Of a stretch of 64,000 bases of DNA, positions 1 through 64,000 are shown one piece after another. The DNA lies in contig CAYXPY010000007.1 of the NCBI GenBank assembly GCA_964467345.1, forward strand, positions 11,868 through 75,867, written 5' to 3'. This DNA comes from an uncultured Thermoplasmatales archaeon (lineage in GTDB: Archaea > Thermoplasmatota > E2 > DHVEG-1). A program made the translations under genes and the position numbers. Within the stretch, counting starts at the first letter, position 1. Each line of letters opens with the position of its first letter. The notes below the pieces were generated by a model, which did not search any database, was not told where the DNA came from, and worked only from the letters and a program-made list of their open reading frames with translations.

Positions 1-1836
1 GCTGCTTGAATTTGTTGATTCGAACTGCCCCCAGCCATACCCTGTGTTATACACACAGCCGAACGCAAGCTCGGTGTCTGAATGGAACAACATTGATTCG
101 ATGATGCCATCGTCACCATCATCGAAATCACCGCAGTGGCATCCGTAATCATGGATGAAGAACGGTCGCGTGTTATGATACAGGTTCTCCCAGTCGCTCT
201 TCCCGACATCCAGGGACATCTGGTTGTTCGCATGGGCAATCCCACTAATGATGGTCACCCGGTCCTCGTTAATAGCGGTCCTAAAGCCGTTAATGGCTCC
301 GGTTTCACTACCGCCCTGCCAACCAGGGTTGGGTGGCTCCGCGGTCCATCGGACGGATATGTTATACTCGTTGCCGATATTGACCTGGTTCCAGGTCTCA
401 AACCCATACTGGAAACCCACCCAGGTGGGAAACTGCCCAGGATCATCAGGGTCGGGCCCAAGCCAGTCGTCGGTTCCTTTTATAGCACTATAATCGACGA
501 AATCATCCCCCTGACAGTTCCATCCGGTGTTCCCCCCATAGAACCCGGTGTTGTCAAGGTAATCGCCATCGGTGCTCTCCGCATAGTAAAAGCATTTTGT
601 CAGCCAGTTGGAGACATCCTGCGGCGTATCACAGGTGACACGACCGAGATACACCTCTGCATAGAGATCAAAGCCATTGTCTGCTTCCTCACCCCAGCGG
701 TTATCCTGATCCGCATTGAAGCTGTTATCAAGATTACTCCAATAAATATCAGCATCGACGTTCCCCTCATAGGCGTAATACATCTGCCGGGCTGGCATCG
801 TGTCTGCATCCCCGGCGATCAGGATGAATCGCGTCTCCCAATCCTGATACGCGTCTCTGCAGAACTCCCGGATGCGCGCCTGGCTGTCGTTGAAGAGTGC
901 AGTGGAGTTATAATAATCAGGGCAGGCAAGGATATCCTGCTTGGTGACAAGCGTGCAGCTTAACCCATCTGCCGCATGATGGCTCATCAGGCTTTCCCAG
1001 TTATACGGGGTCGTCGTGGTGGTGTCCCAGTAGTCCAACCCGTTCTGGGTGGTCGTGATAATCACATAGTCATAATGATCTGAAGAATCGCACAGCCCTC
1101 CCGGGTACTCAAAGGTCGGCAGACCAGCACGGGGGTACTGGTTCATCACCTCAGGGTTGGAGACCAACCGGGCGACATAGGATTGATCCTCAGGATCGCC
1201 CCGATAGAACTGGTTCTGGTCTGCATCCTGTAACGTTATTGTCACCGTCAACCGAGGGTAGTACTGCAGGATGCCTCTCACCGGGTTGTACTGCACCGGA
1301 TTGAGGTTTACGGAAAGAACCGGATACCCATGGGAATATCCTAGGCAATACTCTGAATAGCGCATGATTGGATGGAACTCATCGGTTGCATACAGCTCTT
1401 GGTTCATGACAAACTCAAATGGCTCGTCACTCCCGATCGGGACAGACCGCTGCTGCGGATACAAGGGTGTCTCCGTTAGTTTCACCCCAGCCAGATCCAG
1501 TGGAAGTGGGCTCCCCAGGACGTTGATCCGTGCGACCGTCTTATTGGGCGGCAGCAGCAAGGAAACCACCTTGACAGGAAGTGCTGGGTCCCCTGCGGAT
1601 CGACCAACCGCGATACAGCCTGCCTGCGAGATGGTCGCATAGGCTGCATCCATGGGTTGTATGCTTGGCTCAAGGAACTCAAACGAATAGCTCAATCGGT
1701 TCCCTACGAACCTATCTTCAAATTTCAACGCAGCCCCCAGTGGTGCTGCGGCAGATGTCATCATCAGTGCGATGCACATCAGAAAAACGACACCTATTCT
1801 GCCTTCTATACTCTTGTTCTTATGTCTGTTCTTCAT
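1..1836 (-). CDS. Secreted peptidase C25 (gingipain-like) paralog, 3' end truncated by window edge (612 codons in window, no stop)
   Basis: Manual minus-strand translation from ATG at 1836..1834 gives MKNRHKNKSIEGRIGVVFLMCIALMMTSAAAPLG (signal peptide-like), then DYVIITTTQNGLDYW...GDADTMPARQMYY...ISGIAHAN...HDYGCHCGDFD. It is open in frame to position 1. Architecture and motifs parallel the C25-like paralogs at 36345 and 62780. Absent from the supplied ORF track (no stop in window). GGGGAT RBS-like and TATATA motifs upstream. Confidence 0.6.
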   Translation of the reverse strand, partial: MKNRHKNKSIEGRIGVVFLMCIALMMTSAAAPLGAALKFEDRFVGNRLSYSFEFLEPSIQPMDAAYATISQAGCIAVGRSAGDPALPVKVVSLLLPPNKTVARINVLGSPLPLDLAGVKLTETPLYPQQRSVPIGSDEPFEFVMNQELYATDEFHPIMRYSEYCLGYSHGYPVLSVNLNPVQYNPVRGILQYYPRLTVTITLQDADQNQFYRGDPEDQSYVARLVSNPEVMNQYPRAGLPTFEYPGGLCDSSDHYDYVIITTTQNGLDYWDTTTTTPYNWESLMSHHAADGLSCTLVTKQDILACPDYYNSTALFNDSQARIREFCRDAYQDWETRFILIAGDADTMPARQMYYAYEGNVDADIYWSNLDNSFNADQDNRWGEEADNGFDLYAEVYLGRVTCDTPQDVSNWLTKCFYYAESTDGDYLDNTGFYGGNTGWNCQGDDFVDYSAIKGTDDWLGPDPDDPGQFPTWVGFQYGFETWNQVNIGNEYNISVRWTAEPPNPGWQGGSETGAINGFRTAINEDRVTIISGIAHANNQMSLDVGKSDWENLYHNTRPFFIHDYGCHCGDFDDGDDGIIESMLFHSDTELAFGCVYNTGYGWGQFESTNSSS

Positions 1837-1974
1837 TGGTTATCCCCTATCTCGTATATACCAGTACATAAGAACGATGCCTGAGTATATATGCTTTATC
1901 GTCTCTGAGAGCTCATCAATCACGGCGTAACAGGAGGGATTCTTTCCTACCATCATGCGTGAGACCATCAGAAG

Positions 1975-2042
1975 AAAAAAAAAGAAAATATATAAAAAAA
2001 AAATTAAAAAAAAATAGAGGAGGAGTGAAAGATTTCACTCCA
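1975..2042 (-). terminator. Hairpin (GGAGTGAAA-gat-TTTCACTCC, 2022..2042) followed on the minus strand by a long oligo-T tract. Terminator of the 1683-aa gene
   Basis: Perfect 9-bp inverted repeat with 3-nt loop 13 nt downstream of the stop at 2055. Plus-strand poly-A (T-rich on the minus strand) 1975..2016. Confidence 0.45.
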
Positions 2043-2054
2043 ATGCGTGTGTCT

Positions 2055-5000
2055 TTAGAGCTGTTTCAGCAAAGTGTAGTACTGTTGCTGGTTGCCGTAG
2101 TCAAACGAGGTGACGACATCGCTCATCTTTGAGTTGCCTGCCGCATCATAGACGATACATTGTGCGGTGTGGATCTTTGATTCGACCAGGAACTCGTAGG
2201 GTGCGCCGTCAGTGTCTTCGCCGACTAAGGCGTCATCTGCGTAGAACTCCACTTTCACGATGCCGCTGGTGGCGTCTGTTGCGTCCGCCTCAAGTAACCA
2301 TTTGGTCTTCAAGCCGTTCTGTGCTGTTGCGGTGAAGGCGTTGATGACCGGTGCGGTCTTGTCCATCTTGAAGCTGATGCTCTTCTCTTCCTCGGTGTTT
2401 GGAGGCACTGCTTTGTCGACGGAGTAGAAGTAGACTGTGTGTTGTCCATCGGTGGTGACCTGGAATGGTGTTTCGTAGAGTGTCCATTCGCCGTTGTCGA
2501 CCTTATACATGGTGTAGTCGACGCCCTCAGGCCATTTCTCATCGTATGCCGTCAGGGTCACGGTGACGCTGCTGACATACCATTCGCTCTGGCCCATGGT
2601 CCCTGCGAGGGTTGCCTCGGTGGTCGGTGGGGTCGTGTCGGGGATCCTGATGATCCAGCTGAGTGTCTTCTTGTCGTTGTTGGGGTGGTCATCGCCAGGT
2701 AGCACGGTCTTCATGGTGAGCTTGTAGTCTCCTTCTGCATCGGGGTCCTCAGGTATGGTGATGTCCGGGAAGGTGACAACTGCGGTCCCACCAGGTGCGA
2801 CTGGTCCAGCGACAACAACAGTCTCATCATAGACGATGACACCAGTGTCGTTGGTGATCTGGGCGTTCACGGGGATGTCAATCTCGGGGAAGGTGACTCC
2901 TAGGTTCTGGATGATACCCTCAACGGGGTAGGTTCCAGGTAACCAGTATTCGTCGCCACCGCCACCAGAGGTGACATGTCCACGGATCTCAAAGGCGACA
3001 TCATAGCCAAGGCCAGGGAGATCGTACCAGGTTGCACCATCAGAGGAGAAGAACGCGGTCTTCAGGGTGATACCGGGTGCGGAACATTCCAGTGGGTATT
3101 CTCCGGTGTTATGGGTTCCTTCCACGCAGAGCCAGATATCGCTTCCATCGAGTGTGACTGGACTTGAGAGTGGTACTTCGAACCAGTCGTCACCGGTGAT
3201 GCTGAACGGCTCAGTGGTGATCTCAGCACCAGGAGCAGTTGCTGATCCAGCGCTGTAGATGTGAACGTTCCCAGAGAATGCGACGGCACCGTAGTGCTTC
3301 CAGCGGATCATATCGAGGTCCCATCCGATGTATGGTGTTTGTTCATCGATGGTGAACCGGTTTGCACCGTAGATCTGACCAGTGGTTGAGCCGAACGCGT
3401 TGGCGTACACTCCGTTATCGTATTGTAACCAGCCTTCATCCTTTGGAGCTGATCCAGAGGGTTCGGTGATTGCAATGACTCCCGCGTCGTGTTCGTAGCT
3501 GAGGGTGATGATCTTTCCAAGGACGTTATCAGCTGGGTACCCATCATCCATGAGTGATGCTTCCAACAGGCTTAGGTCATCGAAGAAGATGTTGTTGCCG
3601 TAGAAGGACTCTCCATAGAAGCCGATCCAGACCGCTGGTAACCCCGCAAAGGCAGACAGACCAATGCTGTGTTGTTTCCAGCCGGTTGACCCATCGTACC
3701 GGTTGATGGTTTCAAGCAGGTAGAAGTTGGCTCCGTCTGGTGATGCGCAGACCGTGATCCGGTCCGTAGTCCCACTGTATCCCGTGTCGTGATACATCCA
3801 GAGTCTCATTGCATAGCCGTCAGCTGTGGTAAAGTCGAAGGAATTGTCCTTGACAAACAGTTTGCTGTTACCTGAGCTGATATACCAGCAGGCATACCGG
3901 GCCATCCAGCTGCCACCATGTGGTGTACAGGTTGGGTAGGTTCCGCTTTGTACGCCGTCGAATTTGTTGTCGACATCGGTTCCGCTGATGGTGTATTGAG
4001 ACCAGCCGGGGAAGTAGCCAGGAACTTCAGGTGTTCCCGCATCTTCGAATCCGACAAAGGTTCCATCAGGTAAGGTGACATCATCGACCCAGATATACCA
4101 GGCGTACCAACCAATGTAGCGGATAGCGAAATACACGGTTTGTCCCACATAGGCGGACATATCAAAGGTGTATTGCGTGTAAACCCCGGGCACTGGATAA
4201 TAAACACCAGCAAGCATGGTTCCTGAAAGGAAGTCAGCGGGGGTGTTCCCGGTTGTGGACATGTAGATTTCGTATTCATCGTCACCATAGTTGTAGGTGT
4301 CGACCCAGAGCTCAAAGATTCCGCCGGGCGCGACGACAACAGGTCCTGTTGCGAGCCAGTCATCGTTGGGTTGTACCGCGTAGTCATAGGTGCATTTTGC
4401 ACATCCCACTCCGCTGCGTTGTCCCGTAGTACTGCGGACCCAGGCATTTCCGGTGTTGACGTTATAAATCATCCAACCTGGGGGTTGCCATTGAGGTGGA
4501 ACCGTTGGGACCCAGTCCTCAAAGCCGTAGGTGTAGAACTCAGCGAATCCGTTCAATGTCGCTTCGACGTCGACCAAGTAGTCGATGTTCTCAGCGAAGG
4601 GAACATCTGATGGTGTCCAGTCAGGCAGGATAGCGTTGACGGTTTCACCAGCAACGACATCAACGGTCACGGTCTCGTCATATTCCTCGACCATGTCAAT
4701 GATGCCAAGCCAGGCGTCATCAACGTACCAGTAGTTGATGTTGAACGAATCACCGCTCATATCCCAGGCGATCCGGAAGGTTGCTGATCCGACACCATTG
4801 GCTGCGGTTAAGGCAACCTCCGTGGTAGCTGGACCATACGGACCACCGGCACGGACGTACGCATCGCTCCAGGTTGCTCCTGAATCGATGGAGGTTTGGA
4901 TCTTCAGGTCATAATCACCGTTGTAATCGTTGACGTACTCTTTGAATTTTAAGAGCAGTGCGGTGTATCCGGTGGTGTCGATATCCATCGTGTAGAGTCG

Positions 5001-7106
5001 GTGTTCACCAACACTGGAAGGTGACCAGGTGAAATATGCCTCTGGTGCGACTCCGCCAGCGTAGTTTGTGCTGCTGCTCATCCAGTTGCTTGGGTAGTTG
5101 GTTCCCCAGCCTGCTGGTGGCACGCCACCGGAGAAGTCTTCTTCAAGAAGCGTGGTGTAGAGGGCTTTGCCGATGGTCATGTGCACGTTGACGCTCTCGG
5201 CGTTCTGACCCTTGTTGAAGATGACGACCTCAGGGGTCTGGGTCTGTGCAAGACCGTTCTGTGGTGAGACGATCTCTGTTATTGCGACATCATGGAGGTA
5301 CCCGTAGTGCAGGGTGAAGGCTTTCTCCTTGTAGTCGTTCTGGGTGTTCTCATCGACAAACAGGTTGGTTGCCTCTGCGTTGTAGTTAATGTTGACATTC
5401 TCAGAGACACCAAGCGCTGCAGGTGTCCAGGTTGGGAAGGAAACCTCTAAGGTTGTGTCTGGTGCAATCGAGGGGACCGTCACAGTCTGGCTGTATTCAT
5501 TCTGCCAACTGATGATGGTAAATCCGACATCATCGATGTACCACCCGGTGTATTGAACAGACGAGTCAGAAGCGGTTTCGAACATGATTTTACAGTCTTG
5601 TCCCTCATAGGCGCTTAAATCAAAGTTGGCTTGTTTCCAGCCACCACTTTGACCATTATAGGCGGCCTGTCCAGTCATGTACGGGTTATATGCCATGGAA
5701 CCAGGGTATCCTCCAACGGGGGTGATTATCGTCCAAGTGGTTCCACCATCGTTACTGATTTTGACGTTTCCACCATCATAATTGTTCTCAAAGTAGTACC
5801 AGTGCCAGAAGTTGAACAAGGCACCACTGGGGACGGTAAACGTCGGCGTCACAAGATAACACCACATGCTGGCTGGGTAGTTCCCGGCTAGGTTTGTCGC
5901 CCAGACGTTCGCACCATTGTGAGCAGCCATTGGCCCAGAGGTCGGTGCGCCCCATTGCCATGCATCAGGCTGTGGGAGCTTTGGCGCGTGAATGTAACTG
6001 CCGTTGGTCGCCTCGAAATCCTCAACAGTTCCCGTGACGACTTCAACACCGATGTCGAGCTTAATTTGGACGTTAGTCTCGGTGTTCAACCCGATGTTCT
6101 TCACTTTAACGATCGGGGTGATCGGGCCGGCGTTGCCGCTGGCTGGTTTGACAATACCGCTGATCGCGATATCATGGTCATATTGGAACGGTAACCAGGG
6201 GATGGCGAATCCATCGACTTCCATACCGCCTTCGAAGGCACCAACCAAGGTACAGGTTAAGCCGTCTAAGGTGTACAGACCAGCTGTGCCACTTTGGGTG
6301 TACCCAGCGATGTAGAAGATCTCATTGTCTCGATCATAGGCTGGGTCCTGTGCATACAAGAACCCGATGTTCAACGCACCAAGATCCGTAGCTGCACCGG
6401 ATGCTTTGTCAACGGAGTACAGATGGCTCATACCGCTGAACAACACATCATAACCATAGATATCACCGCTGTTATCACAGATGAGACCAATCAGGGTGTT
6501 TGCGATCCCGTGAGAACCAACAACGGTGGATGTTCCTGTTAACACATCAACGGTGTATAAGCTGCCGCCACCAGTTCCATACCAGGTAGCCGTAGTTGAA
6601 TCAAAGCACAACCCGTTCATACCCGGTGAGGGGCCCATTAAGGTCATGGTTCCATCATAATCGATATGATAGATCCCACCACCGTACTCGACACCATACC
6701 AGTTACCATCTGCATCGATGTCAGCACCGCCAATGAAGTTGGGGACGATACCGGCTTGCAATGATTCGATGGCATCAGGGGTATCAAAGGTGATTGGCCC
6801 TTCTGGATGTGCACCGGAGGGATCATACGCGTTATACGCATAGAAATAACCCCTGTCTAACAGTGGTGCATGTTGGGTCGGAATTCCCTTTGTTACCAAA
6901 GGTGATAACCCATCTGCTCGTGCTATATATTCTTTGTTCTCTGCATCTAGAGCTATGACGGGTATGCTATTTTGTGTCTTAGTTTCCTGTGGCCGTATCG
7001 CTGCAGACGCTGCAGTCCCTAAAAAGAGGGCAGCGACTAGGACGACGGTCATTAGAAACATAGTCTTCGCTAGCTTACTTTTCCATACACTATGTTTTGC
7101 TTTCAT
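2055..7106 (-). CDS. Giant secreted multi-domain protein (1683 aa): signal peptide, beta-propeller-like Gly/Tyr/Asp-rich N-terminal region, four MAM/choice-of-anchor-J-like modules each ending in a [WF][YF]xDD motif, and a C-terminal Ig-like module shared with the 29608 protein
   Basis: N-terminus MKAKHSVWKSKLAKTMFLMTVVLVAALFLGTAASA. Repeated motifs TGWYIDDVGF / NYWYVDDAWLG / AWYIWVDDVTLP / NNIFFDDLSL. C-terminal ~185 aa (TLAGTMGQSEWYVSSVTVTL...DKTAPVINAFTATAQNGLKTKWLLEAD...QQQYYTLLKQL) is about 70% identical to the C-terminus of the 29608..31374 protein. Confidence 0.7.
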   Translation of the reverse strand: MKAKHSVWKSKLAKTMFLMTVVLVAALFLGTAASAAIRPQETKTQNSIPVIALDAENKEYIARADGLSPLVTKGIPTQHAPLLDRGYFYAYNAYDPSGAHPEGPITFDTPDAIESLQAGIVPNFIGGADIDADGNWYGVEYGGGIYHIDYDGTMTLMGPSPGMNGLCFDSTTATWYGTGGGSLYTVDVLTGTSTVVGSHGIANTLIGLICDNSGDIYGYDVLFSGMSHLYSVDKASGAATDLGALNIGFLYAQDPAYDRDNEIFYIAGYTQSGTAGLYTLDGLTCTLVGAFEGGMEVDGFAIPWLPFQYDHDIAISGIVKPASGNAGPITPIVKVKNIGLNTETNVQIKLDIGVEVVTGTVEDFEATNGSYIHAPKLPQPDAWQWGAPTSGPMAAHNGANVWATNLAGNYPASMWCYLVTPTFTVPSGALFNFWHWYYFENNYDGGNVKISNDGGTTWTIITPVGGYPGSMAYNPYMTGQAAYNGQSGGWKQANFDLSAYEGQDCKIMFETASDSSVQYTGWYIDDVGFTIISWQNEYSQTVTVPSIAPDTTLEVSFPTWTPAALGVSENVNINYNAEATNLFVDENTQNDYKEKAFTLHYGYLHDVAITEIVSPQNGLAQTQTPEVVIFNKGQNAESVNVHMTIGKALYTTLLEEDFSGGVPPAGWGTNYPSNWMSSSTNYAGGVAPEAYFTWSPSSVGEHRLYTMDIDTTGYTALLLKFKEYVNDYNGDYDLKIQTSIDSGATWSDAYVRAGGPYGPATTEVALTAANGVGSATFRIAWDMSGDSFNINYWYVDDAWLGIIDMVEEYDETVTVDVVAGETVNAILPDWTPSDVPFAENIDYLVDVEATLNGFAEFYTYGFEDWVPTVPPQWQPPGWMIYNVNTGNAWVRSTTGQRSGVGCAKCTYDYAVQPNDDWLATGPVVVAPGGIFELWVDTYNYGDDEYEIYMSTTGNTPADFLSGTMLAGVYYPVPGVYTQYTFDMSAYVGQTVYFAIRYIGWYAWYIWVDDVTLPDGTFVGFEDAGTPEVPGYFPGWSQYTISGTDVDNKFDGVQSGTYPTCTPHGGSWMARYACWYISSGNSKLFVKDNSFDFTTADGYAMRLWMYHDTGYSGTTDRITVCASPDGANFYLLETINRYDGSTGWKQHSIGLSAFAGLPAVWIGFYGESFYGNNIFFDDLSLLEASLMDDGYPADNVLGKIITLSYEHDAGVIAITEPSGSAPKDEGWLQYDNGVYANAFGSTTGQIYGANRFTIDEQTPYIGWDLDMIRWKHYGAVAFSGNVHIYSAGSATAPGAEITTEPFSITGDDWFEVPLSSPVTLDGSDIWLCVEGTHNTGEYPLECSAPGITLKTAFFSSDGATWYDLPGLGYDVAFEIRGHVTSGGGGDEYWLPGTYPVEGIIQNLGVTFPEIDIPVNAQITNDTGVIVYDETVVVAGPVAPGGTAVVTFPDITIPEDPDAEGDYKLTMKTVLPGDDHPNNDKKTLSWIIRIPDTTPPTTEATLAGTMGQSEWYVSSVTVTLTAYDEKWPEGVDYTMYKVDNGEWTLYETPFQVTTDGQHTVYFYSVDKAVPPNTEEEKSISFKMDKTAPVINAFTATAQNGLKTKWLLEADATDATSGIVKVEFYADDALVGEDTDGAPYEFLVESKIHTAQCIVYDAAGNSKMSDVVTSFDYGNQQQYYTLLKQL

Positions 7107-7369
7107 AAAATTTTACCTCGCCTTACTCTTCTTAAATGCGTATGGTCTTAATAAATGTTTCGCACCAAATATATATATTAATATTTAAAATAAAATAAAA
7201 AGAATTGAAATAACTCCTCTGGAGAAAAACAGAAAAGAGACAGAGAAAAGAACCTTTCTACAGACCATTATATAATAAACGTATTAGAAATCAGATCCAA
7301 CCACCACACAGCCTAAGGAAATCCGCCCCCAACCAACAAAACCTGCTCTTTATAGTACATAATACATAT

Positions 7370-7410
7370 GTAGAAAAAAGAAAAAATCAATAAAAAAGAA
7401 AAAAAAGAGG
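7370..7410 (-). terminator. Oligo-T tract (minus strand) immediately after the stop of the 7414..9768 gene
   Basis: Plus-strand aaaaaagaaaaaatcaataaaaaagaaaaaaaaga directly 3' of the minus-strand TAA at 7414..7416. Archaeal terminators are oligo-T. Confidence 0.4.
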
Positions 7411-7413
7411 ATG

Positions 7414-9768
7414 TTAGGCGACGTTTACAAAAAACGGGCCTATCAACAGAGCGGTTGCGGTTTTTTCCAGTTCACCGACCGTGACAAGGATCTCCACCGA
7501 TCCAAGACCAAACACAAAACCGGTTTTGGCCTTCGGGGCAAACCCAGGCATGATCTTCTCAAACGAACCAGATGAATACCGGCCAAGAAGAATCAGGTTC
7601 CCCTGGATGGCAATCGACCAGTTCACATTCGTTGCAGCCCCAGCCCCCGTGTTCTTAATCGCTGCCGTGACACTCCCAACACCAGCGGAAATCTCCCCAA
7701 TCTCGATGCAGGGAAGCGCATCGATGTGGATGGAGGTTTCCTCGGACCAATCGCTTTCCAGGTCATCCGTGTCCTTTGCCTTGACCTTGATACTGTAGTC
7801 ACCTATGATCGTCCAGCTATGGTTCAAAACAACAGATTCACCAGAATCAAACGGACCAAGCCACCCAGTCATCTCATCACCCCAATAAACCATGTAATAC
7901 ACATCATTGTTCTGCGGGTCTGTCGTCAGGAACGTAAACGAATACTCAATCCCGATCTCTCCTGCGGTTGGCCCTAAAGGTTTATCAGGTATATCTGGCG
8001 GCGTGTTGATGTTCGTCTCCCCATTCCAGAGCTTCACGGATGAGTCACCAAGCACATTATACGCCTCAAAATAGTATTTTGTCAGACCTGACCCACCGTA
8101 ATATTCATAGAGATAGAACAGACCCTTATTGGTCATACCACCGATCATCTCAAGGTTATCCTCCCACCAGGCTTTAAACATCCGTTTCTCTAAGATATCA
8201 TCCTCATCCCAATAGGTCGAGGCAGACGCACCCCAGAACGCTATTGCCCCTTTGTTTTCAACCCGAAGCCATGTTTCACCAAAACATTCACCTTGGTTAA
8301 AGGGGTTTGTCGAACAGGCATGGCTACACACAAACGGATACATATAATAATTCTGAAGATTCTGCACATTACTTTGATCGAACGGAACACAGCCCCATCC
8401 TCCAGAGTACCCATGTCCCGAATAAACACACAGGCTTCGTCCATCGTTCAAAGCGTTTGTGACATCTGAAGTGCTTCCGCCCTGCGATTGATAAATCTTA
8501 TCACAGGTGTAGTTGTTTGGCGCAAGGTAGGTGTCAATCACATAGTTATGGGTATCCTCTGCCATCCCCCCTGCATCACTTGAGGCGAGAAACGCTGCTT
8601 TCTTTATCCAGGACTCGTCTGGGAACACACCAACCTCATAATAGATGGTTTTATCGACCATGATGGTCACATGCTCAGCGGTAGCGGCGGGAAAACGACT
8701 CACTATGAGATCAGCAAAATAATTCCCTTGATCAATCGTAGCATAATACAAATCAGTACACGAACTACTTTGCGTACCAGTCCACGTGGGAATCTGAGCA
8801 ACATCACCGACTAACAAGACATACACCGGAGGCGTCGTCCAGTTATTGAACGCATCAGCGATATAGCTTTTGATCATTTCTTTTGTGACACCACCCGGGA
8901 TCTCAGAGGTTGTCGTCACCGTGGTCTCAAAACCCAGGGAGTCTTTCCAGTCAGCAAACGGAGCAATCGCATCGACAAATGAATCATGAACAATAATTAG
9001 ATATCCTTCTTTCCGCGGTCCATTTCCCGTCGTCCCTTCCAACGCACCATAGTTGACAAACGAGGTGCGGAACAGTTGTTCAAACGAGGAAGTTGTATAC
9101 CGGTCAATCCTCTCAGCAGTCTTCACCAGATCGCTCCCCGGAAGCTCGATACGGATATCACAGCTGGTCATAATGCGTAATTTTCCAGTAGAAGGATTAT
9201 ACTGCACGGGAAATATACTCAGAAACGCGATGTTACGTCCTCGCAGTTCCCCAAGAGCACTGACCGTAGCGACATTCGAAGGCACAAACGAGTCCTGCGC
9301 ATAGAGGCTGTCATCAATAGTAAACGGTACCGTCGCACCCTCTATTTTTACCAAAGATTCCTGAACAGGGATCACCCATGAGGGAAGATGCAACGCGTCA
9401 AGTGATGTCGTCTCCCAGGTCACCGATTCAACAACAAACGCAGGAACCGCGCCCTGAGGAATTTCCAGAAACCGGGAAATCACCGGTAGCTGAGGCTGAC
9501 CAACAACTGTGGAAACCCCCTCGCCAGGTATTTCCACTGTTGCATAATTCTGCCCAGCAAGAATGCGTTGACCGAACGTTAACGGAGACGGTGTGATACT
9601 CACGGTGATATAAGGCTGGTCGGTATAATGAAACGTCGATGTGATACCATTTGAGTTCATAGAAAACGACTCACTCGTTGGATGAACTGCACTAACCCCT
9701 GCCGAGAAGAGAAGTATCAGTGCAACAGCTGCCTGAATAACCATTTTTTTCTTAGTACTAAGCTTCAT
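7414..9768 (-). CDS. Secreted peptidase C25 (gingipain-like) with C-terminal PKD domain plus CARDB-like beta-sandwich module
   Basis: Signal peptide MKLSTKKKMVIQAAVALILLFSAGVSA. YLIIVHDSFVDAIAPFADWK...LLVGD core. His/Cys dyad context VYSGHGYSGGWG and FVCSHACSTNPF. PKD signature YYMVYWGDEMTGWLGPFDSG...GDYSIKVKAKD. C-terminal ~100 aa (NTGAGAATNVNWSIAIQG...KTGFVFGLGSV) is homologous to the C-terminus of the adjacent M14 protein. Confidence 0.7.
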   Translation of the reverse strand: MKLSTKKKMVIQAAVALILLFSAGVSAVHPTSESFSMNSNGITSTFHYTDQPYITVSITPSPLTFGQRILAGQNYATVEIPGEGVSTVVGQPQLPVISRFLEIPQGAVPAFVVESVTWETTSLDALHLPSWVIPVQESLVKIEGATVPFTIDDSLYAQDSFVPSNVATVSALGELRGRNIAFLSIFPVQYNPSTGKLRIMTSCDIRIELPGSDLVKTAERIDRYTTSSFEQLFRTSFVNYGALEGTTGNGPRKEGYLIIVHDSFVDAIAPFADWKDSLGFETTVTTTSEIPGGVTKEMIKSYIADAFNNWTTPPVYVLLVGDVAQIPTWTGTQSSSCTDLYYATIDQGNYFADLIVSRFPAATAEHVTIMVDKTIYYEVGVFPDESWIKKAAFLASSDAGGMAEDTHNYVIDTYLAPNNYTCDKIYQSQGGSTSDVTNALNDGRSLCVYSGHGYSGGWGCVPFDQSNVQNLQNYYMYPFVCSHACSTNPFNQGECFGETWLRVENKGAIAFWGASASTYWDEDDILEKRMFKAWWEDNLEMIGGMTNKGLFYLYEYYGGSGLTKYYFEAYNVLGDSSVKLWNGETNINTPPDIPDKPLGPTAGEIGIEYSFTFLTTDPQNNDVYYMVYWGDEMTGWLGPFDSGESVVLNHSWTIIGDYSIKVKAKDTDDLESDWSEETSIHIDALPCIEIGEISAGVGSVTAAIKNTGAGAATNVNWSIAIQGNLILLGRYSSGSFEKIMPGFAPKAKTGFVFGLGSVEILVTVGELEKTATALLIGPFFVNVA

Positions 9769-9976
9769 TCTTCATATCCCCTATTAATTCTATTTATTCT
9801 CTATTTAACACTAACAAAATTCATATTTATATAGATATCGACTAGATGAAAACCTTCTTCTCCACCAAGAAGTCTAGGATTTCTCTCATCATGCTCTTCT
9901 CTCTTATACATACTCTCCTGTCATACGTTCTTTATTACAAGATAACCATCACATGTTTTGAGAAGGGAAAAACTTG

Positions 9977-12343
9977 CTAGGATCGGAGGAATACCAAGGG
10001 TCCCAGAAGAAACCCGGAAACAGATTTCTCAGCGACATCTGCTGTAACAAGAACCGTCACTGACCCGACGCCGAAGACAAAACCGGTTTTTATCTGGGGG
10101 CTGAACCCAGGGACGATCTTGAGTATCGTTCCCGTAGTCTCCCTTCCAAGGAGAACCACGCCACCCTGAAGAGAAATCGACCAGTTCACATCCACAGCAT
10201 CCCCAGCACCGGTGTTTGCCACCCTCGCGGTGATACCAAAACCACCGGTTATCTCAGCAATCTCTACACAGGGGGAATCTGTGATGTGAACGGTGATAGG
10301 ATCGGACCAGCCGCTTTCAATACCCGCACTGTCCTTTGCTTTCACCTTCACGGTATAGTCACCAGAGGCAGACCATTGATGTACGGCTTCTGCAGAGGCA
10401 TCAGAGTCAAACGGACCAAGCCAGTCGCTTATGCTATCACCCCAGGACCAGAGATAGTAGACCTGCTGACCCTCAGGATCGGTTGTACTAGTAATATATG
10501 AATAGTTGATAGCAGTCCCACCGGTGGTCGGACCAACAGGTTGATCAGGGTTATCCGGAGGTTGATTTGCGTTTGCTGCAGCAAGGTTCTGGACGGCATC
10601 GATATCAACAGCAGGGTTCAACTCACTGGGATTACCAGTGCCATCATCAACGATTTTTACGTAGCGGGCTGACTCCACCGAGCCAGCAGCAAGATCAAAC
10701 TCAGAAGTCCCCATCCCAGTTCCAAGCAACACCCAGGGGCCTTCCCAATCACTTGAGACATACACGGAATAGCCGTCCTCTGTTGTGTCCCCCTCGAAGA
10801 TCTTCAGGTCGTTCGCATCAGGGAAATTTGTGATCTGGTCAGCCATATCCACGATAATATATCCACCGACACCAAGCGATGCGCAGACGTCATCAGGAGG
10901 CCCGAGACAGGCGATACCCTCGGTGGGGTTCGTCTGATAATTATCGGAGGGAGCATAGTACGCGCAAGTCGTGACTTGGTATGCAAAATATTGGTTACTG
11001 GGGGTGAGTGCGACATTTAACACCGTTGGTTCTCCTTCATCGACATCAACGGTGTATGTTTTTTCCTGATACCCATTTGCTCGATAGTGGACGGTATACG
11101 TCCCAGGGAGCAGGATGCGATGATAGTCCCCAACCAAAGGATCTGTGAAACAAGGCCAGAACACCTCATCAACCCAGACGGTCGCAGCAATCGGCTGTCC
11201 GTTGTTCGCATTGGTCACCACACCGGTCAAGCCCATATCCGCTGCAGTGATGATATCCATCATCCCCTCACGATTCAGATCCCATGCTTGAGGGATGTTG
11301 GAAGTCTGCACTTCGATGGTCCAGTCGATGTCACCACGACACCCGTAACTAAAATCATTGCAATCCCCGAGGGTCTGATACCAGTCGTACCCCTCAACCA
11401 CCCAATACCCATTATGGGATGCGTACATCTCTGACAAATAGACGACGGCGTCATCGTCAGGGACACGTTGGTGTTTATAATTCCACACGTAGTTTACGAT
11501 GTTCCCGGAGCAGTGATACGACAGCGATAGCACAAAGTTATTTTCCAGTGCATTCTTGCGTATCGCTCGTGTCTCAGGCTCAGAATACGGGGTAGCGCTC
11601 TCCGGCATGTACCCATAATTTCTATTGAGATCAACCCCATGGGCATTGTATCGAGTACCTGCTTCACGTCCATCAGGATTCATCATTGGGATTATCCAAA
11701 TCTCTCTGTTGTCTACGAGGTTTGTAATCGTCGGATCAACACTATAGTTCTGGGTGAGATGAAACGCCAGATTCAGCGGAAGTTCCGCAGACATGTATTC
11801 ATTCCCATGATGAAGACCCATAATCCGAACCTCTGGTTCGTTCTCCTCGACATCCGGATTATCTGTAATCTGTAAACCCCAGATGCTCCTGCCTTGCACG
11901 CTTTTCCCAAGCTCGTGTAATCGTGCAATCTCCGGGTAGTCTGCCGCGATGTTTTGAAGTTCTGTGGTCATCTGCGCATAGTTGTGGAAATCACGAGCAA
12001 ACAAGGGAGAGAATAACCACCCGCGCTCCATTGCAATCTCATCAGGGACCAGCTTTGGAGAGAGATTCATAACCGTAAGCCAGTGATACTCCTCTGGTGA
12101 GATAAGGACAACAACAGATGTTCTAGTTTGGTCAATCTCAAGAATGGTCATTCGTTTCTGAAGTATCTGATCAAGCACGTATGAATCCGACAGCGGAACA
12201 GAGACGACAAGAGTCTCAACCGAGTATTGTGTGATGGTCTGTGCCGTGAGAAATCCCCCCAGCATCAGGGTGATGCAGAGGGTGAAAAAAACACAAAAGC
12301 TATAGGCTTTTCCAATTGTTTTCATTCGATGATTCATCTTCAA
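9977..12343 (-). CDS. Secreted zinc carboxypeptidase, peptidase family M14, with C-terminal PKD plus CARDB-like module
   Basis: M14 hallmarks YHNYAQMTTELQNIAADYPEIARLHELGKSVQGRSIWGLQIT, HHGNEYMS (HxxE zinc site), NPDGREAGTRYNAHGVDLNRNY, SYHCSG, DWTIEV. PKD segment YYLWSWGDSISDWLGPFDS...GDYTVKVKAKD. C-terminal ~100 aa parallels the 7414 protein. N-terminal hydrophobic segment. Confidence 0.85.
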   Translation of the reverse strand: MKMNHRMKTIGKAYSFCVFFTLCITLMLGGFLTAQTITQYSVETLVVSVPLSDSYVLDQILQKRMTILEIDQTRTSVVVLISPEEYHWLTVMNLSPKLVPDEIAMERGWLFSPLFARDFHNYAQMTTELQNIAADYPEIARLHELGKSVQGRSIWGLQITDNPDVEENEPEVRIMGLHHGNEYMSAELPLNLAFHLTQNYSVDPTITNLVDNREIWIIPMMNPDGREAGTRYNAHGVDLNRNYGYMPESATPYSEPETRAIRKNALENNFVLSLSYHCSGNIVNYVWNYKHQRVPDDDAVVYLSEMYASHNGYWVVEGYDWYQTLGDCNDFSYGCRGDIDWTIEVQTSNIPQAWDLNREGMMDIITAADMGLTGVVTNANNGQPIAATVWVDEVFWPCFTDPLVGDYHRILLPGTYTVHYRANGYQEKTYTVDVDEGEPTVLNVALTPSNQYFAYQVTTCAYYAPSDNYQTNPTEGIACLGPPDDVCASLGVGGYIIVDMADQITNFPDANDLKIFEGDTTEDGYSVYVSSDWEGPWVLLGTGMGTSEFDLAAGSVESARYVKIVDDGTGNPSELNPAVDIDAVQNLAAANANQPPDNPDQPVGPTTGGTAINYSYITSTTDPEGQQVYYLWSWGDSISDWLGPFDSDASAEAVHQWSASGDYTVKVKAKDSAGIESGWSDPITVHITDSPCVEIAEITGGFGITARVANTGAGDAVDVNWSISLQGGVVLLGRETTGTILKIVPGFSPQIKTGFVFGVGSVTVLVTADVAEKSVSGFLLGPLVFLRS

Positions 12344-12603
12344 TTATCCCCCATGTCGTCTATGGAAACATACTTCTTAAACATTGTCGTTGTGAAACCA
12401 CAAGAAGAAAGGCTCGCAATCCCTCTGCTTTCTTCTTAGGTCACTACTTGGCAATCAACCCTGCATGAAACAGAGTAGGATCCATCGTAGGATGCATCTA
12501 TTATACTATTTAATAGTATGTTCTTATATAAATAAGGTTCGGCGTTTTTTCGTCTTTATGCAAAAAAAATTAGGTGAAAGTAATATTAGAAAAGGGTATG
12601 AGA

Positions 12604-12620
12604 GAGAAAAAAAAAAAATC
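12604..12620 (-). terminator. Oligo-T tract after the response-regulator gene stop
   Basis: Plus-strand a12 run (T12 on the minus strand) starting 9 nt downstream of the minus-strand TGA at 12627..12629. Confidence 0.35.
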
Positions 12621-12626
12621 AATGTA

Positions 12627-13019
12627 TCATGATTGGTGTGTATTGAGGATTCGAACAATACAATCCTTGAGTTTCATAATATCAAAAGGTTTTACGATAT
12701 AATCCTCTGAACCGAGACGTCCGATACCCATGCTCATCTCATCGCCTTTCGCTGTGAGAAAGACAATTGGGACCGACCGCCAACGGTCATTTTCTTTAAT
12801 ACGTGCTGCGACATCCCAGCCGCTCATTTGTGGCATCATTATATCTAATAGGATAAGATCTGGGATCTGGTTTTGCTGTAACATCTTGAGGCATTTCTCC
12901 CCGCTGTCCACCCCGATAACTTGATATTGTCCGGTTGAATCTTCTAAGACTTGTTTGACGGAGATGAGGATATCGGGATAGTCATCAACCACGAGAATTA
13001 TTTTTGGCATCCACCCCAA
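12627..13019 (-). CDS. Single-domain response regulator (CheY-like receiver)
   Basis: KIILVVDDYPDIL...DLILLDIMMPQMSGWDV...VPIVFLTAKGD...YIVKPF receiver signature with phospho-acceptor Asp context. About 60% identical to the 46888..47289 paralog. True start may be the internal MPKIIL. Confidence 0.85.
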   Translation of the reverse strand: MGWMPKIILVVDDYPDILISVKQVLEDSTGQYQVIGVDSGEKCLKMLQQNQIPDLILLDIMMPQMSGWDVAARIKENDRWRSVPIVFLTAKGDEMSMGIGRLGSEDYIVKPFDIMKLKDCIVRILNTHQS

Positions 13020-13235
13020 TCAACCGATATTTAGTATATATATCTACTGCTGTTTTTTTGTCACGTGGTACTCATAGAAAAGTACTTTTTATTACAATTC
13101 ACTATTTCATTGATTTTTAATGAACAGTCATCACCTGAGTTTTTTATAAGTAAGGCATTTAAACAACTGAGATATTCTGTATAAAGAGATGGATGTCACT
13201 CGAATGCTGGTTACGTTGAGTGGCGATGGGATCAC

Positions 13236-14441
13236 ATGCTAAATACCGCTGATGTTACAAAAAAGTTTATTGAGACGATAATCGAAATCATTGGGAGGAA
13301 AACATCAGAAGAATACGCAGCGATAACGATACGTAACATACTCGAAAAACTCCAACGCACCTATCCTTTCTTAACAGAAATCGAAGTGAAAAATTCTCGG
13401 TCCGTCGAAATGGAAGAAAAAGTCACAGCCCACGAGGGACTCAACGACATTGCTCCAAAAAAGGTGGGAGTGGCTTTAAAGCATCTTATCACAATAATAA
13501 TGAACTCCCTTGGAAAAACCGCTGGTTATTTCTTTATCAGAGAGGCACGGGAAAAGATAGGCGTCGAATATGAACTGATTCTGCTCAAGACAATGGATGT
13601 TGATCTGACGCTTTTGCAGTCTACCTATATTATTGAAAAAAAATCTGTCGATCTTCTTGAGATTCACACCTCTGATGTGCTCCGACGTTTTTTACGGGCG
13701 TTCCTCGATGCATTGGAAAAACAAACATCAAAAACTTTTGCCATAACATTTCTCATTAAACAACTATCCCAACTGCAACAGGACTATCCATTTCTTACCG
13801 CTGTCTCCATTCAAAACATACGTTATACGCTCGGATCAGAGGAAATTGGGGTACAACCTCAGATAGATACTATTGACCCAAAGGAAGTAGGAAAAGCGAT
13901 TAATTCGATTCTCCAGCAGACCGATAAAGAACTCATAGAACTTGGTCGTAATTCCATCGCAGGTGACCTCAAATCACATCTCACCATGGAGTATATCTCA
14001 AAATTGGGAGATATGGAGGTAACCATAACCCCATACAGCATTGGGTATAGCGCGATATTCATTCAGGTGATAAAGACATTAATCGACGTTATCAGCAAGA
14101 CAAGTAACGAGAACTATGCGATTATTGCGGTGAATTCGTTTCTAAGAAAGGGTGACAGCAAGTTTGAATTCTTAAAGGACGTCAATGTTCAACCACCTGA
14201 TAATAAAGAGGGAATGTACCATATCACGATACCTCAGAGGATTGATTCTATTACGGAAACTGACGCCCGACGTGTTATCCAGCAGCTTCTCTCGATTGCT
14301 TTGGAGTCATCTGGGGAAAAAACAAACGGTGAATTTATCCAACAATTCAAAGGTGCTCTAGAGAAAAAATATCTTTTAAAACTAGAGGAGATGGGCGTCA
14401 ATTTTCATATGATCGAATTACATAAAGCGATGTCGATGTAA
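13236..14441 (+). CDS. Hypothetical protein built from three tandem copies of an unrecognised ~110-130-aa domain (same domain occurs once in the 27391 protein)
   Basis: Three internal repeats sharing [GS][RK][KQ]TS..YA[IV]...L...YPFL..[IV].[IV]...P.[KE]VG.A[IL]...G..AG.FFI.E.R.K.G...MGVDL.L.Q. Examples: GKTAGYFFIREAREKIG...TMDVDLTLLQ and 27391 protein GENAGHFFIKEIRNKLG...DMGVDLGLMQ. No membrane segments. Confidence 0.55.
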   Translation: MLNTADVTKKFIETIIEIIGRKTSEEYAAITIRNILEKLQRTYPFLTEIEVKNSRSVEMEEKVTAHEGLNDIAPKKVGVALKHLITIIMNSLGKTAGYFFIREAREKIGVEYELILLKTMDVDLTLLQSTYIIEKKSVDLLEIHTSDVLRRFLRAFLDALEKQTSKTFAITFLIKQLSQLQQDYPFLTAVSIQNIRYTLGSEEIGVQPQIDTIDPKEVGKAINSILQQTDKELIELGRNSIAGDLKSHLTMEYISKLGDMEVTITPYSIGYSAIFIQVIKTLIDVISKTSNENYAIIAVNSFLRKGDSKFEFLKDVNVQPPDNKEGMYHITIPQRIDSITETDARRVIQQLLSIALESSGEKTNGEFIQQFKGALEKKYLLKLEEMGVNFHMIELHKAMSM

Positions 14442-14560
14442 AAAGATAAACTAAATACGTAATATGATAGATTATATCATATTTGATATAAAAAATATCA
14501 TTCAAGCATGAAAAATAGTATACAAAATCGAAAGGAGAGACCATAAAAAAGGAAGCGCCC

Positions 14561-15982
14561 ATGAAAGAACCGCTCGACCTAAAAAAATTTTTCTTAAGTA
14601 GAATAAATGTGAAACTTACATTACTGTTCCTATTAGTGGGCTTGGTCGCCCCGGGAATTGGAATCGGATATTTCTATCTTATCGCAAACTCATTCCTGAT
14701 AGAAAATTCTCAATTTTTTAGTCAGCAACAAATGCTCTTAGACGCTGCAGCACTTCTCATCATCGTTCTTATCGCTGTCAATACCATGCTTATTGGATTT
14801 CTGATTTCACGTTCATTTTCTAAACCAATCCGAGATCTTTACCACGCTGCTTTAGAGTTAGAAAAAGGGAATTTTACCGTCAGGACCAACATACAGACAA
14901 ATGATGAGCTTGCGCAGCTCAGTGAAGCATTTAACAGAAGCGCGTTTGCGTTAAGTAAAATGGAGGAGGAACGTCTCAATCTTGACCGGTCGAAATCAGA
15001 ATTCCTCAGCATCACTTCCCATGAACTACGCACCCCAATCACACCCCTAAAAGCGCAACTACAGATGCTGCAGCAGGAGTATTTTGGCAAGCTGACAGAC
15101 AAACAAAAACAAAGTGTCGATGTTATCCTGCGCAATGCGGAACGACTCAATAAAATCATCGAGGATTTCCTTGAAATCTCCCGTATCGAAGCAGCACGGT
15201 TGAAATTTGTTTTTAAAAAGACAAATCTCTCAGATATTATCACAGAGACCGCCGAATTTATGAAAGGATTTGCTAAGGAGAAAAATATCACTCTTGTTAC
15301 AAAATGTGGTCAACTTCCCACCATTGAAATCGACCCTGACCGAATCAGCCAGGTCCTTCGGAACCTTGTACATAACGCAATCAAATTCTCACCAAAAGAC
15401 AGCACCATAGAAATCGATGCCCAGATGCAAAACCATCATGTTCGCTTCAGCGTCAAAGACAGAGGAGTTGGGTTGAACGCTGATGACCAGATCCGAGTCT
15501 TTGAACCATTCTATCAAGTGCAAGGGTCCCTTAGCCGAAACTATGGGGGGACCGGATTAGGTTTAACGATCTGTAGAGGGATCATCGAAGCCCAAAAAGG
15601 AAAAATATGGGTCGAAAGTAAACCGGGGGTAGGCAGCACGTTCTATTTCACCGTGCCCATTACACCTGTGTATGAAATAGAACCAATCAAAGTCCTCTTC
15701 TCACAGAAAAGCGAAATTGAAAAGAAAATAAAAAAAGAACTCATGAACACGCTTGGACCCATGGGCGAGGCTGAGTTCAACGACCTGAAAAACAAACATT
15801 CCCTGAATAAGGAGGACCTTGTCGGGTATGTTCTCTTGCTAGAAAAACAACGTATCTTGCGCCATTCACACGCAGAAGAGCTAAAACGAAACATCGGGAA
15901 TATTTTTGGTGAAGAAAACCGAAAAGAAGAAAACAAACCACAAGATAAAGAAATAAAAGGAGAACTCCAGGTGAAACAATGA
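14561..15982 (+). CDS. Membrane sensor histidine kinase (2 TM, HAMP-like linker, HisKA, HATPase_c) with K/E-rich C-terminal extension
   Basis: Two N-terminal hydrophobic helices. H-box SHELRTPITPLKAQLQML. N/G boxes HNAIKFSP...DRGVGL...GGTGLGLTICRGIIEAQKGKIWVES. ATGA overlap with the downstream PAS gene. Confidence 0.85.
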   Translation: MKEPLDLKKFFLSRINVKLTLLFLLVGLVAPGIGIGYFYLIANSFLIENSQFFSQQQMLLDAAALLIIVLIAVNTMLIGFLISRSFSKPIRDLYHAALELEKGNFTVRTNIQTNDELAQLSEAFNRSAFALSKMEEERLNLDRSKSEFLSITSHELRTPITPLKAQLQMLQQEYFGKLTDKQKQSVDVILRNAERLNKIIEDFLEISRIEAARLKFVFKKTNLSDIITETAEFMKGFAKEKNITLVTKCGQLPTIEIDPDRISQVLRNLVHNAIKFSPKDSTIEIDAQMQNHHVRFSVKDRGVGLNADDQIRVFEPFYQVQGSLSRNYGGTGLGLTICRGIIEAQKGKIWVESKPGVGSTFYFTVPITPVYEIEPIKVLFSQKSEIEKKIKKELMNTLGPMGEAEFNDLKNKHSLNKEDLVGYVLLLEKQRILRHSHAEELKRNIGNIFGEENRKEENKPQDKEIKGELQVKQ

Positions 15983-17142
15983 GATTACGATGGTTAGTAA
16001 CCATTATGTGCCTTGTCATATCCCTAATACCCGTGGCAATGATCAGTGGGCTACAAGGTCTAGAAATTGCTACCTTATTTCTTGGATTAATTCTTTTTAT
16101 CACGCTTGCCGTTGCGTTTGTCGTTTCGTATATAATCACCATACCACTAGAGAAACTCACAAGGAACATAGACGAGATAAGCAAAGGAAACCTCGAAGTC
16201 CAACTTGAGAAAAGCGAAATCTATGAAATAAATAATCTGACAGACTCCTTGGATCGTGTCATGGCAAGCCTCAAACTCGCAATCAATAAAGTCGGGGTGA
16301 AAAAAGAGGAAATCTTCATAGAAGCGGTAAAAGCAAAAGAAGAAGCAGAAGCAAAATATGAAATCCTGCTCAAAAAAATCGATGGATGGATCTGGGAAAT
16401 CGATAAAAATGGTATCTGCACAAAATGCTCATCAAAAATCACAAACACTCTTGGCTACTCACCAAAGCAGATGATCGGAAAGGACATATTCCGATTTTTA
16501 CCAGCAGAGGACGCCAACAAATTCAGAGACATAATCCATGTTCTATCAGAGCAAAAATCGGAGACATCAAATAAATTGGATTTATACTGGACGACCCAGG
16601 ACAACGCACACCCTGTATGGGTGCGCTCGTTTTGTATCCCTGTGTTTACTGCTGCGGGTGACTTCCAAGGCCTGCGTTGTTTTAGTAGGGATGCGACAGA
16701 ATATCATGTCGCTGAATCCAAAATAGCTGAACTGGAAAACAAATTAAGTGATGCCTATAAACAACTCCACGAATTTCTTCAGAAGCATCCGTATGAAAAA
16801 CAAACCATCAGCCCAGTCGTTGAGACGGTCCTACAACAGGACTTTGATTACATGATTCTCTTTGATGAAAACGCTAAGATTATCGATTGCACCGAAGACA
16901 TTCAGAAAAAACTAGGGTATAACAAACAGGAGATGCTCTCTCTTGCTTTTTCAGATGTTTTATATCTTGATTCTCACAAGGATTTCAAGACAAGTTTAGA
17001 GGAAATAAAAAAACAAGGGAACATCCAACTAAAAAACATCCATAAGAAAAAAGACGGATCTTCGATTTTTGTCAGCGAGCATATCAGATACCTCAAAGAT
17101 CGGAATTTGTTCATCTGCATGGTAAAACAGGATAGAATGTGA
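15979..17142 (+). CDS. Membrane-anchored PAS-domain protein without a kinase output (HAMP-like plus 2 PAS)
   Basis: N-terminal TM helices. Coiled linker. PAS-like blocks (DGWIWEIDKNGICTKCSSKITNTLGYSPKQMIGKDIF...). Start overlaps the HK stop (ATGA). Confidence 0.7.
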   Translation: MRLRWLVTIMCLVISLIPVAMISGLQGLEIATLFLGLILFITLAVAFVVSYIITIPLEKLTRNIDEISKGNLEVQLEKSEIYEINNLTDSLDRVMASLKLAINKVGVKKEEIFIEAVKAKEEAEAKYEILLKKIDGWIWEIDKNGICTKCSSKITNTLGYSPKQMIGKDIFRFLPAEDANKFRDIIHVLSEQKSETSNKLDLYWTTQDNAHPVWVRSFCIPVFTAAGDFQGLRCFSRDATEYHVAESKIAELENKLSDAYKQLHEFLQKHPYEKQTISPVVETVLQQDFDYMILFDENAKIIDCTEDIQKKLGYNKQEMLSLAFSDVLYLDSHKDFKTSLEEIKKQGNIQLKNIHKKKDGSSIFVSEHIRYLKDRNLFICMVKQDRM

Positions 17143-17243
17143 TAAAAAAACACAAGAAAATAGGGGAGAAATAAGAAGAAGGCCTCCTTCTTTAAACACC
17201 ATCAACTATTTATGTGGATTTCCTATCTCGGGTCTTGATTACC

Positions 17244-18473
17244 ATGTCAATAAAAGCATCGAAGCGTGCTCAGGGTGTTGAGTATGCGATTCGGGATGTG
17301 CTCATTCCGGCACGACAGCTGGAGAAGAAGGGAATCACAATTTTAAAACTCAATATCGGTGATCCGAACGCATATGATTTCGACACACCACAACATATAA
17401 AAGAAGCGCTGTACAAAGCTGCAAATGAGCAACATAATGGCTATGCTCCCTCAGAGGGGTTCCTTGAATTACGCCAAGCAATCATCGAACGGGAAAAAAA
17501 GAGAAATAATGTCACCTACACCCCAGATGATATCTGTGTCACCACCGGTGTCACCGAAGGCCTTCAGATGCTGCTGAATGCATCGTTAGACCCAAAAGAC
17601 GAGTTATTGATACCTGGACCAACCTACCCGCAGTACAACGTTATCACAAAATTCGCTGATGCAGAACCGATATCGTATCATTGCATCGAAAAAGAAAACT
17701 GGCAGCCTGATGTCGATGACATCCGGCGGAAGATTACAGAACGGACCAAAGGAATTGTCCTTATCAATCCGAACAACCCGACTGGCGCGCTATATTCAAA
17801 AAAAGTGTTACAACAGATCATAGACATCGCTGGGGAACATGGTATCATGGTTATCTCTGATGAGATTTACGATGATTTAACCTTTGATGGAAAACAACAT
17901 GCGACAGCGTCACTAACAAAAGATGTCCCTGTTATAACCTTCAACGGCTTTTCAAAAGTATATGTCATGCCAGGATGGCGTATCGGATATACCTTGTTCA
18001 AACATACGGGGGACCTTGATGAGATACAAGAGGCATTTATGCGTATTGCTCGGTCACGGCTCTGCGCTAATTCAGTCTGTCAACATGCGTGTATTCAGGC
18101 GTTACGCGGACCGCAGGATCACATAGAAGAAGTGAATGATAAATTACGCAAGAGACGTGATTTCTCTTACAAACGTTTGAATGAAATCGAGGGAGTCTCT
18201 ACAGCAAAACCAGATGGCGCTTTCTATATCTTCCCAAAAATTGAGGCAATGGAGTCAGGTCCTTGGAAGAATGATAAGGAATTCGTCCTTGATTTGTTGC
18301 AGGAAGCCCATGTGCTCGTGGTCAATGGGTCAGGGTTCTGCGCCACGTATGGGAAAGACCATTTCCGAGCGGTGATTCTTCCACCGATGGAGACGCTCGA
18401 AAAAGCATTTGATGCCATGGAAATCTTTATGAAAAAGAGGTTGAAGCAACAATATAGCGTTTCTTCGAATTGA
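17244..18473 (+). CDS. Class I/II pyridoxal-phosphate-dependent aminotransferase (aspartate/alanine aminotransferase family)
   Basis: MSIKASKRAQGVEYAIRDV N-terminus. NPNNPTGALYS. FNGFSKVYVMPGWRIGY (PLP-lysine context). ORF track begins at an upstream GTG (17214); ATG at 17244 is the likelier start. Confidence 0.8.
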   Translation: MSIKASKRAQGVEYAIRDVLIPARQLEKKGITILKLNIGDPNAYDFDTPQHIKEALYKAANEQHNGYAPSEGFLELRQAIIEREKKRNNVTYTPDDICVTTGVTEGLQMLLNASLDPKDELLIPGPTYPQYNVITKFADAEPISYHCIEKENWQPDVDDIRRKITERTKGIVLINPNNPTGALYSKKVLQQIIDIAGEHGIMVISDEIYDDLTFDGKQHATASLTKDVPVITFNGFSKVYVMPGWRIGYTLFKHTGDLDEIQEAFMRIARSRLCANSVCQHACIQALRGPQDHIEEVNDKLRKRRDFSYKRLNEIEGVSTAKPDGAFYIFPKIEAMESGPWKNDKEFVLDLLQEAHVLVVNGSGFCATYGKDHFRAVILPPMETLEKAFDAMEIFMKKRLKQQYSVSSN

Positions 18474-18543
18474 TGCCAGTGAATTATTTCCCATAAATAA
18501 GAATATAAATTAACAACATATACTCTATCTTGAGGTAAGGTAA

Positions 18544-18789
18544 ATGGAGGAAAATGAACCAAACATTTTTAACAGCCCGAAACTGAATGAATACAAAGCC
18601 ATGGAAACAAAACTGTATGGAGAGATATTGAAATCTTGTCGTTTTTATCAAAACAAACTAACTCTGATTTCTATTCTTGGCATTCTGGAGCTTGTCAGTC
18701 AGGATATTAGAGAATTAGACAAGACGAATGTGAAAAATGCTGAACAGGAGATTATTAGCAATCGAGATTTGTTGAATCGTTTGATATAA
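18544..18789 (+). CDS. Small hypothetical protein (81 aa)
   Basis: ORF with GAGGT RBS-like motif 6 nt upstream of ATG. No recognisable domain. Confidence 0.35.
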   Translation: MEENEPNIFNSPKLNEYKAMETKLYGEILKSCRFYQNKLTLISILGILELVSQDIRELDKTNVKNAEQEIISNRDLLNRLI

Positions 18790-18964
18790 GTTTTTTTTAT
18801 CCCAATTCATTTTCCTTTTTATTTCCTTACTTAGTTCGTAAGATTTTTTTTGTAAAGGAATATATTAGTATATATTTTTATATATATTTAATGTAGGGAA
18901 AATACAAGATATCATCAAAAGATTAAAGAAGAAAAGGGAGTTTAAGAACCCTGAGGAACACCCT

Positions 18965-19258
18965 ATGATTGTCGCATCACTAAGCATCGCGCCGCTCGGA
19001 AAAGGAACCAGCGTAAGCAGCTACGTAAGAATCGTCCTAGAAACCCTCAAAAAAGAACAGATAACCTACAAAACAAACGCAATGTCAACAGTCATCCAAA
19101 CAAAGGATTTGGAAACCCTATTCAGTGTGATCCAGAAAGCACATCACGCGGTGGCAACGGCAGGGGCAGAACGAATCATCACAGAAATAAAAATCGATGA
19201 CCGACGAGACAAAGAAGCAACAATCGACACTAAACTCCAATCAGTCCAACAAAAATAA
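18965..19258 (+). CDS. MTH1187/YkoF-family protein (DUF77, thiamine-binding-like fold)
   Basis: MIVASLSIAPLGKGTSVSSYV...AMSTVIQTKDLETLFSVIQKAHHAV...RIITEIKIDDRRDK closely follows the MTH1187 family pattern. Confidence 0.7.
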   Translation: MIVASLSIAPLGKGTSVSSYVRIVLETLKKEQITYKTNAMSTVIQTKDLETLFSVIQKAHHAVATAGAERIITEIKIDDRRDKEATIDTKLQSVQQK

Positions 19259-19283
19259 ACACAAAGGGTTTCAAAACAGTTAT

Positions 19284-19904
19284 ATGGCCCATCTTCATTT
19301 CGGGTTGCGGGAAGGTAATATCGTGTCATCAAAATCCTTAGTGGAAATATGTTTTCATGGACGAGGCGGACAAGGCGCAGTGACAGCCGCTAACCTTCTT
19401 GCAAGCGCAGCCTTACAAGATGGTAACAAAGGCGTTCAAGCGTTCCCATTCTTTGGTGCAGAACGAAGAGGAGCCCCGGTTAGAGCATTTGCCCGAATAT
19501 CGGGAGAAGAAATCCACTTACGAAGCGAAATCTACAATCCGGATATCGTCATCGTCCTTGACGAAAGCATCATGGAGCTCGTCGATGTGCTGAAAGGGGT
19601 TAAAGACGATGGGAAAATCCTAATAAACACCAGACGGAAACCCCAGGATTTCGAGTTTTCAAAAACCTATCATGTCGCAACCGTTGATGCAACAGCAATA
19701 GCACTCAAATATGAAATTCTTGTCGGCGGAATCCCTGTCGTCAACACACCAATCCTTGGTTCGGTGCCGAAGATATTAGATCGGGTCACCCTCCAATCGA
19801 TACAACAGGTGATTCTCGGGAAATGGACTGGTAAAAAAGAACTCGGGGAGCGAAACAGGAAGGCTACGCAGGATGCATACGATCAGACGGAGGTGAACTT
19901 TTGA
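19284..19904 (+). CDS. porG: Pyruvate/2-oxoacid:ferredoxin oxidoreductase gamma subunit
   Basis: EICFHGRGGQGAVTAANLLASAA...FPFFGAERRGAPV signature. The ORF-track start at 19197 overlaps the upstream gene. ATG at 19284 (or the GTG just before EICFHG) is more plausible. Confidence 0.8.
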   Translation: MAHLHFGLREGNIVSSKSLVEICFHGRGGQGAVTAANLLASAALQDGNKGVQAFPFFGAERRGAPVRAFARISGEEIHLRSEIYNPDIVIVLDESIMELVDVLKGVKDDGKILINTRRKPQDFEFSKTYHVATVDATAIALKYEILVGGIPVVNTPILGSVPKILDRVTLQSIQQVILGKWTGKKELGERNRKATQDAYDQTEVNF

Positions 19905-20173
19905 AGAAATACCCAGTTGAGACCAGTCTGTCCTATCCGAAAAAAGGTGCAATGGGAAAAACAGGCAGCTGGCGCGTATTCAAACCCATCCTTGACAAAA
20001 AAAAATGTGTCAAATGCCTCCGATGTTGGATCTTTTGCCCTGAAGGCTGCATCCGTCGTGAGAAGGATGATTCAGTCAGCATCGATTACGATTACTGTAA
20101 AGGCTGCGGCGTCTGCGCCAACGAATGCAACGTCAAAGCAATCATCATGGAACGAGAGGAGGCAAAGAAATAA
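19901..20173 (+). CDS. porD: Pyruvate:ferredoxin oxidoreductase delta subunit (2x[4Fe-4S] ferredoxin)
   Basis: CVKCLRCWIFCPEGCI and CKGCGVCANECNVKAI cluster motifs. ATGA overlap with porG. Confidence 0.85.
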   Translation: MKKYPVETSLSYPKKGAMGKTGSWRVFKPILDKKKCVKCLRCWIFCPEGCIRREKDDSVSIDYDYCKGCGVCANECNVKAIIMEREEAKK

Positions 20174-21327
20174 TGACAATCATGATGGATACCGGGAACC
20201 GTATCGCGGCAAAAGCAGCAATCATGGCAAAACCAGAGGTTGTGGCAGCATACCCCATCACACCACAGACGACACTTGTCGAGGCCATCGCAGAATATGT
20301 CGCCAACGGCGAATACAAAGGAGAATATATCTGCGTGGAAAGTGAACATTCCGCAATGTCTGCCTGCATTGGGGCAAGTGCGGCAGGCTCACGGACGTTT
20401 ACTGCGACCTCATCCCATGGCTTGTTATTGATGCATGAGATGCTCCATTGGGCGGCCCTTGCACGACTCCCGGTTGTCATGTGCAACATCAACCGGGTTA
20501 TAGGACCAGGATGGAACATCTGGGTTGACGAGAACGATTCGATTTCACAAAGAGACACCGGATGGATTCAATATTACTGTAGTAGCAACCAGGAGATTTT
20601 TGACACGGTCATTCAAGCATTCAAACTCGCAGAACATGAAAAAGTCGTCTTACCAGTCATGGTGAACCTCAACGCATTTATCCTCTCACATACCTCAATG
20701 CCTGCAGAAATCCCAAAACAACAGGTGATCGATGACTTTCTCGGAAAATATATCGCACAATGGAAAAGCGATGTCGAGAACCCCACCACCTTTGGCAACA
20801 TCATCGGTCCAGCACATTACTATAAGATACGACGAGCAATGCAAGACGCACAGAACCACGCAAAAAAACTCATCCCGCAGATTGCAAAAGATTGGAAAAA
20901 AGCCTCAGGATACTTCCATGGGGATTTATTGGAACATTACAGATGCGACGATGCAGAACACATCCTCCTGTCGATGGGTGCGATTGGGGCAGAAAGCAAA
21001 ATCGCTATCGATAATTTACAAAAAGAAGGACATAAAATCGGTCTTGCCCGCGTCCGGGTAATACGACCGTTTCCCACAGAAGACATCATCAAATTGGGGA
21101 AACAAGCAAATCTCATCGTCATCGATAGGAACATCTCTGTTGGTTTAGAAGGTGTTCTTTTCAATGAAACAAAAGCAGCATTATATAACAAGGCTGATAC
21201 AAAAGTAACCGGTTTCATCGCAGGTCTCGGTGGAAAAGACGTCACCTATAAGGACATTGAAACTATGTGTAAAAAAGCAATACAAGGCTCACTTGCAGAA
21301 CAAGAATGGTACGCGATGGAGGACTAA
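20173..21327 (+). CDS. porA: Pyruvate:ferredoxin oxidoreductase alpha subunit
   Basis: MTIMMDTGNRIAAKAAIMAKPEVVAAYPITPQT...EHSAMSACIGASAAGSRTFTATSSHGLLLM typical POR alpha. Start ATG overlaps porD TAA (TAATG). The ORF-track N-extension is rejected. Confidence 0.85.
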   Translation: MTIMMDTGNRIAAKAAIMAKPEVVAAYPITPQTTLVEAIAEYVANGEYKGEYICVESEHSAMSACIGASAAGSRTFTATSSHGLLLMHEMLHWAALARLPVVMCNINRVIGPGWNIWVDENDSISQRDTGWIQYYCSSNQEIFDTVIQAFKLAEHEKVVLPVMVNLNAFILSHTSMPAEIPKQQVIDDFLGKYIAQWKSDVENPTTFGNIIGPAHYYKIRRAMQDAQNHAKKLIPQIAKDWKKASGYFHGDLLEHYRCDDAEHILLSMGAIGAESKIAIDNLQKEGHKIGLARVRVIRPFPTEDIIKLGKQANLIVIDRNISVGLEGVLFNETKAALYNKADTKVTGFIAGLGGKDVTYKDIETMCKKAIQGSLAEQEWYAMED

Positions 21328-21330
21328 ACA

Positions 21331-22242
21331 ATGGCACTAAAAGATTTCCCCATTGATGAATGCCTTCTTCAAGGAAACGCAGCCTGCCCAGGATGCCCAG
21401 CAACAATCGGACTGCGCCTGGTGCTCAAGGCACTGGGAAAAAAGACCGTCATGGTTGTCCCAGCGTGTTGTACAGCAGTCATTGAAAGCCTGTATCCCTA
21501 TACCTCCTTTGACATCCCTGTTATGAACATTGCTTTTGAGGCAGCAGCTGCAGGTGCATCTGGTGTCGAGGCAGCATTACGACAGCAGGGACGCACAGAC
21601 ATTACCGTGGTCGCATGGGCTGGAGATGGGGGCACCTATGACATCGGTATCCAGGCACTCTCAGGTGCATTAGAAAGAGGAACCAATTTCATATACATCT
21701 GCTACAACAATCAGATCTACTCCAACACCGGTATCCAACGCAGTGGAGCGACCCCCTTTGCAGCATGGACCACGACGACCGTGGGTGGGAAAAATGAGTT
21801 CAGAAAAGAGATGGGAGAAATCATCCTTGCCCATCACATCCCTTATGCGGCTCAGACATGCATCAGCTATCCTGAGGACGTCTACAATAAAATAACAAAA
21901 GCAAAGAGCATCAAAGGCCCAAAATACATCGAGATCCTCGCACCCTGCCCTCCAGGTTGGCGATTCAGCATGGACAAAACCGTAGAGATGGGAAGATTAG
22001 CTGTTGATTCCGGTGCCTGGTCATTGTGGGAATGTGAAAACGATGCGATGACGTTTAACGGTAAAAGCAAGCTTCTTTTAGAAAAAAAGATCCCTCGTAA
22101 ACCGGTGGAGGACTGGATAAAGTACCAAGGGCGTTTCAGCCATCTTTTCAAACCACAGCGAGATGAGAAACGACTCAAAGCAATAGAGGAGTACGTTGAT
22201 AACATCTGGGAACGCTACCGAAAATGCTATCTGAAAGAGTAA
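21331..22242 (+). CDS. porB: Pyruvate:ferredoxin oxidoreductase beta subunit (TPP-binding)
   Basis: GCPGCPATIGLRLVLKALG...AWAGDGGTYDIG...CYNNQIYSNTG TPP-binding motifs. Confidence 0.85.
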   Translation: MALKDFPIDECLLQGNAACPGCPATIGLRLVLKALGKKTVMVVPACCTAVIESLYPYTSFDIPVMNIAFEAAAAGASGVEAALRQQGRTDITVVAWAGDGGTYDIGIQALSGALERGTNFIYICYNNQIYSNTGIQRSGATPFAAWTTTTVGGKNEFRKEMGEIILAHHIPYAAQTCISYPEDVYNKITKAKSIKGPKYIEILAPCPPGWRFSMDKTVEMGRLAVDSGAWSLWECENDAMTFNGKSKLLLEKKIPRKPVEDWIKYQGRFSHLFKPQRDEKRLKAIEEYVDNIWERYRKCYLKE

Positions 22243-22247
22243 ACCGT

Positions 22248-23120
22248 TTATCTCTCATGTAACACCCGTGCACCTTCCTCATCAATCGAGCAACAGAAAA
22301 CAGTGCCAAAGGAGGAAAGAACCTTGCACAGCATCGGGGTATTGCCGATCGCAAACACAGAGTTCCCAAGCATACACATACTTGCCATCCCATACTGGTT
22401 TGCTGATTCTATTGCACGAAGTATGGTGTTATCTGCCAAACCAACTTTTTTTGTAAAATCAAATCCTAAGGAAAACAGATGCTCAAGGCTTGGTTTTGCT
22501 AGGAGTTTTTTTGTACAGTATCTTCCATAGGATGCAATCTCTTCGACCTTGGCTGCATCGGTAAGTATCTTTTTTGTCTGCATCTTCTTCCCAACGACAC
22601 AGAGGACAACATCATACTTCCCAGGGATATGTTCAAGGATACCCCACGGAGGAAGACCGGCTTTCCGACGGATCTCAATGCCACCAAAGCTGCTCGAAAC
22701 CACATCACCCAACCCCGTATGTGATTGAATTTCTGCGTAATGCGCTGCTTTCAAAGCAGTTTCCTTTGTTAGATTGAGCAGATCGGAAAGAGCAAGTGCT
22801 GCGCTGAATGCTCCTGCGGCACTCATTCCAAATCCCTGACTTACCGGAAGGTCAATGGTTGTATGAACATCCGTTCTCAAAAATGTATCACTGGTGAGAT
22901 AATTTAGTGCTAACTTTGTGACGGGGGCTACAGATGGTCTCCCGTTTATATGAACCGTGATTGTGGGCGAAGATGCAGGTTTAACCTGCACATAACTGAC
23001 GGCACCTAAGGAGATGGAAAGCCCTGCCCCACGTGACCCTGACCGATCCATGTTCTGCCCAGAAAAAACCGGTTCGAAAAACGCAGAAATATGCCCAGGA
23101 GCAAACGCGATTCCTTTCAT
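22248..23120 (-). CDS. Pantoate kinase (archaeal CoA pathway, GHMP kinase family)
   Basis: GHMP motif PVSQGFGMSAAGAFSAALALS. N-terminus GIAFAPGHISAFFEPV. ORF-track start at 23171 would overlap coaBC; internal MKGIAFAPGH is the likely start. Confidence 0.6.
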   Translation of the reverse strand: MKGIAFAPGHISAFFEPVFSGQNMDRSGSRGAGLSISLGAVSYVQVKPASSPTITVHINGRPSVAPVTKLALNYLTSDTFLRTDVHTTIDLPVSQGFGMSAAGAFSAALALSDLLNLTKETALKAAHYAEIQSHTGLGDVVSSSFGGIEIRRKAGLPPWGILEHIPGKYDVVLCVVGKKMQTKKILTDAAKVEEIASYGRYCTKKLLAKPSLEHLFSLGFDFTKKVGLADNTILRAIESANQYGMASMCMLGNSVFAIGNTPMLCKVLSSFGTVFCCSIDEEGARVLHER

Positions 23121-23136
23121 AAGACCCCGTGCAAGA

Positions 23137-24336
23137 TTAGTCGAGCAGCAAATCAAGGATAACCGAGCCAAGCTCTTCTTTTTTTCCCTTCATCCAGGTG
23201 CTTTTCCCTTTTTTCGGAAGCAATAGAACCTCGTTAAAATCCCCTCCAAAACCAGCCAGTGTATTCCCAACAGCACCATCAAGTCGATACTTCTTCAGAA
23301 GCTGTTGGGCCCTTGGCTTCACAGTACTCTTTTTTTCCTCTGTCTTAAAGGCAATGATTTTTGTCTTGGGGAATTTCGAACGTAGTTGCTCAATAACAAC
23401 TGGTGCCTGATTACATTCAATACAGAATTCTTTTTTGCCAGACGGTATTTTTCCTTTCTGTTTTTTAGGAATGTAATTCGCGAGTGCTGCACAGACGATG
23501 ATACCATCAAAGTTCTTTGGTTTTTTCTCATGTACCAATGTGAGAAGATCCGCGAGAGTCTCAAACCGTCTGACAATGATACCTGGGGGGACTGGCTCTG
23601 TCCCAGAACCGTACCAAAGCTCCACATCCGCGCCTCGTTCAAAGGCATTCATACTCAATGAGACAGCGGTTTTCCCTGAACTTCTATTGGTAAGCACTCT
23701 GATATCATCCACTGGCTCAGCTGTTGCGCCACCGATAATCAGAATCTTTTTATTGACCAAATCACGTTTACCAATCGTTCGAATAACAGTCTGCACAATC
23801 TCAGAAATCTCAGGGAGTTTTGCCTTATTCCCAGAGAGATAGGGACTCATTACAAACACGCCATGGTCCTTACAGATCTTCATATTTTTTTGAACAATCT
23901 TATGGTCGTACATGGACAGATGCATGGCAGGGACAAGAAGAATCGGGACACCGGAACCAAGAGCAGTGGTTGCACAGGTGGTTACGGGGGTATCGTCGAT
24001 GCCACGTGCAATTTTTGAAATGGTATTGGCAGTACAGGGGGATATTAACAAGAGGTCAACAGGATTTTTCACAAGTCCGCACCAGGAAACATGCTCGGTC
24101 TGACCGGTAAGTTGAACGACCGGTTTATGTCCCGTCGCAAACTCCAACGCATCAGGATGAATAATTCGTGTCGCCGCGGGTGTCATGACCGGGTAGACAA
24201 TCGCACCATGACGGATCAGCTCACGGGCGAGTTTCACACACTCCACCGCAGCGATACTACCGCTCACCCCAAGAACAATGCGCTTCTGAAGAAGTTTGTT
24301 CGTTTTCTTCCCGCGCAACTCATCAGCAGGATGCAT
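23137..24336 (-). CDS. coaBC: Bifunctional phosphopantothenoylcysteine decarboxylase / phosphopantothenate-cysteine ligase
   Basis: Flavoprotein N-domain KRIVLGVSGSIAAVECVKLARELIRHGAIVYPVMT...PCTANTISKIARGIDDTPV. DFP C-domain KKILIIGGATAEPVDDIRVLTNRSSGKTA. Confidence 0.8.
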   Translation of the reverse strand: MHPADELRGKKTNKLLQKRIVLGVSGSIAAVECVKLARELIRHGAIVYPVMTPAATRIIHPDALEFATGHKPVVQLTGQTEHVSWCGLVKNPVDLLLISPCTANTISKIARGIDDTPVTTCATTALGSGVPILLVPAMHLSMYDHKIVQKNMKICKDHGVFVMSPYLSGNKAKLPEISEIVQTVIRTIGKRDLVNKKILIIGGATAEPVDDIRVLTNRSSGKTAVSLSMNAFERGADVELWYGSGTEPVPPGIIVRRFETLADLLTLVHEKKPKNFDGIIVCAALANYIPKKQKGKIPSGKKEFCIECNQAPVVIEQLRSKFPKTKIIAFKTEEKKSTVKPRAQQLLKKYRLDGAVGNTLAGFGGDFNEVLLLPKKGKSTWMKGKKEELGSVILDLLLD

Positions 24337-24357
24337 GTCATCACAATTCTATTATTT

Positions 24358-24798
24358 TTATCGGACGACCAGGACCGATCTACTGGCATGTCGAACAACC
24401 TTATCGGTGACACTCCCCAGTAAAAACCTTCCTTCTTTCCCATATCCTTTGTAACCGACAAGAATGATATCGCTATCATATTTTTTAGCAACAAGAAGGA
24501 TTTCATCAGCAGGGTCACCTGCCTCCACCGCAATATCAACCTTCCCAATCTTGCCGTCAAGGCTTTTTGCAATCTTCCCAAGGCTTTCCATGGCTTTCTC
24601 TTTAAAAGTACCTGGTGCCACTACCGTACTTAAATCAATGGTTGGTAACAGCATGTTGGTAAACGTTGATTCAACCAGTGCAGCAGGAATCACCGTGAGA
24701 ATGACAAGTTCATCATCAGGTGTTGAACACTGAACTGCCACATCAATGGCTTTTGTTGATGCTTCCGATCCATCATAGGCGACAAGTAATCGTTTCAT
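24358..24798 (-). CDS. Universal stress protein (UspA family)
   Basis: MKRLLVAYDGSEASTKAIDVAV...IILVGYKGYGK...GSVTDKVVRHASRSVLVVR. Confidence 0.8.
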   Translation of the reverse strand: MKRLLVAYDGSEASTKAIDVAVQCSTPDDELVILTVIPAALVESTFTNMLLPTIDLSTVVAPGTFKEKAMESLGKIAKSLDGKIGKVDIAVEAGDPADEILLVAKKYDSDIILVGYKGYGKEGRFLLGSVTDKVVRHASRSVLVVR

Positions 24799-24918
24799 AT
24801 TTCACCACAGTGCTGCTAGTAATGAACAACTCACTAAAAAAGATTTGTATTTTCCCCTTGAAAAAGAAATACAGGTCCTCTATAAAAAAAGTCCACTATT
24901 CTAGTCGATAATGAAACG

Positions 24919-25428
24919 TTATCTACAGAGATACATGAGAAAATCAGAAAGAGGTAACCCCTCCGCCCAACGCATGATAAAATTCCCATTTTTACTCCGC
25001 GACAGTTTAGGCAGTCGGTTTTGGAGAATCTTTGCGCGTCCCTCAAGGTGCTGAATATCCATGGTAAAAAGCCGCCATGCGTCGCCACCATGACCTTTCA
25101 AACGAAACCCATATACAGGCAAGGTCTTTGTTTTTTCGCATTCTTTCTGCATCTTTTCAGCTTGTCGCTGCAGTTTCCCATCAACACTACTGAAATGTAA
25201 TGTGTCCGTATTACTTGATTTTATCTCCATCAGAAACGAAATGTCTCCCCGAAGAGCAACCAGATCCACTCCGAAAGACCCTGCCGCCCGGACAACGATA
25301 AACGGTTTCTGCCTGGTGAGATAATAATTTCCTTTCTCCAAGACAGAGCATGTTTTCGTGACCTTACAGAGAATTTTTTCGTCCCCCTCAAGAATGCCTT
25401 TTAATTCCCGTTCATACACACTGCTCAT
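24919..25428 (-). CDS. Holliday-junction resolvase Hjc-like nuclease with a ~30-aa Cys-containing insertion
   Basis: YERELKGIL...FIVVRAAGSFGVDLVALRGDISFLMEIKSS matches the Hjc ERELV...VRAAGS..DL.A....L.EVKS core. Extra CKVTKTCSVLEKGNYY segment between. Confidence 0.5.
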   Translation of the reverse strand: MSSVYERELKGILEGDEKILCKVTKTCSVLEKGNYYLTRQKPFIVVRAAGSFGVDLVALRGDISFLMEIKSSNTDTLHFSSVDGKLQRQAEKMQKECEKTKTLPVYGFRLKGHGGDAWRLFTMDIQHLEGRAKILQNRLPKLSRSKNGNFIMRWAEGLPLSDFLMYLCR

Positions 25429-25509
25429 ATGAAAAAGGTAAAATACCTCGTAATGTTTTAATGTTTGGGATTGGAGCTTTCAATAAGACATCGATTTGGT
25501 GGATAGCAC

Positions 25510-26064
25510 ATGAGCAAAGATGTTCTGGTTAAAGAAGTTATGAAGACAAAGCCCGTGTTTGTACAACCTTTCACGACCGTGCTAGATGCAGCTCGAATTA
25601 TGAGAGACCATAAAATCGGAAACGTCATCATCTCAGAGGTGAACCATCCAATCGGAATCCTGACAGAAAGTGACATCATAAAAAAAGTGGTGTGCGAAGA
25701 CAAAAACCCAAAGGAAGTCCAAGTAGAAGAGGTGATGAGCAGCCCAATTATCGTAGCTGAACCATATATCTCCCTCCAAGAGGCGTTGATGATTATGGGA
25801 AAGTGCAATATCAGAAGGCTCCCCCTCGTCGAGAACAATGAACTTGTCGGGATAATTACCCAACGCGACATCTCTCGGCTCTCACCAGCACTCACAGAGA
25901 TTGCCCATGAATGGTCGAAGATTGAAACAAGAGACAAGGAATACATGCAAAGCCGAACGTTCTCTGGAAAATGTGAGGATTGCAATACATTATCTACGAA
26001 CCTTAAAAGTGTTGATGGTCGTTTACTCTGCGAGGACTGCATTGATGGATTGAAATATGAATAA
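25510..26064 (+). CDS. CBS-pair domain protein with C-terminal zinc-ribbon
   Basis: Two CBS motifs (IGNVIISE..., IRRLPLVENNELVGIITQRDI). C-terminal CEDCNTLS...CEDCIDG. Confidence 0.75.
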   Translation: MSKDVLVKEVMKTKPVFVQPFTTVLDAARIMRDHKIGNVIISEVNHPIGILTESDIIKKVVCEDKNPKEVQVEEVMSSPIIVAEPYISLQEALMIMGKCNIRRLPLVENNELVGIITQRDISRLSPALTEIAHEWSKIETRDKEYMQSRTFSGKCEDCNTLSTNLKSVDGRLLCEDCIDGLKYE

Positions 26065-26100
26065 AATCTTATAAGAAAACCAAATAGGAGGAAAACAGCG

Positions 26101-26880
26101 ATGAAAATAAAGGAAATTATGACGACGAAAATTATCTCAGTAGATAAAGACGATAGCTTAAAACTCGTACTGGATCTTATGAAAAAGCATGATATAACGA
26201 AGATACCGGTACTCGAGGAAAAAAAATTTTTTGGTTTAGCCACAGACAATGTGATTGCCTATAAACTCGGGTCGATACGCAAGAGAGGAATCACCGCATC
26301 CCGACTTCATGCATCGTCGGTCACAGAAAAAGAAGTACTTGTCGTCTCCCCTGACGAGGATGTGAAAAACATTTTAAAAACCGTCGGTGAACCAGGTCCA
26401 ACGATGTTACCTGTTGTAGAAAACGACAAGCTTGTGGGAGTCGTAACAAAAGCGGATTTACTACCCCTGGTCAAAAGCAAGAACCAACTCCATTCCATCA
26501 TGCAAAAAAAAGTCCATGCCGTCAGTATCGACGATCGGATAGTACACGCACGGAGAATCATGATTACAGAAAATGTCGCCCGTCTCCCTGTCCTTGAGGA
26601 AAAAAGACTGGTGGGTATCATTTCTGATATTGAGATTGCTCACGCCTTCGCATCGTTGAAAAAAGCCTTTTCACTCGGCAGACAAAAGCATCATCTGGAT
26701 GAACTCCTAGTAAAAGACGTCATGCGGTCTCCCGTGGTATGGACGAATCCGTCGATGAGTATTTTTGACGCCGCGCAACTCATGATGAAACAGAACATCG
26801 GTGCCTTACCGCTCATAGAGAATGAAAAACTCGTCGGGATGGTGACAAGAACCGATCTCCTCCGTTCTATTGTCATGTAA
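26101..26880 (+). CDS. Four-CBS-domain protein
   Basis: Four repeats of the hP.h....LvG.vT..Dll pattern. Confidence 0.75.
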   Translation: MKIKEIMTTKIISVDKDDSLKLVLDLMKKHDITKIPVLEEKKFFGLATDNVIAYKLGSIRKRGITASRLHASSVTEKEVLVVSPDEDVKNILKTVGEPGPTMLPVVENDKLVGVVTKADLLPLVKSKNQLHSIMQKKVHAVSIDDRIVHARRIMITENVARLPVLEEKRLVGIISDIEIAHAFASLKKAFSLGRQKHHLDELLVKDVMRSPVVWTNPSMSIFDAAQLMMKQNIGALPLIENEKLVGMVTRTDLLRSIVM

Positions 26881-26899
26881 AAAGCTTAAAGTAACATAG

Positions 26900-27304
26900 A
26901 TGATTCATTATTGCATGACATACCATATTCCATCCGATGATGATATTCTGGATGTGGTGGATAAGGTTTTTCAGAAGTATCATACCGTAACATCTCAACA
27001 TAAGTTGAAAAAACTCGTTGAGAAAGAGCTACAGATAAAGAAAAAACATTACCGCGTGAGTGAACCACGTCTACGGTCGCTTCTACTAAACAGCGGCAAA
27101 ATCCAAGTCGAGATTCGCACAAGAGAAGGTGACCCGGATAAGATCCTGCATAAATGCCCTGTGTGTGGAGGAGGATTACAGCGCGTTAAGAATCAGACCA
27201 TTTATGGTGGAGAGGTGACATTGGAGTTACGATGCGACATCTGTGGATATTGGACTGGGAAAAAAAAGAAAATACCGACGTTATATATCTTCCATTTGAA
27301 ATAA
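26900..27304 (+). CDS. Hypothetical protein with C-terminal zinc-ribbon (CPVCGG...CDICG)
   Basis: ORF only. Cys pairs spaced as a rubredoxin-like knuckle. Confidence 0.4.
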   Translation: MIHYCMTYHIPSDDDILDVVDKVFQKYHTVTSQHKLKKLVEKELQIKKKHYRVSEPRLRSLLLNSGKIQVEIRTREGDPDKILHKCPVCGGGLQRVKNQTIYGGEVTLELRCDICGYWTGKKKKIPTLYIFHLK

Positions 27305-27390
27305 ACGTTCTTCGTTGTCAATTTTGCTGGTTCATTTTTTAATAATACTGTATGAAAAAAAAAAGGGTCTGTTAGTTGAGGTATCGATGG

Positions 27391-27840
27391 CTAGGACTGT
27401 TTTTTTCGTTCGGAAAGATCTTTTTCCAATCTGCTTATTTCACTTTCCAGCTGCATCAAACCAAGATCGACACCCATATCTTTCATGACACTTATGTTAT
27501 CATCACCAAGTTTATTGCGTATTTCCTTAATAAAGAAATGACCTGCGTTTTCGCCTAATGAACGATTCATTGAATCGATAATAGAGTGGATTGCATTTCC
27601 CAACTGGGTTGGTGGTACTTTATTAATATCTGACATGACGCTGATAACATCACCTGATTCTTCCTTATAGAAATCGGTGTTGATATGAATGTGTTTCAGA
27701 AACCTGTACTGAGTTTCCAAACGTTTCATAAGATCTTCAATCGTCATCACCGCATAAGGGAAATCGGTTTTTCTACTCGAAATTGAAATCAATGTTTTTA
27801 ACACGTTCTTCATGATTTCTGATTTTTCTGGTGACGACAT
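27391..27840 (-). CDS. Hypothetical protein carrying one copy of the repeat domain found in triplicate in the 13236 protein
   Basis: FPYAVMTIEDLMKRLETQYRFLKHIHI...QLGNAIHSIIDSMNRSLGENAGHFFIKEIRNKLG...KDMGVDLGLMQ aligns with each repeat of 13236..14441. ORF-track start is a TTG; ATG (MSSPEK) with GGAG upstream preferred. Confidence 0.55.
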   Translation of the reverse strand: MSSPEKSEIMKNVLKTLISISSRKTDFPYAVMTIEDLMKRLETQYRFLKHIHINTDFYKEESGDVISVMSDINKVPPTQLGNAIHSIIDSMNRSLGENAGHFFIKEIRNKLGDDNISVMKDMGVDLGLMQLESEISRLEKDLSERKKQS

Positions 27841-28027
27841 ACTCCATCTCTTTTCTGTTCTAGTTGATTCTTTTCCCAAATATGATAAAACAAAAATGCC
27901 CTAGAGATAATTAAATTTTTGGTAAGAAGATGGTTCTTTTCATCGGTATTTTCAATTTTTTTGTCGAAAGATATTTATCATAATGGATGATATCTTCTAA
28001 GAGAAAATAAAGGAGGGATGAACCGGT

Positions 28028-28453
28028 ATGAAGAAAGTCGTATTAGGTGTTGTGACCGTTTTTATCTGTTTAGGTGTGTTACTAAGCGGGTGTCAAGATA
28101 CAAGTAGCGTAAAAACAAAGCAGATTCCAGAAAATGTGTCTCTTGAGGCAACAATAGTAGAGTTTGCAAACGTGACTTTTGAGAAAAATCTAAATGATAC
28201 CGATGGAACTCAATACGTAACGGTTGGTTGGTTGTTCCATAACATCGCAGGTAGAGTAATCAGTGCACGTATCGACGTGAAGTTCTATGATGAAAATGAT
28301 TTCTTGCTTTATAATGCTACAAAATACATAAACAATATACCCATTGATTTCACTGAACGAATGATGCAAGAATCAAACAAAGTATCATATAGGGGAAAAA
28401 ACGCTGCCATGGTTGACCACGTGGTTATTTTTGTTAGTGAAATAACCGTCTAG
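28028..28453 (+). CDS. Putative lipoprotein, hypothetical
   Basis: MKKVVLGVVTVFICLGVLLSGCQDTSS: signal peptide with lipobox-like LSGC. Confidence 0.5.
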   Translation: MKKVVLGVVTVFICLGVLLSGCQDTSSVKTKQIPENVSLEATIVEFANVTFEKNLNDTDGTQYVTVGWLFHNIAGRVISARIDVKFYDENDFLLYNATKYINNIPIDFTERMMQESNKVSYRGKNAAMVDHVVIFVSEITV

Positions 28454-28847
28454 TATGTTGTTTTCTATTTGATAAAAAAGAAATACAACTACTATTTATT
28501 ATAATTACTTCGATTCTTTTTTTTTAGAACTCATGAACAATTCAAAGATAGAACAGGGAGAGAACTGATATAGTAGTGAGAAATTTATTACTATAGAGAA
28601 GTATATATTTTGTATCACCAGTGTTACATAATGAATCGACGTTCTCCCTCAACTCACCATCGTTATGATACGAGAAAAATATTCTAAAGTTCAAAATGCC
28701 CTCATCTTTTCGTTTTTGAGAACGCATTTTATGTAACTAATATGGTTCATGTAAGTATTTTTATAACATATGTGATACAAAAAATATATCTTTATACTTA
28801 GAACAGATGTATAAGAAGCGCATTAACAAAGGAGGGGAAAAAAACCG

Positions 28848-29060
28848 ATGCTCGAGGAACGAGGGATACGAAAAGGAACCGAAGTGCTTGTGAGAAACCC
28901 TGACGTTCCGAATCGTCCTGCAAGAAAAGCAGTTGTTATTAGAACTTATCCTCGTCCTAGCAGATGGTTCGTCATACGATATGAAAGTGGAGATATAGCC
29001 CAGGTCGAAGAAGACCAAGTAACAACGATGTTTGAAGAATACAAAAAGGGATTGTTTTAA
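28848..29060 (+). CDS. Small hypothetical protein (70 aa)
   Basis: Strong GGAGG RBS 8 nt upstream. The opposing 116-aa ORF looks non-coding. Confidence 0.45.
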   Translation: MLEERGIRKGTEVLVRNPDVPNRPARKAVVIRTYPRPSRWFVIRYESGDIAQVEEDQVTTMFEEYKKGLF

Positions 29061-29061
29061 T

Positions 29062-29442
29062 TTAAAACCGCTTCTTGTTTTCTCGGAGACCTTCAACGAT
29101 TTCCTTACCAAAATCAGTCAAACGATATAGTTTAATATCTCGGTGTTTGCCACCTTCTATTTGCTCAACAATATGCAAACTAATCAGAGATTCATCATCA
29201 CGATAACGGGTGTTCATACCACGAATCGCACCAATGACATTCGTTGGTGTGGTCTTAACACTAAAGGCTATCTCAGAGGTATAACTCCCGCTTGGACTAA
29301 TCTCAAAGAGATACTCCGCAATTTTCTTCCGTACGCTACTTCTCCGAAGTGATCGTATAATGAGTGGCTTTAAAATCTCTGGAGAAACCGCTGCTGTTGT
29401 TCCATCTTGCATCCCATCCACTAATCCCACATAGGGAATCAC
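29062..29442 (-). CDS. Putative winged-helix DNA-binding protein
   Basis: RSSVRKKIAEYLFEISPSGSYTSEIAFSVKTTPTNVIGAIRGM... helix-turn-helix-like pattern. Divergent from the secreted 29608 gene. Confidence 0.35.
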   Translation of the reverse strand: MIPYVGLVDGMQDGTTAAVSPEILKPLIIRSLRRSSVRKKIAEYLFEISPSGSYTSEIAFSVKTTPTNVIGAIRGMNTRYRDDESLISLHIVEQIEGGKHRDIKLYRLTDFGKEIVEGLRENKKRF

Positions 29443-29607
29443 AAGGTGATTAATAAGCTAATCGATTTTTAGATGATATAAGAAAAAGCAAGATACCGAA
29501 ACTTTTCCTTTTTTTTCCAGACAACGATACAATGGCAGTATGGAAAAAATATTTAAAGGCAAACATTATATTTAGTATACCATTATTTAAATGGGGAGGT
29601 AGAAAAT

Positions 29608-31374
29608 ATGAAGAAACAACTATATAGAAAAAGTATAGTCGTAGGACTTTTAGTCCTGTTTTTTGGAGCAAGTGTCATCCCTGCAGCTATTACCATGACT
29701 CAAATATCAAAAATCGCCCCATTACCAGGCGATCGAGGATTTTTACTCATCCCAGACTCCACGGCAAAATCTGTCGGGATGTACGATCCTTTTGAGGGGA
29801 CCTATCTAGGTGACCTTATCGTCGATACAACACGCTTTTCAACCCCTATCAACGCGGTTGTAGGACCTGATGGGGACATTTACGTCTCTGATCAAGTCGC
29901 TGATTCTGTATTTGTATACGACATAGCCGGAAATTACCTCTACACGTATGCAGATAGTAGTGATGGTCTAGATAACATTCGAGGCATAGCCTTCAGAGGT
30001 ACTGAACTGTTCATTTCAAAGGGTGGTACACCAAAATGTATCGCACGATTCTCTGGCCCACACACCAGACTACCCGATTTCATCGCTGATGGAATCGATC
30101 CCTTCGACATCCTTTTCCTCCAAGATGGACGATGCCTTGTCGCTGATATCGAAGGATCAACAGATAATGTCCGTCTGTATAACTATGATGGAGTATTAGA
30201 ACAAATACTCTTCCAGGTAAATTTCCCAGAGCAAATCCAATTCGACAGTCTCGCACCTGGTGCCTTCCTCACTGCAGCGTTCTCCGCGAATGTAATTCAA
30301 GACTTTGAACTGGATGGCACAATCGTCGAAAGCACACCTTATAGCTCAGGCAGAGGTGTCTTCCGTCTTGGAAACGGCAATATCCTCGCAACCTCATCAG
30401 CAGGGATACAAGAGATCCAACCAGGAACCGGTTCTATCATCCAAACAGAAAAAACAGGTTCAGGGAGATTCATCGAGGTGTACTCAACAGGTGAAAACCA
30501 GCCTCCAAACACCCCGAGTAATCCAGACCCAACCGATGGTGAAACCGAGGTTGCATTAGATAAAACCTTAACCTGGATGGGAGGCGATCCAGATCCAGGA
30601 GATTATGTCACCTACGATGTGTATTTCGGGACAGAAAGCTCTCCACCACAAGTCGCTAGCAATATATCAACCGCAGCCTACACTCCTGAAGACATGATGT
30701 ATAACGAGCATTATTACTGGAGAATTGTCTCCTGGGACAGCGCCGGTCTCACAGCAGAAGGCCCTGTTTGGAACTTCTACACCCTCACCGATGTCGAACC
30801 ACCGACTAGCCAGCACACTTTAGATGGAACAATGGGACAGAACGACTGGTATATCAGTACTGTCACCATCACCATACAAGCAACAGATGATGTTTCTGGT
30901 GTTGATGCAATCTTCTATAACATCAATGATGGAGAATGGACAGAGTATACCGAACCAATCGAAGTCGATGAGGATGGTGACTATACGTTTGAGTACTATG
31001 CCATCGATAATGCAGGTAATGAGGAGACACCAAACTCAGGGACCTTTAAATTAGACAAGACTGCCCCAGTGATCAACACATTCACTGCGACAGCGCAAAA
31101 CGCTCTGAAAACAAAATGGCTACTTGAGGCAGATGTAACTGATGCAACCAGCGGTATCGTCCTTGTAGAGTTCTACGCAGATGATGCCATAGTAGGAAAT
31201 GTCACCACACCACCCTATGAGTTTTTAGTCGAATCAAAAATCAGTACCGCACAATGTATCGTCTATGATGAGGCTGGTAACTCAAAGATGAGTGATGTGG
31301 TTACCTCATACGACTATGGAAGCCAACAACAGTACTACAACCTACTGCTGCTTCTCCAACAAAAACTACTCTAA
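29608..31374 (+). CDS. Secreted protein: signal peptide, beta-propeller-like region, fibronectin-III-like domain, C-terminal Ig-like module with Gln/Leu-rich tail (shared with the 1683-aa protein)
   Basis: MKKQLYRKSIVVGLLVLFFGASVIPAAIT. FN3-like NQPPNTPSNPDPTDGETEVALDKTLTWMGGDPDPGDYVTYDVYFG...YYWRIVSWDSAGL. C-terminus TLDGTMGQNDWYISTVTITIQATDD...DKTAPVINTFTATAQNALKTKWLLEAD...QQQYYNLLLLLQQKLL. Confidence 0.7.
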   Translation: MKKQLYRKSIVVGLLVLFFGASVIPAAITMTQISKIAPLPGDRGFLLIPDSTAKSVGMYDPFEGTYLGDLIVDTTRFSTPINAVVGPDGDIYVSDQVADSVFVYDIAGNYLYTYADSSDGLDNIRGIAFRGTELFISKGGTPKCIARFSGPHTRLPDFIADGIDPFDILFLQDGRCLVADIEGSTDNVRLYNYDGVLEQILFQVNFPEQIQFDSLAPGAFLTAAFSANVIQDFELDGTIVESTPYSSGRGVFRLGNGNILATSSAGIQEIQPGTGSIIQTEKTGSGRFIEVYSTGENQPPNTPSNPDPTDGETEVALDKTLTWMGGDPDPGDYVTYDVYFGTESSPPQVASNISTAAYTPEDMMYNEHYYWRIVSWDSAGLTAEGPVWNFYTLTDVEPPTSQHTLDGTMGQNDWYISTVTITIQATDDVSGVDAIFYNINDGEWTEYTEPIEVDEDGDYTFEYYAIDNAGNEETPNSGTFKLDKTAPVINTFTATAQNALKTKWLLEADVTDATSGIVLVEFYADDAIVGNVTTPPYEFLVESKISTAQCIVYDEAGNSKMSDVVTSYDYGSQQQYYNLLLLLQQKLL

Positions 31375-31449
31375 AGAACATAAAACCATGGAGTGATACC
31401 CTTCACTCCATCATCTATTTTTTTAACCTAGGTTTTTCTAAGATTAAAG

Positions 31450-31523
31450 TGGGCCAGGCCGGATTCGAACCGGCGACCTTCGCCGTGTGAGAGCGATGTC
31501 ATAACCAACTAGACCACTGGCCC
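31450..31523 (-). tRNA. tRNA-Val (anticodon CAC)
   Basis: Reverse complement GGGCCAGTGGTCTAGTTGGTTATGACATCGCTCTCACACGGCGAAGGTCGCCGGTTCGAATCCGGCCTGGCCCA folds as a cloverleaf. 7-bp acceptor stem. Anticodon loop CTCACAC. T-loop TTCGAAT. No encoded CCA. Confidence 0.8.
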
Positions 31524-31673
31524 TTTCTTCCATGAAAGGTATAAGTGTGAATTTAGGAGCCAGATAAATGCTTTTCGTTCAATTCGAGAGTTAGATCAAC
31601 TGTTACTAAGGAAAACCTTATCAAGTGTTATAAGGATAACAACTCCGGGAAATCAGATCCTGAGGGATTCTCG

Positions 31674-32048
31674 GTGGAAAAAAAGAAGTTTGTCAACTGG
31701 TTGAAAAAAAGAAAACAACCGGATGTGGAAAAACCAATCGTTAACAATCAAAAACAAGAACCTGAGTTCAAAGAAATACAAGAAGAAAGAATAGAAAAAC
31801 CCAAAGACCCGATTAAAGAATACAATGAAACCCTCTATTCCAAAGGATCTGCTCTAAAGCATCCAACAAAAGCGTCTCCAGAGAAAAAACAACCTGCAAC
31901 GCGAACAAGCTGGGAAAATGCAGAGATAATCGAAGAAAACATCGACAAGATGCGCCGAAAACACTCTGAACCAACAGATCAATGCACTCAACGGAAGCAA
32001 GATACCGATAAAAAAGTTGATTATATCCTTTTAAAGAAGAAAAGATAA
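31674..32048 (+). CDS. Lys/Glu-rich hypothetical protein
   Basis: ORF (GTG start in track). Low-complexity KE-rich composition. Confidence 0.3.
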   Translation: MEKKKFVNWLKKRKQPDVEKPIVNNQKQEPEFKEIQEERIEKPKDPIKEYNETLYSKGSALKHPTKASPEKKQPATRTSWENAEIIEENIDKMRRKHSEPTDQCTQRKQDTDKKVDYILLKKKR

Positions 32049-32118
32049 AACCTAACAGCCTTCTTAGAATCGGAGATTTTTTAAAACACGCATTCTTTTC
32101 GCTTTATAATATAATGGA

Positions 32119-32643
32119 TTGATTACAATGATAGCAGTTTTACGAATAGGGCATCGAATCGATCGCGACAAACGAGTAACCACTCATGTCGCACTGGTCG
32201 CAAGGGCTTTTGGTGCAGACATCATATATATTACCACGAAAGATGAGAAAATAAAAAAAAATATTCAGGAAGTATGCAAACGATTCGGTGGAACGTTCCA
32301 AGTAGTTACCGGTGTCGATCATAAAAAAATAATAAAATCATGGAATGGAGCTATTGTTCATCTCACGATGTATGGAGAAGAACTGCAAAAAGCGGTCGAC
32401 CAACTAGACCCTGCCCACAATCTACTTATTATTGTCGGAGCAGAAAAAGTCCCTCCGTATTTTTATGAGATTGCTGATCTGAATGTGTCAGTTGGGAATC
32501 AACCTCATTCAGAGGTTGCTGCGTTAGCCTTGTTTCTTGATCGTTTCACAAAATCAGCATGGCAGAGAAAACAATTTAATGGAAACATTCAAATTGTTCC
32601 CTGTGTTAAGGGAAAAAAGGTTCTTTCAAGGGAAAAAACATGA
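32119..32643 (+). CDS. trm56: tRNA (cytidine56-2'-O)-methyltransferase aTrm56 (SPOUT family)
   Basis: MITMIAVLRIGHRIDRDKRVTTHVALVARAFGADIIYI matches the conserved aTrm56 N-terminus (LRLGHR.ERDKR.TTHV.L.ARAFGA). Length ~175 aa. Confidence 0.75.
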   Translation: MITMIAVLRIGHRIDRDKRVTTHVALVARAFGADIIYITTKDEKIKKNIQEVCKRFGGTFQVVTGVDHKKIIKSWNGAIVHLTMYGEELQKAVDQLDPAHNLLIIVGAEKVPPYFYEIADLNVSVGNQPHSEVAALALFLDRFTKSAWQRKQFNGNIQIVPCVKGKKVLSREKT

Positions 32644-33161
32644 ATACGATTCCCAATCCTGGACAGTGCCTACAATTCTTACGAGATGCCGGATGCTCAG
32701 AGGAGGTTATTCGTCATTGTAAGGCAGTACGAAAAGTCGCAGTAAGAATAGCGAAGAAGGCTCATGCAAATATTGAACTTGTAGAAGCTGGTGCTTTGCT
32801 TCATGACATTGGTCGGTCGAAAACACAAGGAATCATGCATGGCGTCGAAGGAGCAAAAATCGCAAGAACGCTAGGGTTACCAGAAAGCCTGATAAACATC
32901 ATTGAACGGCACTTAGGCGCAGGGATCCCAAAGGATGAGGCAATTGAGTTGGGCTTACCTCCGAAAGACTATGTACCTGTAACACTAGAAGAAAAAATCG
33001 TTGCACACGCAGATAATCTCATTGAAAACGACCATGAACATCAGATTGAAAAAGAAGTTGAAAAAGCATTACAGAAAGGACATACGAAACATGCGGAGCG
33101 TCTTCTGCAACTCCATAAGGAACTGAGCAAACGATGCGGTATGGATTTGAACAACATCTAA
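32640..33161 (+). CDS. HD-domain phosphohydrolase
   Basis: ALLHDIGRS...HGVEGAKIAR...IIERHLGAGIP HD/HDIG motifs. ATGA overlap with trm56. Confidence 0.7.
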   Translation: MNTIPNPGQCLQFLRDAGCSEEVIRHCKAVRKVAVRIAKKAHANIELVEAGALLHDIGRSKTQGIMHGVEGAKIARTLGLPESLINIIERHLGAGIPKDEAIELGLPPKDYVPVTLEEKIVAHADNLIENDHEHQIEKEVEKALQKGHTKHAERLLQLHKELSKRCGMDLNNI

Positions 33162-33214
33162 GAAAGACACCCGAAAAGATATATAGCCTATCTGATATTT
33201 ACCTGAAAAAACCT

Positions 33215-33299
33215 GCAGGGGTAGCCAAGCATGGTCAACGGCGCAAGGTTGAGGGCCTTGTCCTGTAGAGGTCCGCGAGTTCAAATCTCGTCCCCTGCA
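33215..33299 (+). tRNA. tRNA-Leu (anticodon GAG), type II with long variable arm
   Basis: GCAGGGGTAGCCAAGCATGGTCAACGGCGCAAGGTTGAGGGCCTTGTCCTGTAGAGGTCCGCGAGTTCAAATCTCGTCCCCTGCA. 7-bp acceptor. Anticodon loop TTGAGGG. T-loop TTCAAAT. 13-14-nt variable arm. Confidence 0.8.
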
Positions 33300-33349
33300 C
33301 TATCTTTATCATTTTAACTAATATTCAATTTATTGTTGTGTAAAAAAAA

Positions 33350-34786
33350 TCATTGAAGGTCTTTTAGCTCTTCCTTTATGATACTATGGAGTTTCGTTTT
33401 CAGATTACTGGGTAAATCTGTTTTATAGATTTTAAAGAATGTTTTCCTTAAGTCATCCTCCCGTGCGATCGCCTCTGAGAGAAATCTTTTCTTAAATACA
33501 TCAATAAGATCCCCTTTCGTCCCGTTTTGATATGCAAGATAAAAGCCCAGTAATTGCTGGTCCCGAGCCTGAATGCTTTTCTCATATCGATCAACTTCGG
33601 GATTCAGACCGAATAGCGCATAATATTTCATGAACCGTCGAGATAGCATAGGCGTTAGTCCAACGGTTTTCAAATCAAAGCCATGCGCGAGTAAAAATAA
33701 ACTTAACCGGGCGCATTTATTGCACGAATGACACCAACGTTTCTGATTTGTATCATACAAACAATTGCATGAAAATTCATATTTTGCTAGTTCTGGATAT
33801 CGTGAAAAAAGGATTTTCATTTCTGCAATATCGGTGAGAGGTTCAATCAAGCTTAATACACGATAGTTGCTATTGAGATGCTGGAGTTTTTTTTGCTGTT
33901 GATGCCTTGCGATTGTTGTCTGATCATAGGACGGATAGCCGATAAAATTCTGCTTTGTTTGAAAAGAAAAATTCATATTTTGCTGATTCCCAAGCAGCAC
34001 CATCGACCCGTTGTTATGCAGAAACGGTAAGGCAAGAAAACAAAAACCTGTGATCATATGAGAATACCCTAAACAGGTTGGTTCTTTATCCCAGGTCTCG
34101 AAATCATTAAGCTTCTCTATGTTATTTGTTACTACGTCAATATGAATATCCACCTGTTTCTGAATCTTTTTGACGGTTTGAAGTGAAACACTGTTTTCAT
34201 AAGGTGTAGTGGTATCATTGATATGAATAGGTTTTACATCAAGGTCAAGTTCCTGCGCGAACCCCAAAGTAAGCAAACTATCTTTCCCACAGGAGAGAAG
34301 AACAACCGCACCATCAGCAGCGATTGCCTCTGCTTCTATGATACTCTCTGCTGCAAAGGAGTGCTGGATATTTCTGAAACGCTCCATTGTTTCAAACGTA
34401 TCAAGATCATAGTCGTCTGCGATTCCAGGTATTTGATGTAAAATTATTTCCTTAACCTGATTTTCAAAAAGAGGTTTCGGTGTGTTGTATGTGATAGTAT
34501 TGATCCCTGCAATCAGAGGCATGGTGGCTGTGGAGATGAAACCAAATTCCTGAGTAAAAAAGTCCTTCAATCTAGAGGGAAAAATGTCCCATTTGTCTTT
34601 TGGAAAAACCAACTGATATTGTCTTTCTTTATAATGAATAGCCAAACCACGTGCGGTTTTTTTGATTACGATGTTGTGAATGTCCTTATTCTTTTCAATT
34701 TCAAGACATAAACACTCATTTATTTTTTTGTCTCCTATTTCAATTCCACCATAGATAAATTTACTATAGTAACTGTATAGATACAT
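33350..34786 (-). CDS. PP-loop-like ATP pyrophosphatase superfamily protein with C-terminal Cys cluster; function unknown
   Basis: AVVLLSCGKDSLLTLGFA resembles the SGGxDS PP-loop. C-terminal FSCNCLYDTNQKRWCHSCNKCARL Cys cluster. 478 aa, no close match to QueC/TilS-sized families. Confidence 0.45.
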   Translation of the reverse strand: MYLYSYYSKFIYGGIEIGDKKINECLCLEIEKNKDIHNIVIKKTARGLAIHYKERQYQLVFPKDKWDIFPSRLKDFFTQEFGFISTATMPLIAGINTITYNTPKPLFENQVKEIILHQIPGIADDYDLDTFETMERFRNIQHSFAAESIIEAEAIAADGAVVLLSCGKDSLLTLGFAQELDLDVKPIHINDTTTPYENSVSLQTVKKIQKQVDIHIDVVTNNIEKLNDFETWDKEPTCLGYSHMITGFCFLALPFLHNNGSMVLLGNQQNMNFSFQTKQNFIGYPSYDQTTIARHQQQKKLQHLNSNYRVLSLIEPLTDIAEMKILFSRYPELAKYEFSCNCLYDTNQKRWCHSCNKCARLSLFLLAHGFDLKTVGLTPMLSRRFMKYYALFGLNPEVDRYEKSIQARDQQLLGFYLAYQNGTKGDLIDVFKKRFLSEAIAREDDLRKTFFKIYKTDLPSNLKTKLHSIIKEELKDLQ

Positions 34787-34936
34787 CTCACTTAAATTTT
34801 GCCTATTTTTGTAACTTGTATTGATTCACAGATTTTTTTCTAAAAAACGAAAAAAGAAAATTATGAAAAAGAAAAGACAACCAACCCGTTTTCGAACTGA
34901 ATAGTACTTCACAGAATTAGTTCCTGGATTTCCAAT

Positions 34937-35103
34937 TAGTTCTGGGAATTTTCCGTGCTGGGTTCATAATCAGGACAGTTCTCCACACAACCACCCAGAG
35001 GTATGTCATTGCCCAAACGACATCGTTCACTTTCGATATACGCCTCTCCGTTCAATGTGACGGTTGGAACTCGATACTTTTCAAGAAATCTACATTTATT
35101 CAT
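34937..35103 (-). CDS. Small Cys-containing protein (55 aa), not in ORF track
   Basis: MNKCRFLEKYRVPTVTLNGEAYIESERCRLGNDIPLGGCVENCPDYEPSTENSQN. GGGGAGCGAAAGGG RBS-like run immediately upstream of the ATG. Below the 60-aa cutoff of the supplied track. Confidence 0.35.
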
Positions 35104-35232
35104 ACCCTTTCGCTCCCCGTATTACGTTTTGTAAAGAGGTTTCTGCTTAAAAATATACCTCATCAACACAGACCTACCTATTTTATGAAATCGATACCCT
35201 TATTATCTGCTAGTCTATCAAAGAAATGACCT

Positions 35233-36051
35233 ATGAAACCAACCCGTCGGTTTGTCTTTTTTCTCGAAACACTGTTTCCCTATCGATTCCTCGCAGCAAA
35301 GTTGACACGATTCCCAGTGCTACGAAACATCATCAATAAAATGTTGTTCGATCAAACAAACCTCACCATTCTACCAAAAGAATCCGTCATTGAAGTAAAA
35401 ATTAACAAAACGATGAAACCTCCAGACAGCACCGTACTCCCTTCTCAAGTTGTGGAACATTTTATACGAAAAACGAGTTATAGATTCATCATGAATTTCT
35501 GTCTCTGCAGAGAAGCGATGGACTGCAAGAACCACCCTATCGAATTAGGATGTCTCTTTTTAGGTGAGGCTGCCCGGGGCATCAACCCGGAGTTAGGACG
35601 GGAAGCAACAATAGAGCAGGCGTTGGAACATGTCCAGAAATGTCGCGACCAGGGGTTGATTCATATGATTGGTCGGGATAAAATCGATGAGACCTGGCTT
35701 GGTGTTGGATCCACAGGGCAGCTTTTGACCATCTGCAACTGCTGTAGTTGCTGTTGTCTTTGGAAGATGCTTTCTGAACTCGATCCACAGATTAGCTCCA
35801 AGGTAAAGCGGATGCCGGGGGTTGATGTTGCCGTTACGGAAAAATGCACGGGGTGCGGGACATGTATTGACTCTTGTTTCGTTCATGCGATAGCAATTCA
35901 AAATGGGAAAGCGATCATCGATGACACGTGCAAAGGTTGTGGACGATGTGCAGATCGTTGCCCAAATAATGCCATCCAAGTCTCAATCAACGACGAGCAG
36001 TTCATCAAAAAAACAATCGATCGAGTCGAATCATCAGTTGATGTGCTTTAA
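35233..36051 (+). CDS. Iron-sulfur protein: N-terminal Cys-rich domain (CNCCSCCC) plus two 4Fe-4S ferredoxin-type motifs
   Basis: CTGCGTCIDSC...AI and CKGCGRCADRCP ferredoxin motifs. Unusual CNCCSCCCLWK and FCLCREAMDC segments. Confidence 0.6.
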   Translation: MKPTRRFVFFLETLFPYRFLAAKLTRFPVLRNIINKMLFDQTNLTILPKESVIEVKINKTMKPPDSTVLPSQVVEHFIRKTSYRFIMNFCLCREAMDCKNHPIELGCLFLGEAARGINPELGREATIEQALEHVQKCRDQGLIHMIGRDKIDETWLGVGSTGQLLTICNCCSCCCLWKMLSELDPQISSKVKRMPGVDVAVTEKCTGCGTCIDSCFVHAIAIQNGKAIIDDTCKGCGRCADRCPNNAIQVSINDEQFIKKTIDRVESSVDVL

Positions 36052-36344
36052 ATTGAAAAAATAAAAAGAGTTCTGATGCAACGATTTTTAAAAAAGTATG
36101 AATCGAAAGGTCATTTGAAAGAATCTACGCAGTGCAAAATAAGTTTTATCTTTGATAAAACCTGATTTAATATTCTTTTATTATTTTGTAGTTTTTGTTC
36201 TGCAATTCCTGGTTTATATAAAAAATAAAAGGCCTATGAGATTGTTATCAGAACTCCAGTAGTTCCTCTTTATGTACATGAAGATTTATATACTACCTCT
36301 TACTGTATTACTTGTATTTATTATTTCGGACGAGGTAATAATTT

Positions 36345-38876
36345 ATGATGAAGAAAATAATGGGAATTTTTGTTTGTACGCTGATGATAAGTGGTGCACT
36401 GGTAAGCGCTCAGAACCTTTTAAATGACAAGAAAGAATTCAATAACGATACTGGAACTCTTACTGTGACGATACCGATAGGTCCCTATCAAATCGTTGAA
36501 GAAAAACAAGGCTTTGAAGTGGAAATTGAGAGTTTCGGACGTCTGCTTATACCAGGAAAACCAAGCCTACCATCCAAGATATTTTCTATCGCAATCCCTC
36601 CGGGTGCAACAATCCAGGACGTTACTTTTGAAGCAAAAACTAGCACTGTTCTTCCAGGTGAATATAAAATAGCACCCAACCCGTTACCACGAGTTATTGG
36701 TGCAGAGGATTCAGTTCTTCGAGATAGCGATCAACAACAATACGAGGAAAACCTAAAATCCGTCTATAGCCAAGATAACCCTTATCCTGAGACAATCGGA
36801 GAGCTTGTCGGAACCGGTGGGTATCGAAAATATAACCTCGTCGATGTCAGAATCACCCCAGTCATCTATTATCCTGTTTCTGGTAAATTGATGTACTATC
36901 AAGACATCATCGTTCAAGTTCAATATACGATTCCAGAGAAATTTTCCGCTGGGGACATCATGGTGGACAACCTCGTAAAAACAGAGGAAAACGCCAAGAA
37001 GATTGTTTTTAACTATGATGCTGCTCAGGAATGGTACCCAATAAATATACCCGGAGGCCGAGAACAGTATGATTATGTAATCATTACACTTGATTCTCTG
37101 ACCTCGGCGGTAACGCCCTTGGTCGATTGGGAAAGTGCCAAAGGAAGCAGTGTGAGCGTTGTCACAACCAGCTGGATTAGTAACAACTATGAGGGATATG
37201 ACCTTGCCGCAAAGATGCGGGAATTCTTACGTGACAAGTATCCCTCAGGTACATGGGGAATCACAGATGTATGTCTTGTGGGTGGTTACGATGATGTCCC
37301 CATACGACGTACCGCACAGAATGTCGGGTATGGACAGCCGGAGACTGATTATTACTATGCAGAGTTATCCCTCCCCGATAGTGAATCCTGGGATGCCAAT
37401 GGGAACCATCAGTATGGAGATGACTCCGATCCTATCGATTTTGAAACAGAAATCGTCGTCGGTCGTATTCCTTGGAGCGACCCGGACGTTGTCCAGAGTA
37501 TCTGTGAAAAATCTGTTGCCTATGAGCAGAATAATGATGATACGTTTAAGAAGAACATCCTTCTGCTTGGTGCGTTCTTCTGGTCAGATACAGACAACGC
37601 GGTTCTTATGGAATATAAGACAAATCCATCGAACTACCCATGGATGTCTGACTGGACGAAAACAAAACTCTATGAGGATACCCAATCACAGTATCCCTGT
37701 GACTATGACTTAAGTTACAGTAATGTCGAATCAGTATGGTCTGAGGGAACGTATGCGTTTGTGAACTGGGCAGGGCATGGATCACCGACCGCATGTTACG
37801 AATATTATCCATCCCAGCCATTTGTTAGTACGGATACCTGTCTTCAGTTAAACGATGAGTACCCAGCGATTATCTTCGCTGATGCCTGTAGCAACTCTGA
37901 TACTGATAATCTCAATATTGGACAAGCGATGCTGAAACAAGGCGGTGTTGGTTTCCTTGGGGCAACAAAGGTCGCTTATGGGATGCCTGCTTGGAATGAC
38001 CCCTATGATGGTTCAAGTCAATCATTAGATTGCTTCTTCACAACCCATGTGACCTCTGGGGAATACACGCAAGGAGAGGCACATCAATGGTCATTGAGGG
38101 AGATGTATGTCAATGATTTATGGTACTACCCGAAATATGAGATGTTCCAATGGGGTGCCCTCTGGGGAAATCCCTCCCTGAGCATGGGAACAGTGACGAC
38201 GAGCAATCCTCCAGCGACTCCAGCAGAACCATCTGGCCCAACACATGGTGTCCGGGAGGTAGAATACATTTTTTCAAGCAGTAGCACAGACCCAGATGGG
38301 GATCAAATCTTCTATATGTTCAGCTGGGATGATGGAACCTCAAGTCAATGGCTTGGTCCGTATTCAACAGGGGTTACGGCTTCTGCCTCACATTCATGGT
38401 CTGAACTTGGCACTTATAATGTGAAAGTAAAAGCAAAAGATACGAATGGCGCAACAAGTGATTGGTCCCAGCCCCATGAGATATCCATTGTCTTAAACGA
38501 TGCACCGGACATCCCAACAATCTCAGGACCCGGAACGGGAGCTCCAGGTAAGAATTACTTGTTTAAGATGCAAACGGTCGATATCAATGGAGATGATGTG
38601 TACTACTTCATTGACTGGGGTGATGGTACAACCACTGAATGGATCGGCCCGTTTGCCTCAGGAACACAAGCGACAACAACCCATAGTTGGAGTGAAGAAG
38701 GAACGTATACAGTCAAGGTGAAAGCAAAAGACATAGCAGGTGACGAGAGCGACTGGGGAACGATGGATGTGGTGATGCCTTTTAACTATCGGTTTTCGCT
38801 ACAGACATTTCTTGAGAACCTCTTTGAGATGTTCCCTCGTCTGTTTCTAGTTCTTCAGCAGCTTTTAGGGTATTAA
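36345..38876 (+). CDS. Secreted peptidase C25 (gingipain-like) with two C-terminal PKD domains and a Gln/Leu-rich C-terminal tail
   Basis: Signal peptide MMKKIMGIFVCTLMISGALVSA. YDYVIITLDSLTSAVTPLVDWESAKG...LVGGYDD. His/Cys context WAGHGSPTA and IIFADACSNSD. PKDs FYMFSWDDGTSSQWLGPYS...GTYNVKVKAKD and YYFIDWGDGTTTEWIGPFAS...GTYTVKVKAKD. Tail RLFLVLQQLLGY. GAGGT RBS. Confidence 0.75.
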   Translation: MMKKIMGIFVCTLMISGALVSAQNLLNDKKEFNNDTGTLTVTIPIGPYQIVEEKQGFEVEIESFGRLLIPGKPSLPSKIFSIAIPPGATIQDVTFEAKTSTVLPGEYKIAPNPLPRVIGAEDSVLRDSDQQQYEENLKSVYSQDNPYPETIGELVGTGGYRKYNLVDVRITPVIYYPVSGKLMYYQDIIVQVQYTIPEKFSAGDIMVDNLVKTEENAKKIVFNYDAAQEWYPINIPGGREQYDYVIITLDSLTSAVTPLVDWESAKGSSVSVVTTSWISNNYEGYDLAAKMREFLRDKYPSGTWGITDVCLVGGYDDVPIRRTAQNVGYGQPETDYYYAELSLPDSESWDANGNHQYGDDSDPIDFETEIVVGRIPWSDPDVVQSICEKSVAYEQNNDDTFKKNILLLGAFFWSDTDNAVLMEYKTNPSNYPWMSDWTKTKLYEDTQSQYPCDYDLSYSNVESVWSEGTYAFVNWAGHGSPTACYEYYPSQPFVSTDTCLQLNDEYPAIIFADACSNSDTDNLNIGQAMLKQGGVGFLGATKVAYGMPAWNDPYDGSSQSLDCFFTTHVTSGEYTQGEAHQWSLREMYVNDLWYYPKYEMFQWGALWGNPSLSMGTVTTSNPPATPAEPSGPTHGVREVEYIFSSSSTDPDGDQIFYMFSWDDGTSSQWLGPYSTGVTASASHSWSELGTYNVKVKAKDTNGATSDWSQPHEISIVLNDAPDIPTISGPGTGAPGKNYLFKMQTVDINGDDVYYFIDWGDGTTTEWIGPFASGTQATTTHSWSEEGTYTVKVKAKDIAGDESDWGTMDVVMPFNYRFSLQTFLENLFEMFPRLFLVLQQLLGY

Positions 38877-38909
38877 CCCTTTCTTCTTTCTTTTTCAAAT
38901 TAAAGGAAA

Positions 38910-39446
38910 ATGCACAAAAAAAATACATTCAGGACATCGTTCATCCTTCTTATGCTGTGCACTGTAGCTCTTAGTGGATGTATGGATGAGGGGAATAAAC
39001 CAAATCTTGGTTATGTCAATGAGGAATATGGGTTTGGATTAAATCCACCCAAAGGATGGATTGTGAATGAACAAAGCTACGATCCAGTCAAGTTTTTTTG
39101 CCCCGATCAAAACGACTATCAAGTTCATATTGTTATTAATAGACCTGTGAATCTTAATCAAACACTCGAGGAAATCGCAGATGAGCTTTTAAAGAGTTAT
39201 GAAGAATCTTATTTTAGGAATTTTTCTCTGATCTCACGCACGCCGAAAACAATCAATACCATGAACGCATACGAACTCGTATACCAGGAAGGTAGAGAAC
39301 CAAACATGTTGCAACACAAACAAATTCTGTATCAAAAAGATGATATAGTCTTTACTCTCACATATAACTCACTTGTTCGTACATATGATACCTACATCTC
39401 TGTTGTTGATGAGAGCATTGACTCTTTTGTGATTTTATCAACCTAA
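38910..39446 (+). CDS. Putative lipoprotein, hypothetical
   Basis: MHKKNTFRTSFILLMLCTVALSGCMDE lipobox-like. Confidence 0.5.
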   Translation: MHKKNTFRTSFILLMLCTVALSGCMDEGNKPNLGYVNEEYGFGLNPPKGWIVNEQSYDPVKFFCPDQNDYQVHIVINRPVNLNQTLEEIADELLKSYEESYFRNFSLISRTPKTINTMNAYELVYQEGREPNMLQHKQILYQKDDIVFTLTYNSLVRTYDTYISVVDESIDSFVILST

Positions 39447-39684
39447 GCATTAAAACAAGCTACTAGTAAACTATTTTTTTGTTTACGAATGAGAGACTCG
39501 ATATAGATATAAAAATTTCCTGATTAAAAAATATGTATATATACAAATAAATATCTTTATGTATACCTTTTTCTATTTCATATGTTTTATTTCCTTTTCA
39601 GGAGATCTCTCCCAATTCTTAGGATTCGTTATATTCTTATAGGAGAAGTTGTTATGAGATTATTTTTGGAGGCAACAGAAAAAT

Positions 39685-40635
39685 ATGAAAAAACAAATAA
39701 CAATCATCCTAACAATCGTCTTAATCAGCACTATCATCATAAGCGGATGTAATGAACAACAATCACCAAAAATCTCAACATTTGAAATCACACCAAACGA
39801 AATCGAATTAGGCCAAACAAGTCAATTACGCTGGGTCGTATCAGAGGCTACTACAGTAACTATCGATCAGGGCATTGGTATAGTCCCATTGTCTGGAAAC
39901 AGAACAATAACACCAACAGAAACAACCACATTTACCATCACTGCAAAAACATCAACAGAAACAACCACAGCAACAGCACAAATCATTGTTAACGAACCAT
40001 ATGTACAACCTAATGTAAGCATGTTACAATCAGAATTTTACATAGAAATAATAAAGATTGAGAATTCTCGGGTTCAACAATCCTTAGTCTCCATCGTTGT
40101 AATAAATAAAAACAACAGCGAAAATCAGACAGCCATCCTAAGACCAACCATAATAGAGGGTGACGGAAATAAAAATTATTTGGCAGCAGGAGACGTTATT
40201 ATTTTCCAGAATCTCTCGGAATTTCCAGTTAAACAATTATGGGACATCATACTTTATTACCGAGGAGATGTGATTGGCCAGATAATCTTTAGAAATCCAC
40301 CAGGTCCGTACAATAGCCCGAGAGTCCGTATAGCACAAGTTAAATCTAATGTCACAATCATTGGGATAATAAATGGACCGATCAATCAGACTCAAATCTC
40401 GGTTGTGGCCATAAATAGAACCAGCGGTTCAATACAAACCTCCATGATTGGACCATCTATCATTGATAATGATAACAATCAAAATATTCTTTCAATCGAT
40501 GATTGGATAACATTTAGCAATCTAGGGAAATTTAAAGCTAATGATCAATGGGCAATCCAATTGAAACACGGTGATGATGTTATTGGCCAATGCATATTTA
40601 CTAACCCACGGGTAATCAATATTATACCTACATAA
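39685..40635 (+). CDS. Putative lipoprotein with two internal ~120-aa repeats
   Basis: MKKQITIILTIVLISTIIISGCNEQQ. Repeats ILRPTIIEGDGNKNYLAAGDVIIFQNL...GDVIGQIIFRNP and MIGPSIIDNDNNQNILSIDDWITFSNL...DDVIGQCIFTNP. Confidence 0.5.
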   Translation: MKKQITIILTIVLISTIIISGCNEQQSPKISTFEITPNEIELGQTSQLRWVVSEATTVTIDQGIGIVPLSGNRTITPTETTTFTITAKTSTETTTATAQIIVNEPYVQPNVSMLQSEFYIEIIKIENSRVQQSLVSIVVINKNNSENQTAILRPTIIEGDGNKNYLAAGDVIIFQNLSEFPVKQLWDIILYYRGDVIGQIIFRNPPGPYNSPRVRIAQVKSNVTIIGIINGPINQTQISVVAINRTSGSIQTSMIGPSIIDNDNNQNILSIDDWITFSNLGKFKANDQWAIQLKHGDDVIGQCIFTNPRVINIIPT

Positions 40636-40732
40636 ACAATGAAATAAATAACTAGATACTCGATTGAATCCTACTCCCCTCCGAATAATTCTACAAATAT
40701 AGCAATACAAACAAACACTTTTTGTATTACAA

Positions 40733-40753
40733 TTTTTTTTTAAAAAAAAAAAG
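40733..40753. terminator. Bidirectional T9/A11 tract between convergent transcription units
   Basis: tttttttttaaaaaaaaaaa lies 3' of the + gene ending at 40635. It provides oligo-T on both strands. Confidence 0.3.
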
Positions 40754-41054
40754 TAAGAATTGATTGAATAAATTTTTGTTCTCATTCAAAAGTTGACTGT
40801 GTTTGGCAGCACAAGATTCTTAGCATAATGAAAAAAAAAAAGGTGAAGAAGAAAAAATAATGTCGTGTAAACGGAAAAAAACTAATTGGTTTTCTCCTTA
40901 TTTCTTCTTCTTTTTGACGGTTTTTTTCTTGGTCTTCTTCGCCGGCATTGCCATCTCTCCTCCTTTTTTCATTTTCATATTTCATATCACGTAGTTGATT
41001 AAAAAGGTTTTGTTCATTTTGAAAAATTAAGTCAAATTTTTTTCAATTTATTTT

Positions 41055-43037
41055 TTAGACATCAATGCGCACAGGCAATATAACCACAGGTAAACCTTTC
41101 CATTGCAATCGACGTTGAATAGAAAACGCTGTCTCATTGTGAAGAATCTTATGAAATATCGTTTCATGACGGAACACAAGTTTTGCGGTGAAGAACATGA
41201 CTTTTGGAAATTCTTCTGCTATTGATTCACACAGATGGCTTGCAGTCTCGACAACGTCAGTACCTATATCCATGCGATAATCAGCGGAAAACCCAAGTCT
41301 TTGAGCGAGAGTCACATATTTGAGTAATGAGCTTTGAACAGATGTTTTAAGTGCTTCGATTTCTTCAGCCCCTTTGAAAGACCCAGAATCTATTTCTGCG
41401 ATTGATACAAAAATAATGTTCTTATAGAGGCCGGGAAAGTTCCTGATTAATGATAAAAATGTATTGACCCCATACCCAGAATAACCCGTTACAAGGATAA
41501 CCGCAGTCATATGCTTTGGATTCACCGGCTTCGTATTCAAATGTCCAACAAGATGGATACTTGATAAAAGTAAAATTTCATCGAATTTTTTCATTGCTTT
41601 TTTGATCTTATTATAATGATTATGAATAAGGTAACAGACGATGACTACAGCTAATGTGATAATTAATGTAAGCCAACCACCTTGCACAAATTTTTCATAG
41701 ATAGTGATGATAAGGATTGTAAAACAAAGAATAAACCCTACAATAAAAATGAAAAGATATCGAATCCAATGTTGTTTTTTTACTCTGTCTTTTATTGTTA
41801 ATTTCGTCATTCCGATTTGTGAGAGAGAGAATGTGAGAAACACGTTAATAGCATACATTATCACTAAGACGGATATCGACCCCTCAGTTCCAATCATTAA
41901 TAGAAGAGCGGCAATACCCATGACCATCACCCCATTGCGCATTGTTAATCTCTCTGATAATGCAGAAAATTTTTTTGGGAACCATGAATCGACTGCCATA
42001 TTAGCCATGACACGAGGACCATCGATAAAACCAGTTTGTGCAGCGACAAACAAAAGTAAACCTTCAGAAAATATAATAACTGTTGCAATAAAAAAACCCG
42101 CAGGCCATCCGCTAAAAAGAGTACTTGCAAGGACAGCATTTAACGTCTGACCCTCAACAGGTTGAATGTTCAGGAGGAAATAGCAGATGATGAGAGTCCC
42201 AGCCACAAGAGATAGAGAAATTGCCATGTAAAGCATCGTTCGTTTACCAGTTTTTACCTTTGGTTCTCTCATTACAGGAAGACCATTTGATACTGCTTCA
42301 ATTCCTGTGTATGTCCCACCACCCAATGAAAAAGCACGTAGGAAAATTGCAAGTATGCCAAGAACCCCAATCATTTGCAAATCTCCATTTAATCCTGTTG
42401 AAAACTCATTAATACGAGTTCCGATAACTGTAACTTGACTAAAAATCCCATAACCTAATAAAAGGACATGGCTGACAATAAAAAGGAGAAAGATTGGCGC
42501 AAGGAATGTAACTGATTCTTTAACACCTCTAAGATTCAAAATGATTAATATAAAGATCAAAGAAATTTTAAAGAGAAGTTTGTATTGATGGAATTCTAAG
42601 GGTAAAAAACTAAAAATGGCATCCCCACAAGCAGCAATCGAAACCGTTATTGTAAGGATATAATCGACAAGAAGTGCTGAACCAGAGATAACGCCTGCAT
42701 TTTTACCAAGGGTATGCGTCGCAACAATGTACCCCCCGCCTCCATGTGGAAACTGTTCAATGATTTTTGAATAGGTATATGAAATCACAAAAACAGTGAC
42801 TGCTGTCGCAATCGCCAAAAAAATCGCAAGATACGTATGCCCCGCGATAGCCTTGAACGCCTCCTCGGGACCATACGAGGACGATGATAAACCATCAGCT
42901 CCAAGACCAATCCAGGAAAGTAACGCTATTAAAGATATTTTATGAAAAATTGAAGGGTCTTTGATATTGTGTGGACGACCAATAATCTTTGTTGAAATCC
43001 TGCGAAGTATGCTTGGCGGAGGCGCATCGTCGTCCAT
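41055..43037 (-). CDS. APC-superfamily amino-acid permease with ~200-aa cytoplasmic C-terminal domain
   Basis: Twelve predicted hydrophobic helices. GGGYIVATHTLGKNAG...FSEGLLLFVAAQTGF typical of amino acid/polyamine permeases. C-terminal soluble extension. Confidence 0.7.
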   Translation of the reverse strand: MDDDAPPPSILRRISTKIIGRPHNIKDPSIFHKISLIALLSWIGLGADGLSSSSYGPEEAFKAIAGHTYLAIFLAIATAVTVFVISYTYSKIIEQFPHGGGGYIVATHTLGKNAGVISGSALLVDYILTITVSIAACGDAIFSFLPLEFHQYKLLFKISLIFILIILNLRGVKESVTFLAPIFLLFIVSHVLLLGYGIFSQVTVIGTRINEFSTGLNGDLQMIGVLGILAIFLRAFSLGGGTYTGIEAVSNGLPVMREPKVKTGKRTMLYMAISLSLVAGTLIICYFLLNIQPVEGQTLNAVLASTLFSGWPAGFFIATVIIFSEGLLLFVAAQTGFIDGPRVMANMAVDSWFPKKFSALSERLTMRNGVMVMGIAALLLMIGTEGSISVLVIMYAINVFLTFSLSQIGMTKLTIKDRVKKQHWIRYLFIFIVGFILCFTILIITIYEKFVQGGWLTLIITLAVVIVCYLIHNHYNKIKKAMKKFDEILLLSSIHLVGHLNTKPVNPKHMTAVILVTGYSGYGVNTFLSLIRNFPGLYKNIIFVSIAEIDSGSFKGAEEIEALKTSVQSSLLKYVTLAQRLGFSADYRMDIGTDVVETASHLCESIAEEFPKVMFFTAKLVFRHETIFHKILHNETAFSIQRRLQWKGLPVVILPVRIDV

Positions 43038-43290
43038 ACTATTTTCTTCTTTTATTCATTATTTAGGGAGGAAATTCCTCTACTATTACTCGTAAGAGAA
43101 CCGGGACTGCACATCATTAGGGATTTACTATCCGCTATTAATAATTATTTACCTGAACAATCCCTAACGAGCCATAAAAAGTCGATTAGATGAAATCTGA
43201 CATTGGTGAAAAGAACCAGATAACGAAAGATTACTAAAAGATTTATTTTTAATATTATTAAATAAAAAAAGAAGGGTTGGATAAATGATA

Positions 43291-43614
43291 TTATTCAAGC
43301 TGTTTTGACAGATGAGGCATTCTTGAAGTAATCGCGACAAGAACGATCCAAACTAGTACAATGGCAATAGTCATGGTTCCACCAACTGTAGCTAGTTCCT
43401 GCAACATTACCGGGATTTCAGCAGGGTTTTGCATCGCGGTTAGGAACGGTGGATACAGTACAACTTCCCCATGTGCAATATGCTCGATGGCAAGCATTGC
43501 TACCCCGCCCCATAACATTATGTTCAACCAGCCTATTTTCAGACTTGCAGGGACTTTATTTCTAAAGAGTGTGGTGATAATCCCTGTTGCCATTGGCGCT
43601 ATAAAACATGCCAT
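43291..43614 (-). CDS. Small membrane protein (107 aa), paralog of 43619..43909
   Basis: Three hydrophobic helices. Shared L..MLWGG.AML..EHI.HGE core with neighbour. Confidence 0.45.
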   Translation of the reverse strand: MACFIAPMATGIITTLFRNKVPASLKIGWLNIMLWGGVAMLAIEHIAHGEVVLYPPFLTAMQNPAEIPVMLQELATVGGTMTIAIVLVWIVLVAITSRMPHLSKQLE

Positions 43615-43618
43615 TTTT

Positions 43619-43909
43619 CTACCTCCATTCTAGATTTTGCTTTGGTTTTTTAATGATAAGAACTAGTATCCATATTATGAATACAGGTATTATCATAACA
43701 ATTCCCAGAAGAATGCTATTGTTAATAAATCCTTCTGTTTCCATTTCAACGAATGAGCCGCCTTCATAACCCAAAATATGATCGACAAGTATCATAAACG
43801 TTGCCCCCCAGAGCATCAAGCTTAGCAAATCGAGCTTGTAGATACTAGGAGCAATGTACCAAATCAGCGTCACGCAAATAGCAGCGATAAGTGTTGTAAT
43901 TAACCACAT
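43619..43909 (-). CDS. Small membrane protein (96 aa), paralog of 43291..43614
   Basis: Hydrophobic helices. LSLMLWGATFMILVDHILGYEGG core. Tandem with paralog 4 nt apart. Confidence 0.45.
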   Translation of the reverse strand: MWLITTLIAAICVTLIWYIAPSIYKLDLLSLMLWGATFMILVDHILGYEGGSFVEMETEGFINNSILLGIVMIIPVFIIWILVLIIKKPKQNLEWR

Positions 43910-44096
43910 AGATTCATCTCTTGTGGAAAATTTTTACCTGAATACGATCAATGGTATAAAAGAATTTTGGTAATAAAAATTTTTAATTCGTGCTACCCCC
44001 TTCAAGAAAAAGGAACAAAAAACTAAAAAAAAGAACAAAAATCCTCACAGCAGAATTCTTATAATAGATCTCTGATTTTAGTAAAGTCGTGTAACC

Positions 44097-44504
44097 ATGT
44101 CAATCGAAAGAGTTGGAGTATCTTTTGAACCGAAGCTATTAAATAAATTCGATTTATTGTTAAAAAAGAGAGGATATACGAATCGATCTGAAGCTATCCG
44201 AGATCTCGTAAGAAAAGAGATAATCGAGTCAGATATCAAAGAAGAGGACGCCGAAGTTATCGGCACACTCACGATCATTTACGATCACGATATCGGAAAT
44301 GTTACAGACAAATTACTCCATCTCCAGCATCACCACCACCAAGAGGTTACCTTCACAACACATATCCATATTGACAATCATACATGTCTTGAAATCGTAG
44401 TTATTCGAGGTATATTATCTAGTGTGAAAAAATTTTCAGAGAATGTTAAAGCCCTCAAAGGGATTAAACACGGACAGTTATCAATAACAAAATTATCCAT
44501 TTAA
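44097..44504 (+). CDS. nikR: Nickel-responsive transcriptional regulator NikR
   Basis: Ribbon-helix-helix N-terminus MSIERVGVSFEPKLLNKFDLLLKKRGYTNRSEAIRDLVR. C-terminal nickel site HLQHHHHQEVTFTTHIHIDNHTCLE. Confidence 0.85.
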   Translation: MSIERVGVSFEPKLLNKFDLLLKKRGYTNRSEAIRDLVRKEIIESDIKEEDAEVIGTLTIIYDHDIGNVTDKLLHLQHHHHQEVTFTTHIHIDNHTCLEIVVIRGILSSVKKFSENVKALKGIKHGQLSITKLSI

Positions 44505-44552
44505 AACAATGATCTGACAAATCACGTTAATAGGGCAATAAAAACATTGGAA

Positions 44553-46742
44553 TTACTTACCATTTTCCAAATTAGTTAAATACGTTTGACCATAACAGAT
44601 ACAACCGTCACCAGCAGGGAGTTCTTTATTGACAAGGACACCATTCTTTAGCATAAATTCTGAAATCATTTTATTATATGCTACTCCTCCTGAGAAAACG
44701 ATAGGCGTTTCATTGTTTTTTAATGATTTTTTCGCGATCATAAGTAATCCTTTGGCTAAATACATTTGAGCAGTGGCGGCAAGTTTTCCTTTGTCATGCT
44801 TATTATTTAGAAGATATTCGATTAAGGGGGTTGTCAACAATATTGTTTTCCCTCTTTCTTTTGAAAAAATAGGTTCGAATTCCAGAGGGGTTGTTGCCAT
44901 GCTTTCTAAAATCATCGCAGGACGTCCATCATACGTCCTCATATCGCAGAAACCAAGCAATGCAGAAACAGCATCAAGAATCCTCCCTGAACTTGTCGTA
45001 TATTTTAAATGAAAATCATTACGAATAAGTTTGAGATATACTAGGCTTTCTTTTTCACTAAAAAACTTAAATCTTACTAATTCTTTTTCACTTAAAATTT
45101 TGGAAAGAATCCCAAAGAGCATTTTTTTCGGATATATCGCTGCAGAATCTCCACCCAACTGCGGTTGTTCTTCAAGATGTCCTACTCGCTCGAATATGTT
45201 TCCCTTCCTCACACGAAACACTTCTCCGCCCCATAACTCTCCTGCTTCACCATATCCTAAACCATCCATCGCTATTCCTGCATACTCTGTGATATTATGC
45301 TCAGCTGCGACACTTGCCACATGTGCCTTATGATGCTGTATCTGGATAAGATGTGCTTTATACTTTTTAGCTAATTCTTTGGCAAATAGAGAGGAGTTAT
45401 AACCTGGATGAAAATCACAAGCGATAATCTGTGGTTCAAGCCTTGTGAGGTGAATAAACTTCTGAACAGTCTCTTTTAAAAACTGATATGTGTCATATTT
45501 CGAGGTATCGCCGATAAACTGGGAAAGATAGCATTTATTGCCCTTTGTCGCACAAATAATGTTATTCATCTCAGCACCGACTGCTACAGTATCTTTGCAT
45601 TGTATTGGTAAAATCAATGGGATTGGCGTGTAGCCTCGTGAACGTCTGAGAAAGAACGTTGTATCGTGAATAACTTTTACCACTGAGTCATCACATCTGT
45701 TGACAATCCTGCGTTCGTGAGTCAAGAAGTAGGTACCAATTCTTTCTGTCGTTGTTATCGGGTCCCCAGGAATGTTACTTGATGTCATGACCAGTGGTTT
45801 GTCGATATAATCAAACATAAGATGATGTAAGGCAGTATACGGCAGCATAACACCAATAGTATCTAACTCAGAGATGGATGCCAAGACTTTCTTATCTTTC
45901 TTTTTTAGAACCACAATAGGCCGCTGAGGACTTTCCAATATTTCTTTTTCTTTTTTAGATAGATGCGCTATTCTTTTAGCCATTTGTATATCTTTGACCA
46001 TTATAGCATATGGTTTATGCGGACGACAAAATAGTTTTCTTACCTTAACGACGCTGTCATCGTTACAAAGAGAAGAAGTATGGAACCCACCTACTCCTTT
46101 TATTGATACAATTTCCCCCGATTTGATAAGAGTGACTGCATTTTCTATTGTTTCGAGATCGGATTTTCCGCTGATATCTTTTGTATCACGGAGGAGACGT
46201 AATTTAGGACCGCAGTTTTTACATGCGATTGTTTGGGCATGATATCTCCGGTCCAATGGATCAGTATACTCTTTTGCACATTCAGGGCACATCTGGAATT
46301 GATGCATTGATGTAAACGGGCGATCGTACGGATAGTCCTCTATCATCGTAAATCGAGGACCACAATTTGTACAAGTGATGAAATAATAACCACATCGTCT
46401 GTTTGTTCTATCTCTTAGTTCCCTGATGCAATCAGAACATAAGAAAATATCAGCAGGAAGCGTAGTTTCCCCACTCGACACTGAACTTTTAAGAATAAAA
46501 AAATCAGAAAATGTTTTCCGTGATACGATTTGCTTAATTGTATAGTTTGATATTTTCGCTAGGGGCGGAAGATCAGTTAATTTTTCAATAAAATACTGGT
46601 CATTAACGATAATTTCAACGCCATTTCCTGTGTTTCGAACTGAACCAACAAGGTTGAGTGTTTTTGCCTTCCGATAGATGTAAGGCCGAAAACCAACACC
46701 CTGAACAATACCCTGGACGAATATCTTGTACATCTTCTGCAT
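44553..46742 (-). CDS. hypF: [NiFe]-hydrogenase maturation carbamoyltransferase HypF
   Basis: Acylphosphatase domain VQGVGFRPYIYRKA. Paired zinc fingers CSDCIREL...CTNCGPRFT and CPECAKEY...CKNCGPK. YrdC-like and Kae1-like C-terminal domains. Confidence 0.85.
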   Translation of the reverse strand: MQKMYKIFVQGIVQGVGFRPYIYRKAKTLNLVGSVRNTGNGVEIIVNDQYFIEKLTDLPPLAKISNYTIKQIVSRKTFSDFFILKSSVSSGETTLPADIFLCSDCIRELRDRTNRRCGYYFITCTNCGPRFTMIEDYPYDRPFTSMHQFQMCPECAKEYTDPLDRRYHAQTIACKNCGPKLRLLRDTKDISGKSDLETIENAVTLIKSGEIVSIKGVGGFHTSSLCNDDSVVKVRKLFCRPHKPYAIMVKDIQMAKRIAHLSKKEKEILESPQRPIVVLKKKDKKVLASISELDTIGVMLPYTALHHLMFDYIDKPLVMTSSNIPGDPITTTERIGTYFLTHERRIVNRCDDSVVKVIHDTTFFLRRSRGYTPIPLILPIQCKDTVAVGAEMNNIICATKGNKCYLSQFIGDTSKYDTYQFLKETVQKFIHLTRLEPQIIACDFHPGYNSSLFAKELAKKYKAHLIQIQHHKAHVASVAAEHNITEYAGIAMDGLGYGEAGELWGGEVFRVRKGNIFERVGHLEEQPQLGGDSAAIYPKKMLFGILSKILSEKELVRFKFFSEKESLVYLKLIRNDFHLKYTTSSGRILDAVSALLGFCDMRTYDGRPAMILESMATTPLEFEPIFSKERGKTILLTTPLIEYLLNNKHDKGKLAATAQMYLAKGLLMIAKKSLKNNETPIVFSGGVAYNKMISEFMLKNGVLVNKELPAGDGCICYGQTYLTNLENGK

Positions 46743-46887
46743 ACTTCATTATCTTATAACTGATAAATAGATATGTAGCAAGAGAGCGGCTTATATGAAT
46801 TTTATGGTCATCAAAAAATTATTTTCTCAAACGATTTTAAGTAACCTCGTCTCTCTCCCAATATAGAAAAACCTTCATAATATTGTA

Positions 46888-47289
46888 TTATTTTTTACTA
46901 ACAATCTGATTTGAATTTTTTCTTTTGAAAATAATTTCAATTCTTCTTTTGAGATCATCGATTTCAAATGGTTTTTCGATATAATCATCACCCAGGAAAC
47001 TCCCTGCGTTCTTTGCCATTCTATCTGTTCTTGCTGTGAGAAATATAACTGGAATTGAATTTAATGAAGGGTCTTTTTTTATACGGTCAAATACCTCCCA
47101 TCCACTCATATCAGGCATCATAATGTCCAAAAGGATAATATCTGGTTTATTGGTTTCCTTCAACAGTTCTAAACATTTTTGACCATTTTCAGCACCAAGA
47201 ACACGATATTCATCTATTGAAATTTCTAAACCAATTTTTAAAGAGTTAATAACATCTGGGTTATCATCAACGACCAATATCGTTTTCAT
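46888..47289 (-). CDS. Single-domain response regulator (CheY-like receiver), paralog of 12627..13019
   Basis: KTILVVDDNPDVIN...DIILLDIMMPDMSGWEV...IPVIFLTARTD...YIEKPF. Confidence 0.85.
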   Translation of the reverse strand: MKTILVVDDNPDVINSLKIGLEISIDEYRVLGAENGQKCLELLKETNKPDIILLDIMMPDMSGWEVFDRIKKDPSLNSIPVIFLTARTDRMAKNAGSFLGDDYIEKPFEIDDLKRRIEIIFKRKNSNQIVSKK

Positions 47290-47348
47290 AGCATCTATCC
47301 CTCAAGATATGTATTCATCGTTCCTTCTTTAGTTTTTTCATACGGCCC

Positions 47349-48713
47349 CTAAAGGTGTAAGGTACCCCCAGGAGATTTTAAAGTGAAAAAAAATGTTGAG
47401 CCTTGTCCTTTTCCAGGGCTTTCTACCCAGATCCGCCCACCATGTTTTTCAATAATTCTCTTACAAATCGATAAACCAAGTCCAGTTGATTGGAGATCAT
47501 GCCGAGAGTAATCAACCTTGTAGAATTCATCAAAGATATGTGGAATTTGATGGGACTCCAACCCGATCCCTGTGTCTTTAACCGATACAACAATAGAATC
47601 GTCTTTTTGCGTAGCATCAAAGGTAATTTTCACAGTATCTTCTTGTGAGTATTTCATAGCATTTGAGATAAGATTATTAAATAATTCTTTAATCTGGATA
47701 GAATCAGCTTTCACAACAATATTTTTCGGAATGTTGTTTTCAAAGACCACGTTTTTTCCGTGATTGAGTATTTTTTCCATGTCAAGGATATTAGCGACTT
47801 GCTCTGATAGAGAGACGTCTTCAAATTCGAAATTCGTGTTAGGTGAGTTAAGTTGCGCTAGCTCTAATGTTTTTATAACCAGGTTTTTCATATATTGAAC
47901 GTTGTTGAAAATCACAGTAAGAAGCTCTTTTAACTTTGGATCTTGTTCTTTTTCTTTAACAACAGGAATGAGAATATTAAGCGGAGTCAGCGGTGTTTTG
48001 AGATCATGACCAAGTTGACTGACAAATTCATCTTTCTGTTTTAACAGTTTTTCAACATCTGTAGTTCGTTCTTTAACCTTTTTTTCAAGGTCTCTATTAA
48101 GTATTGTTAATTCTTCTCGGGCAGAAGCCAATTCAATGTTTATTTTTTGAAGTTCATTATTTTTTTCATTAATATCAGCTTGTGCTTTTGTCAACGCCTG
48201 TATTGTCTTTTGCAAATCTTCCATGATGTTAAGCGTTGCAAGTTCGTTTTTCTGTAACCTATCTACTTTTTCATGGAGAGATTTTTCTATTTTTTTCAAT
48301 TCAGAAATATCAATAAAAGCGATAAAATATCCACTAGCAAGCCCATCTTCGTCTGTTCTTAAGACACTTGATACCGAAACTGAAATTTCTTTTTTCTCTT
48401 TTGTAAAAATGATCGTTTCATAGTTTGTAATAATACCAGAATCCTGGGTTTTTCGTATAATATTGTCAATATCCTGCTTGTTTTTAAACAATAAATCGAT
48501 GGATCCACTTAATATTTCATATTGCGCATAACCTGTTGCTGAGAGAAACGAATTATTAATATCAATAATTTTTAGCGCAGGGTTAAGAGTAATAAGAGGT
48601 AGTGGAATAAAGCTGGTCAAATCTTCTACATAACTCTCTAAATCATTTAAATCAGCAGAGATATCCTCAATAGTGATAGATTGTTCAGGTCCTTCTTTTT
48701 CAATCATTTCCAT
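47349..48713 (-). CDS. Cytoplasmic sensor histidine kinase (PAS, long coiled-coil, HisKA, HATPase_c)
   Basis: H-box LGHDLKTPLTPL. G-boxes VKDTGIGL...STGLGLSICKRIIEKHGGRIWVES. No TM segments. Confidence 0.85.
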   Translation of the reverse strand: MEMIEKEGPEQSITIEDISADLNDLESYVEDLTSFIPLPLITLNPALKIIDINNSFLSATGYAQYEILSGSIDLLFKNKQDIDNIIRKTQDSGIITNYETIIFTKEKKEISVSVSSVLRTDEDGLASGYFIAFIDISELKKIEKSLHEKVDRLQKNELATLNIMEDLQKTIQALTKAQADINEKNNELQKINIELASAREELTILNRDLEKKVKERTTDVEKLLKQKDEFVSQLGHDLKTPLTPLNILIPVVKEKEQDPKLKELLTVIFNNVQYMKNLVIKTLELAQLNSPNTNFEFEDVSLSEQVANILDMEKILNHGKNVVFENNIPKNIVVKADSIQIKELFNNLISNAMKYSQEDTVKITFDATQKDDSIVVSVKDTGIGLESHQIPHIFDEFYKVDYSRHDLQSTGLGLSICKRIIEKHGGRIWVESPGKGQGSTFFFTLKSPGGTLHL

Positions 48714-48731
48714 TCAAATTCCTATACTTTA

Positions 48732-49370
48732 TTATTCCCACGATATTCTGAATTCATGATACTCGTCACCGTTATATTGACATTTTGTTTCTTTTATAGT
48801 AAGATTTGGAAAAGTTCCTATCAATTCGACAACACCAATGATATATCCTGAAAGATATGTACAGTAAAGTGGATGAGTTATGAAATTTCTCAGTCGAACA
48901 ATAAAAAAATGTTCATCTTCATGAAGTTCGCCAGGATCCATACTTCCAACGGTATAATGCCTTTGCCAATGACGTGGTATCTCTCTTGCCATCTTTTTCA
49001 GACTGACTAAATACCGCAACGTCAACTTGGTGAAGAACGAACTTTTCGTCGCTAAACGTCCTATCTCTTTAATTTGATAATCATCTAAATGGAATACCTT
49101 TTTTATCGATAGAAGAGATGCGATACGTAACGATAAAGGGATAAGGTCCGTAGGAGATAAAGGGGAACTAAACCGGAAAGAAAAACCCATTTTTTCCATT
49201 TCTTTTTCTACAAGAGATACACCGTTTTCACTATCTTGAATTTCAATATAGATTTTATCAGTTTGGAGGGTAACTGCTTTAGCAAATCCTTTAATTTGGC
49301 TTATGTCCTGAACAGTATCATTTATCAACATTTCTTCCTCACTTCCAACCGTTTTTTTTATTTTCTTCAA
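48732..49370 (-). CDS. V4R-domain-like protein (putative small-molecule-binding regulator)
   Basis: C-terminal YCTYLSGYIIGVVELIGTF resembles the V4R C..aGy..G signature. Overlaps next gene by 32 nt. Confidence 0.4.
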   Translation of the reverse strand: MKKIKKTVGSEEEMLINDTVQDISQIKGFAKAVTLQTDKIYIEIQDSENGVSLVEKEMEKMGFSFRFSSPLSPTDLIPLSLRIASLLSIKKVFHLDDYQIKEIGRLATKSSFFTKLTLRYLVSLKKMAREIPRHWQRHYTVGSMDPGELHEDEHFFIVRLRNFITHPLYCTYLSGYIIGVVELIGTFPNLTIKETKCQYNGDEYHEFRISWE

Positions 49371-51624
49371 GTTCCATTAGTCTTTCTTTTAGCATTTGAT
49401 TTTCCTTTTTTAATTGTATCATTTTCATTTCCCGATTCACAGTAATGTTTTTATATCGCTCTAATTCTTCAATTTTGATTTTCAAATCCTGTTCAATAAC
49501 TTTTGTATCAGTGATGTTACGAACGACGCTGACAATATATTTTAATTTTTTATCTTGATCTGAAACTGGAGCCCACGAATGAGAGACCCATCGTACCGAA
49601 CCATTCTTCGTAAGAACTCGGTATTCAAAATTTGCGCCCGGTACGCCTTCCAAAGCTTTTGCGAGTGCAGAATGAACTTTTTCAACGTCATCATGATGAA
49701 AAATCTCTGGAATTTTTCCAACTACATCATGGGGAGGAGTCCCTAAGACATCCAAACAAGCAGGACTGATATAATCAACTCGACCCATAGGATTTGTTAG
49801 CATTATGACATCCCGGGTGTTTTCGACGATACTTCTATATTTTTCTTCACTTTCCCTCAATAATTCATTTGACTTCTTATAATCTGTAATATCAATACAC
49901 ACCGACAGGATAGCTTGTTCATCACCAAAGTTTATGACCTCAGCAGAATAACGTGTGACAATGATACTACCATTTTTTGCTCTGAAACGAAATTCATGAT
50001 CAAATACTGAACCAACCCGCTTTAATTCATCAAAAATAAATTTTCGATCATTACTATCTACCCAGATATTTAATCCAACAGTTGTCCCGGATAGTAGCTC
50101 GTCACGAGTATAACCAATGAGTTTTTCAACTGATTTGTTTACCTCAAGGAATCGACCATCACTCATACGGGTTAAAGCGATAGCAACAGGACTTGATTTA
50201 AACGCCTTCATAAATTTTTCTTCCGATTTTTTTAACGCTTGATCCATTCGTATACGATTCGTGATATCTTCAAGTTCAGCGATGAAAATAGAAGGAACAC
50301 CTTGCTGATCTCGTATGGTACTTACAATTACTTTTCCAAAAATCTCACTTTTATCCTTCTTTATATATCGCTTCTCTAAAGAAAAGTAAGAAATCTTTCC
50401 ATCATAAAGGTCCTTTATTGACTGATTACTTTCTTTTAAATCATCTACATGTGTAATATCTTCAAAAGTCATTTTCTGAAGTTCACTTTCAGTATACCCA
50501 AGTATCTTACAGAACGCGTCATTTGCATTGATAAAATATTTATTAGTACCACAGGTAGCGATTCCTATTGGAGCATTCATGACAATTGCTTTGATTTGTT
50601 CTTGATTCTTCTTTTGTTCAAAATCCATTTTTTTACGGATGCTACTATCTCGGACAAAAGCCCAGAAACCACAAAGCCCGTTCCGATCATCATTAAGCGC
50701 ATAGGTTTGGATCTCTATTGGAAAGATCGTTCCATTTTTATGGATATACTCTTTTTCATACAAATCAGAATAACCACGTATTTTGACCTGTCCATTAAGA
50801 ATTCTACTTTCAAATTCATGCCATTTAACAGGTGTAATGTCGTTATAGGTAAAATTCCGTAGCTCTATCATGGAGTATCCAAGCATATTAGCAAATGCGG
50901 TATTACATTCAGTGATTTTTCCAGTTAAATCAACAGCAGCAAATCCATCTCGTAAATTATCATACAAGTTACGATATTTTTTCTCAGATTCTATAAGTGC
51001 TTCCTGGGATTTCTTATAGTCGGTGATATCCTTTGATACAAACAGTAATTCATTTTTTACAATATCAACTGTACTTCGTAAAACATGCCATTGACCTGAT
51101 TTATCACGAAAACGAAAATCAATGTTTTGGGTAGTGTTCAACGGTTTCGTAGCCGATTCGTTAATCTTTTTCGCATCAATGTACTGAATTAATAATTCTA
51201 ATAATTGCTCTATGTCGTCTTCATGAATAAAATCCAGACCAGATTTTCCTAACATATCTTCTTCAGAATAACCAAGAATCTTTTTATGAGAAGGACTGAC
51301 AAAAGTAAACGTTGGATTCAGATCAAAAGTTGTAAAAGCTATTAAATCACTGGTGTTTAGAGCAATCAATTGATATTTTTCATTTAAATCCGATGAAAAG
51401 TCTGATTTTTGTTCATTATTAATACCTTGAACTGTGCAGCTATCTTTCTTTTTCTGCTCATTTTGGTCAGAATGAACACCGAAAAGCATCTCTGATATTC
51501 GACTCGATGGCTTTTCCATTTGATAGGAACTATGAGACACTGGAGAATCCGCAGTCAGATTTTTTAAATTTAAACAATCAACATTTTCCTCTATTTGTTT
51601 TAATTTTTCAGATTCTTTGTTCAT
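49339..51624 (-). CDS. Multi-PAS/PAC domain protein (4-5 PAS units) with C-terminal coiled coil and no enzymatic output
   Basis: Repeated PAS S-box patterns (e.g. SEEDMLGKSGLDFIHEDD, ELRNFTYNDITPVKWHEFE, ESELQKMTFEDITHVDD). C-terminus ELERYKNITVNREMKMIQLKKENQMLKERLMELEENKK. Confidence 0.7.
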   Translation of the reverse strand: MNKESEKLKQIEENVDCLNLKNLTADSPVSHSSYQMEKPSSRISEMLFGVHSDQNEQKKKDSCTVQGINNEQKSDFSSDLNEKYQLIALNTSDLIAFTTFDLNPTFTFVSPSHKKILGYSEEDMLGKSGLDFIHEDDIEQLLELLIQYIDAKKINESATKPLNTTQNIDFRFRDKSGQWHVLRSTVDIVKNELLFVSKDITDYKKSQEALIESEKKYRNLYDNLRDGFAAVDLTGKITECNTAFANMLGYSMIELRNFTYNDITPVKWHEFESRILNGQVKIRGYSDLYEKEYIHKNGTIFPIEIQTYALNDDRNGLCGFWAFVRDSSIRKKMDFEQKKNQEQIKAIVMNAPIGIATCGTNKYFINANDAFCKILGYTESELQKMTFEDITHVDDLKESNQSIKDLYDGKISYFSLEKRYIKKDKSEIFGKVIVSTIRDQQGVPSIFIAELEDITNRIRMDQALKKSEEKFMKAFKSSPVAIALTRMSDGRFLEVNKSVEKLIGYTRDELLSGTTVGLNIWVDSNDRKFIFDELKRVGSVFDHEFRFRAKNGSIIVTRYSAEVINFGDEQAILSVCIDITDYKKSNELLRESEEKYRSIVENTRDVIMLTNPMGRVDYISPACLDVLGTPPHDVVGKIPEIFHHDDVEKVHSALAKALEGVPGANFEYRVLTKNGSVRWVSHSWAPVSDQDKKLKYIVSVVRNITDTKVIEQDLKIKIEELERYKNITVNREMKMIQLKKENQMLKERLMELEENKKNGWK

Positions 51625-51810
51625 AAGAAATCACAACCAAAGAGGATCTACTACCTACTCGAGATCACATTACTTAAATATTCACACAGCACCCATCCTA
51701 TCTACTATGAATAATTCACTACATACGTCTTGGAATCTGACAATATGTTAAACAAATTAGTGCTATAAAATAGTAATGGAACACCATTAGAAGCTTTTAT
51801 AATGAGATCA

Positions 51811-53112
51811 TTACGGAGTGAGTCTTGTTCTATCTCGTGGGAATAAAATACATTCCCGTATATTGCTCAGTTCCAACAATTCCATAAGGAACCGCTCAAT
51901 CCCGAACCCAAACCCACCATGTGGAGGCATGCCAAATCTAAAGGCTTTGAGATACGCGTCGAAATCCTTCGGATTCAGACCACACGCTTTCAATCGTTCA
52001 ATTAACAATGAAACATCATGTATTCGTTGACTTCCAGAGGAAATTTCAACTCCTTTGCATTCCAAATCAAAACCTCGAGAGTATTTTTCTTTATCAGGCA
52101 TTGTATAAAATGGTTTTGACTCCAAAGGATACTTAGTGATAAAATAGAAATCAACGCCCTGCTCCCTCATGATGTCTCCTAGCAGACGTTCATCTTCAGT
52201 ACTCAGATCCATACCCCACTGAGTCGGTGAGTTCCTTCCTTGAATTTTACTGATAACATCATCATAGCGTAAGCGGGTAAATGGTAATTTCGGGATTGTG
52301 ACAGTTTTTTTAAGAACCCCAAGTTCCTCGTTACATTCAGAAGCACATTTCCACATCGCATGAACAAGATGTTCAAGGATTCCCATGACCTCTTCTTCAT
52401 CTTTAATGAATGCCATTTCCACGTCAACTGCTGTGGATTCATTCAAATGTCTACGGGTATTGTGTTCCTCAGCACGGAAATACCAGGCGATTTCGTAGAC
52501 CCGATCAAGACCGGTTGCCATCAGACTCTGCTTGTAGAGCTGAGGGGATTGTGCAAGAAACGCTTCTTTCTCAAAATAACGAAGTTTGAATACATCAGTA
52601 CCACCTTCCGAGGAGCTCGCGATTATCTTTGGAGTATGAACCTCAAGGAACGATTGAGACCGTAGATACTCGTGTGCAGCGGCAAGAACTGCGTTGCGTA
52701 TCTTAAATATTGCTTGTGTTTCAGGTTTCCGCAGATCAATAACTCTATTATCCAGACGGGTGTCAAAATCAGCCTCTACCTTGTCGACGACACCTAATGG
52801 TAACGGGGTTTCAGCGACTGAAAGAACATCGAAAGATTCAGGTAATATCTCGTATCCATTCCTCACTTTTTCATTTTCCTTACAGAGACCCTTCACGGAG
52901 ATAACAGATTCTCGGGGTAATGAAATCATCTTTTCAAAGAGCTCAGGAGTCTTCTTTTTAAGGATTGTTAACTGCAGTGTTCCCTTACGGTCTCGTAAAA
53001 TAAGAAATGCTATTGAACCAAGGTTTCTGATATCCTCAACCCAGCCTGCAACAGTAACTGTAGAATTGTTTTGATTCTTTGAGAGTTCCTTTGAGTAATG
53101 GCTTCGATACAT
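51811..53112 (-). CDS. aspS: Aspartyl-tRNA synthetase, archaeal/eukaryal type (class IIb)
   Basis: Anticodon-binding OB fold N-terminus VAGWVEDIRNLGSIAFLILRDRKG. Class II motifs FRAEEHNTRRHLNE and GGFGFGIERFLM. Confidence 0.85.
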   Translation of the reverse strand: MYRSHYSKELSKNQNNSTVTVAGWVEDIRNLGSIAFLILRDRKGTLQLTILKKKTPELFEKMISLPRESVISVKGLCKENEKVRNGYEILPESFDVLSVAETPLPLGVVDKVEADFDTRLDNRVIDLRKPETQAIFKIRNAVLAAAHEYLRSQSFLEVHTPKIIASSSEGGTDVFKLRYFEKEAFLAQSPQLYKQSLMATGLDRVYEIAWYFRAEEHNTRRHLNESTAVDVEMAFIKDEEEVMGILEHLVHAMWKCASECNEELGVLKKTVTIPKLPFTRLRYDDVISKIQGRNSPTQWGMDLSTEDERLLGDIMREQGVDFYFITKYPLESKPFYTMPDKEKYSRGFDLECKGVEISSGSQRIHDVSLLIERLKACGLNPKDFDAYLKAFRFGMPPHGGFGFGIERFLMELLELSNIRECILFPRDRTRLTP

Positions 53113-53125
53113 ATGACACTCCGTA

Positions 53126-53881
53126 TTAAGACAAGGAATTTAGTCTTTTTGACAGAAAATACAGAATTTGAGAGAGATTGTTTGCATTATCCCATTCCCG
53201 GACAAGTCGCTCAAGAGCAGCTAGCTTTTCTTTCTTATTTATTGAAACCCAATACTCTATTCTGGGTATTGCCCTAATCACATTGTCCACTATGGTGATT
53301 GTCGCTGACTGTGCGGTACGTGAGAGCGGATTTAAATCGATAGCGATTATGGTTTTCCCCATTTTTTTCAGCGCTTGACATCGGTCACCATCCTCAAGGG
53401 GAACCAGAACGACATCGGCGGAAAAAATCCCTTCTTTTTCGCAGAGGGCACGATTTGAATCCAAACCAGGTATTCTGGCATCAGGGTTCAACCCATAAAG
53501 AGTTTTTACTCCTTTCTTTCGAAACATCGCAGCTATTTTATTCATACGATCCTGGGACCGATGAAACAGATTAATCTCAAGTTTTGCTGGGATACTATCT
53601 GCAAGCCGGATGCATTCCTCAGCAGCTAAAGCAGCAACATTCCCATTTATCGATATAACAGGGTTTTTTGCTAGTAACAATGCTGCAGCTGCTGTTTTTT
53701 CTGCGGCTTCGGCAGCAGGTATTGTTGTTTCTCCAAGGAGATAATCGAATGCTTCTCCTCGCCCATGTGCTATCAAACCTGTTTCGTGAACCAGCCCTTT
53801 TTTCATCGCCTCTGAAATGGTTTGCCGTGTAATCAAGGATTGATATCGCGGGTGGCTCTTAGGGATGTTCTCCATAGGCAC
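53126..53881 (-). CDS. Archaeal phosphopantothenate synthetase (4-phosphopantoate--beta-alanine ligase, COG1701/DUF137 family)
   Basis: GLIAHGRGEAFDYLLGE...PVISINGNVAALA...ADVVLVPLEDGDR...IDLNPLSRT. Pattern and ~250-aa length match the archaeal PPS family as I recall it. Confidence 0.6.
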   Translation of the reverse strand: MPMENIPKSHPRYQSLITRQTISEAMKKGLVHETGLIAHGRGEAFDYLLGETTIPAAEAAEKTAAAALLLAKNPVISINGNVAALAAEECIRLADSIPAKLEINLFHRSQDRMNKIAAMFRKKGVKTLYGLNPDARIPGLDSNRALCEKEGIFSADVVLVPLEDGDRCQALKKMGKTIIAIDLNPLSRTAQSATITIVDNVIRAIPRIEYWVSINKKEKLAALERLVREWDNANNLSQILYFLSKRLNSLS

Positions 53882-53950
53882 TCCTAACTCAAGAACCCTT
53901 TTTAAAATTTAGGGAGAGAAACGATTAAGAAAAAGAACGGATTTATCTTC

Positions 53951-54751
53951 TTAACCGTACATCTCCGGCTGTGGGATTTGACTTGCTCCTGAGACAATCG
54001 GTTTTGCCTGTTTATGGAATTTTTGGAGTTGCTTTTCAATCCGTTCAGCTTCATCATATAACGGACCGACGTTAATTTCTATACCGATGACAAGGGCGAT
54101 GACGTTAATAGCTGAGGCAGCAGCCCGAGCGTCTGGGTAGTTCGGGTGTGCTTCTGCAAGAATCGAGACAACATCGAATTTCTCATGTTTTCCTTTGTTT
54201 AATAATACCCCTGAAACACCGGCGATGATTCCGTTTTTAAACTGGGGGATATTTTTCGCAGTCAGTGTCGCACGAGCATTTTCTGTTGAACCAATCGCAT
54301 AGGCATCAACAATCATTTCTTCTTCTGATGATTTCCCTTCAACAACCATTCCCTCTGGAGAAATCATAAGTTTGCAACCTTTTTTCTTTGACCAGGCCAT
54401 AATTGCACTTGAGAGAGAGTTAATTAAATTAGGTTTTGGTTTAAATTCGGAGACGAAAACCGCAAGTTTTTGACCATTGGCCAAGGTGCCACCATAAATT
54501 CGTACTGGCGAGAGAGGTTCACCAGTGTGAACAACAGAAAGAGTAGGAAAATGCGGTGATTCCATTGCACCAATTTGTTTTAAGCCTAATGCATCGATCA
54601 TATAATTCGCTACAATAGTACTAACTAGACCGATTGATGGAAACCCAGCGATTACGGCTCCATTTGTGAGATTCATCTCTTCAAAATCTACGATTTCTAT
54701 GTCTTCCAACTGCATCACCACGTCCAATGCACCGTAATAAATCCAAAGCAT
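53951..54751 (-). CDS. PAC2-family proteasome assembly chaperone
   Basis: NGAVIAGFPSIGLVSTIVANYMIDALGL N-terminal pattern typical of archaeal PAC2/PbaA. True start probably the internal MQLEDIEIV. Confidence 0.55.
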   Translation of the reverse strand: MLWIYYGALDVVMQLEDIEIVDFEEMNLTNGAVIAGFPSIGLVSTIVANYMIDALGLKQIGAMESPHFPTLSVVHTGEPLSPVRIYGGTLANGQKLAVFVSEFKPKPNLINSLSSAIMAWSKKKGCKLMISPEGMVVEGKSSEEEMIVDAYAIGSTENARATLTAKNIPQFKNGIIAGVSGVLLNKGKHEKFDVVSILAEAHPNYPDARAAASAINVIALVIGIEINVGPLYDEAERIEKQLQKFHKQAKPIVSGASQIPQPEMYG

Positions 54752-54784
54752 TTAAAACTAATTGGTAGAAAATGTCCAAAGCGG

Positions 54785-56260
54785 TTATCCTTTTACAACA
54801 CCCAGCGGTAGCAATTTTGCGACCTTTAAGGAGATACCAGCACCATGGGTGACATTTACTACTTCACTAACATCCTTGTATGCATCTGGTGCTTCCTCAG
54901 CCATGACCTTCCAACTCGCAGGGTGTGCATAAATACCCTTCTTTTTCAATTCGTTCATGATATGTTCTCCACGATATCGATGGACAGCTTCGGTTCTCGA
55001 CATGACTCTCCCCGCTCCGTGACAGGTGGACCCAAAGGTTTCTTCGGAATTTTTTGTTCCTCGAAGAAGATAACTTTCTGTACCCATATCCCCTGGGATA
55101 AGAACAGGTTGGCCGATATCTCGATATTTCAACGGAACCTCTGGTTTATCAGGACCAAACGATCGTGTCGCACCTTTCCGATGAACATAGACCTTTCGTT
55201 TCTTTCCTTCGATTTCATGTTCTTCGAGCTTTGCGATATTATGACAGACGTCATAGACGATACCCATATCTAAGTCCTCAGCTCTTTTAGTGAGTATCTT
55301 TTCAAAGGATTCCCGAACCCAATGCACTATCATCTGTCTGTTGCACCAGGCGAAGTTCGCTGCACATGCCATGGCCTTGAGATAATCTTGTCCCTCATTT
55401 GATGTAGTAGGAGCGCAAGCGAGCTGCCGATCGGGGAGCCATATATTATATTTTTTTACCGCTTGTTCAAGCACACGCAAATGATCGGTGCAAACTTGAT
55501 GACCAAATCCACGGGAACCCGTGTGGATCATCACCATGATTTGTCCGGTGTTTTTTATTCCAAATGTTTTCGCTGCTTTTTCATCATAAATCTCAGCGAC
55601 TTTTTGTATCTCTAAAAAGTGATTACCGGCACCAAGCGAACCAAGTTGTGGAGCCCCACGCTGCTTTGCTTCATTGGAGACTTTGGAGATATCCGCATGT
55701 TGTAGACAACCATGCTCCTCTATGTATTCCGCATCCTCCTTCCAACCGTATCCGTTCTCGATAGCCCATGTTGCACCAAGCATCAGGACATCATCCAGTT
55801 GCTTTCGATTAAGATGAACCTTTGCTTTTGAACCAAGGCCTGAGGGAACGTTGATGAACATCTCATCAACAAGGCGCTGTATCTTTGTTAAATCTAAATC
55901 CGTGATATGGAGATTTGTTCGTAATAAACGTACACCGCAGTTGATGTCATAGCCGACTCCACCAGGGGATATCACACCGTTTTCCTCATCCATGGCGGCT
56001 ACACCACCAATAGGGAATCCGTACCCCCAGTGAATATCAGGCATCGCTAATGATTTTCCGACAATACCCGGCAGCATGGTTACATTGGCGACCTGTTCAG
56101 GTGCATTATCCATGCGTATGCAGTTGATCATTCCATTGTTCGCGTAAATAACGCCGGATGTCTGCATATGGAGGTTTTTTTGAATACCTTGATAACTTGA
56201 AGGTATTTCAAAACGATACTCATTTATTTTCTGCAAAGGGCCATTCCAATTCATACTCAT
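54785..56260 (-). CDS. rtcB: RNA-splicing ligase RtcB
   Basis: GVGYDINCG, GAGNHFLEIQ, HTGSRGFG, CHGAGR RtcB metal/GMP-His motifs. 491 aa. Confidence 0.9.
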   Translation of the reverse strand: MSMNWNGPLQKINEYRFEIPSSYQGIQKNLHMQTSGVIYANNGMINCIRMDNAPEQVANVTMLPGIVGKSLAMPDIHWGYGFPIGGVAAMDEENGVISPGGVGYDINCGVRLLRTNLHITDLDLTKIQRLVDEMFINVPSGLGSKAKVHLNRKQLDDVLMLGATWAIENGYGWKEDAEYIEEHGCLQHADISKVSNEAKQRGAPQLGSLGAGNHFLEIQKVAEIYDEKAAKTFGIKNTGQIMVMIHTGSRGFGHQVCTDHLRVLEQAVKKYNIWLPDRQLACAPTTSNEGQDYLKAMACAANFAWCNRQMIVHWVRESFEKILTKRAEDLDMGIVYDVCHNIAKLEEHEIEGKKRKVYVHRKGATRSFGPDKPEVPLKYRDIGQPVLIPGDMGTESYLLRGTKNSEETFGSTCHGAGRVMSRTEAVHRYRGEHIMNELKKKGIYAHPASWKVMAEEAPDAYKDVSEVVNVTHGAGISLKVAKLLPLGVVKG

Positions 56261-56309
56261 TCTCTTTTTGCGAATAGAAAGAAGGATTATAAATACTGTG
56301 AGATAGAGA

Positions 56310-57764
56310 TTATCGCTTCTTCTTTAGATAGGGTATTCCGGTTTTTTTATTAACAGCGATGAGGTAACCTTCGGGAAGCTGGGTTTGTTGTCCGTTCTCT
56401 GGTTTTTCCTTGCTGAAAAAATGAATAGTTGTTTTTTTCCGGTCATCTGAACGGGATTCCCTTTTATAGAGCGTGTATTGTTTATAGATACAGACTTCAG
56501 AAGATGGCTGCTTCGTTATTTTCTTTTTCGGTGGATAGGATTCCCATTCTGCAGTATCTTTTAGTTTTTTTGATGATTTTTTCTTAACGAGAGTCTGCTT
56601 CATTGGAACAAACTCATCAGTGTCTGGGAGCGTTCTGCTCTGTCCGATTTCTTTTTTTATTTGTTTGGCCAACTTTCTTTTTATTCCACGGATTTGAACA
56701 AGATCTTCGAGGGTAGCATCTTTAAGATTTTCTATTGAGAAATATCCGTTCTTATAAAGGAGTTCTGCGGTTTTTTCATCGATGCACTCAATTCCTTTAA
56801 ATTCATAACGATACGCCTTTTCTTGAAGAGTCTCTACTGGTTCGAATGTGTCAATGTGTCCCTGTTGCTCCTCCTCGGATTTTACAAAAGGAGTCTGTTG
56901 TCGCATCATTTGTTTTTCTTCTTTTTCCCTTTGCGTTCTTTCTTTTTTTAAACGTTTCTGTTCTACTCTCTGGAGTTTTTTTGCTACTTTTTCTTTTTTC
57001 CGTTGTGTTCTTTTTAATCCGCGTATCTGCTGTCTTGTTAACATTTGATAGGAGGATTCAGATGGTTCTACGGGAAGAAAATCAACAGAGCTCTCCAGGG
57101 GTTCCTCTATTTGAAGCGTTGATTCTCTCTCCTGTGATTGGGAGCCCTGGGTGATGGTGACTTGTTCAAATTCTGGGGTACTTTCTGTCTTTTGTTGCTC
57201 GTACGAATCCTGAATGACGCTTCCCTGTTCATCAGTCACCGGTTGCCATTCTGGGAGTGATTCCTCCGGGGTTGAAGGTTTGTCGTATTGCGTCGTAAGT
57301 GCTCTTTCCTCTACGGACTGCAGAGGATGTTTAGGTGTGACTTCGATAAATTCTAATACATGTCGTTCCACTTTCTCAATTTCAAAAAGATCTTCAGTTT
57401 CAAATGAAATCTCAAGAGGGGTTGTTTGTTTCGATGAAACAGAGACCGATACGAGTTGAAATTCAGGCAGGGACACTGGGGATTCGAAGCTGGGTCGAAG
57501 TGATATCGAAGAAGGAGGAGGCGAACGAATCATTTCGTGGATGAACACCCTTGGTTCCATTGATGTATGCACGCGAAGAAGCTCGTTTGATGCCGGATGG
57601 GATACTACAGGAATCCCACTTAATCTTCTTCGAATTGACTCAAGAGCGGTATCATCTTTTGTAAGAAGCGAATGAAGAGCAGGGTCTGACGAGTTGTCCA
57701 AAATCCTCCGTAGTTTCAATAAATCATCTACTTTAGATTTTTTCTCTCGGGACATAATGTTCAC
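56310..57764 (-). CDS. Low-complexity Glu/Lys/Gln-rich protein with helix-hairpin-helix motif
   Basis: GIECIDEKTAELLYKNGYFSIENLKDATLEDLVQIRGIKRKLAKQIKKEIG HhH-like. Long charged repeats. Confidence 0.4.
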   Translation of the reverse strand: MNIMSREKKSKVDDLLKLRRILDNSSDPALHSLLTKDDTALESIRRRLSGIPVVSHPASNELLRVHTSMEPRVFIHEMIRSPPPSSISLRPSFESPVSLPEFQLVSVSVSSKQTTPLEISFETEDLFEIEKVERHVLEFIEVTPKHPLQSVEERALTTQYDKPSTPEESLPEWQPVTDEQGSVIQDSYEQQKTESTPEFEQVTITQGSQSQERESTLQIEEPLESSVDFLPVEPSESSYQMLTRQQIRGLKRTQRKKEKVAKKLQRVEQKRLKKERTQREKEEKQMMRQQTPFVKSEEEQQGHIDTFEPVETLQEKAYRYEFKGIECIDEKTAELLYKNGYFSIENLKDATLEDLVQIRGIKRKLAKQIKKEIGQSRTLPDTDEFVPMKQTLVKKKSSKKLKDTAEWESYPPKKKITKQPSSEVCIYKQYTLYKRESRSDDRKKTTIHFFSKEKPENGQQTQLPEGYLIAVNKKTGIPYLKKKR

Positions 57765-57869
57765 AGAGTATAAGATTCCACATATATTAATAAATTTCCT
57801 TCTGTAGATGGTTATTTTATTCCATTTTCTTTATAAATAGATGAATTAACAACATTATTAAGCAACTAG

Positions 57870-59267
<1,398 letters not shown>

Positions 59268-59275
<8 letters not shown>

Positions 59276-60554
59276 CCTTCTTTCGCAATCGGTCAAGAAG
59301 TTGCTTGGCGTAATCAAGTTTCACTTTTCCATCGGTAACAAGTTGGTCAGCCAACGTTTCGATTTCATCTCCTTGTGCACCAGCCATGACTGCGATGTTT
59401 TTCGCATGAAGCGACATATGACCTTTCTGGATACCAACGGTGGAAAGGGCAAAGACCGCGGCGAAGTTCTGAGCCAGACCAAGGCTTGCGACGACCTCAG
59501 CAAGCTCTCGAGCGGTTTGTATCCCAAGGATCTTTCTACAGAGTTTTGCCTTCGGATGCATATTCGCAGCACCACCAACGATACCAACTGCCAGAGGTAA
59601 CTCAATCTCGCCAACGAGGTCTCCATTCTCATTCTTATGATATCTCGTAAGGGATGTGTACTGCCCGTTTCGTGCGGCGTACGCATGAGCACCGGCTTCG
59701 ATCGCACGGAAATCATTTCCTGTAGCGATAATCAAAGCGTCAATCCCATTCATGATCCCCTTGTTATGGGTGGCTGCACGGTACGGATCAATGGATGCAA
59801 GGACATAGGATTCAAGAAACGCATCGACGACATGATCACCGCCCAGCTTTTCCTTATCAAAGATAGCGGTTGCTTTCACAAGCCTCTTATCTGCAAGATT
59901 GGAAAGAATCTTCAAACGAACCTTCCCCCCAGAAATTTCCTCTAACATCGGAGCAAGAGCTTCACACATCGTGTTTACCGCATTGGCCCCCATCGCATCA
60001 CGCACATCGACAATAAGATGAACCACGATCATCTTTCCAAGCGGACTATCCAGGATCCTGACTTCCAGGTCCTTAGCACCACCGCCAAAATCAACGAGGA
60101 TTTTATCCTGAGCATTCGCAAGCTTCAGAAGCTGTTCCTTATGCGATAAAATCTCTTGAGCTGAAGACACGACATCTGTGACCTGCAACAACTGCAGCTG
60201 ACCGATCATCAGAGGCTCAGAGCAGGTGGTAAAAAAACCTCCTTTGATTCGAGCGATCTTTGCTGCATTACTTGCCGCCGCAACGACACTTGATTCCTCG
60301 GTTGCCATCGGCAGAAGATACTCCTTGTCATTGATAAGAAAATTCACTGCTAACCCCAAGGGTAACTCAAAGGTCCCAAGGACGTTTTCAATCATACGAT
60401 CCGCTGTGGTAAGATCAAGACATGAGGAGAAAACCTTCATATCCTCTTCATTTAAGTTTACGAACTGGGAGACAAATTCTCTCCGTTTTTCGATGGGAAG
60501 TTTATAAAACCCTGAAACGACAGAAGTTTTTTTTGTAGCTGACATACCGTTCAT
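59268..60554 (-). CDS. hmgA: Hydroxymethylglutaryl-CoA reductase (class I, archaeal)
   Basis: DAMGANAVNTMCE, TGNDFRA, GTVGG-like VGIVGG motifs. 428 aa. Confidence 0.85.
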
Positions 60555-60592
60555 ACCTCCTTAATTACCCACCTAGAAAACATTCATTGTTT

Positions 60593-60847
60593 TTATAATT
60601 GTTTATCCTTTGAATGGATCTTCAATCGATTAAAAACTATCTCATCATCATAGAAAATCTTAAGAATGCGATGATAAGGGATACTTGCACGGGTTGTCTC
60701 CAGAAACGATTTCCCAATATCGATAATCTCATCACCCTTGATGCTTCTTGTGTTATGCAACGCTCCCCGGTGGATATACCATATTGTTACTTGTGACAAA
60801 CCCTTTGTCCATTTTATCTCATTAAGAATGTCTCGAACGTTTGGCAT
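60593..60847 (-). CDS. Small hypothetical protein (84 aa), possibly UPF0248/DUF504-like
   Basis: ORF abutting the MBL hydrolase gene (stop/start adjacent). RDILNEIKW N-terminal motif. Confidence 0.35.
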   Translation of the reverse strand: MPNVRDILNEIKWTKGLSQVTIWYIHRGALHNTRSIKGDEIIDIGKSFLETTRASIPYHRILKIFYDDEIVFNRLKIHSKDKQL

Positions 60848-61498
60848 CTACAACAACGACCGAATACTACGAAGCGATTCAAACACATGATCGGCGCCAT
60901 CTGTTTCAACAATAGGTCCATGACCAGGATAAAGGCATCGTATGTTAAGGTCTGATAATCGCTCTATGGATTGCAGTAATAAATCAAAATCACCGCCAGG
61001 AAAATCATACCGACCAAACCCACCATGAGCAAAAACGGTATCACCTGCGAAGAGAACCCCCTGGTCTTTACTATAGAAACAAAGACTTCCGATACTATGA
61101 CCAGGCGTGAACAAGACTTTAAAGGGTTCATCTCCAAGGATTACCTGTTGATTATCGGTCAATGGGACATCAATAGTAATTTTTGGCATCATTCCTCCAA
61201 TCATCTCAGCAAATGTGCTTTTCCCTTCCATTAGTTTGGAGACAACACGCTCATGAGCAAAGATTTTCGCAGCACCATTTGCAGCTTTGACAAAATCATT
61301 CACACCACCCACATGATCATAATGTTCATGTGTAAGTAGCACCTGTTTGATTTTTTTGAATGGAACAACTTCTTGAATTTTTTCAATAATCCACCGCGAA
61401 TACAAACCGGTCCCAGTATCAATTATTGTCGAAACCTTTCCCGGGACAAGATAAACATTAGAATCATAGTCTTTACCAAGAATAGTAAAAATATCCAT
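60848..61498 (-). CDS. MBL-fold metallo-hydrolase
   Basis: LLTHEHYDHVGG (HxHxDH). Downstream His/Asp ligands TPGHSIGS, GDTVF, PGHGP. Confidence 0.8.
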   Translation of the reverse strand: MDIFTILGKDYDSNVYLVPGKVSTIIDTGTGLYSRWIIEKIQEVVPFKKIKQVLLTHEHYDHVGGVNDFVKAANGAAKIFAHERVVSKLMEGKSTFAEMIGGMMPKITIDVPLTDNQQVILGDEPFKVLFTPGHSIGSLCFYSKDQGVLFAGDTVFAHGGFGRYDFPGGDFDLLLQSIERLSDLNIRCLYPGHGPIVETDGADHVFESLRSIRSLL

Positions 61499-61627
61499 AG
61501 ACGGGGAGATATATCTTATAAAGAAATAAGTTTATCGAAATTTTTAAGCGGTTCAATTTTATAAAAAAAACTGATAATAGTAACAATTAAATGTAGCATA
61601 TAGATATCCCATTAACTTGCGGGGAGT

Positions 61628-62701
61628 TTGAATATGAATCATGGAAATATTGTTCATGTTGTTGGAACAGGCACGATAGGAGAACCATTGATTGGGTTGT
61701 TATGCGATGCCAAAGACGATCTCGGGATCGACGAGGTAACTTTTTATAAACATAGCCCCACACTTGAAGATCGACCAAAGATAAAAGGAATGATAAACCG
61801 GGGCGCAAACCTTTCTGTCGCAGACGATAAAGTCAAGGAATTCCAGGAGCTTGGACTCGAACCAATGTACGGTGGCGAAGAAGCAATCAAGAGGGCCACT
61901 GTTATTATCGATTGCACCCCAAAAGGCACCGGGCTGATGAACAAAGAAAAATACTACAATAAATACAAAAATAAAATAAAAGGATTCATCGCCCAAGGTT
62001 CTGAATTTGGGTTCGGAAAGATGTATGCCCTTGGAATCAATGATGAAGCAATAACGAAAAAGGATCAATTCATTCATGTGGTAAGCTGCAACACCCATAA
62101 CATGGCTGTTCTTATTCACACCCTTGCCGTCGAAAAGAAAAAAAGTCACCTGAACGAAGGCCGATTCCTCTGTATCAGGAGGGCAAATGATATCAGCCAG
62201 GTGAAAAGTTTTGTTCCATCCCCCGAGGTTGGAACACATAAAGATGAGAAGATGGGCACGCACCATGCAGTCGATGTGTACCATCTCTACAAAACTTTAG
62301 GGATCAATGTCAACGTGTTTTCTAGTGCGATGAAACTAAACACACAGTACATGCACTGCATCTGGTATGACCTGAAACTTGATACGAAGATCACAAAAGA
62401 GGGGGCAATCAAGAAATTCATGCAAAACCCAAGAGTCGCAGTTACCTACAAAAAATCTGCAAATCTTGTGTTTTCTTTTGGAAGAGACCATGGCCATTAT
62501 GGAAGAATCCTTGATCAAACCGTTGTTGTTCTCCCAACAATCCACGTGATTAACGAAAACGAAATAATTGGTTTTTGTTTCACCCCGCAGGATGGAAATG
62601 CGCTTCTTAGCAGTATTGCCGCAACAGAACGATTCTTATATCCGGACAGTTACGAAGAGAAATTAAAATGCCTTGGTGCATTTCTGATGCAAGAAGTATA
62701 A
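61628..62701 (+). CDS. gap: Glyceraldehyde-3-phosphate dehydrogenase, archaeal type II (or close paralog)
   Basis: Rossmann VHVVGTGTIGEP. IDCTPKGTG..NKEKY...IAQGSE. Catalytic Cys context VVSCNTHN. GTHHAVDV. GGGGAG RBS. Overall collinear with archaeal GAPDH. Confidence 0.55.
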   Translation: MNMNHGNIVHVVGTGTIGEPLIGLLCDAKDDLGIDEVTFYKHSPTLEDRPKIKGMINRGANLSVADDKVKEFQELGLEPMYGGEEAIKRATVIIDCTPKGTGLMNKEKYYNKYKNKIKGFIAQGSEFGFGKMYALGINDEAITKKDQFIHVVSCNTHNMAVLIHTLAVEKKKSHLNEGRFLCIRRANDISQVKSFVPSPEVGTHKDEKMGTHHAVDVYHLYKTLGINVNVFSSAMKLNTQYMHCIWYDLKLDTKITKEGAIKKFMQNPRVAVTYKKSANLVFSFGRDHGHYGRILDQTVVVLPTIHVINENEIIGFCFTPQDGNALLSSIAATERFLYPDSYEEKLKCLGAFLMQEV

Positions 62702-62779
62702 AAACGTTTCAAAATACAATACTTCTACTTTTTCTTTCCATTACAAAAAATAAAAAAAGAAAGAGAGGGGGATCCTCGA

Positions 62780-64000
62780 TTAAGAGGAATATCCGCCAAA
62801 TCTCAAGCTTGCGTCACCGAAGAGGGCCCAGTTGGTGATACAGAAGGCTGCGAGCTGCTCGATGGTGTTTTCATTAAGGTATTTCGAGATGGCTTGGCTG
62901 TGGGCTTGTGCAAGGTTTGTCATATTGTTGTACCCGATGTGATAGAAGAAGTTCATCTCCAGCGCCGCGCTTAAGGTATCTGGGTCGTTTGAACTACCAA
63001 AGCCATATCCGGTACACCCTGTTGATGCAATCGCACCGCCACGGGCTTTTCTGACAAATCCCCAGGAGAAACAGTACGGAACTGGGAGACCATAACAGAA
63101 ATATCGACTGCGAGTTCTGTTGGTATCAAGCAATGCAGGGATCATTGAGACATTGTACAGACCATTGTGACACCCACCCACAATGACTACGGGTAATTTG
63201 TCACCATTGACGATAAACGGGAACAGGAAGATGTTCAGACCACCGGTCCAATCATCAGGATATTCACCGTCATGCCATATCGTATTCCATGAGTAAGGAT
63301 TCCCATGGCCTTCAAAATCAACAAACCCTGCGCCTTCGTTAAATGATTTAATGATATCCTTTGGGGTTGGTGTTCGTCCACCGGTGTCCCGATTCACCGT
63401 ATAACACCGTGTAAGGGTAAGACTTGGAATCGCGTTCTTGGTATAATTGTAGGCAAGGTCGGAGAGGTACTCGCCATCTGGTTTCCCCTGATAATACGCG
63501 AATGTTTTTCCACCGATACCCACGAAGTTATCATACCATGGTTTGTCTTCAGGACCAGAGCTTTCATATTTTATGATTTTTTTCACAATTGTGTTAACTT
63601 CTCGTGTGTTTGTGCAAGCTAATCGTGAGACATAGACTTCCGGGTACAAATCAAAGATATCTTTGGCAGCACCAGGTGCGTTCCAGGCAGCATACACGCC
63701 ATCACCATTGGAATCCCAGCTGTCGAAGACACCAGTCGCGTTATACAAACACCCGTAGTAATGGTCAGATAAACATCCTTCATCGTCTTGCTGCGGCATA
63801 CTGACGTATCGGACAGGGACCCACCATCCAGTCCATCCAGCAGAACGGGTGTCCTTATCATTTGCGAAGATATGGGATTTCAGACCGCCGACAAGAGTCA
63901 CATAGGTGATGTTCATCGTGTCATAAGCGTCTTTAATGAAATACTTCACCTGCTCAGGCTGATCAAAACCCTCATACTCAGCAAGAATATCCTCCATGGA
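62780..64000 (-). CDS. Secreted peptidase C25 (gingipain-like) paralog, C-terminal part; 5' end beyond window
   Basis: Open frame runs to the window end. FEGHGNPYSW and VIVGGCHNGLYN His/Cys dyad contexts. C-terminus FGGYSS. Relatively GC-rich like the 1-12.4 kb genes. Confidence 0.6.
   Translation of the reverse strand, partial: SMEDILAEYEGFDQPEQVKYFIKDAYDTMNITYVTLVGGLKSHIFANDKDTRSAGWTGWWVPVRYVSMPQQDDEGCLSDHYYGCLYNATGVFDSWDSNGDGVYAAWNAPGAAKDIFDLYPEVYVSRLACTNTREVNTIVKKIIKYESSGPEDKPWYDNFVGIGGKTFAYYQGKPDGEYLSDLAYNYTKNAIPSLTLTRCYTVNRDTGGRTPTPKDIIKSFNEGAGFVDFEGHGNPYSWNTIWHDGEYPDDWTGGLNIFLFPFIVNGDKLPVVIVGGCHNGLYNVSMIPALLDTNRTRSRYFCYGLPVPYCFSWGFVRKARGGAIASTGCTGYGFGSSNDPDTLSAALEMNFFYHIGYNNMTNLAQAHSQAISKYLNENTIEQLAAFCITNWALFGDASLRFGGYSS

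Follow-up and report, generated by a model that had tools for sequence, protein, structure and literature searches.

Gene content of the locus

The first 12,343 bases of the window, by which we mean the whole 64,000-nucleotide stretch that was analysed, are occupied by four genes on the minus strand. Pfam searches bear out the gene content proposed by a sequence-only reading of the same DNA, namely a C25 peptidase, a giant protein of 1683 residues, a second C25 peptidase and an M14 carboxypeptidase. At the left edge lies C25a (1..1836, −), of which the window holds the N-terminal 612 residues of a 901-residue peptidase with Propeptide_C25 and Peptidase_C25 domains. Beyond a spacer with a GC content of 0.37 (1837..2054, −) comes the gene for the giant (2055..7106, −), a secreted all-beta protein with Pfam InhA-like MAM and Big_7/DUF7743 matches. 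A second spacer, of GC 0.30 (7107..7413, −), separates it from C25b (7414..9768, −), a 784-residue C25 peptidase (Pfam C25, E 2.5e-66), and the fourth gene, M14 (9977..12343, −), encodes a 788-residue zinc carboxypeptidase of the M14B type with M14, CarboxypepD_reg and PKD domains.

In the spacer between the giant and C25a, the stop codon of the giant is followed by a hairpin (GGAGTGAAA..TTTCACTCC) and then by long T-runs, and an AT-rich promoter-like sequence with a GGGGAT Shine-Dalgarno-like motif lies upstream of the C25a start. Similarly, the spacer at 7107..7413 has T-runs past the C25b stop, and TATA-like and Shine-Dalgarno-like motifs upstream of the giant gene.

To the right, the GC-rich block is bounded by a stand-alone receiver-domain response regulator (12627..13019, −). 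Every syntenic relative has it directly upstream of M14 and on the strand of M14, and its composition is ordinary (GC 0.435, GC3 0.47), inside the spread seen among non-secreted genes. The regulator is followed by a conserved flank that diverges from the block (13236..18473, +) and comprises four genes, encoding a 401-residue protein without a Pfam match, a HAMP-HisKA histidine kinase, a HAMP-PAS protein and a class I/II aminotransferase; the porGAB genes come next, at 19.2-22.2 kb.

On the left, the block had been taken to begin at base 1 and to end near base 12,400. The right edge stands, while the left limit is simply where the window cuts the block. An independent contig from the same population (L089; 3 mismatches in 2174 nt) shows that the block extends at least 5.3 kb further, with more GC-rich secreted genes: a PKD protein on the opposite strand (PKD496), and then a further C25 peptidase.

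Elsewhere in the window, a 588-residue secreted protein that shares the C-terminal module of the giant coincides with a local GC peak (29608..31374, +). A third C25 peptidase, C25c, has 843 residues and two PKD domains (36345..38876, +; Pfam) and forms a local GC peak of 0.45 amid neighbours at 0.36. The Pfam match of a fourth, C25d (62780..63997, −; GC3 0.485), begins at profile position 32 at residue 1, and the gene therefore probably runs past the right edge of the window. The smaller GC peaks of the window correspond to these other C25 and Ig-domain genes. The spurious antisense ORF that had been pointed out within C25a (136-963, +) does exist; however, it and the other antisense ORFs were rejected as real genes, as each lies within a well-supported gene and lacks any Pfam match.

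The C25 and M14 peptidases

C25a begins with a signal peptide, and its full gene is present on L089, the 901-residue full-length protein (P0241) being 100% identical to it. The Propeptide_C25 and Peptidase_C25 scores are 57.7 and 50.2 bits for C25a and 224.9 and 47.3 bits for C25b, against Pfam cut-offs of 23 and 22 bits, which C25c and C25d also pass. C25b consists of a signal peptide, the propeptide, the catalytic domain, a PKD domain and a C-terminal beta domain. Its 'SGHG' (His452) and 'HAC' (Cys485) motifs align with 'AHGS' and 'NCC' of the gingipain Kgp (4tkx), which we take to hold the catalytic histidine and cysteine. The histidine is invariant in the four paralogues and in 17 orthologues, and the cysteine is found in the aligned motif of each paralogue.

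These C25 proteins have no match to the T9SS C-terminal domain (CTD) or Por_Secre_tail models. Their NCBIfam PorU-type matches, at 57 and 54 bits, lie far under the cut-offs of 420 and 450 bits, and only reflect the common C25 fold. The T9SS CTD is a trait of bacterial members and not of the C25 family as such. The low mutual identity of the C25 paralogues, just 22-26%, also led to the rejection of a recent duplication or conversion among them. More distant relatives occur in bacteria (Zixibacteria, Ignavibacteria and Gemmatimonadota) at 35-47% identity, which makes an ancient inter-domain transfer of the family plausible.

In M14 (Peptidase_M14 158 bits, CarboxypepD_reg 41 bits), a transthyretin-like domain and a PKD domain are joined by a C-terminal module in common with C25b (53% identity over 194 residues). 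The 'HHGNE', 'SYH' and 'TIEV' motifs align with domain II of duck carboxypeptidase D (1h8l, E 2e-43), and the HxxE...H...E residues, which comprise the zinc ligands and the catalytic glutamate, are retained.

The giant protein

The giant, to which the protein P0121 is 100% identical, has a signal peptide, repeated jelly-roll domains of the MAM, choice-of-anchor-J and cleaved-adhesin-like type, and a C-terminal module made up of an OmpL47 barrel and Big_7. Although NCBI labels one homologue 'immune inhibitor A', a role as a metallopeptidase was rejected, since neither catalytic motif sought (HExxH or HxxEH) is present, there is no PDB sequence match, and the domains are confined to the types just listed. 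The giant has no match to PF07675 (Cleaved_Adhesin) at E ≤ 0.01, and its orthologues show weak matches only. The modelled jelly-roll domains of the giant superpose on the K3 (3m1h) and K1 (4itc) domains of Kgp with TM scores of 0.59-0.64 at 21-24% identity; reelin, meprin MAM and CBM22 domains match comparably.

Against its relatives the giant is a mosaic, in which 100-residue segments alternate between about 0.3 and about 0.9 identity at positions that differ by relative, and database matches span it only in part. Furthermore, eight independently assembled contigs, belonging to this population or its nearest relatives, terminate within the giant (L001, L002, L089, L090 and L083-L086). Orthologous giants have 1691-1723 residues in L008, L011, L087, L088 and L091, and about 2,290-2,390 in L007 and L018.

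GC3 climbs along the giant gene from 0.38 to 0.74, 5' to 3', and such a rise is found in all eight giant orthologues. The 588-residue protein allows a direct comparison, as its last ~190 residues are 64% identical to the C-terminal module of the giant: across the common 185-residue module GC3 is 0.72 in the giant versus 0.43 in the 588-residue gene, and at the 113 identical residues it is 0.71 versus 0.36. The GC peak of the 588-residue gene is chiefly a matter of amino-acid composition.

Base composition of the block

The four block genes have a GC content of 48-53%, versus 41% for the remaining genes of the window, and their GC3 values of 0.63 (C25a), 0.60 (giant), 0.50 (C25b) and 0.52 (M14) occupy ranks 1 to 4 among 46 genes, made up of these four and 42 reference genes outside the secreted hydrolase and adhesin class (mean 0.383, SD 0.066, maximum 0.500 in porB). 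The block is therefore richer in GC than its surroundings, as had been noticed. Relative to the 64-kb window, which is the only reference here, C25a and the giant lie 3.3-3.7 SD over the other genes, and C25b and M14 about 2 SD, near porB. In 1-kb windows GC amounts to 0.50-0.54 at 1-7 kb, 0.44-0.46 at 7-10 kb and 0.49-0.52 at 10-12 kb, and it falls to 0.41 and then 0.39 just past the block, the mean of the whole window being 0.422. This profile confirms the abrupt end at 12.4-12.6 kb, which is also reproduced by independent assemblies.

Two other elements of the sequence-only reading do not hold. The pyrB and CBS genes, quoted at about 28-40% GC, measure 43-44%, and the block is not compositionally uniform, since C25b (GC 0.48) is not above porB (0.49) and codon regimes vary by gene.

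Spacers within the block have an overall GC of 0.33 (range 0.30-0.37), versus 0.32 ± 0.056 for spacers elsewhere. In TETRA correlations the block segments score 0.45-0.60, inside the 0.42-0.64 spanned by the remaining window; the tetranucleotide signature thus falls within the local distribution, whereas the GC3 of C25a and the giant does not. As had also been stated, neither a tRNA nor an integrase marks the edge: the two tRNAs of the window lie at 31.4 and 33.2 kb, none being closer to the block than 31.4 kb, and Pfam finds no integrase domain in the flanking genes, the left edge of the block being beyond the window. In relatives an HTH gene closes the cluster, and no integrase is called there. 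GC3 varies regionally in the window too, an example being a low-GC stretch at 39.7-51.6 kb, and this might point to mutational effects that act by region.

Amino-acid and codon contributions

The enrichment had been placed in synonymous positions. This is correct for about 60% of the excess, while the other ~40% is due to amino-acid composition. The GC predicted from amino acids alone is 0.44-0.46 for the block genes versus 0.41. In the block proteins Gly, Thr, Pro, Ala, Trp, Tyr and Asp are abundant, whereas Lys, Ile, Leu, Glu and Arg are scarce, a bias of secreted beta-rich proteins that lifts GC at the first two codon positions. At 24 of 27 archaeal loci homologues likewise exceed their neighbours in GC, GC2 being up by 0.06.

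Beyond the expectation from composition, GC3 is raised by 0.24 in C25a, 0.20 in the giant, 0.11 in C25b and 0.12 in M14, and the way in which it is raised differs between genes. The giant has a strong bias to C-ending codons, its four-fold sites raising C and not G (0.39 versus 0.15). In C25a (GC 0.53) G- and C-ending codons are both increased, and in C25b and M14 third positions are depleted of A and rich in G and T. As C25b and M14 lack the C-ending bias of the giant, a single mechanism does not account for all four genes. These gene-specific regimes recur in orthologues, although the four-fold sites of the flank are near saturation. PKD496 has the C-ending bias of the giant on the opposite strand, showing that the bias tracks coding sense and not the physical strand.

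The first principal component of RSCU, which runs from T- to C-ending codons, has the giant, C25a, porB, porA and porG at its top and leaves C25b and M14 off the axis, in a window that holds no ribosomal-protein or elongation-factor genes as anchors. In this genome the same axis also distinguishes por genes from regulators. With 'optimal codons' inferred from the por genes alone, an Akashi-type test showed no enrichment of preferred codons at conserved residues in the four block genes (Mantel-Haenszel Z −1.1 to +1.7), and selection for translational accuracy was rejected on that ground. Avoidance of oligo-T (archaeal terminator) sequence as the driver of T-to-C codon shifts in long genes was also rejected: runs of five or more T are rare in the block, yet no rarer than in synonymous shuffles that preserve the codon usage of each gene (P 0.08-0.74).

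Conservation in relatives

The order aminotransferase, PAS protein, histidine kinase and 401-residue protein, followed by response regulator, M14, C25b, giant and C25a, recurs in at least 15 related Thermoplasmatota MAGs at 58-91% amino-acid identity (loci L005-L011, L014, L015, L018, L028 and L083-L088), so that orthologous blocks do sit at this locus in relatives. The nearest named ones are Thermoplasmatales archaeon SM1-50, M11B2D, M9B2D and 3300003432D. Distance matrices of flank and block are correlated (Mantel r 0.754, P 2e-4; 12 taxa, using distances and not maximum-likelihood trees). In addition, the independent contig L001 (99.4% identity, window positions 6589-18887) spans the compositional step at 12.4-12.6 kb, and L002 and L089 between them account for the two ends of the giant, whose interior at about 2175-5993 is the part without an independent contig. 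The block is native and has been inherited along with its neighbours; a recent horizontal acquisition is not supported.

Origin of the GC excess

Taken together, these observations favour, with a probability of roughly 0.6, a reading in which the block is the core, cut by the window edge, of a native and vertically inherited locus for extracellular proteolysis in Thermoprofundales (MBG-D), whose GC excess combines an amino-acid layer with a gene-specific and likely selected codon layer. For the synonymous part, the leading candidate is selection tied to heavy translation. Of the two explanations offered at the outset, horizontal acquisition and a distinct expression or selection regime for the secretome, the second is the better reading, although 'secretome' is too broad a term: several small secreted lipoproteins are GC-poor (28028-28453, 38910-39446 and 39685-40635), part of the effect is due to amino acids, and the four genes use at least two codon regimes. 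Even so, the GC3 of C25a and the giant is higher here (0.60-0.63) than in their orthologues (0.46-0.56), which leaves a lineage-specific component beyond the proposed explanation.

That component, together with the mosaic structure of the giant, the partial database matches and the contigs that stop inside it, would suit a different account, in which the giant, and perhaps C25a, form a recombination-prone, strain-variable surface cassette that owes its GC to exchange with GC3-richer Thermoprofundales, to GC-biased gene conversion, or to both. The increase of both G and C in C25a is in keeping with this, as is the third-position identity at conserved residues, where the giant surpasses the flanks in spite of its lower protein identity. 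However, in no segment of the giant does DNA similarity to a relative exceed that of the flanks (maximum 0.90, with the closest species), and both the C-ending bias and its 5'-to-3' gradient are found in eight of eight orthologues. Gene conversion does not predict a bias that is specific to C with G flat, and the neighbouring spacers are not enriched in GC; as a general cause it was rejected for these two reasons. We consider the cassette unlikely, in spite of the features that it would explain.

Hypervariable cell-surface 'flexible islands' are reportedly known, from Rodriguez-Valera and colleagues, to appear as breaks in metagenome assemblies. The giant resembles them in its mosaic variation between relatives and in the breaks of independent contigs inside it. 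It differs in that the gene is at the same position in every relative examined, and internal segments alone vary.

An improbable account, too, is that the synonymous layer is mutational, arising from replication-strand skew together with transcription-associated deamination of the non-template strand, above all for the A-poor, G/T-rich pattern of C25b and M14. Strand asymmetry at four-fold sites is indeed strong, with an A-T skew of +0.11 in plus-strand versus −0.06 in minus-strand genes (P 3e-6), and the pattern of minus-strand genes is especially pronounced in C25b and M14, and likewise in DFP, HMGR and Hjc. Moreover, the negative Akashi test is compatible with mutation, and untranscribed spacers would escape a transcription-linked process, consistent with their being AT-rich. 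Yet the giant and C25a counter the strand trend, the C-ending fraction among two-fold C/T-ending codons (Y2C) deviating from that of minus-strand genes with z values of 6.5 and 3.8, and PKD496 has the bias of the giant on the other strand; a purely physical-strand cause was therefore rejected, real as the skew is. Deamination of C to T would also reduce C at third positions, and the response-regulator gene beside M14, on the same strand, is without the M14 and C25b pattern in most relatives.

The import of the whole block as a recent genomic island from a higher-GC donor, still unameliorated, would account for the raised GC and GC3 and for the sharp edge, and the bacterial relatives of the C25 family add plausibility to a transfer in the distant past. 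Like known islands acquired by horizontal transfer, the block has a high GC and a sharp boundary; unlike them, it shows no mobility genes or tRNA, its spacers and tetranucleotides are native, and its synteny and divergence agree with those of the neighbouring genes in at least 15 relatives. Its genes differ from one another in composition, which would not be expected of a single imported piece, and the increase of C without G at the four-fold sites of the giant is unlike the product of a donor that is richer in GC in general. Such an acquisition is very improbable. Finally, a chimeric contig assembled or binned from two organisms, to which the abrupt step and the uncovered interior of the giant might point, is scarcely credible given that L001 crosses the step, L002 and L089 cover the two ends of the giant, and orthologous loci keep the same order, giants included.

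Selection tied to heavy translation, the cause that we prefer for the synonymous part, would favour efficient and processive translation of secreted proteins that are long and produced in large amounts. Skew between replication strands may contribute to it, as may transcription-linked mutation in C25b and M14. Models of nonsense errors by Eyre-Walker (1996) and by Gilchrist and co-workers are said to predict codon bias that depends on position. The block resembles highly expressed or long genes in the preference for NNC codons on the main codon axis of the genome, together with the por genes, and in the growth of the bias over the 5 kb of the giant, 5' to 3', in all orthologues. It departs from them in the negative Akashi test and in the G/T-ending regime of C25b and M14.

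A consideration against this cause is that very slow-growing sediment archaea are expected to be under weak translational selection. The lasting gene-specific codon regimes would, for their part, be a small hint that slow-growing archaea of the subsurface do experience selection on translation. More tentatively, selection on synonymous sites may have held the codon regimes across genus-to-family divergence, along with the 5'-to-3' rise of C in the giant, which would mark the giant and its partner peptidases as being among the most heavily translated proteins. We regard this as less likely than not; if it is true, codon signatures would provide a proxy, readable from sequence only, for investment in extracellular enzymes in situ.

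A proposed locus for extracellular protein degradation

The repertoire of extracellular peptidases in MBG-D was reportedly described by Lloyd et al. in Nature in 2013 (cited via PMC9585477). According to Zhou et al. 2018, each Thermoprofundales MAG has 6-15 extracellular C25 genes and 1-2 M14B genes, and extracellular C25 genes, some of them at high TPM, are among its most expressed peptidases (PMC6461988). The present locus belongs to the same lineage and the same families, and its gene content is that of the known gingipain-type secretome. As far as we found, the papers on this repertoire list families per genome, and do not describe the conserved order of response regulator, M14, C25, giant and C25, the adhesin-like giant, or the peculiarities of codons and GC. 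The locus gives a concrete, conserved unit to the extracellular protein degradation long discussed for MBG-D, comprising sensor genes, a carboxypeptidase, several gingipain-like endopeptidases and a giant cleaved-adhesin-like protein, and adjoining an aminotransferase and pyruvate:ferredoxin oxidoreductase (POR).

Judging from these families, the C25 endopeptidases and the M14 carboxypeptidase would digest detrital protein outside the cell. The giant, by analogy with the adhesin domains of gingipains, might bind the substrate or scaffold the enzymes. The adjacent two-component system would then serve in sensing, and the aminotransferase and POR in the catabolism of the amino acids.

For the interpretation of other genomes, the block suggests caution, in that the amino-acid composition and codon bias of large secreted proteins can imitate signals of horizontal transfer. 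Short contigs dominated by such genes may mislead k-mer tools for plasmid detection and binning. K-mer classifiers have labelled C25-bearing Thermoprofundales contigs as 'plasmids' (PMC9585477), and the same compositional oddity could account for these calls.

Among the closest known systems is the gingipain-adhesin system of Porphyromonas gingivalis (Kgp, RgpA and HagA; 4tkx, 4rbm, 1cvr, 3m1h and 4itc). There are several differences: the host here is an archaeon, without an outer membrane or the T9SS C-terminal domain; the adhesin-like domains are encoded in a separate gene of 1683 codons and are not fused to the protease; the C-terminal modules are PKD plus a beta domain, or an OmpL47 barrel plus Big_7; and the identity of the catalytic domains is low, with PDB E values of only about 1e-35. 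Nevertheless, both systems have the C25 propeptide and a catalytic domain in which the His/Cys dyads align, and the jelly-roll domains of the giant superpose on those of Kgp K1 and K3.

Base composition of the block

Four consecutive minus-strand genes, their identities confirmed by Pfam, occupy the left end of the window: a C25 (gingipain-family) peptidase (C25a, 1-1836, with residues 1-612 of 901 in the window and the remainder past its left edge), a secreted protein of 1683 aa (the giant, 2055-7106), a second C25 peptidase (C25b, 7414-9768) and an M14 carboxypeptidase (M14, 9977-12343). The GC enrichment described for these genes is borne out: in 1-kb windows GC is 0.50-0.54 over 1-7 kb, 0.44-0.46 over 7-10 kb and 0.49-0.52 over 10-12 kb, then 0.41 and 0.39, the whole window having 42.2%. 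GC3 is 0.63 in C25a, 0.60 in the giant, 0.50 in C25b and 0.52 in M14, and averages 0.383 (SD 0.066, maximum 0.500 in porB) in the 42 genes not of the secreted hydrolase/adhesin class. The compositional feature is real and statistically clear, and it is ordinary in kind.

The step at the right-hand end is likewise real, and no tRNA marks it, the closest being at 31.4 and 33.2 kb. The left end is cut by the window edge. On L089, a contig of the same population that was assembled independently (3 mismatches in 2174 nt), the cluster continues for 5.3 kb past this edge and is GC-rich throughout, with GC3 of 0.60 in the full C25a, 0.53 in a PKD protein on the opposite strand (PKD496) and 0.50 in the next C25 gene. 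The long antisense ORF predicted at 136-963 exists and has no family match, while pyrB and the CBS gene, put at 28-40% GC in the sequence-only reading, in fact measure 43-44%.

Two layers of the GC excess

The enrichment had been placed in synonymous positions, where only part of it resides. Referred to codon usage in the remaining 42 genes, the amino-acid make-up of the four block proteins by itself predicts a GC of 0.44-0.46 versus 0.41, or about 40% of the excess. Gly, Thr, Pro, Ala, Trp, Tyr and Asp are abundant in these proteins, and Lys, Ile, Leu, Glu and Arg are scarce. This amino-acid layer is general: C25, M14 and giant homologues are GC-richer than their neighbours at 24 of 27 archaeal loci, with GC2 higher by 0.06 on average. 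Amino-acid composition likewise accounts for most of the lesser peaks in GC, at 30-31 kb and 37-39 kb. The effect is not a trait of secreted proteins generally, as three small lipoproteins of the window are GC-poor.

The rest of the excess is synonymous: by the same reference, GC3 exceeds expectation by 0.24 in C25a, 0.20 in the giant, 0.11 in C25b and 0.12 in M14 (porB, 0.11; SD of other genes, 0.064), and only the two leftmost genes, C25a and the giant, are true GC3 outliers. The GC excess of the block reflects protein composition together with a persistent codon bias.

Three codon regimes

Although presented as one compositional unit, the block is not homogeneous, and comprises three codon regimes. 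The giant prefers C-ending codons (4-fold C 0.39, G 0.15), with a C-ending fraction of two-fold C/T-ending codons (Y2C) of 0.65; pooled with C25a, it uses AAC at 0.86, ATC at 0.73 and ACC at 0.60. In C25b and M14, A-ending codons are depleted and G- and T-ending codons enriched, the G-ending fraction of two-fold A/G-ending codons being 0.57-0.61 and Y2C 0.32-0.42, at or moderately over the minus-strand baseline of 0.28. In C25a, third-position G and C are both raised. Across the window, 4-fold sites favor A over T in plus-strand genes and T over A in minus-strand genes (P 3e-6); C25b and M14 exaggerate the minus-strand pattern, whereas the giant and C25a oppose it, with Y2C z-scores of 6.5 and 3.8. 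In a principal component analysis of RSCU, axis 1 runs from T- to C-ending codons and sets the giant, C25a, porB, porA and porG at the opposite end from signalling proteins, while axis 2, from A- to G-ending, carries C25b, C25a, HMGR and DFP. All four block genes therefore lie on the genome's own codon axes, at the extremes.

Orthologues repeat these regimes even though 4-fold sites of the flanking kinase are near saturation at this distance (0.33 identical versus 0.26 expected). Orthologous giants have a 4-fold C of 0.26-0.34 in most cases (0.20-0.23 in the database contigs L009 and L018) and a Y2C of 0.41-0.66, and orthologous M14 and C25b genes are A-poor and G/T-rich, like those of the window. 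The GC3 offset relative to neighbours is +0.04 to +0.10 in the window's clade and approximately zero in distant Thermoplasmatota.

Origin of the synonymous bias

Several observations indicate an influence that follows the coding sense of individual genes. The block spacers are unaffected by the rise in GC, and PKD496 has the C-ending bias of the giant though it lies on the opposite strand. A 185-aa module that the giant shares with a 588-aa gene has a GC3 of 0.72 in the former versus 0.43 in the latter, and at its 113 identical residues 0.71 versus 0.36, the giant mostly having C at sites that carry T in the 588-aa gene. Furthermore, GC3 and C3 climb along the gene towards its 3' end, both in the giant and in each of the seven orthologues compared (L007, L008, L011, L018, L087, L088 and L091), with values of 0.30-0.48 in the first sextile and 0.54-0.71 in the last and a significant trend in five of the eight sequences. 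Such a rise is predicted by models in which selection opposes costly failures late in the translation of long genes. Extracellular C25 genes are also among the most expressed peptidases in metatranscriptomes of related MAGs (PMC6461988).

Other results weigh against a simple selection story for the synonymous sites: an Akashi-type test was negative, C25b and M14 follow another regime that is better fitted by strand- or transcription-linked mutation, and GC3 of C25a and the giant is higher here than in their orthologues. The distinct expression or selection regime, one of the two explanations left open from the sequence, is accepted gene by gene, more narrowly than first worded and with its cause unproven. 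GC-biased gene conversion fits C25a, in which both G and C are raised, but not the giant, in which C alone is.

A recent arrival of the block as an island from a donor of higher GC, the horizontal acquisition envisaged from the sequence, is unsupported and is rejected because of synteny, block/flank congruence, spacer GC, tetranucleotide signature and assembly support. The order aminotransferase, PAS protein, histidine kinase and 401-aa protein, then divergently response regulator, M14, C25b, giant and C25a, recurs at the same locus in relatives (L005-L011, L014, L015, L018, L028 and L083-L088; C25b identity 58-89%), and in L087 and L088 the cluster continues, as on L089, with an oppositely oriented PKD gene, a further C25 gene and then an HTH gene. 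Pairwise distances of M14 plus C25b correlate with distances of two flanking proteins, the kinase and the 401-aa protein (Mantel r 0.754, P 2e-4, 12 taxa), and in most taxa block and flank are almost equally distant from the window. Since L001 matches 6589-18887 at 99.4%, the compositional step is spanned by an independent assembly. The four block spacers (three inside the block and one separating M14 from the response regulator) have a GC of 0.30-0.37, mean 0.33, other window spacers having 0.32 ± 0.056. In each of the four, T-runs come after the stop codon of the upstream gene, and AT-rich sequence resembling a promoter is present. Tetranucleotide z-scores of block segments correlate with the rest of the window at 0.60, 0.45 and 0.56, inside the native range of 0.42-0.64. 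This secreted-protease and adhesin locus is native and conserved. The more remote C25 relatives (35-47% identity) belong to bacteria; the family may have an ancient inter-domain origin, which has no bearing on present-day composition.

The giant as a mosaic gene

Identity of the giant per 100-aa segment flips between about 0.3 and about 0.9, at positions that differ between relatives, and many of its database matches have partial coverage only. Independently assembled contigs of the same population (L001, L002, L089, L090) and of the closest relatives (L083-L086) stop inside it, at about 2175-6589 of the window. Such a pattern suggests a surface-exposed protein that exchanges domain cassettes and varies between strains. 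None of its segments exceeds the flanks in similarity to any relative, and a very recent transfer is therefore not indicated.

Protein families and relation to known systems

Nearly all homologues of C25b, the giant and C25a belong to Thermoplasmatota MAGs, among them Thermoplasmatales archaeon SM1-50, M11B2D, M9B2D and 3300003432D, genomes that served to define Thermoprofundales (MBG-D) (PMC6461988). All four block proteins have signal-peptide-like N-termini, basic and then hydrophobic. The His/Cys dyad is intact in C25b (alignment to Lys-gingipain), and M14 retains the HxxE...H zinc ligands and catalytic Glu (alignment to carboxypeptidase D domain II) and carries a transthyretin-like domain, as in subfamily M14B. 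The giant lacks an HExxH motif and gave no match in a PDB sequence search. Its AlphaFold model is all-beta over residues 370-1015 (pLDDT 80), with jelly-roll domains and Ig-like domains between them, and Foldseek matched it to reelin repeats, meprin MAM domains and CBM22, the highest sequence identity being to the K1 and K3 cleaved-adhesin domains of Lys-gingipain (21-24%, TM 0.59-0.64).

The 185-aa module, an OmpL47-type barrel plus Big_7/DUF7743, is C-terminal in both carriers at 64% identity (giant residues 1488-1672, 2091-2645; residues 393-572 of the 588-aa protein, 30784-31323, in the gene at 29.6 kb), and may be a common surface-anchoring or sorting module. Just past it, both proteins end in a similar Gln/Tyr/Leu-rich tail. 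M14 (residues 591-783) and C25b (586-779) share another C-terminal module, PKD plus beta domain (53% identity, 194 aa). Two further C25 genes lie at 36345-38876 and 62780-63997, the latter probably truncated at the right edge of the window, and both are GC-richer than their neighbours. The four C25 paralogues of the window are only 22-26% identical. Once genes past the left edge are included, at least five C25 genes lie within about 70 kb in this population.

The extracellular peptidase repertoire of MBG-D was reportedly described by Lloyd et al. in 2013, a paper cited in PMC9585477. The gene content of the block is that already known for MBG-D/Thermoprofundales, whose extracellular peptidases include many-copy gingipain-type C25 and M14B enzymes (PMC6461988; PMC9585477). 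We found no description in the literature of the conserved locus itself, the cleaved-adhesin-like giant or the gene-specific codon regimes. With its cleaved-adhesin-like giant as a separate protein, the locus resembles the gingipain-adhesin system of P. gingivalis in split form. C25 genes of Thermoprofundales have been reported as 'located in the plasmids' in 27 genomes, from calls of the k-mer classifiers PlasFlow and PlasClass (PMC9585477). Those of the window are plainly chromosomal, lying among por, pyrBI, AspRS, RtcB and tRNA genes, and the atypical composition of C25 genes is a possible reason for some of these calls, which may be compositional artefacts.

Genomic neighbourhood

The protease cluster always adjoins the response regulator, a divergent operon (401-aa protein of unknown family, HAMP-HisKA kinase and HAMP-PAS protein), a class I/II aminotransferase and porGAB (12627-22242 and syntenic loci). 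This would constitute a sensing, protein-digestion and amino-acid-fermentation neighbourhood, with a putative regulatory link. Oligo-T runs follow the stop codons of the response regulator, M14, C25b and the giant, one with a preceding hairpin, and suggest that these genes are separate transcription units.

A low-GC stretch at 39685-51624 (GC 0.33-0.38, GC3 0.24-0.35) holds a lipoprotein, an amino-acid permease, NikR, HypF and a response regulator/kinase/V4R/5xPAS signalling set. Its GC3 falls up to 0.15 below expectation (z to -6.7), a downward deviation about as large as the upward one of C25b and M14, and its tetranucleotide correlation is the lowest of the window (0.42-0.49). Among two-fold codons of the 42 genes, C-ending ones are commoner on the plus strand and the reverse holds on the minus strand (P 2e-6); cumulative GC skew drops steadily along the window, which is consistent with one replication arm whose minus strand is G/T-rich.

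Comparison of six secreted genes alone revealed a G-rich Shine-Dalgarno-like motif (GGGGAT, GGGGGAT, GGGGAGGT or GAGGT) upstream of the starts at 1836, 7106, 9768, 12343, 29608 and 36345, beginning about 10-17 nt before the start and leaving a gap of about 5-9 nt.

Follow-up and report, generated by a model that had tools for sequence, protein, structure and literature searches.

Strictly C-terminal domains carried by unrelated cargo proteins of one organism are known from the T9SS C-terminal domains, such as those of the gingipains, from the cellulosomal dockerins and from choice-of-anchor proteins. Moreover, Ig-like domains of the OmpL47 and Big_7 types are widespread as repeats in giant bacterial surface proteins. 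Thermoprofundales (MBG-D, Thermoplasmata) count among the commonest archaea of sediments, and the breakdown of proteins outside the cell is believed to sustain them (PMC6461988). Many of their otherwise unrelated secreted proteins appear to end in a common cassette, two copies of which are analysed here. Its order would be an OmpL47-type Ig-like domain (domain 1), a Big_7/DUF7743 Ig-like domain (domain 2) and a disordered Q-rich tail. Both copies resemble these described families at scores above the curated cutoffs; unlike the bacterial repeats, they form a fixed terminal pair that is followed by the Q-rich tail and a 3′ hairpin.

The window, by which we mean the whole 64,000-nt stretch of DNA analysed, is archaeal by its Hjc and aTrm56, and a search of its full length found only two copies of the module. 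One ends a giant secreted protein of 1683 aa (2055..7106, reverse strand; ORF and translation), in which a signal-peptide-like N-terminus and InhA-like MAM and choice-of-anchor J domains precede the module (matches to Pfam PF20773 and Big_7/DUF7743, and to NCBIfam NF038128 and NF047446). The other ends a secreted protein of 588 aa (29608..31374, forward strand; ORF and translation), where the module follows a signal-peptide-like N-terminus, an NHL-like beta-propeller part and an FN3-like segment. An identical 588-aa protein (P0032) is found in independent assemblies, and its orthologues come from Thermoplasmata MBG-D genomes. The genome of the window is represented in the metagenome runs SRR12489243, SRR12489244 and SRR12489246. 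The copies lie on opposite strands, as the original prediction had it, but are 28.7-29.0 kb apart and not ~24 kb. It had also been proposed that this inverted homology could mediate inversions. Recombination of that kind between the arms is unlikely, since the longest exact run that they share is 25 nt, their identity is 77% at best and the gene order of the window downstream of the 588 gene is repeated in four independent contigs (two strains). The comparison of gene order was made from the 588 side, because an exact look-up of the giant protein returned no record.

BLASTP between the two ORFs aligned aa 1488-1672 of the giant protein with aa 393-572 of the 588-aa protein (118/185 identities, 64%; E = 2e-66), and a codon-aware alignment of 188 codons gave identities of 66% for amino acids and 67% for nucleotides. 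The similarity of the C-terminal ~190 aa (64-66%) is real, and it is very unevenly distributed. Amino acid identity is 47% in domain 1 and 86% in domain 2 (Fisher p = 3e-8); the module is not one unit. At the nucleotide level, domain 1 is 56% identical and domain 2 with the tail 77%; the earlier figure of ~75% thus suits the distal half and not the module as a whole. Two ungapped arms (2212-2373/31044-31205 and 2075-2203/31211-31339) reach 76-84%. The similarity covers two folded beta-sandwich domains and is not of low complexity.

Domain 1, an OmpL47-type Ig-like beta-sandwich, occupies aa 1490-1581 of the giant protein (2364..2639, reverse strand) and aa 395-482 of the 588-aa protein (30790..31053, forward strand). 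Against a curated cutoff of 40 bits, NF047446 scores 66-73 bits in the former (72.8 for the module) and 87-89 bits in the latter (88.9 for the module). Domain 2 begins at D1582 and D483, respectively, and extends together with the Q-rich tail over 2058..2363 (reverse strand) and 31054..31371 (forward strand). Here the matches are to Big_7 (PF17957; 30.3 bits in the giant and 36.8 bits in the 588 protein) and DUF7743 (PF24893; 27.9 and 32.8 bits), the gathering cutoffs being 24.1 and 27. The module is predicted to fold as two tandem beta-sandwiches (mean pLDDT 91). AlphaFold pLDDT is above 90 for domain 1 of the giant protein, the C-terminal tail of which is disordered in the structure model. 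The example strings given with the original prediction lie at the start of domain 2 (2331-2363, reverse strand, and 31054-31086) and both encode DKTAPVIN(A/T)FT.

Identity at codon positions 1, 2 and 3 of the 188-codon alignment is 0.73, 0.81 and 0.48, and the differences are thus concentrated at third positions, as had been claimed. The assignment of a GC-rich dialect to the giant gene and an AT-rich dialect to the 588 gene was equally sound: the giant copy has a GC3 of 0.73 and the 588 copy one of 0.44, and the two scarcely differ in GC1 and GC2. Of the synonymous differences, 48 pair a G/C of the giant copy with an A/T of the 588 copy, and only 8 the reverse. The outcomes named beforehand as refuting the prediction, synonymous differences with no bias towards GC or a match confined to a short low-complexity stretch, were not obtained. 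Saturation of dS affects both domains (about 1.7 in domain 1, about 2 in domain 2), and fourfold-site identity is 39%; this is not a recent in-place duplication, again in agreement with the original prediction. Across domain 2 and the tail dN is 0.10 and dS about 2 (dN/dS about 0.05).

GC3 of the giant gene is 0.60 overall and rises along its length, from 0.38 at the N-terminal to 0.74 at the C-terminal end, with about 0.75 in domain 1 and 0.70-0.71 in domain 2 (fourfold sites C 0.50, T 0.07). The codon usage of this gene is unlike even that of its same-strand neighbours. A strand-wide mutational bias was rejected as the source of its C-rich third positions, because in the adjoining same-strand genes, C25 and M14, these positions are rich in G and T. 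GC3 of the 588 gene is 0.42; its domain 1 lies at 0.41-0.45, and its domain 2, at 0.44, has the fourfold-site composition of its own host gene.

The 588 protein is a mosaic. Its identity to the giant protein is 14% in the host part, 47% in domain 1 and 86% in domain 2, and its identity to its own orthologues is 62-72%, 53-68% and 49-62% in the same segments. The phylogeny of domain 2 disagrees with that of the sequence flanking it, domains 1 and 2 differing both in nearest neighbours and in identities. On bootstrap counts and average-linkage clusters, the nearest relatives of 588 domain 1 are the 588-type orthologues (97% of bootstraps), those of giant domain 1 are the giant-type orthologues, and the nearest neighbour of 588 domain 2 is the giant copy of the same genome (87% of bootstraps). 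Moreover, 588 domain 2 belongs to the giant-type variant, hereafter variant A; this is a different class from that of all its orthologues (nine or more), and every other variant-A copy with a classifiable host sits on a giant-type gene. The converse is seen in P0004, the closest giant orthologue fragment, where identity runs 85% / 73% / 51% and drops at the domain boundary. As read from these comparisons, the exchanged unit is the distal half only, i.e. domain 2, the tail and the 3′ hairpin, and domain 1 tracks the host-gene family. The original proposal of an exchange between genes of different base composition is in this respect upheld, for the distal half and not the module, while its further suggestion of an exchange between lineages is not required.

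These comparisons bear on whether the module could have been duplicated whole, once and anciently, with no later exchange, domain 2 having simply evolved more slowly and the dialects having arisen during a long stay in separate genes. In the 588 family, domain 2 has not changed more slowly than domain 1 (49-62% vs 53-68% identity between orthologues), and among the giant gene and its variant-A orthologues domains 1 and 2 are 63-73% and 69-83% identical. Such a history accommodates the saturated dS of both domains and the strong purifying selection on domain 2 and the tail (dN 0.10). It is nevertheless highly improbable, given the foreign variant class of 588 domain 2, the 3′ flank common to both genes and contig L030, which shows that exchange of exactly this segment occurs.

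On contig L030, domain 2 and the tail of a giant-type gene match those of a 588-type gene at 90% nucleotide identity and a dS of 0.19, with a dS of about 2 in domain 1. The tract begins about 340 nt ahead of the stop codon and ends about 100 nt behind it, and identity over the part behind the stop codon is 0.7-0.8. Judged from its sequence, L030 shows a recent conversion of exactly the distal segment; a recent event was seen in this one contig only. The observation of one variant per genome comes from three contigs, namely the window, L030 and L001, in each of which the two copies agree in variant. In a fourth contig, L050, identity between the two copies of domain 2 is 63%.

The homology of the giant and 588 genes likewise runs past the stop codons into a noncoding hairpin and T-run. 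Behind the giant gene (1994..2054, reverse strand) an A/C-rich spacer is followed by the hairpin GGAGTGAA-ATCT-TTCACTCC (2022-2041), a C/T-rich stretch and T-runs. The element behind the 588 gene (31375..31424, forward strand) consists of a spacer, the hairpin GGAGTGA-TACCC-TTCACTCC (31390-31409), a C/T-rich stretch and a T7 run. A terminator-like scan matched both elements, and RNA folding gave -11.6 kcal/mol (z = -3.7) for the former and -14.8 kcal/mol (z = -5.9) for the latter. Both hairpins are thus predicted to be intrinsic-terminator-like, with G+C in the stem, a T-run and greater stability than shuffled sequences. The hairpin motif occurs twice in the window, both times behind a module, where 0.04 occurrences are expected by chance, and in 1.1 Mb of relatives it lies almost exclusively behind such modules. 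The relatives P0152 and P0157 carry the same 3′ element. A search of 1900-2120 against Rfam 15 gave chance-level matches only (E of at least 2.5; 11 bits against the about 55 needed) and no family for the hairpin.

The nearest relationships of domain 2 place the probable donor within the same genome. However, the reciprocal closeness of the two window copies has a bootstrap support of just 75-87%, and P0001/L019, a giant-type gene of another sample, is nearly as close to 588 domain 2 (81-85%), so the donor could be another paralogue or a related genome. The latter observation is also what a transfer between lineages might leave, in which a GC-richer organism contributed the giant gene or its module to a genome with a native AT-rich copy, or vice versa, so that the dialects are those of two source genomes. 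The GC3 contrast, the 48:8 bias, the deviation of the giant gene from its same-strand neighbours and the higher GC of the first 12.3 kb of the window compared with the remainder all fit such an origin. Yet giant-type genes and the module are GC3-rich in essentially all relatives, with the module exceeding its host in 31/33 genes, and the GC-rich dialect is therefore a property of the family and not the mark of a recent import. The composition junction is repeated in an independent assembly, the closest domain 2 lies in the same genome, and close 588 relatives have an intermediate GC3, as drift in place predicts. We therefore regard transfer between lineages as distinctly unlikely.

The fall in GC from about 0.52 to about 0.40 near 12.3 kb might equally suggest that two organisms were joined in a chimeric metagenome assembly and that the dialects are those of two genomes. 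This is barely credible, and we rejected it: the independent Logan contig L017, from another run, crosses the GC-rich/AT-rich junction (near 12.3-13.2 kb) with the genes C25 - M14 - response regulator - 401-aa ORF - histidine kinase. Other independent Logan contigs repeat the 588 locus, and GC3 is uneven over the whole window and in related contigs as well.

The composition of 588 domain 2 can be followed through its close relatives. In P0152 and P0157 (host dS 0.35-0.58), GC3 of domain 2 is 0.57 and 0.53, with 0.39-0.44 in the host part and domain 1, and their nucleotide identity to the giant copy is 0.80-0.815, compared with 0.77 for the window copy. Of the changes in the window 588 copy, polarised with the giant copy, 15 were S->W and 3 W->S, although polarising with a GC-rich outgroup favours the inference of S->W. 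Given these polarised changes and the intermediate GC3 of the relatives, the AT-rich dialect is best explained as that of a once GC-richer copy which drifted to the codon usage of its host gene. The best reading of 588 domain 2 and its tail would therefore be an acquired and ameliorated copy. What amelioration leaves unexplained is that the module is GC3-richer than even the GC-rich giant-type hosts. Module GC3 exceeds host GC3 in 31/33 genes (p = 3e-9), and the GC excess at fourfold sites consists mostly of C replacing T, with G up weakly.

Selection on codons, through expression level or the speed or accuracy of translation, could instead have set the dialects irrespective of history, with C-ending codons in highly expressed or conserved genes. 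The giant module has T at 4-7% and C at 50-56% of its fourfold sites and a C/(C+T) of 0.77-0.79 in two-fold codons, against 0.34 in housekeeping genes, and extracellular peptidases of this lineage are reported to be highly expressed (PMC6461988). However, host part and module lie on one mRNA, and still GC3 steps up from 0.25-0.35 to 0.53-0.57 at the boundary of the module or of domain 2 in L044, L045 and L048. Translational accuracy was rejected, as conserved residues do not carry more GC-ending codons than variable ones (0.52 vs 0.56; Mantel-Haenszel z = -1.7). Moreover, the window 588 copy and P0035 show no such bias despite a conserved protein sequence. As an account of the dialects, codon selection is thus unlikely, although it may contribute to the extreme usage of the giant gene.

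Taken together, these data make it probable that a shared C-terminal cassette has been gene-converted among secreted-protein genes of Thermoprofundales and has since ameliorated, without need of transfer between lineages. The distal part of the cassette, about 0.4 kb comprising domain 2, the tail and the 3′ element, would have been copied repeatedly between paralogues by homologous recombination or gene conversion, with the conserved DKTAP boundary between domains 1 and 2 as the upstream breakpoint. In the lineage of the window, the family-typical domain 2 of the 588 gene would have been swapped for the giant-type variant, with the genome's own giant gene, or else a close paralogue, as the most likely source. 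This would have taken place after the split from the ~70% identical orthologues and before that of the 92-95% identical strains; the event itself is undatable, because synonymous sites are saturated and the shift in composition inflates dS. The incoming GC-rich copy would then, by amelioration, have come to match the AT-rich codon usage of its new host, the 588 gene, with the giant copy retaining the C-ending codons typical of giant-type genes and of the module generally, and purifying selection would have held the protein sequence (dN/dS about 0.05). If this simple reading is true, the event was an ordinary though neat partial gene conversion followed by amelioration. The locus is a compact natural case in which the passage of one protein segment from the GC-rich dialect into the AT-rich one can be traced within a single genome lineage.

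All of the 40 copies examined terminate 29-59 residues past a D.AGN motif, the tail probably closing with a hydrophobic-x-Q/K-x-L motif, and directly past the stop codon there would follow the conserved spacer, the hairpin (GGAGTGA/TCACTCC) and the T-run. The cargo comprises MAM/choice-of-anchor J giants, NHL-like propellers, arylsulfotransferase-like propellers and NosD-like beta-helix giants. We infer that a cassette which sits on at least four unrelated cargo architectures, is strictly terminal, is under strong purifying selection and is exchanged together with a conserved 3′ hairpin constitutes a specific candidate for a tag that serves surface display or sorting in an uncultured lineage. 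A putative role in surface retention, sorting or partner binding would account for the occurrence of one variant on different cargo proteins of a genome.

A bolder reading joins these observations. The secretomes of Thermoprofundales would possess a dedicated gene-end cassette that is copied again and again, namely the distal one, its hairpin (invariant in sequence) cis-acting, its GC3 excess a footprint of GC-biased gene conversion (gBGC) in an archaeon and the same-variant rule a sign that all cargo proteins co-evolve with one undescribed surface receptor or sorting machine. The hairpin could then be a recombination anchor that promotes conversion, or an mRNA 3′-end, localisation or stability signal tied to secretion. 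We consider this combination speculative and rather unlikely. The 31/33 excess could be used to test for biased gene conversion in archaea.

Lastly, we compared the cassette with known systems. Like the T9SS C-terminal domains it is small and Ig-like, and bacterial homologues of the 588 propeller terminate in T9SS sorting domains (PF18962) in the same position, where other archaeal 588 orthologues terminate in a PKD domain and a different tail. To our knowledge, archaea have neither an outer membrane nor T9SS. Neither protein has a Pfam or NCBIfam match to Por_Secre_tail (PF18962) or an NCBIfam CTERM match of the archaeosortase type (PGF-CTERM and relatives), and the tails ...GNQQQYYTLLKQL and ...GSQQQYYNLLLLLQQKLL hold no stretch long enough for a transmembrane helix, which in the archaeosortase-type signals stands between a short motif and basic residues. 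Dockerins, defined by a duplicated calcium-binding loop-helix of about 22 residues, gave no Pfam match, and the predicted fold is all-beta. The likeness to choice-of-anchor proteins extends to a choice-of-anchor J domain in the giant protein. A fold search of the PDB returned generic tandem Ig/FN3 structures only (SiiE, an S-layer protein, receptor FN3 pairs), with no functional lead. A profile of the module had 52,897 matches among 1.84 billion representatives, but these were tandem OmpL47-type repeats, up to about 49 per protein, which swamped the search and made it uninformative on the cassette itself. A scan of species-representative genomes with the module gave distant bacterial Ig-domain matches only, its patterns being too specific for close relatives. 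A diversity-generating retroelement was rejected: the mismatches are not adenine-specific but lie at third positions, chiefly C in the giant and T/A in the 588 copy, across two domains, and no reverse transcriptase was present among the 33 window ORFs scanned.

The history of the cassette has closer parallels. As in the amelioration of transferred DNA, an inserted GC-rich segment decays towards the composition of its recipient, except that donor and recipient are here probably genes of one genome. GC-biased gene conversion has been proposed for bacteria (Lassalle et al. 2015, PMC4450053), where recombining segments are GC3-richer than their surroundings, as the module is relative to its hosts; the preponderance of C at the expense of T at fourfold sites sets the module apart. 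The concerted evolution of surface-protein paralogues is matched in that trees of adjacent segments disagree, that dS in L030 shifts abruptly at the breakpoint with a tract entering the noncoding flank, and that one variant is shared within each of the window, L030 and L001. Unlike in tandem families, however, the unit is a domain cassette at the 3′ end of otherwise unrelated genes, the event in the window is old and masked at synonymous sites, and a conserved hairpin travels with the cassette.

The giant gene (2055..7106, minus strand; 1683 aa) and the 588 gene (29608..31374, plus strand; 588 aa), as called and translated from their ORFs, end in the same C-terminal module. BLASTP aligned residues 1488-1672 of the giant protein with residues 393-572 of the 588-aa protein at 118/185 identities (64%, E = 2e-66). 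A codon-aware alignment gave 66% amino acid and 67% nucleotide identity over 188 codons; the similarity is not a short low-complexity match. Identity at codon positions 1, 2 and 3 was 0.73, 0.81 and 0.48, so that differences fall mostly at third positions. The giant copy has a GC3 of 0.73 and the 588 copy one of 0.44, GC1 and GC2 being almost equal. At 48 synonymous differences the giant copy has G/C where the 588 copy has A/T; the opposite holds at only 8. The original prediction of one module written in two codon dialects, GC-rich in the giant gene, is therefore borne out, and its example strings were located at 2331-2363 (reverse strand) and 31054-31086. A repeat search recovered two inverted arm pairs, 2212-2373/31044-31205 (76% identity) and 2075-2203/31211-31339 (84%), which lie 28.7-29.0 kb apart and not the ~24 kb first stated. 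A third copy of the module was not found in the window by tblastn.

The module consists of an OmpL47-type domain 1 (giant residues 1490-1581 and 588 residues 395-482; NF047446, 73 and 89 bits, cutoff 40), a Big_7/DUF7743 domain 2 beginning at the motif DKTAPVIN (D1582 and D483, respectively) and a Q-rich tail roughly 20-30 residues long. AlphaFold2, given a 21-sequence alignment, predicted a pair of beta-sandwiches (mean pLDDT 91) with the tail disordered, and a Foldseek search of this model against the PDB returned generic tandem Ig/FN3 structures and nothing more specific. Scanning metagenomes with the module alignment yielded 80 loci. The module was terminal in all 40 copies examined, with 29-59 residues from the D.AGN motif to the C-terminus. 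Its cargo, meaning the rest of each gene, includes giant MAM/choice-of-anchor J proteins, the 588-type NHL-like propeller, arylsulfotransferase-like propellers, NosD-like beta-helix giants and one CarboxypepD_reg protein. On contig L001 (ENA contig_18384, 5632-10555) a giant-type gene appears broken up into four or five successive ORFs (121, 434, 587, 159 and 184 aa) that jointly align to the giant protein of the window, probably through frameshift error in a long-read assembly or because the gene is a pseudogene.

The two domains have different histories. Between the 588 protein and the giant, identity is 14% in the host part, 47% in domain 1 and 86% in domain 2, the two domains differing at Fisher p = 3e-8. 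Between the 588 protein and its orthologues P0035-P0040 the corresponding values are 62-72%, 53-68% and 49-62%. Because domain 2 is no more conserved than domain 1 among orthologues, unequal constraint cannot account for the 47% versus 86%. The giant compared with P0004, the closest giant-type fragment, shows 85%, 73% and 51%, the fall coming at the boundary between the domains. With bootstrap resampling, the nearest neighbour of the 588 protein's domain 1 was a 588-type orthologue in 97% of replicates, whilst that of its domain 2 was the giant copy of the window in 87% (reciprocally, 75%). Average-linkage clustering placed both window copies of domain 2 in one group, variant A, in which every other member with a classifiable host belongs to a giant-type gene. 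The 588-type orthologues have variant B or C instead.

For domain 2 and the tail of the window pair, dN is 0.10, dS is about 2 and fourfold-site identity is 39%, indicating that the copies have long been separate and that the protein was conserved meanwhile. Fourfold sites of the 588 copy (A.40, C.25, G.13, T.21) resemble those of its host gene (A.38, C.29, G.09, T.24), and the giant copy goes beyond its own host (C.50 vs.37, T.07 vs.24). P0152 and P0157, both closely related to the 588 gene (host dS 0.35-0.58), retain a GC3 of 0.57 and 0.53 in domain 2 and the tail, compared with 0.39-0.44 in the host part and domain 1. Nucleotide identity to the giant copy is 0.815 for P0152, 0.80 for P0157 and 0.77 for the window 588 copy. 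Domain 2 and tail hold five residue differences between the window copy and P0152/P0157, and three of them restore the residue of the giant. Polarised with the giant copy, a GC-rich outgroup that favours such a result, domain 2 of the window 588 gene has 15 G/C to A/T changes and 3 in reverse. More distant 588-type orthologues cover the same range: those on L030, L034 and L037 have a domain 2 GC3 of 0.59-0.62 in hosts of 0.37-0.45; another, P0035, is AT-rich throughout. Read most simply, the 588 gene took in a GC-rich domain 2, which has since been decaying towards the AT-rich usage of its host.

Across non-redundant genes (L001-L068 and the window), domain 2 GC3 exceeds that of the host part in 31/33 (mean +0.105, p = 3e-9) and domain 1 GC3 does so in 26/33, the step coinciding with a module or domain boundary. 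Most giant-type hosts, already GC-rich, also show the domain 2 excess, and flow from GC-rich donors therefore cannot explain everything. Fourfold sites show chiefly C replacing T, with G up weakly. Conserved residues within the module do not have more GC-ending codons than variable ones, which speaks against a translational-accuracy effect. GC-biased gene conversion, which has been proposed for bacteria (PMC4450053), is a candidate cause. The codon usage of the giant gene is also unlike that of the adjoining C25 and M14 peptidase genes: third positions are C-rich in the former (2055-7106; fourfold C.37, G.15) and G/T-rich in the latter (7414-12343; C25: G.35, T.31), so that co-oriented neighbours have opposite third-position skews.

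A recent conversion between the two gene families can be seen in a relative. On L030 a 588-type gene (P0034) lies directly after a giant-type gene, and the pair shares 90% nucleotide identity (dS 0.19) in domain 2 and tail, with a domain 1 dS of about 2. Identity climbs ~340 nt ahead of the stop and remains at 0.7-0.8 until ~100 nt past it, showing that exactly this distal segment, the 3′ element included, is copied between the two families at the DNA level. Two tandem giant-type genes on L001 are likewise more similar in their distal part.

In the window pair, too, homology runs on past the stop codon into this 3′ element (1994-2054, minus strand, and 31375-31424, plus strand), which travels with the module. 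The same hairpin lies 13-15 nt past each stop, and C/T-rich sequence and a T-run come after it. Its two versions are GGAGTGAA-ATCT-TTCACTCC after the giant gene (2022-2041, minus strand) and GGAGTGA-TACCC-TTCACTCC after the 588 gene (31390-31409, plus strand), with folding stabilities over shuffled sequence of z = -3.7 and -5.9, respectively. The pattern GGAGTG-N3-12-CACTCC occurs twice in the 64-kb window, both times at these hairpins (chance expectation 0.04), and matches no Rfam family. The oriented hairpin with its T-run was counted 32 times in 1.1 Mb of relatives' loci. In 27 cases a module gene stops no more than 80 nt upstream; a further 3 are the same palindromes read in reverse and 1 follows the module gene of P0004. 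The other (L022, minus strand, position 5950) has no recognisable module gene beside it. The family alignment gives a spacer TAA-AGACAAC-n-ACACAAC, an invariant stem core GGAGTG and a variable loop, and the element directly follows module-gene stops in L001, L019-L037, L042, L043, L054, L068, L098, L100 and L102. Across genes with different domain 2 variants it is 61% identical, gaps scored as mismatches, as against just 38-42% at third and fourfold sites of the neighbouring domain 2; the element is thus more conserved than adjoining synonymous sites. In L044 (10660), L045 (10675) and L048 the usual stop is lost and the ORF extends through the conserved spacer to a TGA in the hairpin arm. The read-through tail of these three beta-helix giant genes ends ...LLYRQTHNTE.

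The window encodes Hjc and aTrm56 and is therefore archaeal. An exact match to the 588-aa protein (P0032) is present in independent assemblies, and orthologues carry the names Thermoplasmatales archaeon SM1-50 and Thermoplasmata archaeon M9B2D/M11B2D, genomes of MBG-D/Thermoprofundales (PMC6461988). The giant gene belongs to a minus-strand cluster of secreted-protein genes, GC-richer than the remaining window, with the C25 peptidase (7414..9768) and M14 carboxypeptidase (9977..12343) genes and, downstream of the giant on the same strand, an ORF of >613 aa (1-1840) running past the left window edge. The latter has a signal-peptide-like N-terminus (MKNRHKNKSIEGRIGVVFLMCIALMM...), and the listed plus-strand ORF 136..963 is probably its shadow. 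The window contains further shared end modules: both peptidases end in a PKD domain plus a common ~100-aa domain (7414-7860 and 9977-10430; ...NTGAG..VNWSI..LLGR..KTGFVFG.GSV...). The composition boundary near 12.3-13.2 kb is crossed by an independent Logan contig from a different sequencing run, which rules out a chimeric assembly.

The original prediction also raised rare inversions between the two copies. If the inverted arms recombined, both reading frames would survive with their distal ends exchanged, but such an inversion is unlikely: the longest exact run between the arms is only 25 nt and the best half is 77% identical. The order downstream of the 588 gene (124-aa ORF, Trm56, HD-domain protein) is that of the window in four independent contigs, of which two belong to the same genome as the window and two to a close relative. 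A tRNA-Val(cac) gene (31449-31523, minus strand) lies 75 nt past the 588 stop and a tRNA-Leu(gag) gene (33215-33300, plus strand) about 1.8 kb beyond it; the independent short-read contigs L015 and L016 both stop just before the latter, near 33.2 kb.

Taken together, the first proposal of exchange between genes of different composition is partly right: the unit is the distal cassette only and the exchange most likely intragenomic; the AT-rich dialect is most simply a product of amelioration. Another C25 gene of the window (36345..38876) has a C-terminal PKD domain and a 'FPRLFLVLQQLLGY' tail (38700-38876). Tails of this type are likewise found at the end of the 588-type orthologues P0041 and P0043, so that one cargo bears different end modules in different genomes. 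The strictly terminal position on diverse cargo, the choice-of-anchor J domain of the giant protein, strong purifying selection on domain 2 and tail, and the sharing of one variant by different cargo proteins within a contig suggest that the cassette may serve in surface retention, sorting or partner binding, taking the place of a module of that kind. The analysis turned up neither a partner nor a processing site nor any machinery for it.

In its evolutionary mechanism the case is a variant of partial gene conversion as already known. Neither the cassette nor the conserved hairpin 3′ of it seems to have been described so far: tail and hairpin are covered by no Pfam, NCBIfam or Rfam entry, and targeted literature searches on cassette and hairpin found nothing. 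The proposed role also draws on the bacterial homologues of the 588 propeller, which have a T9SS sorting domain where the archaeal 588 protein has the cassette, whilst in other archaeal 588 orthologues the same slot holds a PKD domain and a different hydrophobic tail.

Follow-up and report, generated by a model that had tools for sequence, protein, structure and literature searches.

A previously undescribed helical repeat domain as a candidate partner of CheY-like receivers in uncultured Thermoplasmatota

A domain of ~130 amino acids, here given the working name DOM, occurs in three diverged copies in a 401-aa protein (3x) and in one copy in a paralog (S), both encoded in the window, the 64,000-nucleotide stretch of contig CAYXPY010000007.1 (assembly GCA_964467345.1, uncultured Thermoplasmatales archaeon) that was analyzed. 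Judging from gene neighborhoods, fusions and a co-occurring receiver clade, DOM is probably a non-enzymatic receiver-partner (adaptor or output) domain, a protein-protein interaction module for a dedicated clade of CheY-like receivers, a reading to which we assign a probability of roughly 0.6. We infer that receiver (REC) and DOM bind physically, that this depends on phosphorylation and that an output follows. In a bolder and clearly less probable form of this reading, DOM would be a missing output link for Thermoplasmatota CheY-like receivers, built on an unknown fold. Bare receivers make up about 40% of archaeal response regulators, and almost none of their targets are known; for one receiver clade, the DOM family supplies a specific partner that can be put to the test, with fusions in both orders and the EarA/archaellin locus as a plausible physiological read-out. 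The family is lineage-restricted and known only from MAGs, and its hosts are abundant uncultured sediment archaea with otherwise opaque regulation.

The Triple-Repeat Protein and Its Domain

The window carries the following DOM-encoding features:
13236..14441, + strand: 3x gene, an ORF of 401 aa with three diverged DOM copies
13236..13661, + strand: repeat R1 (aa 1-142), the best-kept copy, with all four motifs and nearest to the S family
13662..14045, + strand: repeat R2 (aa 143-270), the most strongly degenerated of the three
14046..14438, + strand: repeat R3 (aa 271-401), with a G-V-N-L motif
27391-27840, - strand: S, the single-copy paralog, 149 aa from an ATG start (the program-listed ORF begins at a TTG, 27879)

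An earlier note on this DNA had read the 401-aa protein as three tandem copies of one domain and the protein at 27391 as a single copy of it, and pairwise BLASTP bears out both statements. Identity between the repeats was 25% for R1-R2 (E 6e-16), 23% for R1-R3 (E 1e-12) and 19% for R2-R3 (E 8e-4), while S was 32% identical to R1 (E 3e-25), 23% to R3 (E 8e-15) and 24% to R2 (E 1e-10), all pairs being alignable across ~120-130 residues. The internal repeats in 3x and their kinship with S are thus genuine and far above chance. The repeat unit measures ~130 aa and not the ~110 aa first proposed, and the four motifs quoted for it are complete in R1 and S, partial in R3 (remnants include FEFL and MGVNF) and degenerate in R2, there in the G..AG.FFI and MGVDL motifs. 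Across the 3x family, the only invariant positions are G387 and N389, both in the G-V-N-L motif of R3.

The same note had failed to recognize the domain, and no database search placed it. At a cutoff as loose as E<=1, the two window proteins had no counterpart in Pfam or NCBIfam, and no Pfam family recurred among 149 diverse members at E<=0.01, where the sole real matches were Response_reg in two proteins and an AAA fragment in one that was probably mis-called. Searches of PDB sequences, with single proteins and with a profile, returned nothing significant. The AlphaFold2 model of S (pLDDT 90.5, pTM 0.85) is predicted to consist of eight helices and one two-stranded hairpin, S being one DOM copy plus a C-terminal helix. 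The Foldseek comparison proposed in the note found no fold match for this model in the PDB (best E 1.9, TM <0.4), and the 3x model gave none either. For 3x, AlphaFold2 modeled each of the three domains with confidence but not their placement relative to one another (pLDDT 84.3, pTM 0.41); a compact pseudo-trimer was considered and is unsupported at this pTM. Conservation over 310 non-redundant DOM instances falls mainly on core hydrophobics; beyond these it is seen in the R-R-T-S turn that lies between helices 1 and 2, in F-I-x-E-x-K and in G-V-[ND]-L...Q. In the same instances, conservation at every His, Cys or acidic position stays below 50%, which speaks against enzymatic activity and against a relay of the Hpt type. 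DOM is therefore an undescribed domain, mostly helical by prediction, without detectable sequence or structural relative; it would found a new family of the Pfam type, perhaps with a new fold.

An alignment of the three repeats at the DNA level had been suggested as a check for duplication, and no DNA-level repeat was found within the 3x gene. A tree was built with the R1, R2 and R3 sequences of 14 proteins taken from across the family; in it, the nearest neighbor was the repeat at the same position in another protein in 14/14 cases for R1, 11/14 for R2 and 14/14 for R3, and S formed a separate clade closest to R1. The window 3x protein also aligns collinearly, from R1 through R3, with a homolog that is 22% identical to it. 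Given the position-wise grouping of repeats across distant homologs and the lack of a DNA repeat, the triplication is, on this sequence evidence, ancient, and 3x is best described as an ancient fusion of three diverged DOM copies. The same two observations rule out a recent tandem duplication.

Distribution and Architectures of the Family

When 1.84 billion cluster representatives were searched with a profile, only 360 matched at E<=1e-3. In the GTDB species set 69/69 loci lay in Thermoplasmatota MAGs, in a genome survey that used S-derived patterns, so that its sampling of 3x loci is biased. All named source organisms of the homologs are likewise Thermoplasmatota/Euryarchaeota MAGs, Thermoplasmatales archaeon SM1-50 included, and DOM appears confined to one Thermoplasmatota clade. 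Names are nearly all absent or hypothetical for 3x and S homologs alike; the 197 homologs of 3x are all hypothetical proteins except for one stray JGI label (P0225). Among the best 120 of these 197, identity to 3x was 57-91%, and among the best 120 of the 343 S homologs it was 70-93%, S being the better conserved of the two when the best 120 homologs of each are compared.

Copy number was counted in 149 new representatives from the 1.84-billion-representative search:
Three DOM copies: 64/149 representatives
One DOM copy: 59/149 representatives, 15 of these with an unmatched region >50 aa
Two DOM copies: 25/149 representatives, many of them probably fragments
Four DOM copies: 1/149 representatives

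The 15 unmatched regions are mostly C-terminal extensions; that of P0344 is an N-terminal REC domain. A conserved C-terminal extension of ~150 aa, made up of a linker and a probable winged helix, is shared by ~10 proteins of ~300 aa, referred to here as DOM-wHTH. The winged helix is suggested by weak but consistent matches to HTH_45, wHTH-PRTase_assc, TrmB, RQC and MarR-type PDB entries. Using hhalign, no similarity was found between this extension and the EarA-like protein encoded near S (below), and the idea that DOM-wHTH is a fusion of S and EarA was rejected on that ground.

Linkage to a Dedicated Clade of Receivers

The two-component genes of the window are:
12627-13019, - strand: stand-alone CheY-like receiver of 130 aa, divergent from the 3x gene (Response_reg E 6e-25); likely true start an ATG at 13010
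14561-15982, + strand: membrane histidine kinase, HAMP-HisKA-HATPase_c by Pfam, 120 nt downstream of the 3x gene
15979-17142, + strand: protein with HAMP and two PAS domains by Pfam, without a kinase core
46888-47289: second regulator, a receiver of the FLTAR clade (see below)

The receiver, membrane kinase and PAS protein that the earlier note had placed around the 3x gene were all recovered as such by Pfam. The locus at 12.6-17.1 kb is a two-component locus, with a kinase of HisKA and HATPase_c domains and a receiver whose acceptor residues are intact: DD12-13, D59, T89 and K110 are all present in the REC alignment. The start of the HAMP-PAS gene overlaps the stop of the kinase gene by 4 nt, and its product is probably membrane-anchored, judging from N-terminal hydrophobic stretches. 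The order of 3x followed by kinase seen in the window recurs in L001, L003, L069 and L072.

Across homologs, the following arrangements were observed (HK, histidine kinase; 1xDOM, single-copy DOM gene):
Divergent REC, then 3x, HK and PAS genes: window, L003, L069, L072
HK, REC, 3x in series with gaps of 5-7 nt: L067, L079
REC, 3x, REC-DOM fusion: L005
REC, 3x, with no kinase nearby: L078
dCache-HK, 3x, REC, 1xDOM: L081
REC, DOM-REC, 1xDOM, PAS: L082
HK, DOM-wHTH, REC: L079

Adjacency to REC genes thus occurs in at least six distinct gene arrangements. Loci of the window type (L003, L069, L072) also share the downstream aminotransferase and POR genes in synteny, and their gene order alone is weak evidence because this synteny shows shared ancestry. 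The homologs found in the varied arrangements are only ~19-30% identical to the window 3x protein and lie among differing surrounding genes; such distant homologs in unrelated surroundings are the decisive evidence for the linkage. As a background, a REC gene lies within 8 kb of only 2/57 S loci. The neighborhood comparison that the note had called for therefore came out in favor of its proposal, with REC adjacency holding down to ~19-22% identity. The note would have given up the signaling connection had a well-characterized family unrelated to signaling matched and the linkage been absent elsewhere; no such family matched and the two-component linkage is conserved. A search of the literature on two-component systems of this Thermoplasmatota clade yielded nothing relevant.

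Fusions occur in both orders. REC-DOM proteins (P0344 and P0405-P0408, 274 aa) come from ENA and JGI samples and fall in five clusters at 90% identity, and a DOM-REC protein of the reverse order (P0409) has 297 aa. All DOM-adjacent and DOM-fused receivers belong to a single clade, marked by a FLTAK.D..S.G.G signature that comes right after the conserved Thr, and the window receiver at 12627-13019 falls within it by REC alignment and tree (FLTAKGDEMSMGIG). The clade also takes in a receiver 3.6 kb from a 3x gene (L071) and one 0.9 kb from a DOM-wHTH gene (L066), while four other receivers encoded on the same contigs, including that at 46888-47289 in the window, form a separate FLTAR.D..A..AG.FL clade.

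There are counter-examples. L063, L065, L068, L070, L071 and L077 have no adjacent REC gene and show the order Lhr helicase, 140-aa membrane protein, 3x, HMG-CoA synthase/thiolase/DUF35 and HTH_3; L070 has a cut-off REC fragment ~4.3 kb from its 3x gene. The adjacent REC gene has been lost in Thermoplasmatales archaeon SM1-50, where a remnant was looked for and is not present. An aminotransferase gene adjoins DOM clusters in several loci; the enzymes of the window, L078 and L082 are only 21-25% identical, and this linkage was treated as coincidence.

A different account of these associations is that DOM is a small-ligand sensor on the input side, such that DOM-wHTH proteins would be one-component regulators, REC-DOM proteins would resemble REC-PAS proteins and 3x would be a multi-site sensor feeding the kinase. 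The N-terminal place of DOM in DOM-wHTH is the usual sensor position, the window 3x gene lies just upstream of a kinase gene, and Galperin et al. have cautioned that domains described as REC-associated "outputs" could in fact serve as inputs (PMC5847659). We nevertheless consider a sensor role unlikely, since DOM has no conserved His, Cys, acidic cluster or other obvious ligand-binding signature and shows no resemblance to sensor folds such as PAS, GAF, V4R and HNOB. The 70-93% identity of S across genera (best 120 homologs) would also be unusual for a ligand sensor, and a co-evolving dedicated REC clade with fusions in both orders better fits a receiver partner.

A direct action of DOM on the phosphoryl group, either as an auxiliary phosphatase (of the CheZ, CheC/CheX or Spo0E-like kind) or as an Hpt-like relay between receivers, is quite improbable. 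The tight coupling of REC and DOM genes could be taken in this sense, as could the several receivers around DOM genes in L005, L079 and L082 and the order REC, 3x, REC-DOM in L005, which might suggest a relay. The last helix also opens with a moderately conserved G-V-[DN]-L-x-x-x-Q, which might be taken to recall, loosely, the Asp/Gln pair of CheZ. Its D/N and Q positions, however, reach a conservation of only 50-60% and are missing from R2, and neither Pfam nor fold comparison matched DOM to CheZ, CheC, Hpt or Spo0E. An Hpt domain carries an invariant phospho-accepting His on a helix bundle, and DOM has no conserved His; the AG[HYF]FF position, where a His can occur, varies.

The Single-Copy Paralog and the EarA/Archaellin Locus

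Two neighbors of S in the window are:
28028..28453, + strand: small lipoprotein-like gene, divergent from S, a neighbor kept in 45/57 S loci
29062..29442, - strand: EarA-like winged-helix regulator on the same strand as S (PF07381, E 4e-26)

Besides the lipoprotein, S has as conserved neighbors a CARDB/PGF-CTERM-like surface protein and a protein of 110-126 aa that is EarA-like in the window. Among S loci with enough flanking sequence, the module of EarA-like regulator, surface protein, lipoprotein and S is kept in 14/15 close and 23/32 distant loci, and after rearrangements the EarA-like gene is found directly beside S in L038, L045 and L053. Four to five tandem archaellin genes follow S on the same strand, 131-285 nt downstream, in 25/33 distant S loci. 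The complete genome CP070712 (L073) has the EarA-like gene, CARDB protein, lipoprotein and S followed by four Arch_flagellin genes (Pfam), with phosphofructokinase and T2SSF/T2SSE (ArlJ/ArlI-like) genes converging on the S-archaellin block. In the lineage of the window itself, archaellins stand beside S in 0/19 loci and the EarA-like and lipoprotein genes are retained; no archaellum genes were found among the scanned window ORFs. The two paralogs also meet in part: one 3x subgroup (P0292, P0301/L080) lies beside archaellins as well, and in L080 a homolog of the S-locus lipoprotein adjoins the 3x gene.

S is thus not linked to two-component genes and is part of a conserved EarA-like/archaellin locus. 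The suggestion of the earlier note that 3x may be an adaptor or output component gains support from REC adjacency, fusions and the dedicated REC clade; S lies outside the two-component neighborhood. In Methanococcus and Pyrococcus, transcription of the archaellum operon is activated by EarA (PMC5512572, PMC10665913), and a partner protein of the DOM kind is not described for it in these papers. It is the conserved neighbor of S, and not DOM itself, that resembles EarA.

These observations could also mean that the family belongs primarily to the archaellum locus, as an archaellin chaperone, assembly factor or EarA co-factor, and that the two-component linkage of 3x is secondary or coincidental. 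S is the most conserved member and sits between EarA-like and archaellin genes, and the block of the window type shows wide synteny. For the family as a whole this reading is very improbable: coincidence cannot account for two independent fusions to REC, REC adjacency in at least six arrangements and a receiver clade of its own, and S stays with the EarA-like gene where archaellins are no longer adjacent. The proposal overlaps with the best explanation for S and fails only for the 3x gene.

Possible Route of Signaling

With DOM taken as a receiver partner, the window genes suggest a route by which a signal might travel. The membrane HAMP kinase (14561-15982) would phosphorylate the divergent receiver (12627-13019), and the adjacent HAMP-PAS protein may modulate this phosphorylation. 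The phosphorylated receiver would then bind one or more repeats of 3x, which would offer up to three non-equivalent sites, R2 being degenerate. The 3x protein could relay the signal through contacts with other proteins, possibly S, the EarA-like regulator or DOM-wHTH proteins. The downstream area would likely be the archaellum, i.e., archaellin expression or archaellum function, because S sits with an EarA-like regulator and, in most distant relatives, just upstream of archaellins, and other members carry a probable winged helix. DOM thus possibly links two-component signaling to the archaellum. The relay in full, in which a CheF-independent adaptor (3x) reads receiver phosphorylation and acts, by DOM-DOM or DOM-winged-helix contacts with S and the EarA-like regulator, on archaellin transcription or archaellum function, is put forward as a tentative and, taken as a whole, doubtful scheme.

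Comparison With Known Systems

CheF (DUF439) is the archaeal adaptor between phosphorylated CheY and the archaellum switch ArlCDE. DOM, too, is archaea-specific, and its genomic context ties it to CheY-like receivers and to the archaellum locus; by this analogy CheF is a possible functional analogue of DOM. DOM differs in having no CheA or CheW near its genes and does not belong to the CheF family: it had no DUF439 match in Pfam, and Foldseek found no CheF match in the PDB for the S and 3x models. The C-terminal extension of DOM-wHTH, which is not DOM, gave an insignificant match to CheF (7ovp, E 0.055).

That DOM is a divergent small-ligand-binding regulator fold of the V4R/roadblock type, a guess ventured in the earlier note, is highly improbable: these domains (V4R, PF02830; Roadblock-LC7, PF03259; LC7/MglB) are like DOM in size and presumed regulatory role, and MetOD1, a ~140-aa archaeal REC-associated domain, reportedly resembles HNOB/V4R, which is an indirect hint, but neither HMM nor Foldseek comparison gave a match (V4R, Robl_LC7, HNOB and MetOD1 absent from the Pfam results at E<=1 for the window proteins and not recurrent in the 149 members at E<=0.01; the Foldseek values are those given above), the predicted helices with a single hairpin are unlike an alpha/beta sandwich, and there is no conserved Cys cluster.

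The closest precedents for a receiver-partner domain are found among archaeal REC-associated domains. Two-component output in archaea is argued to run mostly through unidentified protein-protein contacts (Galperin, Makarova, Wolf & Koonin 2018, PMC5847659), and lineage-specific REC-associated domains (HalOD1/2, MetOD1-5, NitrOD1-5, TackOD1, AcidOD1) are usually stand-alone and rarely fused to REC (PMC5847659). DOM is fused to REC in P0344, P0405-P0408 and P0409 and otherwise occurs in stand-alone architectures of 1-4 copies, in Thermoplasmatota loci only (69/69). With the OD domains (PMC5847659) it shares a narrow phyletic range, a mostly stand-alone occurrence, several paralogs per genome, rare REC fusions and a presumed function in protein-protein signaling, and TackOD1, like DOM, combines with a winged helix. 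By these features DOM belongs with the lineage-specific REC-associated domains, but it matches no named Pfam family: no HMM match was obtained for the window proteins at E<=1 to HalOD1 (PF18545), MetOD1 (PF18546), HalOD2 (PF18547), MetOD2 (PF18548), NitrOD1/2/5, TackOD1 (PF18551) or HalX (PF08663), and neither the Pfam OD families nor HalX were among the families recurring in the 149 members at E<=0.01. Across 11 Thermoplasmata genomes, the 2018 census found no more than 3 kinases and 4 regulators (PMC5847659), and the clade that carries DOM lies outside it. What DOM adds to the OD precedent is a triple-repeat form that has been conserved, a REC clade of its own and a paralog in the archaellum/EarA locus.

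The single-copy paralog and archaellin genes

The single-copy paralog of the undescribed domain (DOM), referred to here as S, belongs to a conserved module, which is present in the window as:

27391-27840 (-), S
28028-28453 (+), small lipoprotein
29062-29442 (-), EarA-like (PF07381) regulator

In most genomes the EarA-like and lipoprotein genes are separated by a gene for a CARDB/PGF-CTERM-like surface protein. Only a junk-looking 116-aa ORF (28761-29111) was found in its place in the window, where the surface protein gene therefore seems to have been lost or degraded. On its other side, S is convergent with a further gene:

26900-27304 (+), zinc-ribbon protein of 134 aa with a CxxC...CxxC motif

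This protein had no Pfam match, and its presence beside S was conserved only in the close lineage of the window (20 loci).

Directly downstream of S, 4-5 tandem archaellin genes were observed (loci L029-L057, L073 and L074; more distant Thermoplasmatota). No archaellin array was found at that position in the window's own lineage (L007-L025), which suggests that this lineage has kept S and the EarA-like gene but has lost or relocated the array.

Archaellin genes were also observed near genes for the triple-repeat DOM protein. At locus L080 and at the locus of the homolog P0292, a homolog of the lipoprotein adjacent to S sits between the triple-repeat gene and the archaellin genes; the L080 copy (1715-2134, -) shares 31% identity with it (E 8e-24). 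These loci are a second co-occurrence of a DOM gene, the lipoprotein and archaellins, in a different arrangement.

Other contexts and architectures of the domain

An alternative context of the triple-repeat gene recurs at L063, L065, L068, L070, L071 and L077, with the gene order Lhr-type helicase, 140-aa membrane protein, triple-repeat gene, an HMG-CoA synthase/thiolase/DUF35 trio of archaeal type, and an HTH_3 protein. The conserved membrane protein, which had no Pfam match, is missing in L065 and L068, and at L068 the helicase and triple-repeat pair alone remains of this context.

Some DOM proteins carry a C-terminal extension with a probable winged helix. CheF is the archaeal adaptor between CheY and the archaellum. 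The profile of the extensions (alignment A6) matched residues 228-330 of CheF (PDB 7ovp) at an insignificant level (E 0.055), accompanied by MarR-type matches, and this match probably reflects a winged-helix-like element common to both. In P0290 (265 aa), a receiver domain that stops after its first ~40 residues runs straight into one complete DOM copy and a partial one; the protein represents either a fusion with a truncated pseudo-receiver or an artefact of assembly or gene calling.

Two-component genes of the window

The mechanical ORF of the receiver beside the triple-repeat gene (12627-13019, -) has its start codon, a TTG, at position 13019. Judged by its homologs and by the sequence itself, the likely true start is the ATG at 13010 (MPKIILVVDD...).

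A further two-component cluster (46888-51624, -) has no DOM gene:

46888-47289 (-), receiver of the FLTAR clade, separate from the clade of the DOM-linked receivers
47349-48713 (-), PAS-HisKA-HATPase kinase
48732-49370 (-), 212-aa protein with a weak, sub-threshold V4R match (E 5e-4)
49339-51624 (-), protein with five PAS domains

Metabolic and secreted-enzyme genes of the window

A pyruvate:ferredoxin oxidoreductase operon was also found:

19197-22242, pyruvate:ferredoxin oxidoreductase operon

Genes of the archaeal coenzyme A pathway (GHMP-family kinase, DFP flavoprotein and phosphopantothenate synthetase, PPS_PS) are scattered over 22248-24336 (-) and 53126-53881 (-). Large secreted peptidases are densely grouped at 2055-12343 (-) and 36345-38876 (+). 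They are an InhA-like/MAM protein (1683 aa), a pair of C25 gingipain-like peptidases that carry PKD domains, and an M14 carboxypeptidase, a set in keeping with a protein-degrading sediment archaeon.

Follow-up and report, generated by a model that had tools for sequence, protein, structure and literature searches.

The stretch of DNA analyzed here, 64,000 nt long and hereafter called the window, carries a gene (A) whose product is very probably the exported zymogen of a gingipain-family cysteine endopeptidase (MEROPS C25, clan CD) from a member of the Thermoplasmatota, probably of the Thermoprofundales (MBG-D) or a close relative. The gene and its predicted features are the following:

36345..38876, forward strand: gene A, predicted secreted C25 (gingipain-family) cysteine peptidase precursor of 843 aa (PF01364, PF08126, two PKD domains)
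36345..36410, forward strand: predicted signal peptide, aa 1-22, MMKKIMGIFVCTLMISGALVSA, by sequence inspection
36447..37034, forward strand: N-terminal prodomain of gingipain type, about aa 35-230 (Propeptide_C25, profile matches, first AlphaFold model)
37074..38189, forward strand: catalytic domain, about aa 244-615 (AlphaFold model, Foldseek)
37776..37778, forward strand: codon of the predicted catalytic His478 (WAGHGSP), aligned with RgpB His211 by profile
37887..37889, forward strand: codon of the predicted catalytic Cys515 (ADACSNS), aligned with RgpB Cys244 and, via B, with Kgp Cys477
38217..38780, forward strand: two PKD domains, aa 625-715 and 718-812 (Pfam PKD and PKD_4; pLDDT about 90 in the first AlphaFold model)
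38781..38873, forward strand: C-terminal tail of 31 aa, FNYRFSLQTFLENLFEMFPRLFLVLQQLLGY, with family consensus LFERFPNAFPILRHLLGY, conserved in orthologs

Pfam searches matched A to Peptidase_C25 (PF01364; E 1.9e-37, 129.8 bits), for which the gathering score of 23 bits served as threshold for all four C25 ORFs of the window, and to Propeptide_C25 (PF08126; E 8e-11) over aa 69-202. A has more than 120 full-length orthologs, with identities of 57-100% among the best 120 matches listed, and some of them bear the name 'C25 family cysteine peptidase [Thermoplasmatota archaeon]'. An AT-rich spacer of 293 bp precedes the gene, and a GAGGT ribosome-binding site lies 8 nt 5' of its ATG; a scan for promoters and terminators around A, based on a sigma-70 model that is unsuited to an archaeal host, performed no better than on shuffled sequence. 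In profile searches the prodomain region weakly matched 4ief_A and 5mun, which are prodomains of RgpB and Kgp, and the first AlphaFold model predicts it as a folded beta-sandwich. The second PKD domain matched PDB 4xed (E 2e-29, phmmer against PDB), the PKD domain of an M14 peptidase that we take to come from the MBG-D single-cell genome AB-540-F20; a literature search on this PDB entry returned nothing relevant.

Both residues of the predicted dyad, His478 and Cys515, are unchanged in 19 of the 19 A orthologs aligned, and their columns are invariant in a 115-sequence MAFFT alignment covering all four subfamilies represented in the window. Direct sequence similarity between A and the gingipains is weak: the profile stretch spanning the two residues scored only 6.7 bits against gingipain, and phmmer of A against PDB recovered the PKD domains alone and no gingipain. 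The case for A as a C25 member therefore rests on the Pfam match, on a transitive hhalign alignment through the second C25 protein of the window (B), and on the predicted fold. The alignment of A with B had a probability of 99.9% (E 8e-32) and places a deletion in A at the segment containing Kgp Asp388. A first AlphaFold run, performed on full-length A with 19 close orthologs, returned pLDDT values below 50 over residues 398-553 and was left out of the fold comparison. Building the catalytic-domain model on the 115-sequence cross-subfamily alignment cured this low confidence (pLDDT 94.2, pTM 0.92). Foldseek searches with this model ranked RgpB (1cvr) first (E 5e-19, TM 0.71) and also retrieved Kgp (E 3e-15), with TM scores between 0.64 and 0.71 for the gingipains as a group, followed by CHAT/caspase-like proteins. 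Identity of A to the gingipains in the structural alignment is 15-18%.

The window further encodes three C25 proteins and an M14 carboxypeptidase:

7414..9768, reverse strand: C25 peptidase B, 784 aa, with signal peptide, prodomain, Kgp-like catalytic domain, PKD domain and a cassette of about 100 aa (PF01364)
62780..63997, reverse strand: C25 peptidase C, last 405 of about 642 aa, with His231 and Cys276 and no PKD domain (PF01364); its N-terminus lies past the window end
1..1836, reverse strand: C25 peptidase D, first 612 of 901 aa, with invariant AHA (His535) and GCH (Cys566) (PF01364); its C-terminus lies past the window start
9977..12343, reverse strand: M14 zinc carboxypeptidase, 788 aa, with CarboxypepD_reg, PKD domain and a B-type C-terminal cassette (PF00246)

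A previous sequence-only reading had proposed precisely these four C25 ORFs, and all of them score above the PF01364 threshold and fall in C25, within clan CD (besides A, B with E 2.5e-66 and 224.9 bits, C with E 7e-41 and 141.1 bits, and D with E 1.6e-15 and 57.7 bits). The motifs that it quoted are likewise all present, namely AGHGS/ADACSN in A, SGHG/SHACS in B, EGHGN/GGCHNG in C, and GIAHAN/YGCHCG in D. Signal peptides, claimed for the four proteins, are visible in A, B, and D; the N-terminus of C is outside the window, and its 94% identical ortholog P0241 opens with a signal-like hydrophobic segment. The claim that most are fused to PKD domains holds within the window for A (two) and B (one, recognized via PDB 4xed with E 5e-22) and not for C; the two PKD domains of D fall beyond the window and were recognized only in P0121, a full-length protein with 100% identity to D. 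Propeptide_C25 was also matched by B (E 1.7e-12) and D (E 2.3e-13), and is present in many C-family orthologs. The neighboring carboxypeptidase bears out its description as an M14 enzyme sharing the C-terminal cassette of B: it matched PF00246 with E 3.8e-46 (158 bits against a cutoff of 21.6) and contains HGNE, NRNY, YH, and IEV motifs in this order, to which we presume zinc-binding, substrate-binding, and catalytic-Glu roles by carboxypeptidase A numbering. Its C-terminus and that of B, each consisting of a PKD domain and the roughly 100-aa cassette, are 52.6% identical over 194 aa, and a domain-model search with the cassette (Pfam, NCBIfam) found nothing significant, the best match being CARDB at E 0.064.

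The alignment of the catalytic His and Cys with those of RgpB and Kgp, which the same reading had anticipated, extends from A to B and C. The B catalytic domain matched Kgp with E 5e-35 and RgpB with E 1.5e-33, and its His452, Cys485, Asp398, and Asp523 align residue by residue with Kgp His444, Cys477, Asp388, and Asp516. The C family profile matched RgpB (E 2e-19); in this match GHG falls on His211 and GGCHNG on Cys244. Asp523 of B takes the position of Kgp Asp516, the S1 residue of the lysine pocket, and 13 of the 15 C-family members have an Asp, Asp180 of C in window numbering, at the position of RgpB Asp163; as read from sequence only, both are hints of specificity. In D, His535 and Cys566 are invariant within the family, and the Cys aligns canonically with B in hhalign. 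In that same alignment the His is offset downstream by two residues from the canonical position, but it falls in the invariant His column of the MAFFT alignment, and its candidacy as the catalytic equivalent of RgpB His211 is therefore, for D alone, partly settled. The D family profile reached the prodomain and PKD domains in PDB and did not match in the catalytic region, and hhalign of D with C ended ahead of the His.

The window proteins thus compare with the gingipains RgpB and Kgp of Porphyromonas gingivalis (MEROPS C25; PDB 1cvr, 4ief, 4rbm) in their Pfam family, prodomain family, aligned His/Cys dyad and, for the A model, fold, with B retaining the equivalents of Kgp Asp388 and Asp516, and C that of RgpB Asp163. 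However, they are hosted by an archaeon, A is far diverged in sequence, and their C-termini consist of PKD plus the 31-aa tail (A and D), PKD plus the roughly 100-aa cassette (B), or nothing (C); Pfam and NCBIfam searches matched no T9SS C-terminal sorting domain and no haemagglutinin/adhesin domain in the C25 proteins of the window. By these comparisons they are C25 family members and not gingipain orthologs.

Several genes near A and elsewhere in the window bear on its likely function:

38910..39446, forward strand: PsbP/DcrB-like lipoprotein, 178 aa, lipobox LSGC (PF18933, E 1.8e-12), 34 bp 3' of A
39685..40635, forward strand: lipoprotein, 316 aa, lipobox ISGC, no known domain, syntenic in 8 loci
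41055..43037, reverse strand: amino-acid permease, 660 aa (PF13520, E 3e-19)
17214..22242, forward strand: aminotransferase (PF00155, E 1.6e-69) and three subunits of 2-oxoacid:ferredoxin oxidoreductase (POR, POR_N/PFOR_II, TPP_enzyme_C), assigned to amino-acid catabolism

The order Fer4, C25 (A), two lipoproteins and amino-acid permease is kept across related archaeal MAGs. The first lipoprotein gene keeps its position in 8 related archaeal loci, the 316-aa lipoprotein found no family match in Pfam/NCBIfam searches, and the permease is 86-88% identical and syntenic in L002, L005, L007, L010, and L039. Archaeal marker genes are present in the window, and its closest homologs among the matches listed belong to Thermoplasmatota MAGs, including the published Thermoprofundales (MBG-D) MAGs SM1-50, M9B2D, and 3300003432D, which agrees with the earlier assignment of this DNA to a group of sediment archaea.

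The activity, zymogen activation, surface retention, and nutritional role that we infer for A would run as follows. The Sec signal peptide would export the protein, and the N-terminal prodomain would hold it inactive until cleaved off. The His478/Cys515 dyad, set in a caspase-like alpha/beta domain, would then cut extracellular proteins, while the two PKD domains and the amphipathic 31-residue tail would keep the enzyme at the cell surface or sort it there. Cleavage products might be imported, for example by the syntenic amino-acid permease, and catabolized by the aminotransferase and the 2-oxoacid:ferredoxin oxidoreductase encoded in the window.

The view that buried protein is remineralized by Thermoprofundales and other benthic archaea depends centrally on C25 peptidases, and we know of no archaeal member of the family that has been biochemically characterized. 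Passages of three papers (PMC6461988, PMC9585477, PMC6752024) report extracellular C25 in Thermoprofundales (MBG-D), citing Lloyd et al. 2013. Among these, PMC6461988 describes multi-copy, highly transcribed C25 genes with predicted extracellular products, and PMC6752024 ranks C25 enzymes first in frequency among the predicted exported peptidases of anoxic estuarine sediments, accounting in White Oak River sediments for >40% of exported peptidase genes along with fast hydrolysis of Arg substrates. The genes described here belong to the same lineage and gene family, with several C25 copies per genome and direct orthologs in the three published MAGs named above. A conforms to this view of sediment archaea as consumers of buried protein and is for that reason mostly an ordinary find; with multi-copy and expressed Thermoprofundales C25 genes already published, there is little new in the protease finding as such. 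The passages of PMC6461988, PMC9585477, and PMC6752024 on which we draw treat these peptidases as one annotation class; the present analysis adds that the family divides deeply into four or more subfamilies, that their C-terminal modules vary, and that the synteny of subfamily A is conserved. The window adds no new concept to the buried-protein picture, and offers a clean annotated example of four deep subfamilies, of which one is Kgp-like with a putative lysine-pocket Asp (B) and one has an RgpB-type Asp (C). The confident catalytic-domain model of A, together with the subfamily annotation, could help in choosing targets for expression.

The C-terminus of A bears on the surface display of enzymes in Thermoplasmatota. 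A profile built from the final PKD strand and the tail matched 1205 cluster representatives, nearly all at the extreme C-terminus, and these carry 63 different Pfam families in unrelated, probably exported proteins. The 31-aa tail matched no Pfam or NCBIfam model even at E <= 5, including PGF-CTERM, PEF-CTERM, and other sorting-signal models, and a literature search on the motif returned nothing relevant. It is strongly amphipathic and, with a Kyte-Doolittle score of 0.3-1.0 for its most hydrophobic 19-residue window, too polar for a membrane-spanning helix. We tentatively consider it possible, rather than probable, that the last PKD domain and the tail (LFERFPNAFPILRHLLGY) constitute an undescribed general sorting/anchoring signal for cell-surface proteins of Thermoplasmatota; in the boldest form of this proposal, one co-resident C25 subfamily may process the tail, by analogy with PorU and T9SS cargo.

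A tail this widespread on unrelated exported proteins, in a lineage without a known sorting enzyme, also invites the thought that one or more C25 proteins of the window are PorU-like sorting transpeptidases, which would cleave the PKD-plus-tail or cassette signals and attach exported proteins to the archaeal surface, with no nutritional function. PorU, the T9SS sortase, is itself C25-like, and A, B, and C weakly match the PorU/PorU2 models (NCBIfam NF033707 and NF052324; E 4e-8 to 6e-16). This likeness is a distant, family-level one, since the scores of 29-57 bits lie about ten-fold below the equivalog cutoffs of 420-450, and gingipains match better, by sequence for B and C and by fold for A. 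Unlike PorU, moreover, the window proteins bear gingipain-type prodomains; each genome holds several C25 copies and subfamilies; and A and most D-family members end in the 31-aa tail themselves, so that they resemble cargo. To our knowledge, there is no T9SS in archaea. We consider the transpeptidase reading quite improbable, and an exported endopeptidase zymogen remains the preferred account of A.

The sequence-only reading had spoken of an expansion of paralogs, and four C25 genes within 64 kb could indeed be taken for a recent lineage-specific burst of duplication that built one dedicated, co-regulated proteolytic locus. M14, B, D, and the following gene, located between B and D, are all read in one direction and cluster at 1-12343, separated by 208-307 bp:

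2055..7106, reverse strand: secreted multidomain protein, 1683 aa, with MAM/choice-of-anchor-J and OmpL47-type barrel domains by family searches

No peptidase domain was found in this 1683-aa protein by Pfam/NCBIfam searches; over its last 185 aa it shares 64% identity with the C-terminal end of the ORF at 29608-31374. Tandem duplicates of the A type are known in other genomes (L004, L011, and L002). Against a recent origin, however, BLASTP identities are 25% for A/B, 25.5% for A/D, and 20% for B/D, with no BLASTP match between C and A, B, or D. As queries, A, C, and D each find their own orthologs in many other Thermoplasmatota (57-100% identity among the best 120 listed), and B-type copies, at 49-51% identity, occur in four related loci (B itself was not a query). 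Orthologs of A, B, and D already stand side by side as distinct genes in L022 and L023, and A sits in its conserved syntenic block. Given such low pairwise identities and the separate orthologs of A, C, and D, the four proteins therefore appear to be anciently diverged subfamilies and not recent duplicates, and a recent burst is very improbable. The term expansion was thus an overstatement, and the dedicated extracellular proteolytic system proposed along with it goes too far, as A and C are located amid housekeeping genes, outside the 1-12343 cluster.

Multiple PKD and Ig-like surface modules, and the wide divergence of A from characterized gingipains, would also suit catalytically dead C25 domains acting as adhesins or binding modules. 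We give this hardly any credence: His and Cys are invariant throughout the 115 sequences of the four subfamilies, the GHG and xxC strand contexts are kept, and the prodomains are retained, which is sensible only for an active zymogen, as we propose A to be.

A-like cores with 55-66% identity occur in MAGs of the sediment bacteria Zixibacteria, Ignavibacteria, Planctomycetota, and Gemmatimonadota (loci L025-L077). These cores and the GC3 of the 1-12343 region (0.50-0.63, well above the rest of the window) might suggest that the C25 genes came from bacteria and stand on a chimeric or misbinned contig. This idea has negligible probability, because A has archaeal neighbors on either side within its contig, whose order is kept across many Thermoplasmatota MAGs, D and B orthologs are widespread in this phylum, the archaeal copies bear the archaeal tail or cassette, and the bacterial copies have different C-termini and form in a neighbor-joining tree a mostly separate clade with a few archaeal-labeled sequences at its base. 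The bacterial homologs resemble A in prodomain and catalytic core, often with one PKD domain, but in most of the copies inspected, dockerin-like repeats stand at the C-terminus where the archaeal proteins have the tail; a Pfam Dockerin_1 match was obtained only for neighboring ORFs of L046, not on any C25 copy. This swap of tail and dockerin-like repeats on one core bears on the movement of extracellular proteases between domains of life in sediments. Like the archaeal genes, the bacterial homologs occur in several copies, which form tandem arrays in L025, L033, and L034.

All four ORFs for which the sequence-only reading had proposed a C25-like core scored well over the Pfam Peptidase_C25 gathering score (23 bits), and the His/Cys motifs quoted for them were all found in the sequence. 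The observation of four C25 genes is confirmed and its interpretation supported.

36345–38876, + strand: A, the focal C25 peptidase, 843 aa (Peptidase_C25 E 1.9e-37)
7414–9768, − strand: B, C25 peptidase, 784 aa (Peptidase_C25 E 2.5e-66)
62780–63997, − strand: C, C25 peptidase, N-terminus past the window end (Peptidase_C25 E 7e-41)
1–1836, − strand: D, C25 peptidase, C-terminus past the window start (Peptidase_C25 E 1.6e-15)
9977–12343, − strand: M14 carboxypeptidase adjoining B (E 3.8e-46), plus CarboxypepD_reg and PKD

Pfam Propeptide_C25 was matched by A, B, and D. Signal peptides, claimed earlier for all four proteins, were seen in these same three; the N-terminus of C lies outside the window, and a signal-like segment opens its 94%-identical ortholog P0241. 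The focal gene is preceded by a 293-bp AT-rich spacer and a GAGGT ribosome-binding site, and its product is organized as follows.

aa 1–22: signal peptide
aa ~35–230: prodomain
aa ~244–615: catalytic domain
aa 625–715: PKD1
aa 718–812: PKD2, matching the PKD domain from an M14 peptidase (PDB 4xed, E 2e-29)
aa 813–843 (window 38781–38873): conserved tail

The catalytic domain was poor in a first, full-length AlphaFold model of A; modeling of aa 230–620 using a 115-sequence alignment yielded pLDDT 94.2 and pTM 0.92. A Foldseek search of the PDB with the A model returned the Porphyromonas gingivalis gingipains RgpB (E 5e-19, TM 0.71) and Kgp (E 3e-15) as first and second matches, followed by distant CHAT/caspase-like proteins only. 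In a profile built from A together with 18 of its orthologs, the WAGHGSP and ADACSN motifs align with RgpB His211 and Cys244, and both catalytic residues are invariant within this family. B matches Kgp (E 5e-35) and RgpB (E 1.5e-33) directly, with His452, Cys485, Asp398, and Asp523 aligned to Kgp His444, Cys477, Asp388, and Asp516, the last of these being the S1-pocket (lysine-pocket) residue. The A–B hhalign comparison (99.9% probability) pairs His with His and Cys with Cys. Similarly, the C-family profile matches RgpB (E 2e-19) with GHG at His211 and GGCHNG at Cys244, and 13 of its 15 members carry Asp at the position of RgpB Asp163.

8200–8202: codon of B Asp523, aligned to Kgp Asp516
8575–8577: codon of B Asp398, aligned to Kgp Asp388
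63458–63460: codon of C Asp180, aligned to RgpB Asp163 (arginine pocket)

These three residues hint at Lys- and Arg-specific enzymes encoded in one genome. The proposed dyad aligns with that of RgpB/Kgp in A, B, and C, and partially in D, whose AHA (His535) and GCH (Cys566) motifs are invariant: hhalign places Cys566 on the catalytic Cys, but His535 (GIAHAN, window 232–234) two positions past the canonical G-H-G site on its C-terminal side, with a His–Cys spacing of 31 residues vs 33 in gingipains and B. Since this His is invariant in 16 orthologs, we regard D as a genuine active-site-loop variant. A 115-sequence MAFFT alignment of the four subfamilies placed His and Cys among only eight invariant columns, as counted within the A catalytic-domain fragment. 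Together, sequence, conserved residues, and predicted fold support C25 and clan CD membership.

The term "expansion", used in the sequence-only reading, overstates the case. A, B, C, and D share just 20–25% identity, and C had no BLASTP match to the others. Over 100 orthologs apiece were found for A, C, and D (57–100% identity among the matches listed). At loci L022 and L023 of other MAGs, A, B, and D types are adjacent as distinct genes. The four genes should therefore be read as ancient subfamilies together in one genome. At 1–12343 of the window, four genes running in one direction make up a cluster (M14, B, the gene for a 1683-aa surface protein, D); A and C are surrounded by housekeeping genes. 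A belongs to a conserved block (Fer4 protein, A, PsbP-like lipoprotein, 316-aa lipoprotein, amino-acid permease) whose order is kept in about eight related MAGs, with the permease 86–88% identical. The two lipoprotein genes of this block lie directly downstream of A (38910–40635) and encode a PsbP/DcrB-like protein of 178 aa (lipobox LSGC) and a domain-less one of 316 aa (lipobox ISGC).

Archaeal markers in the window (Hjc, aTrm56, archaeal phosphopantothenate synthetase, PAC2, RtcB, HMG-CoA reductase) agree with an archaeal placement, as do the nearest A, C, and D homologs among the matches listed, found in MAGs labelled Thermoplasmatales, Thermoplasmata, or Thermoplasmatota. These include SM1-50, M9B2D, and 3300003432D, given as Thermoprofundales (MBG-D) genomes in PMC6461988; judging from protein identities of 60–93%, the organism probably sits in or near this group.

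By homology, the C25 proteins would be exported as zymogens activated by prodomain removal. C25 endo- plus M14 exo-action would free peptides and amino acids, which the syntenic permease (41055–43037) could import, and an aminotransferase followed by three 2-oxoacid:ferredoxin oxidoreductase subunits (17214–22242) could catabolise; the latter genes fit amino-acid fermentation downstream of the proteases. This export-digest-uptake model is one already proposed for these archaea, and the finding is therefore correct but mostly known. Published accounts describe Thermoprofundales MAGs with several highly transcribed C25 genes whose products are predicted to be extracellular (PMC6461988), C25 as 41–45% of signal-peptide-bearing peptidase genes and fast Arg-substrate hydrolysis in White Oak River sediment (PMC6752024), and C25 genes on predicted plasmids in 27 Thermoprofundales genomes (PMC9585477). 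The four genes themselves add little new; worth pursuing are the tail module and an apparent inter-domain module swap.

As anticipated by the sequence-only reading, B and M14 share their C-terminus, a PKD plus ~100-aa cassette (52.6% identity) that is weakly CARDB-like (E 0.064) and reads PC[IV]EI..I.GG.G...A.I.NTGAG....VNWSI..QGG..LLGR... after the PKD.

7414–7730: C-terminal cassette of B
9977–10290: C-terminal cassette of M14
2055–2620 and 30784–31374: 185-aa cassette (OmpL47-type barrel, Big_7, DUF7743) of the 1683-aa protein and of ORF 29608–31374

The last is a third shared C-terminal module, 64% identical between two otherwise unlike secreted proteins. A and most D-family members end instead in a PKD plus the 31-aa tail (consensus LFERFPNAFPILRHLLGY), also present at L003 (ORF ending 8613), L011 (5784), L012 (−, 4951), and L048 (−, 3998). 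The cassette is also C-terminal in archaeal A-type homologs of L017, L036, and L063, and both modules appear interchangeable on the same protease core. We searched 1.84 billion proteins (E <= 1e-3) with a 42-position profile spanning the last PKD strand and the tail, which matched 1205 cluster representatives; nearly all of the best 150 matches end at the protein's last residues. Across the 93 longer matches, 63 different Pfam families are represented, among them NosD/beta-helix, PQQ propellers, FG-GAP, LamG, cadherin-like, and M14; one match is annotated as a C1A protease. A signal-like N-terminus was evident in 69 of the 87 matches starting with Met. The tail is amphipathic, too polar for a membrane-spanning helix, and matched no Pfam or NCBIfam model. 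Ending many unrelated, mostly signal-bearing proteins is the signature of a putative sorting or anchoring signal, and this PKD-linked tail is a candidate undescribed archaeal one for the cell surface.

A genome scan revealed the A-type core (prodomain and catalytic domain, often with one PKD) at 55–66% identity in Zixibacteria, Ignavibacteria, Planctomycetota, Gemmatimonadota, and WOR-3 MAGs (loci L025–L077, e.g., L046 5962–8331, L025 6606–8927, L059 5911–8991), often in tandem arrays and several on 100–200 kb contigs. Dockerin-like repeats, not the archaeal tail, end most bacterial copies inspected. At L046, Pfam Dockerin_1 was found in two ORFs adjoining the C25 copy rather than in the latter, one with a weak M6 peptidase match; the ORF scan of this locus recovered no archaeal markers, which alone does not prove the contigs bacterial. 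A neighbor-joining tree, indicative only, separated a mainly archaeal clade, to which the window gene belongs, from a mainly bacterial one; a few labels are interleaved, one of them, on a 2-kb contig, perhaps through faulty binning. These patterns point to the protease core having moved between domains and had its surface-attachment module replaced.

Elsewhere in the window, several histidine-kinase and multi-PAS sensor genes (14561–17142 and 47349–51624), one with five PAS domains and a V4R-domain neighbor, had no response regulator noticed alongside. Sensor genes at 47–51 kb show the lowest GC3 (0.27–0.28), within the 0.27–0.47 of most other window genes. The M14-B-1683-aa protein-D cluster has GC 0.48–0.53 and GC3 0.50–0.63, which could reflect foreign origin or expression-linked codon bias.
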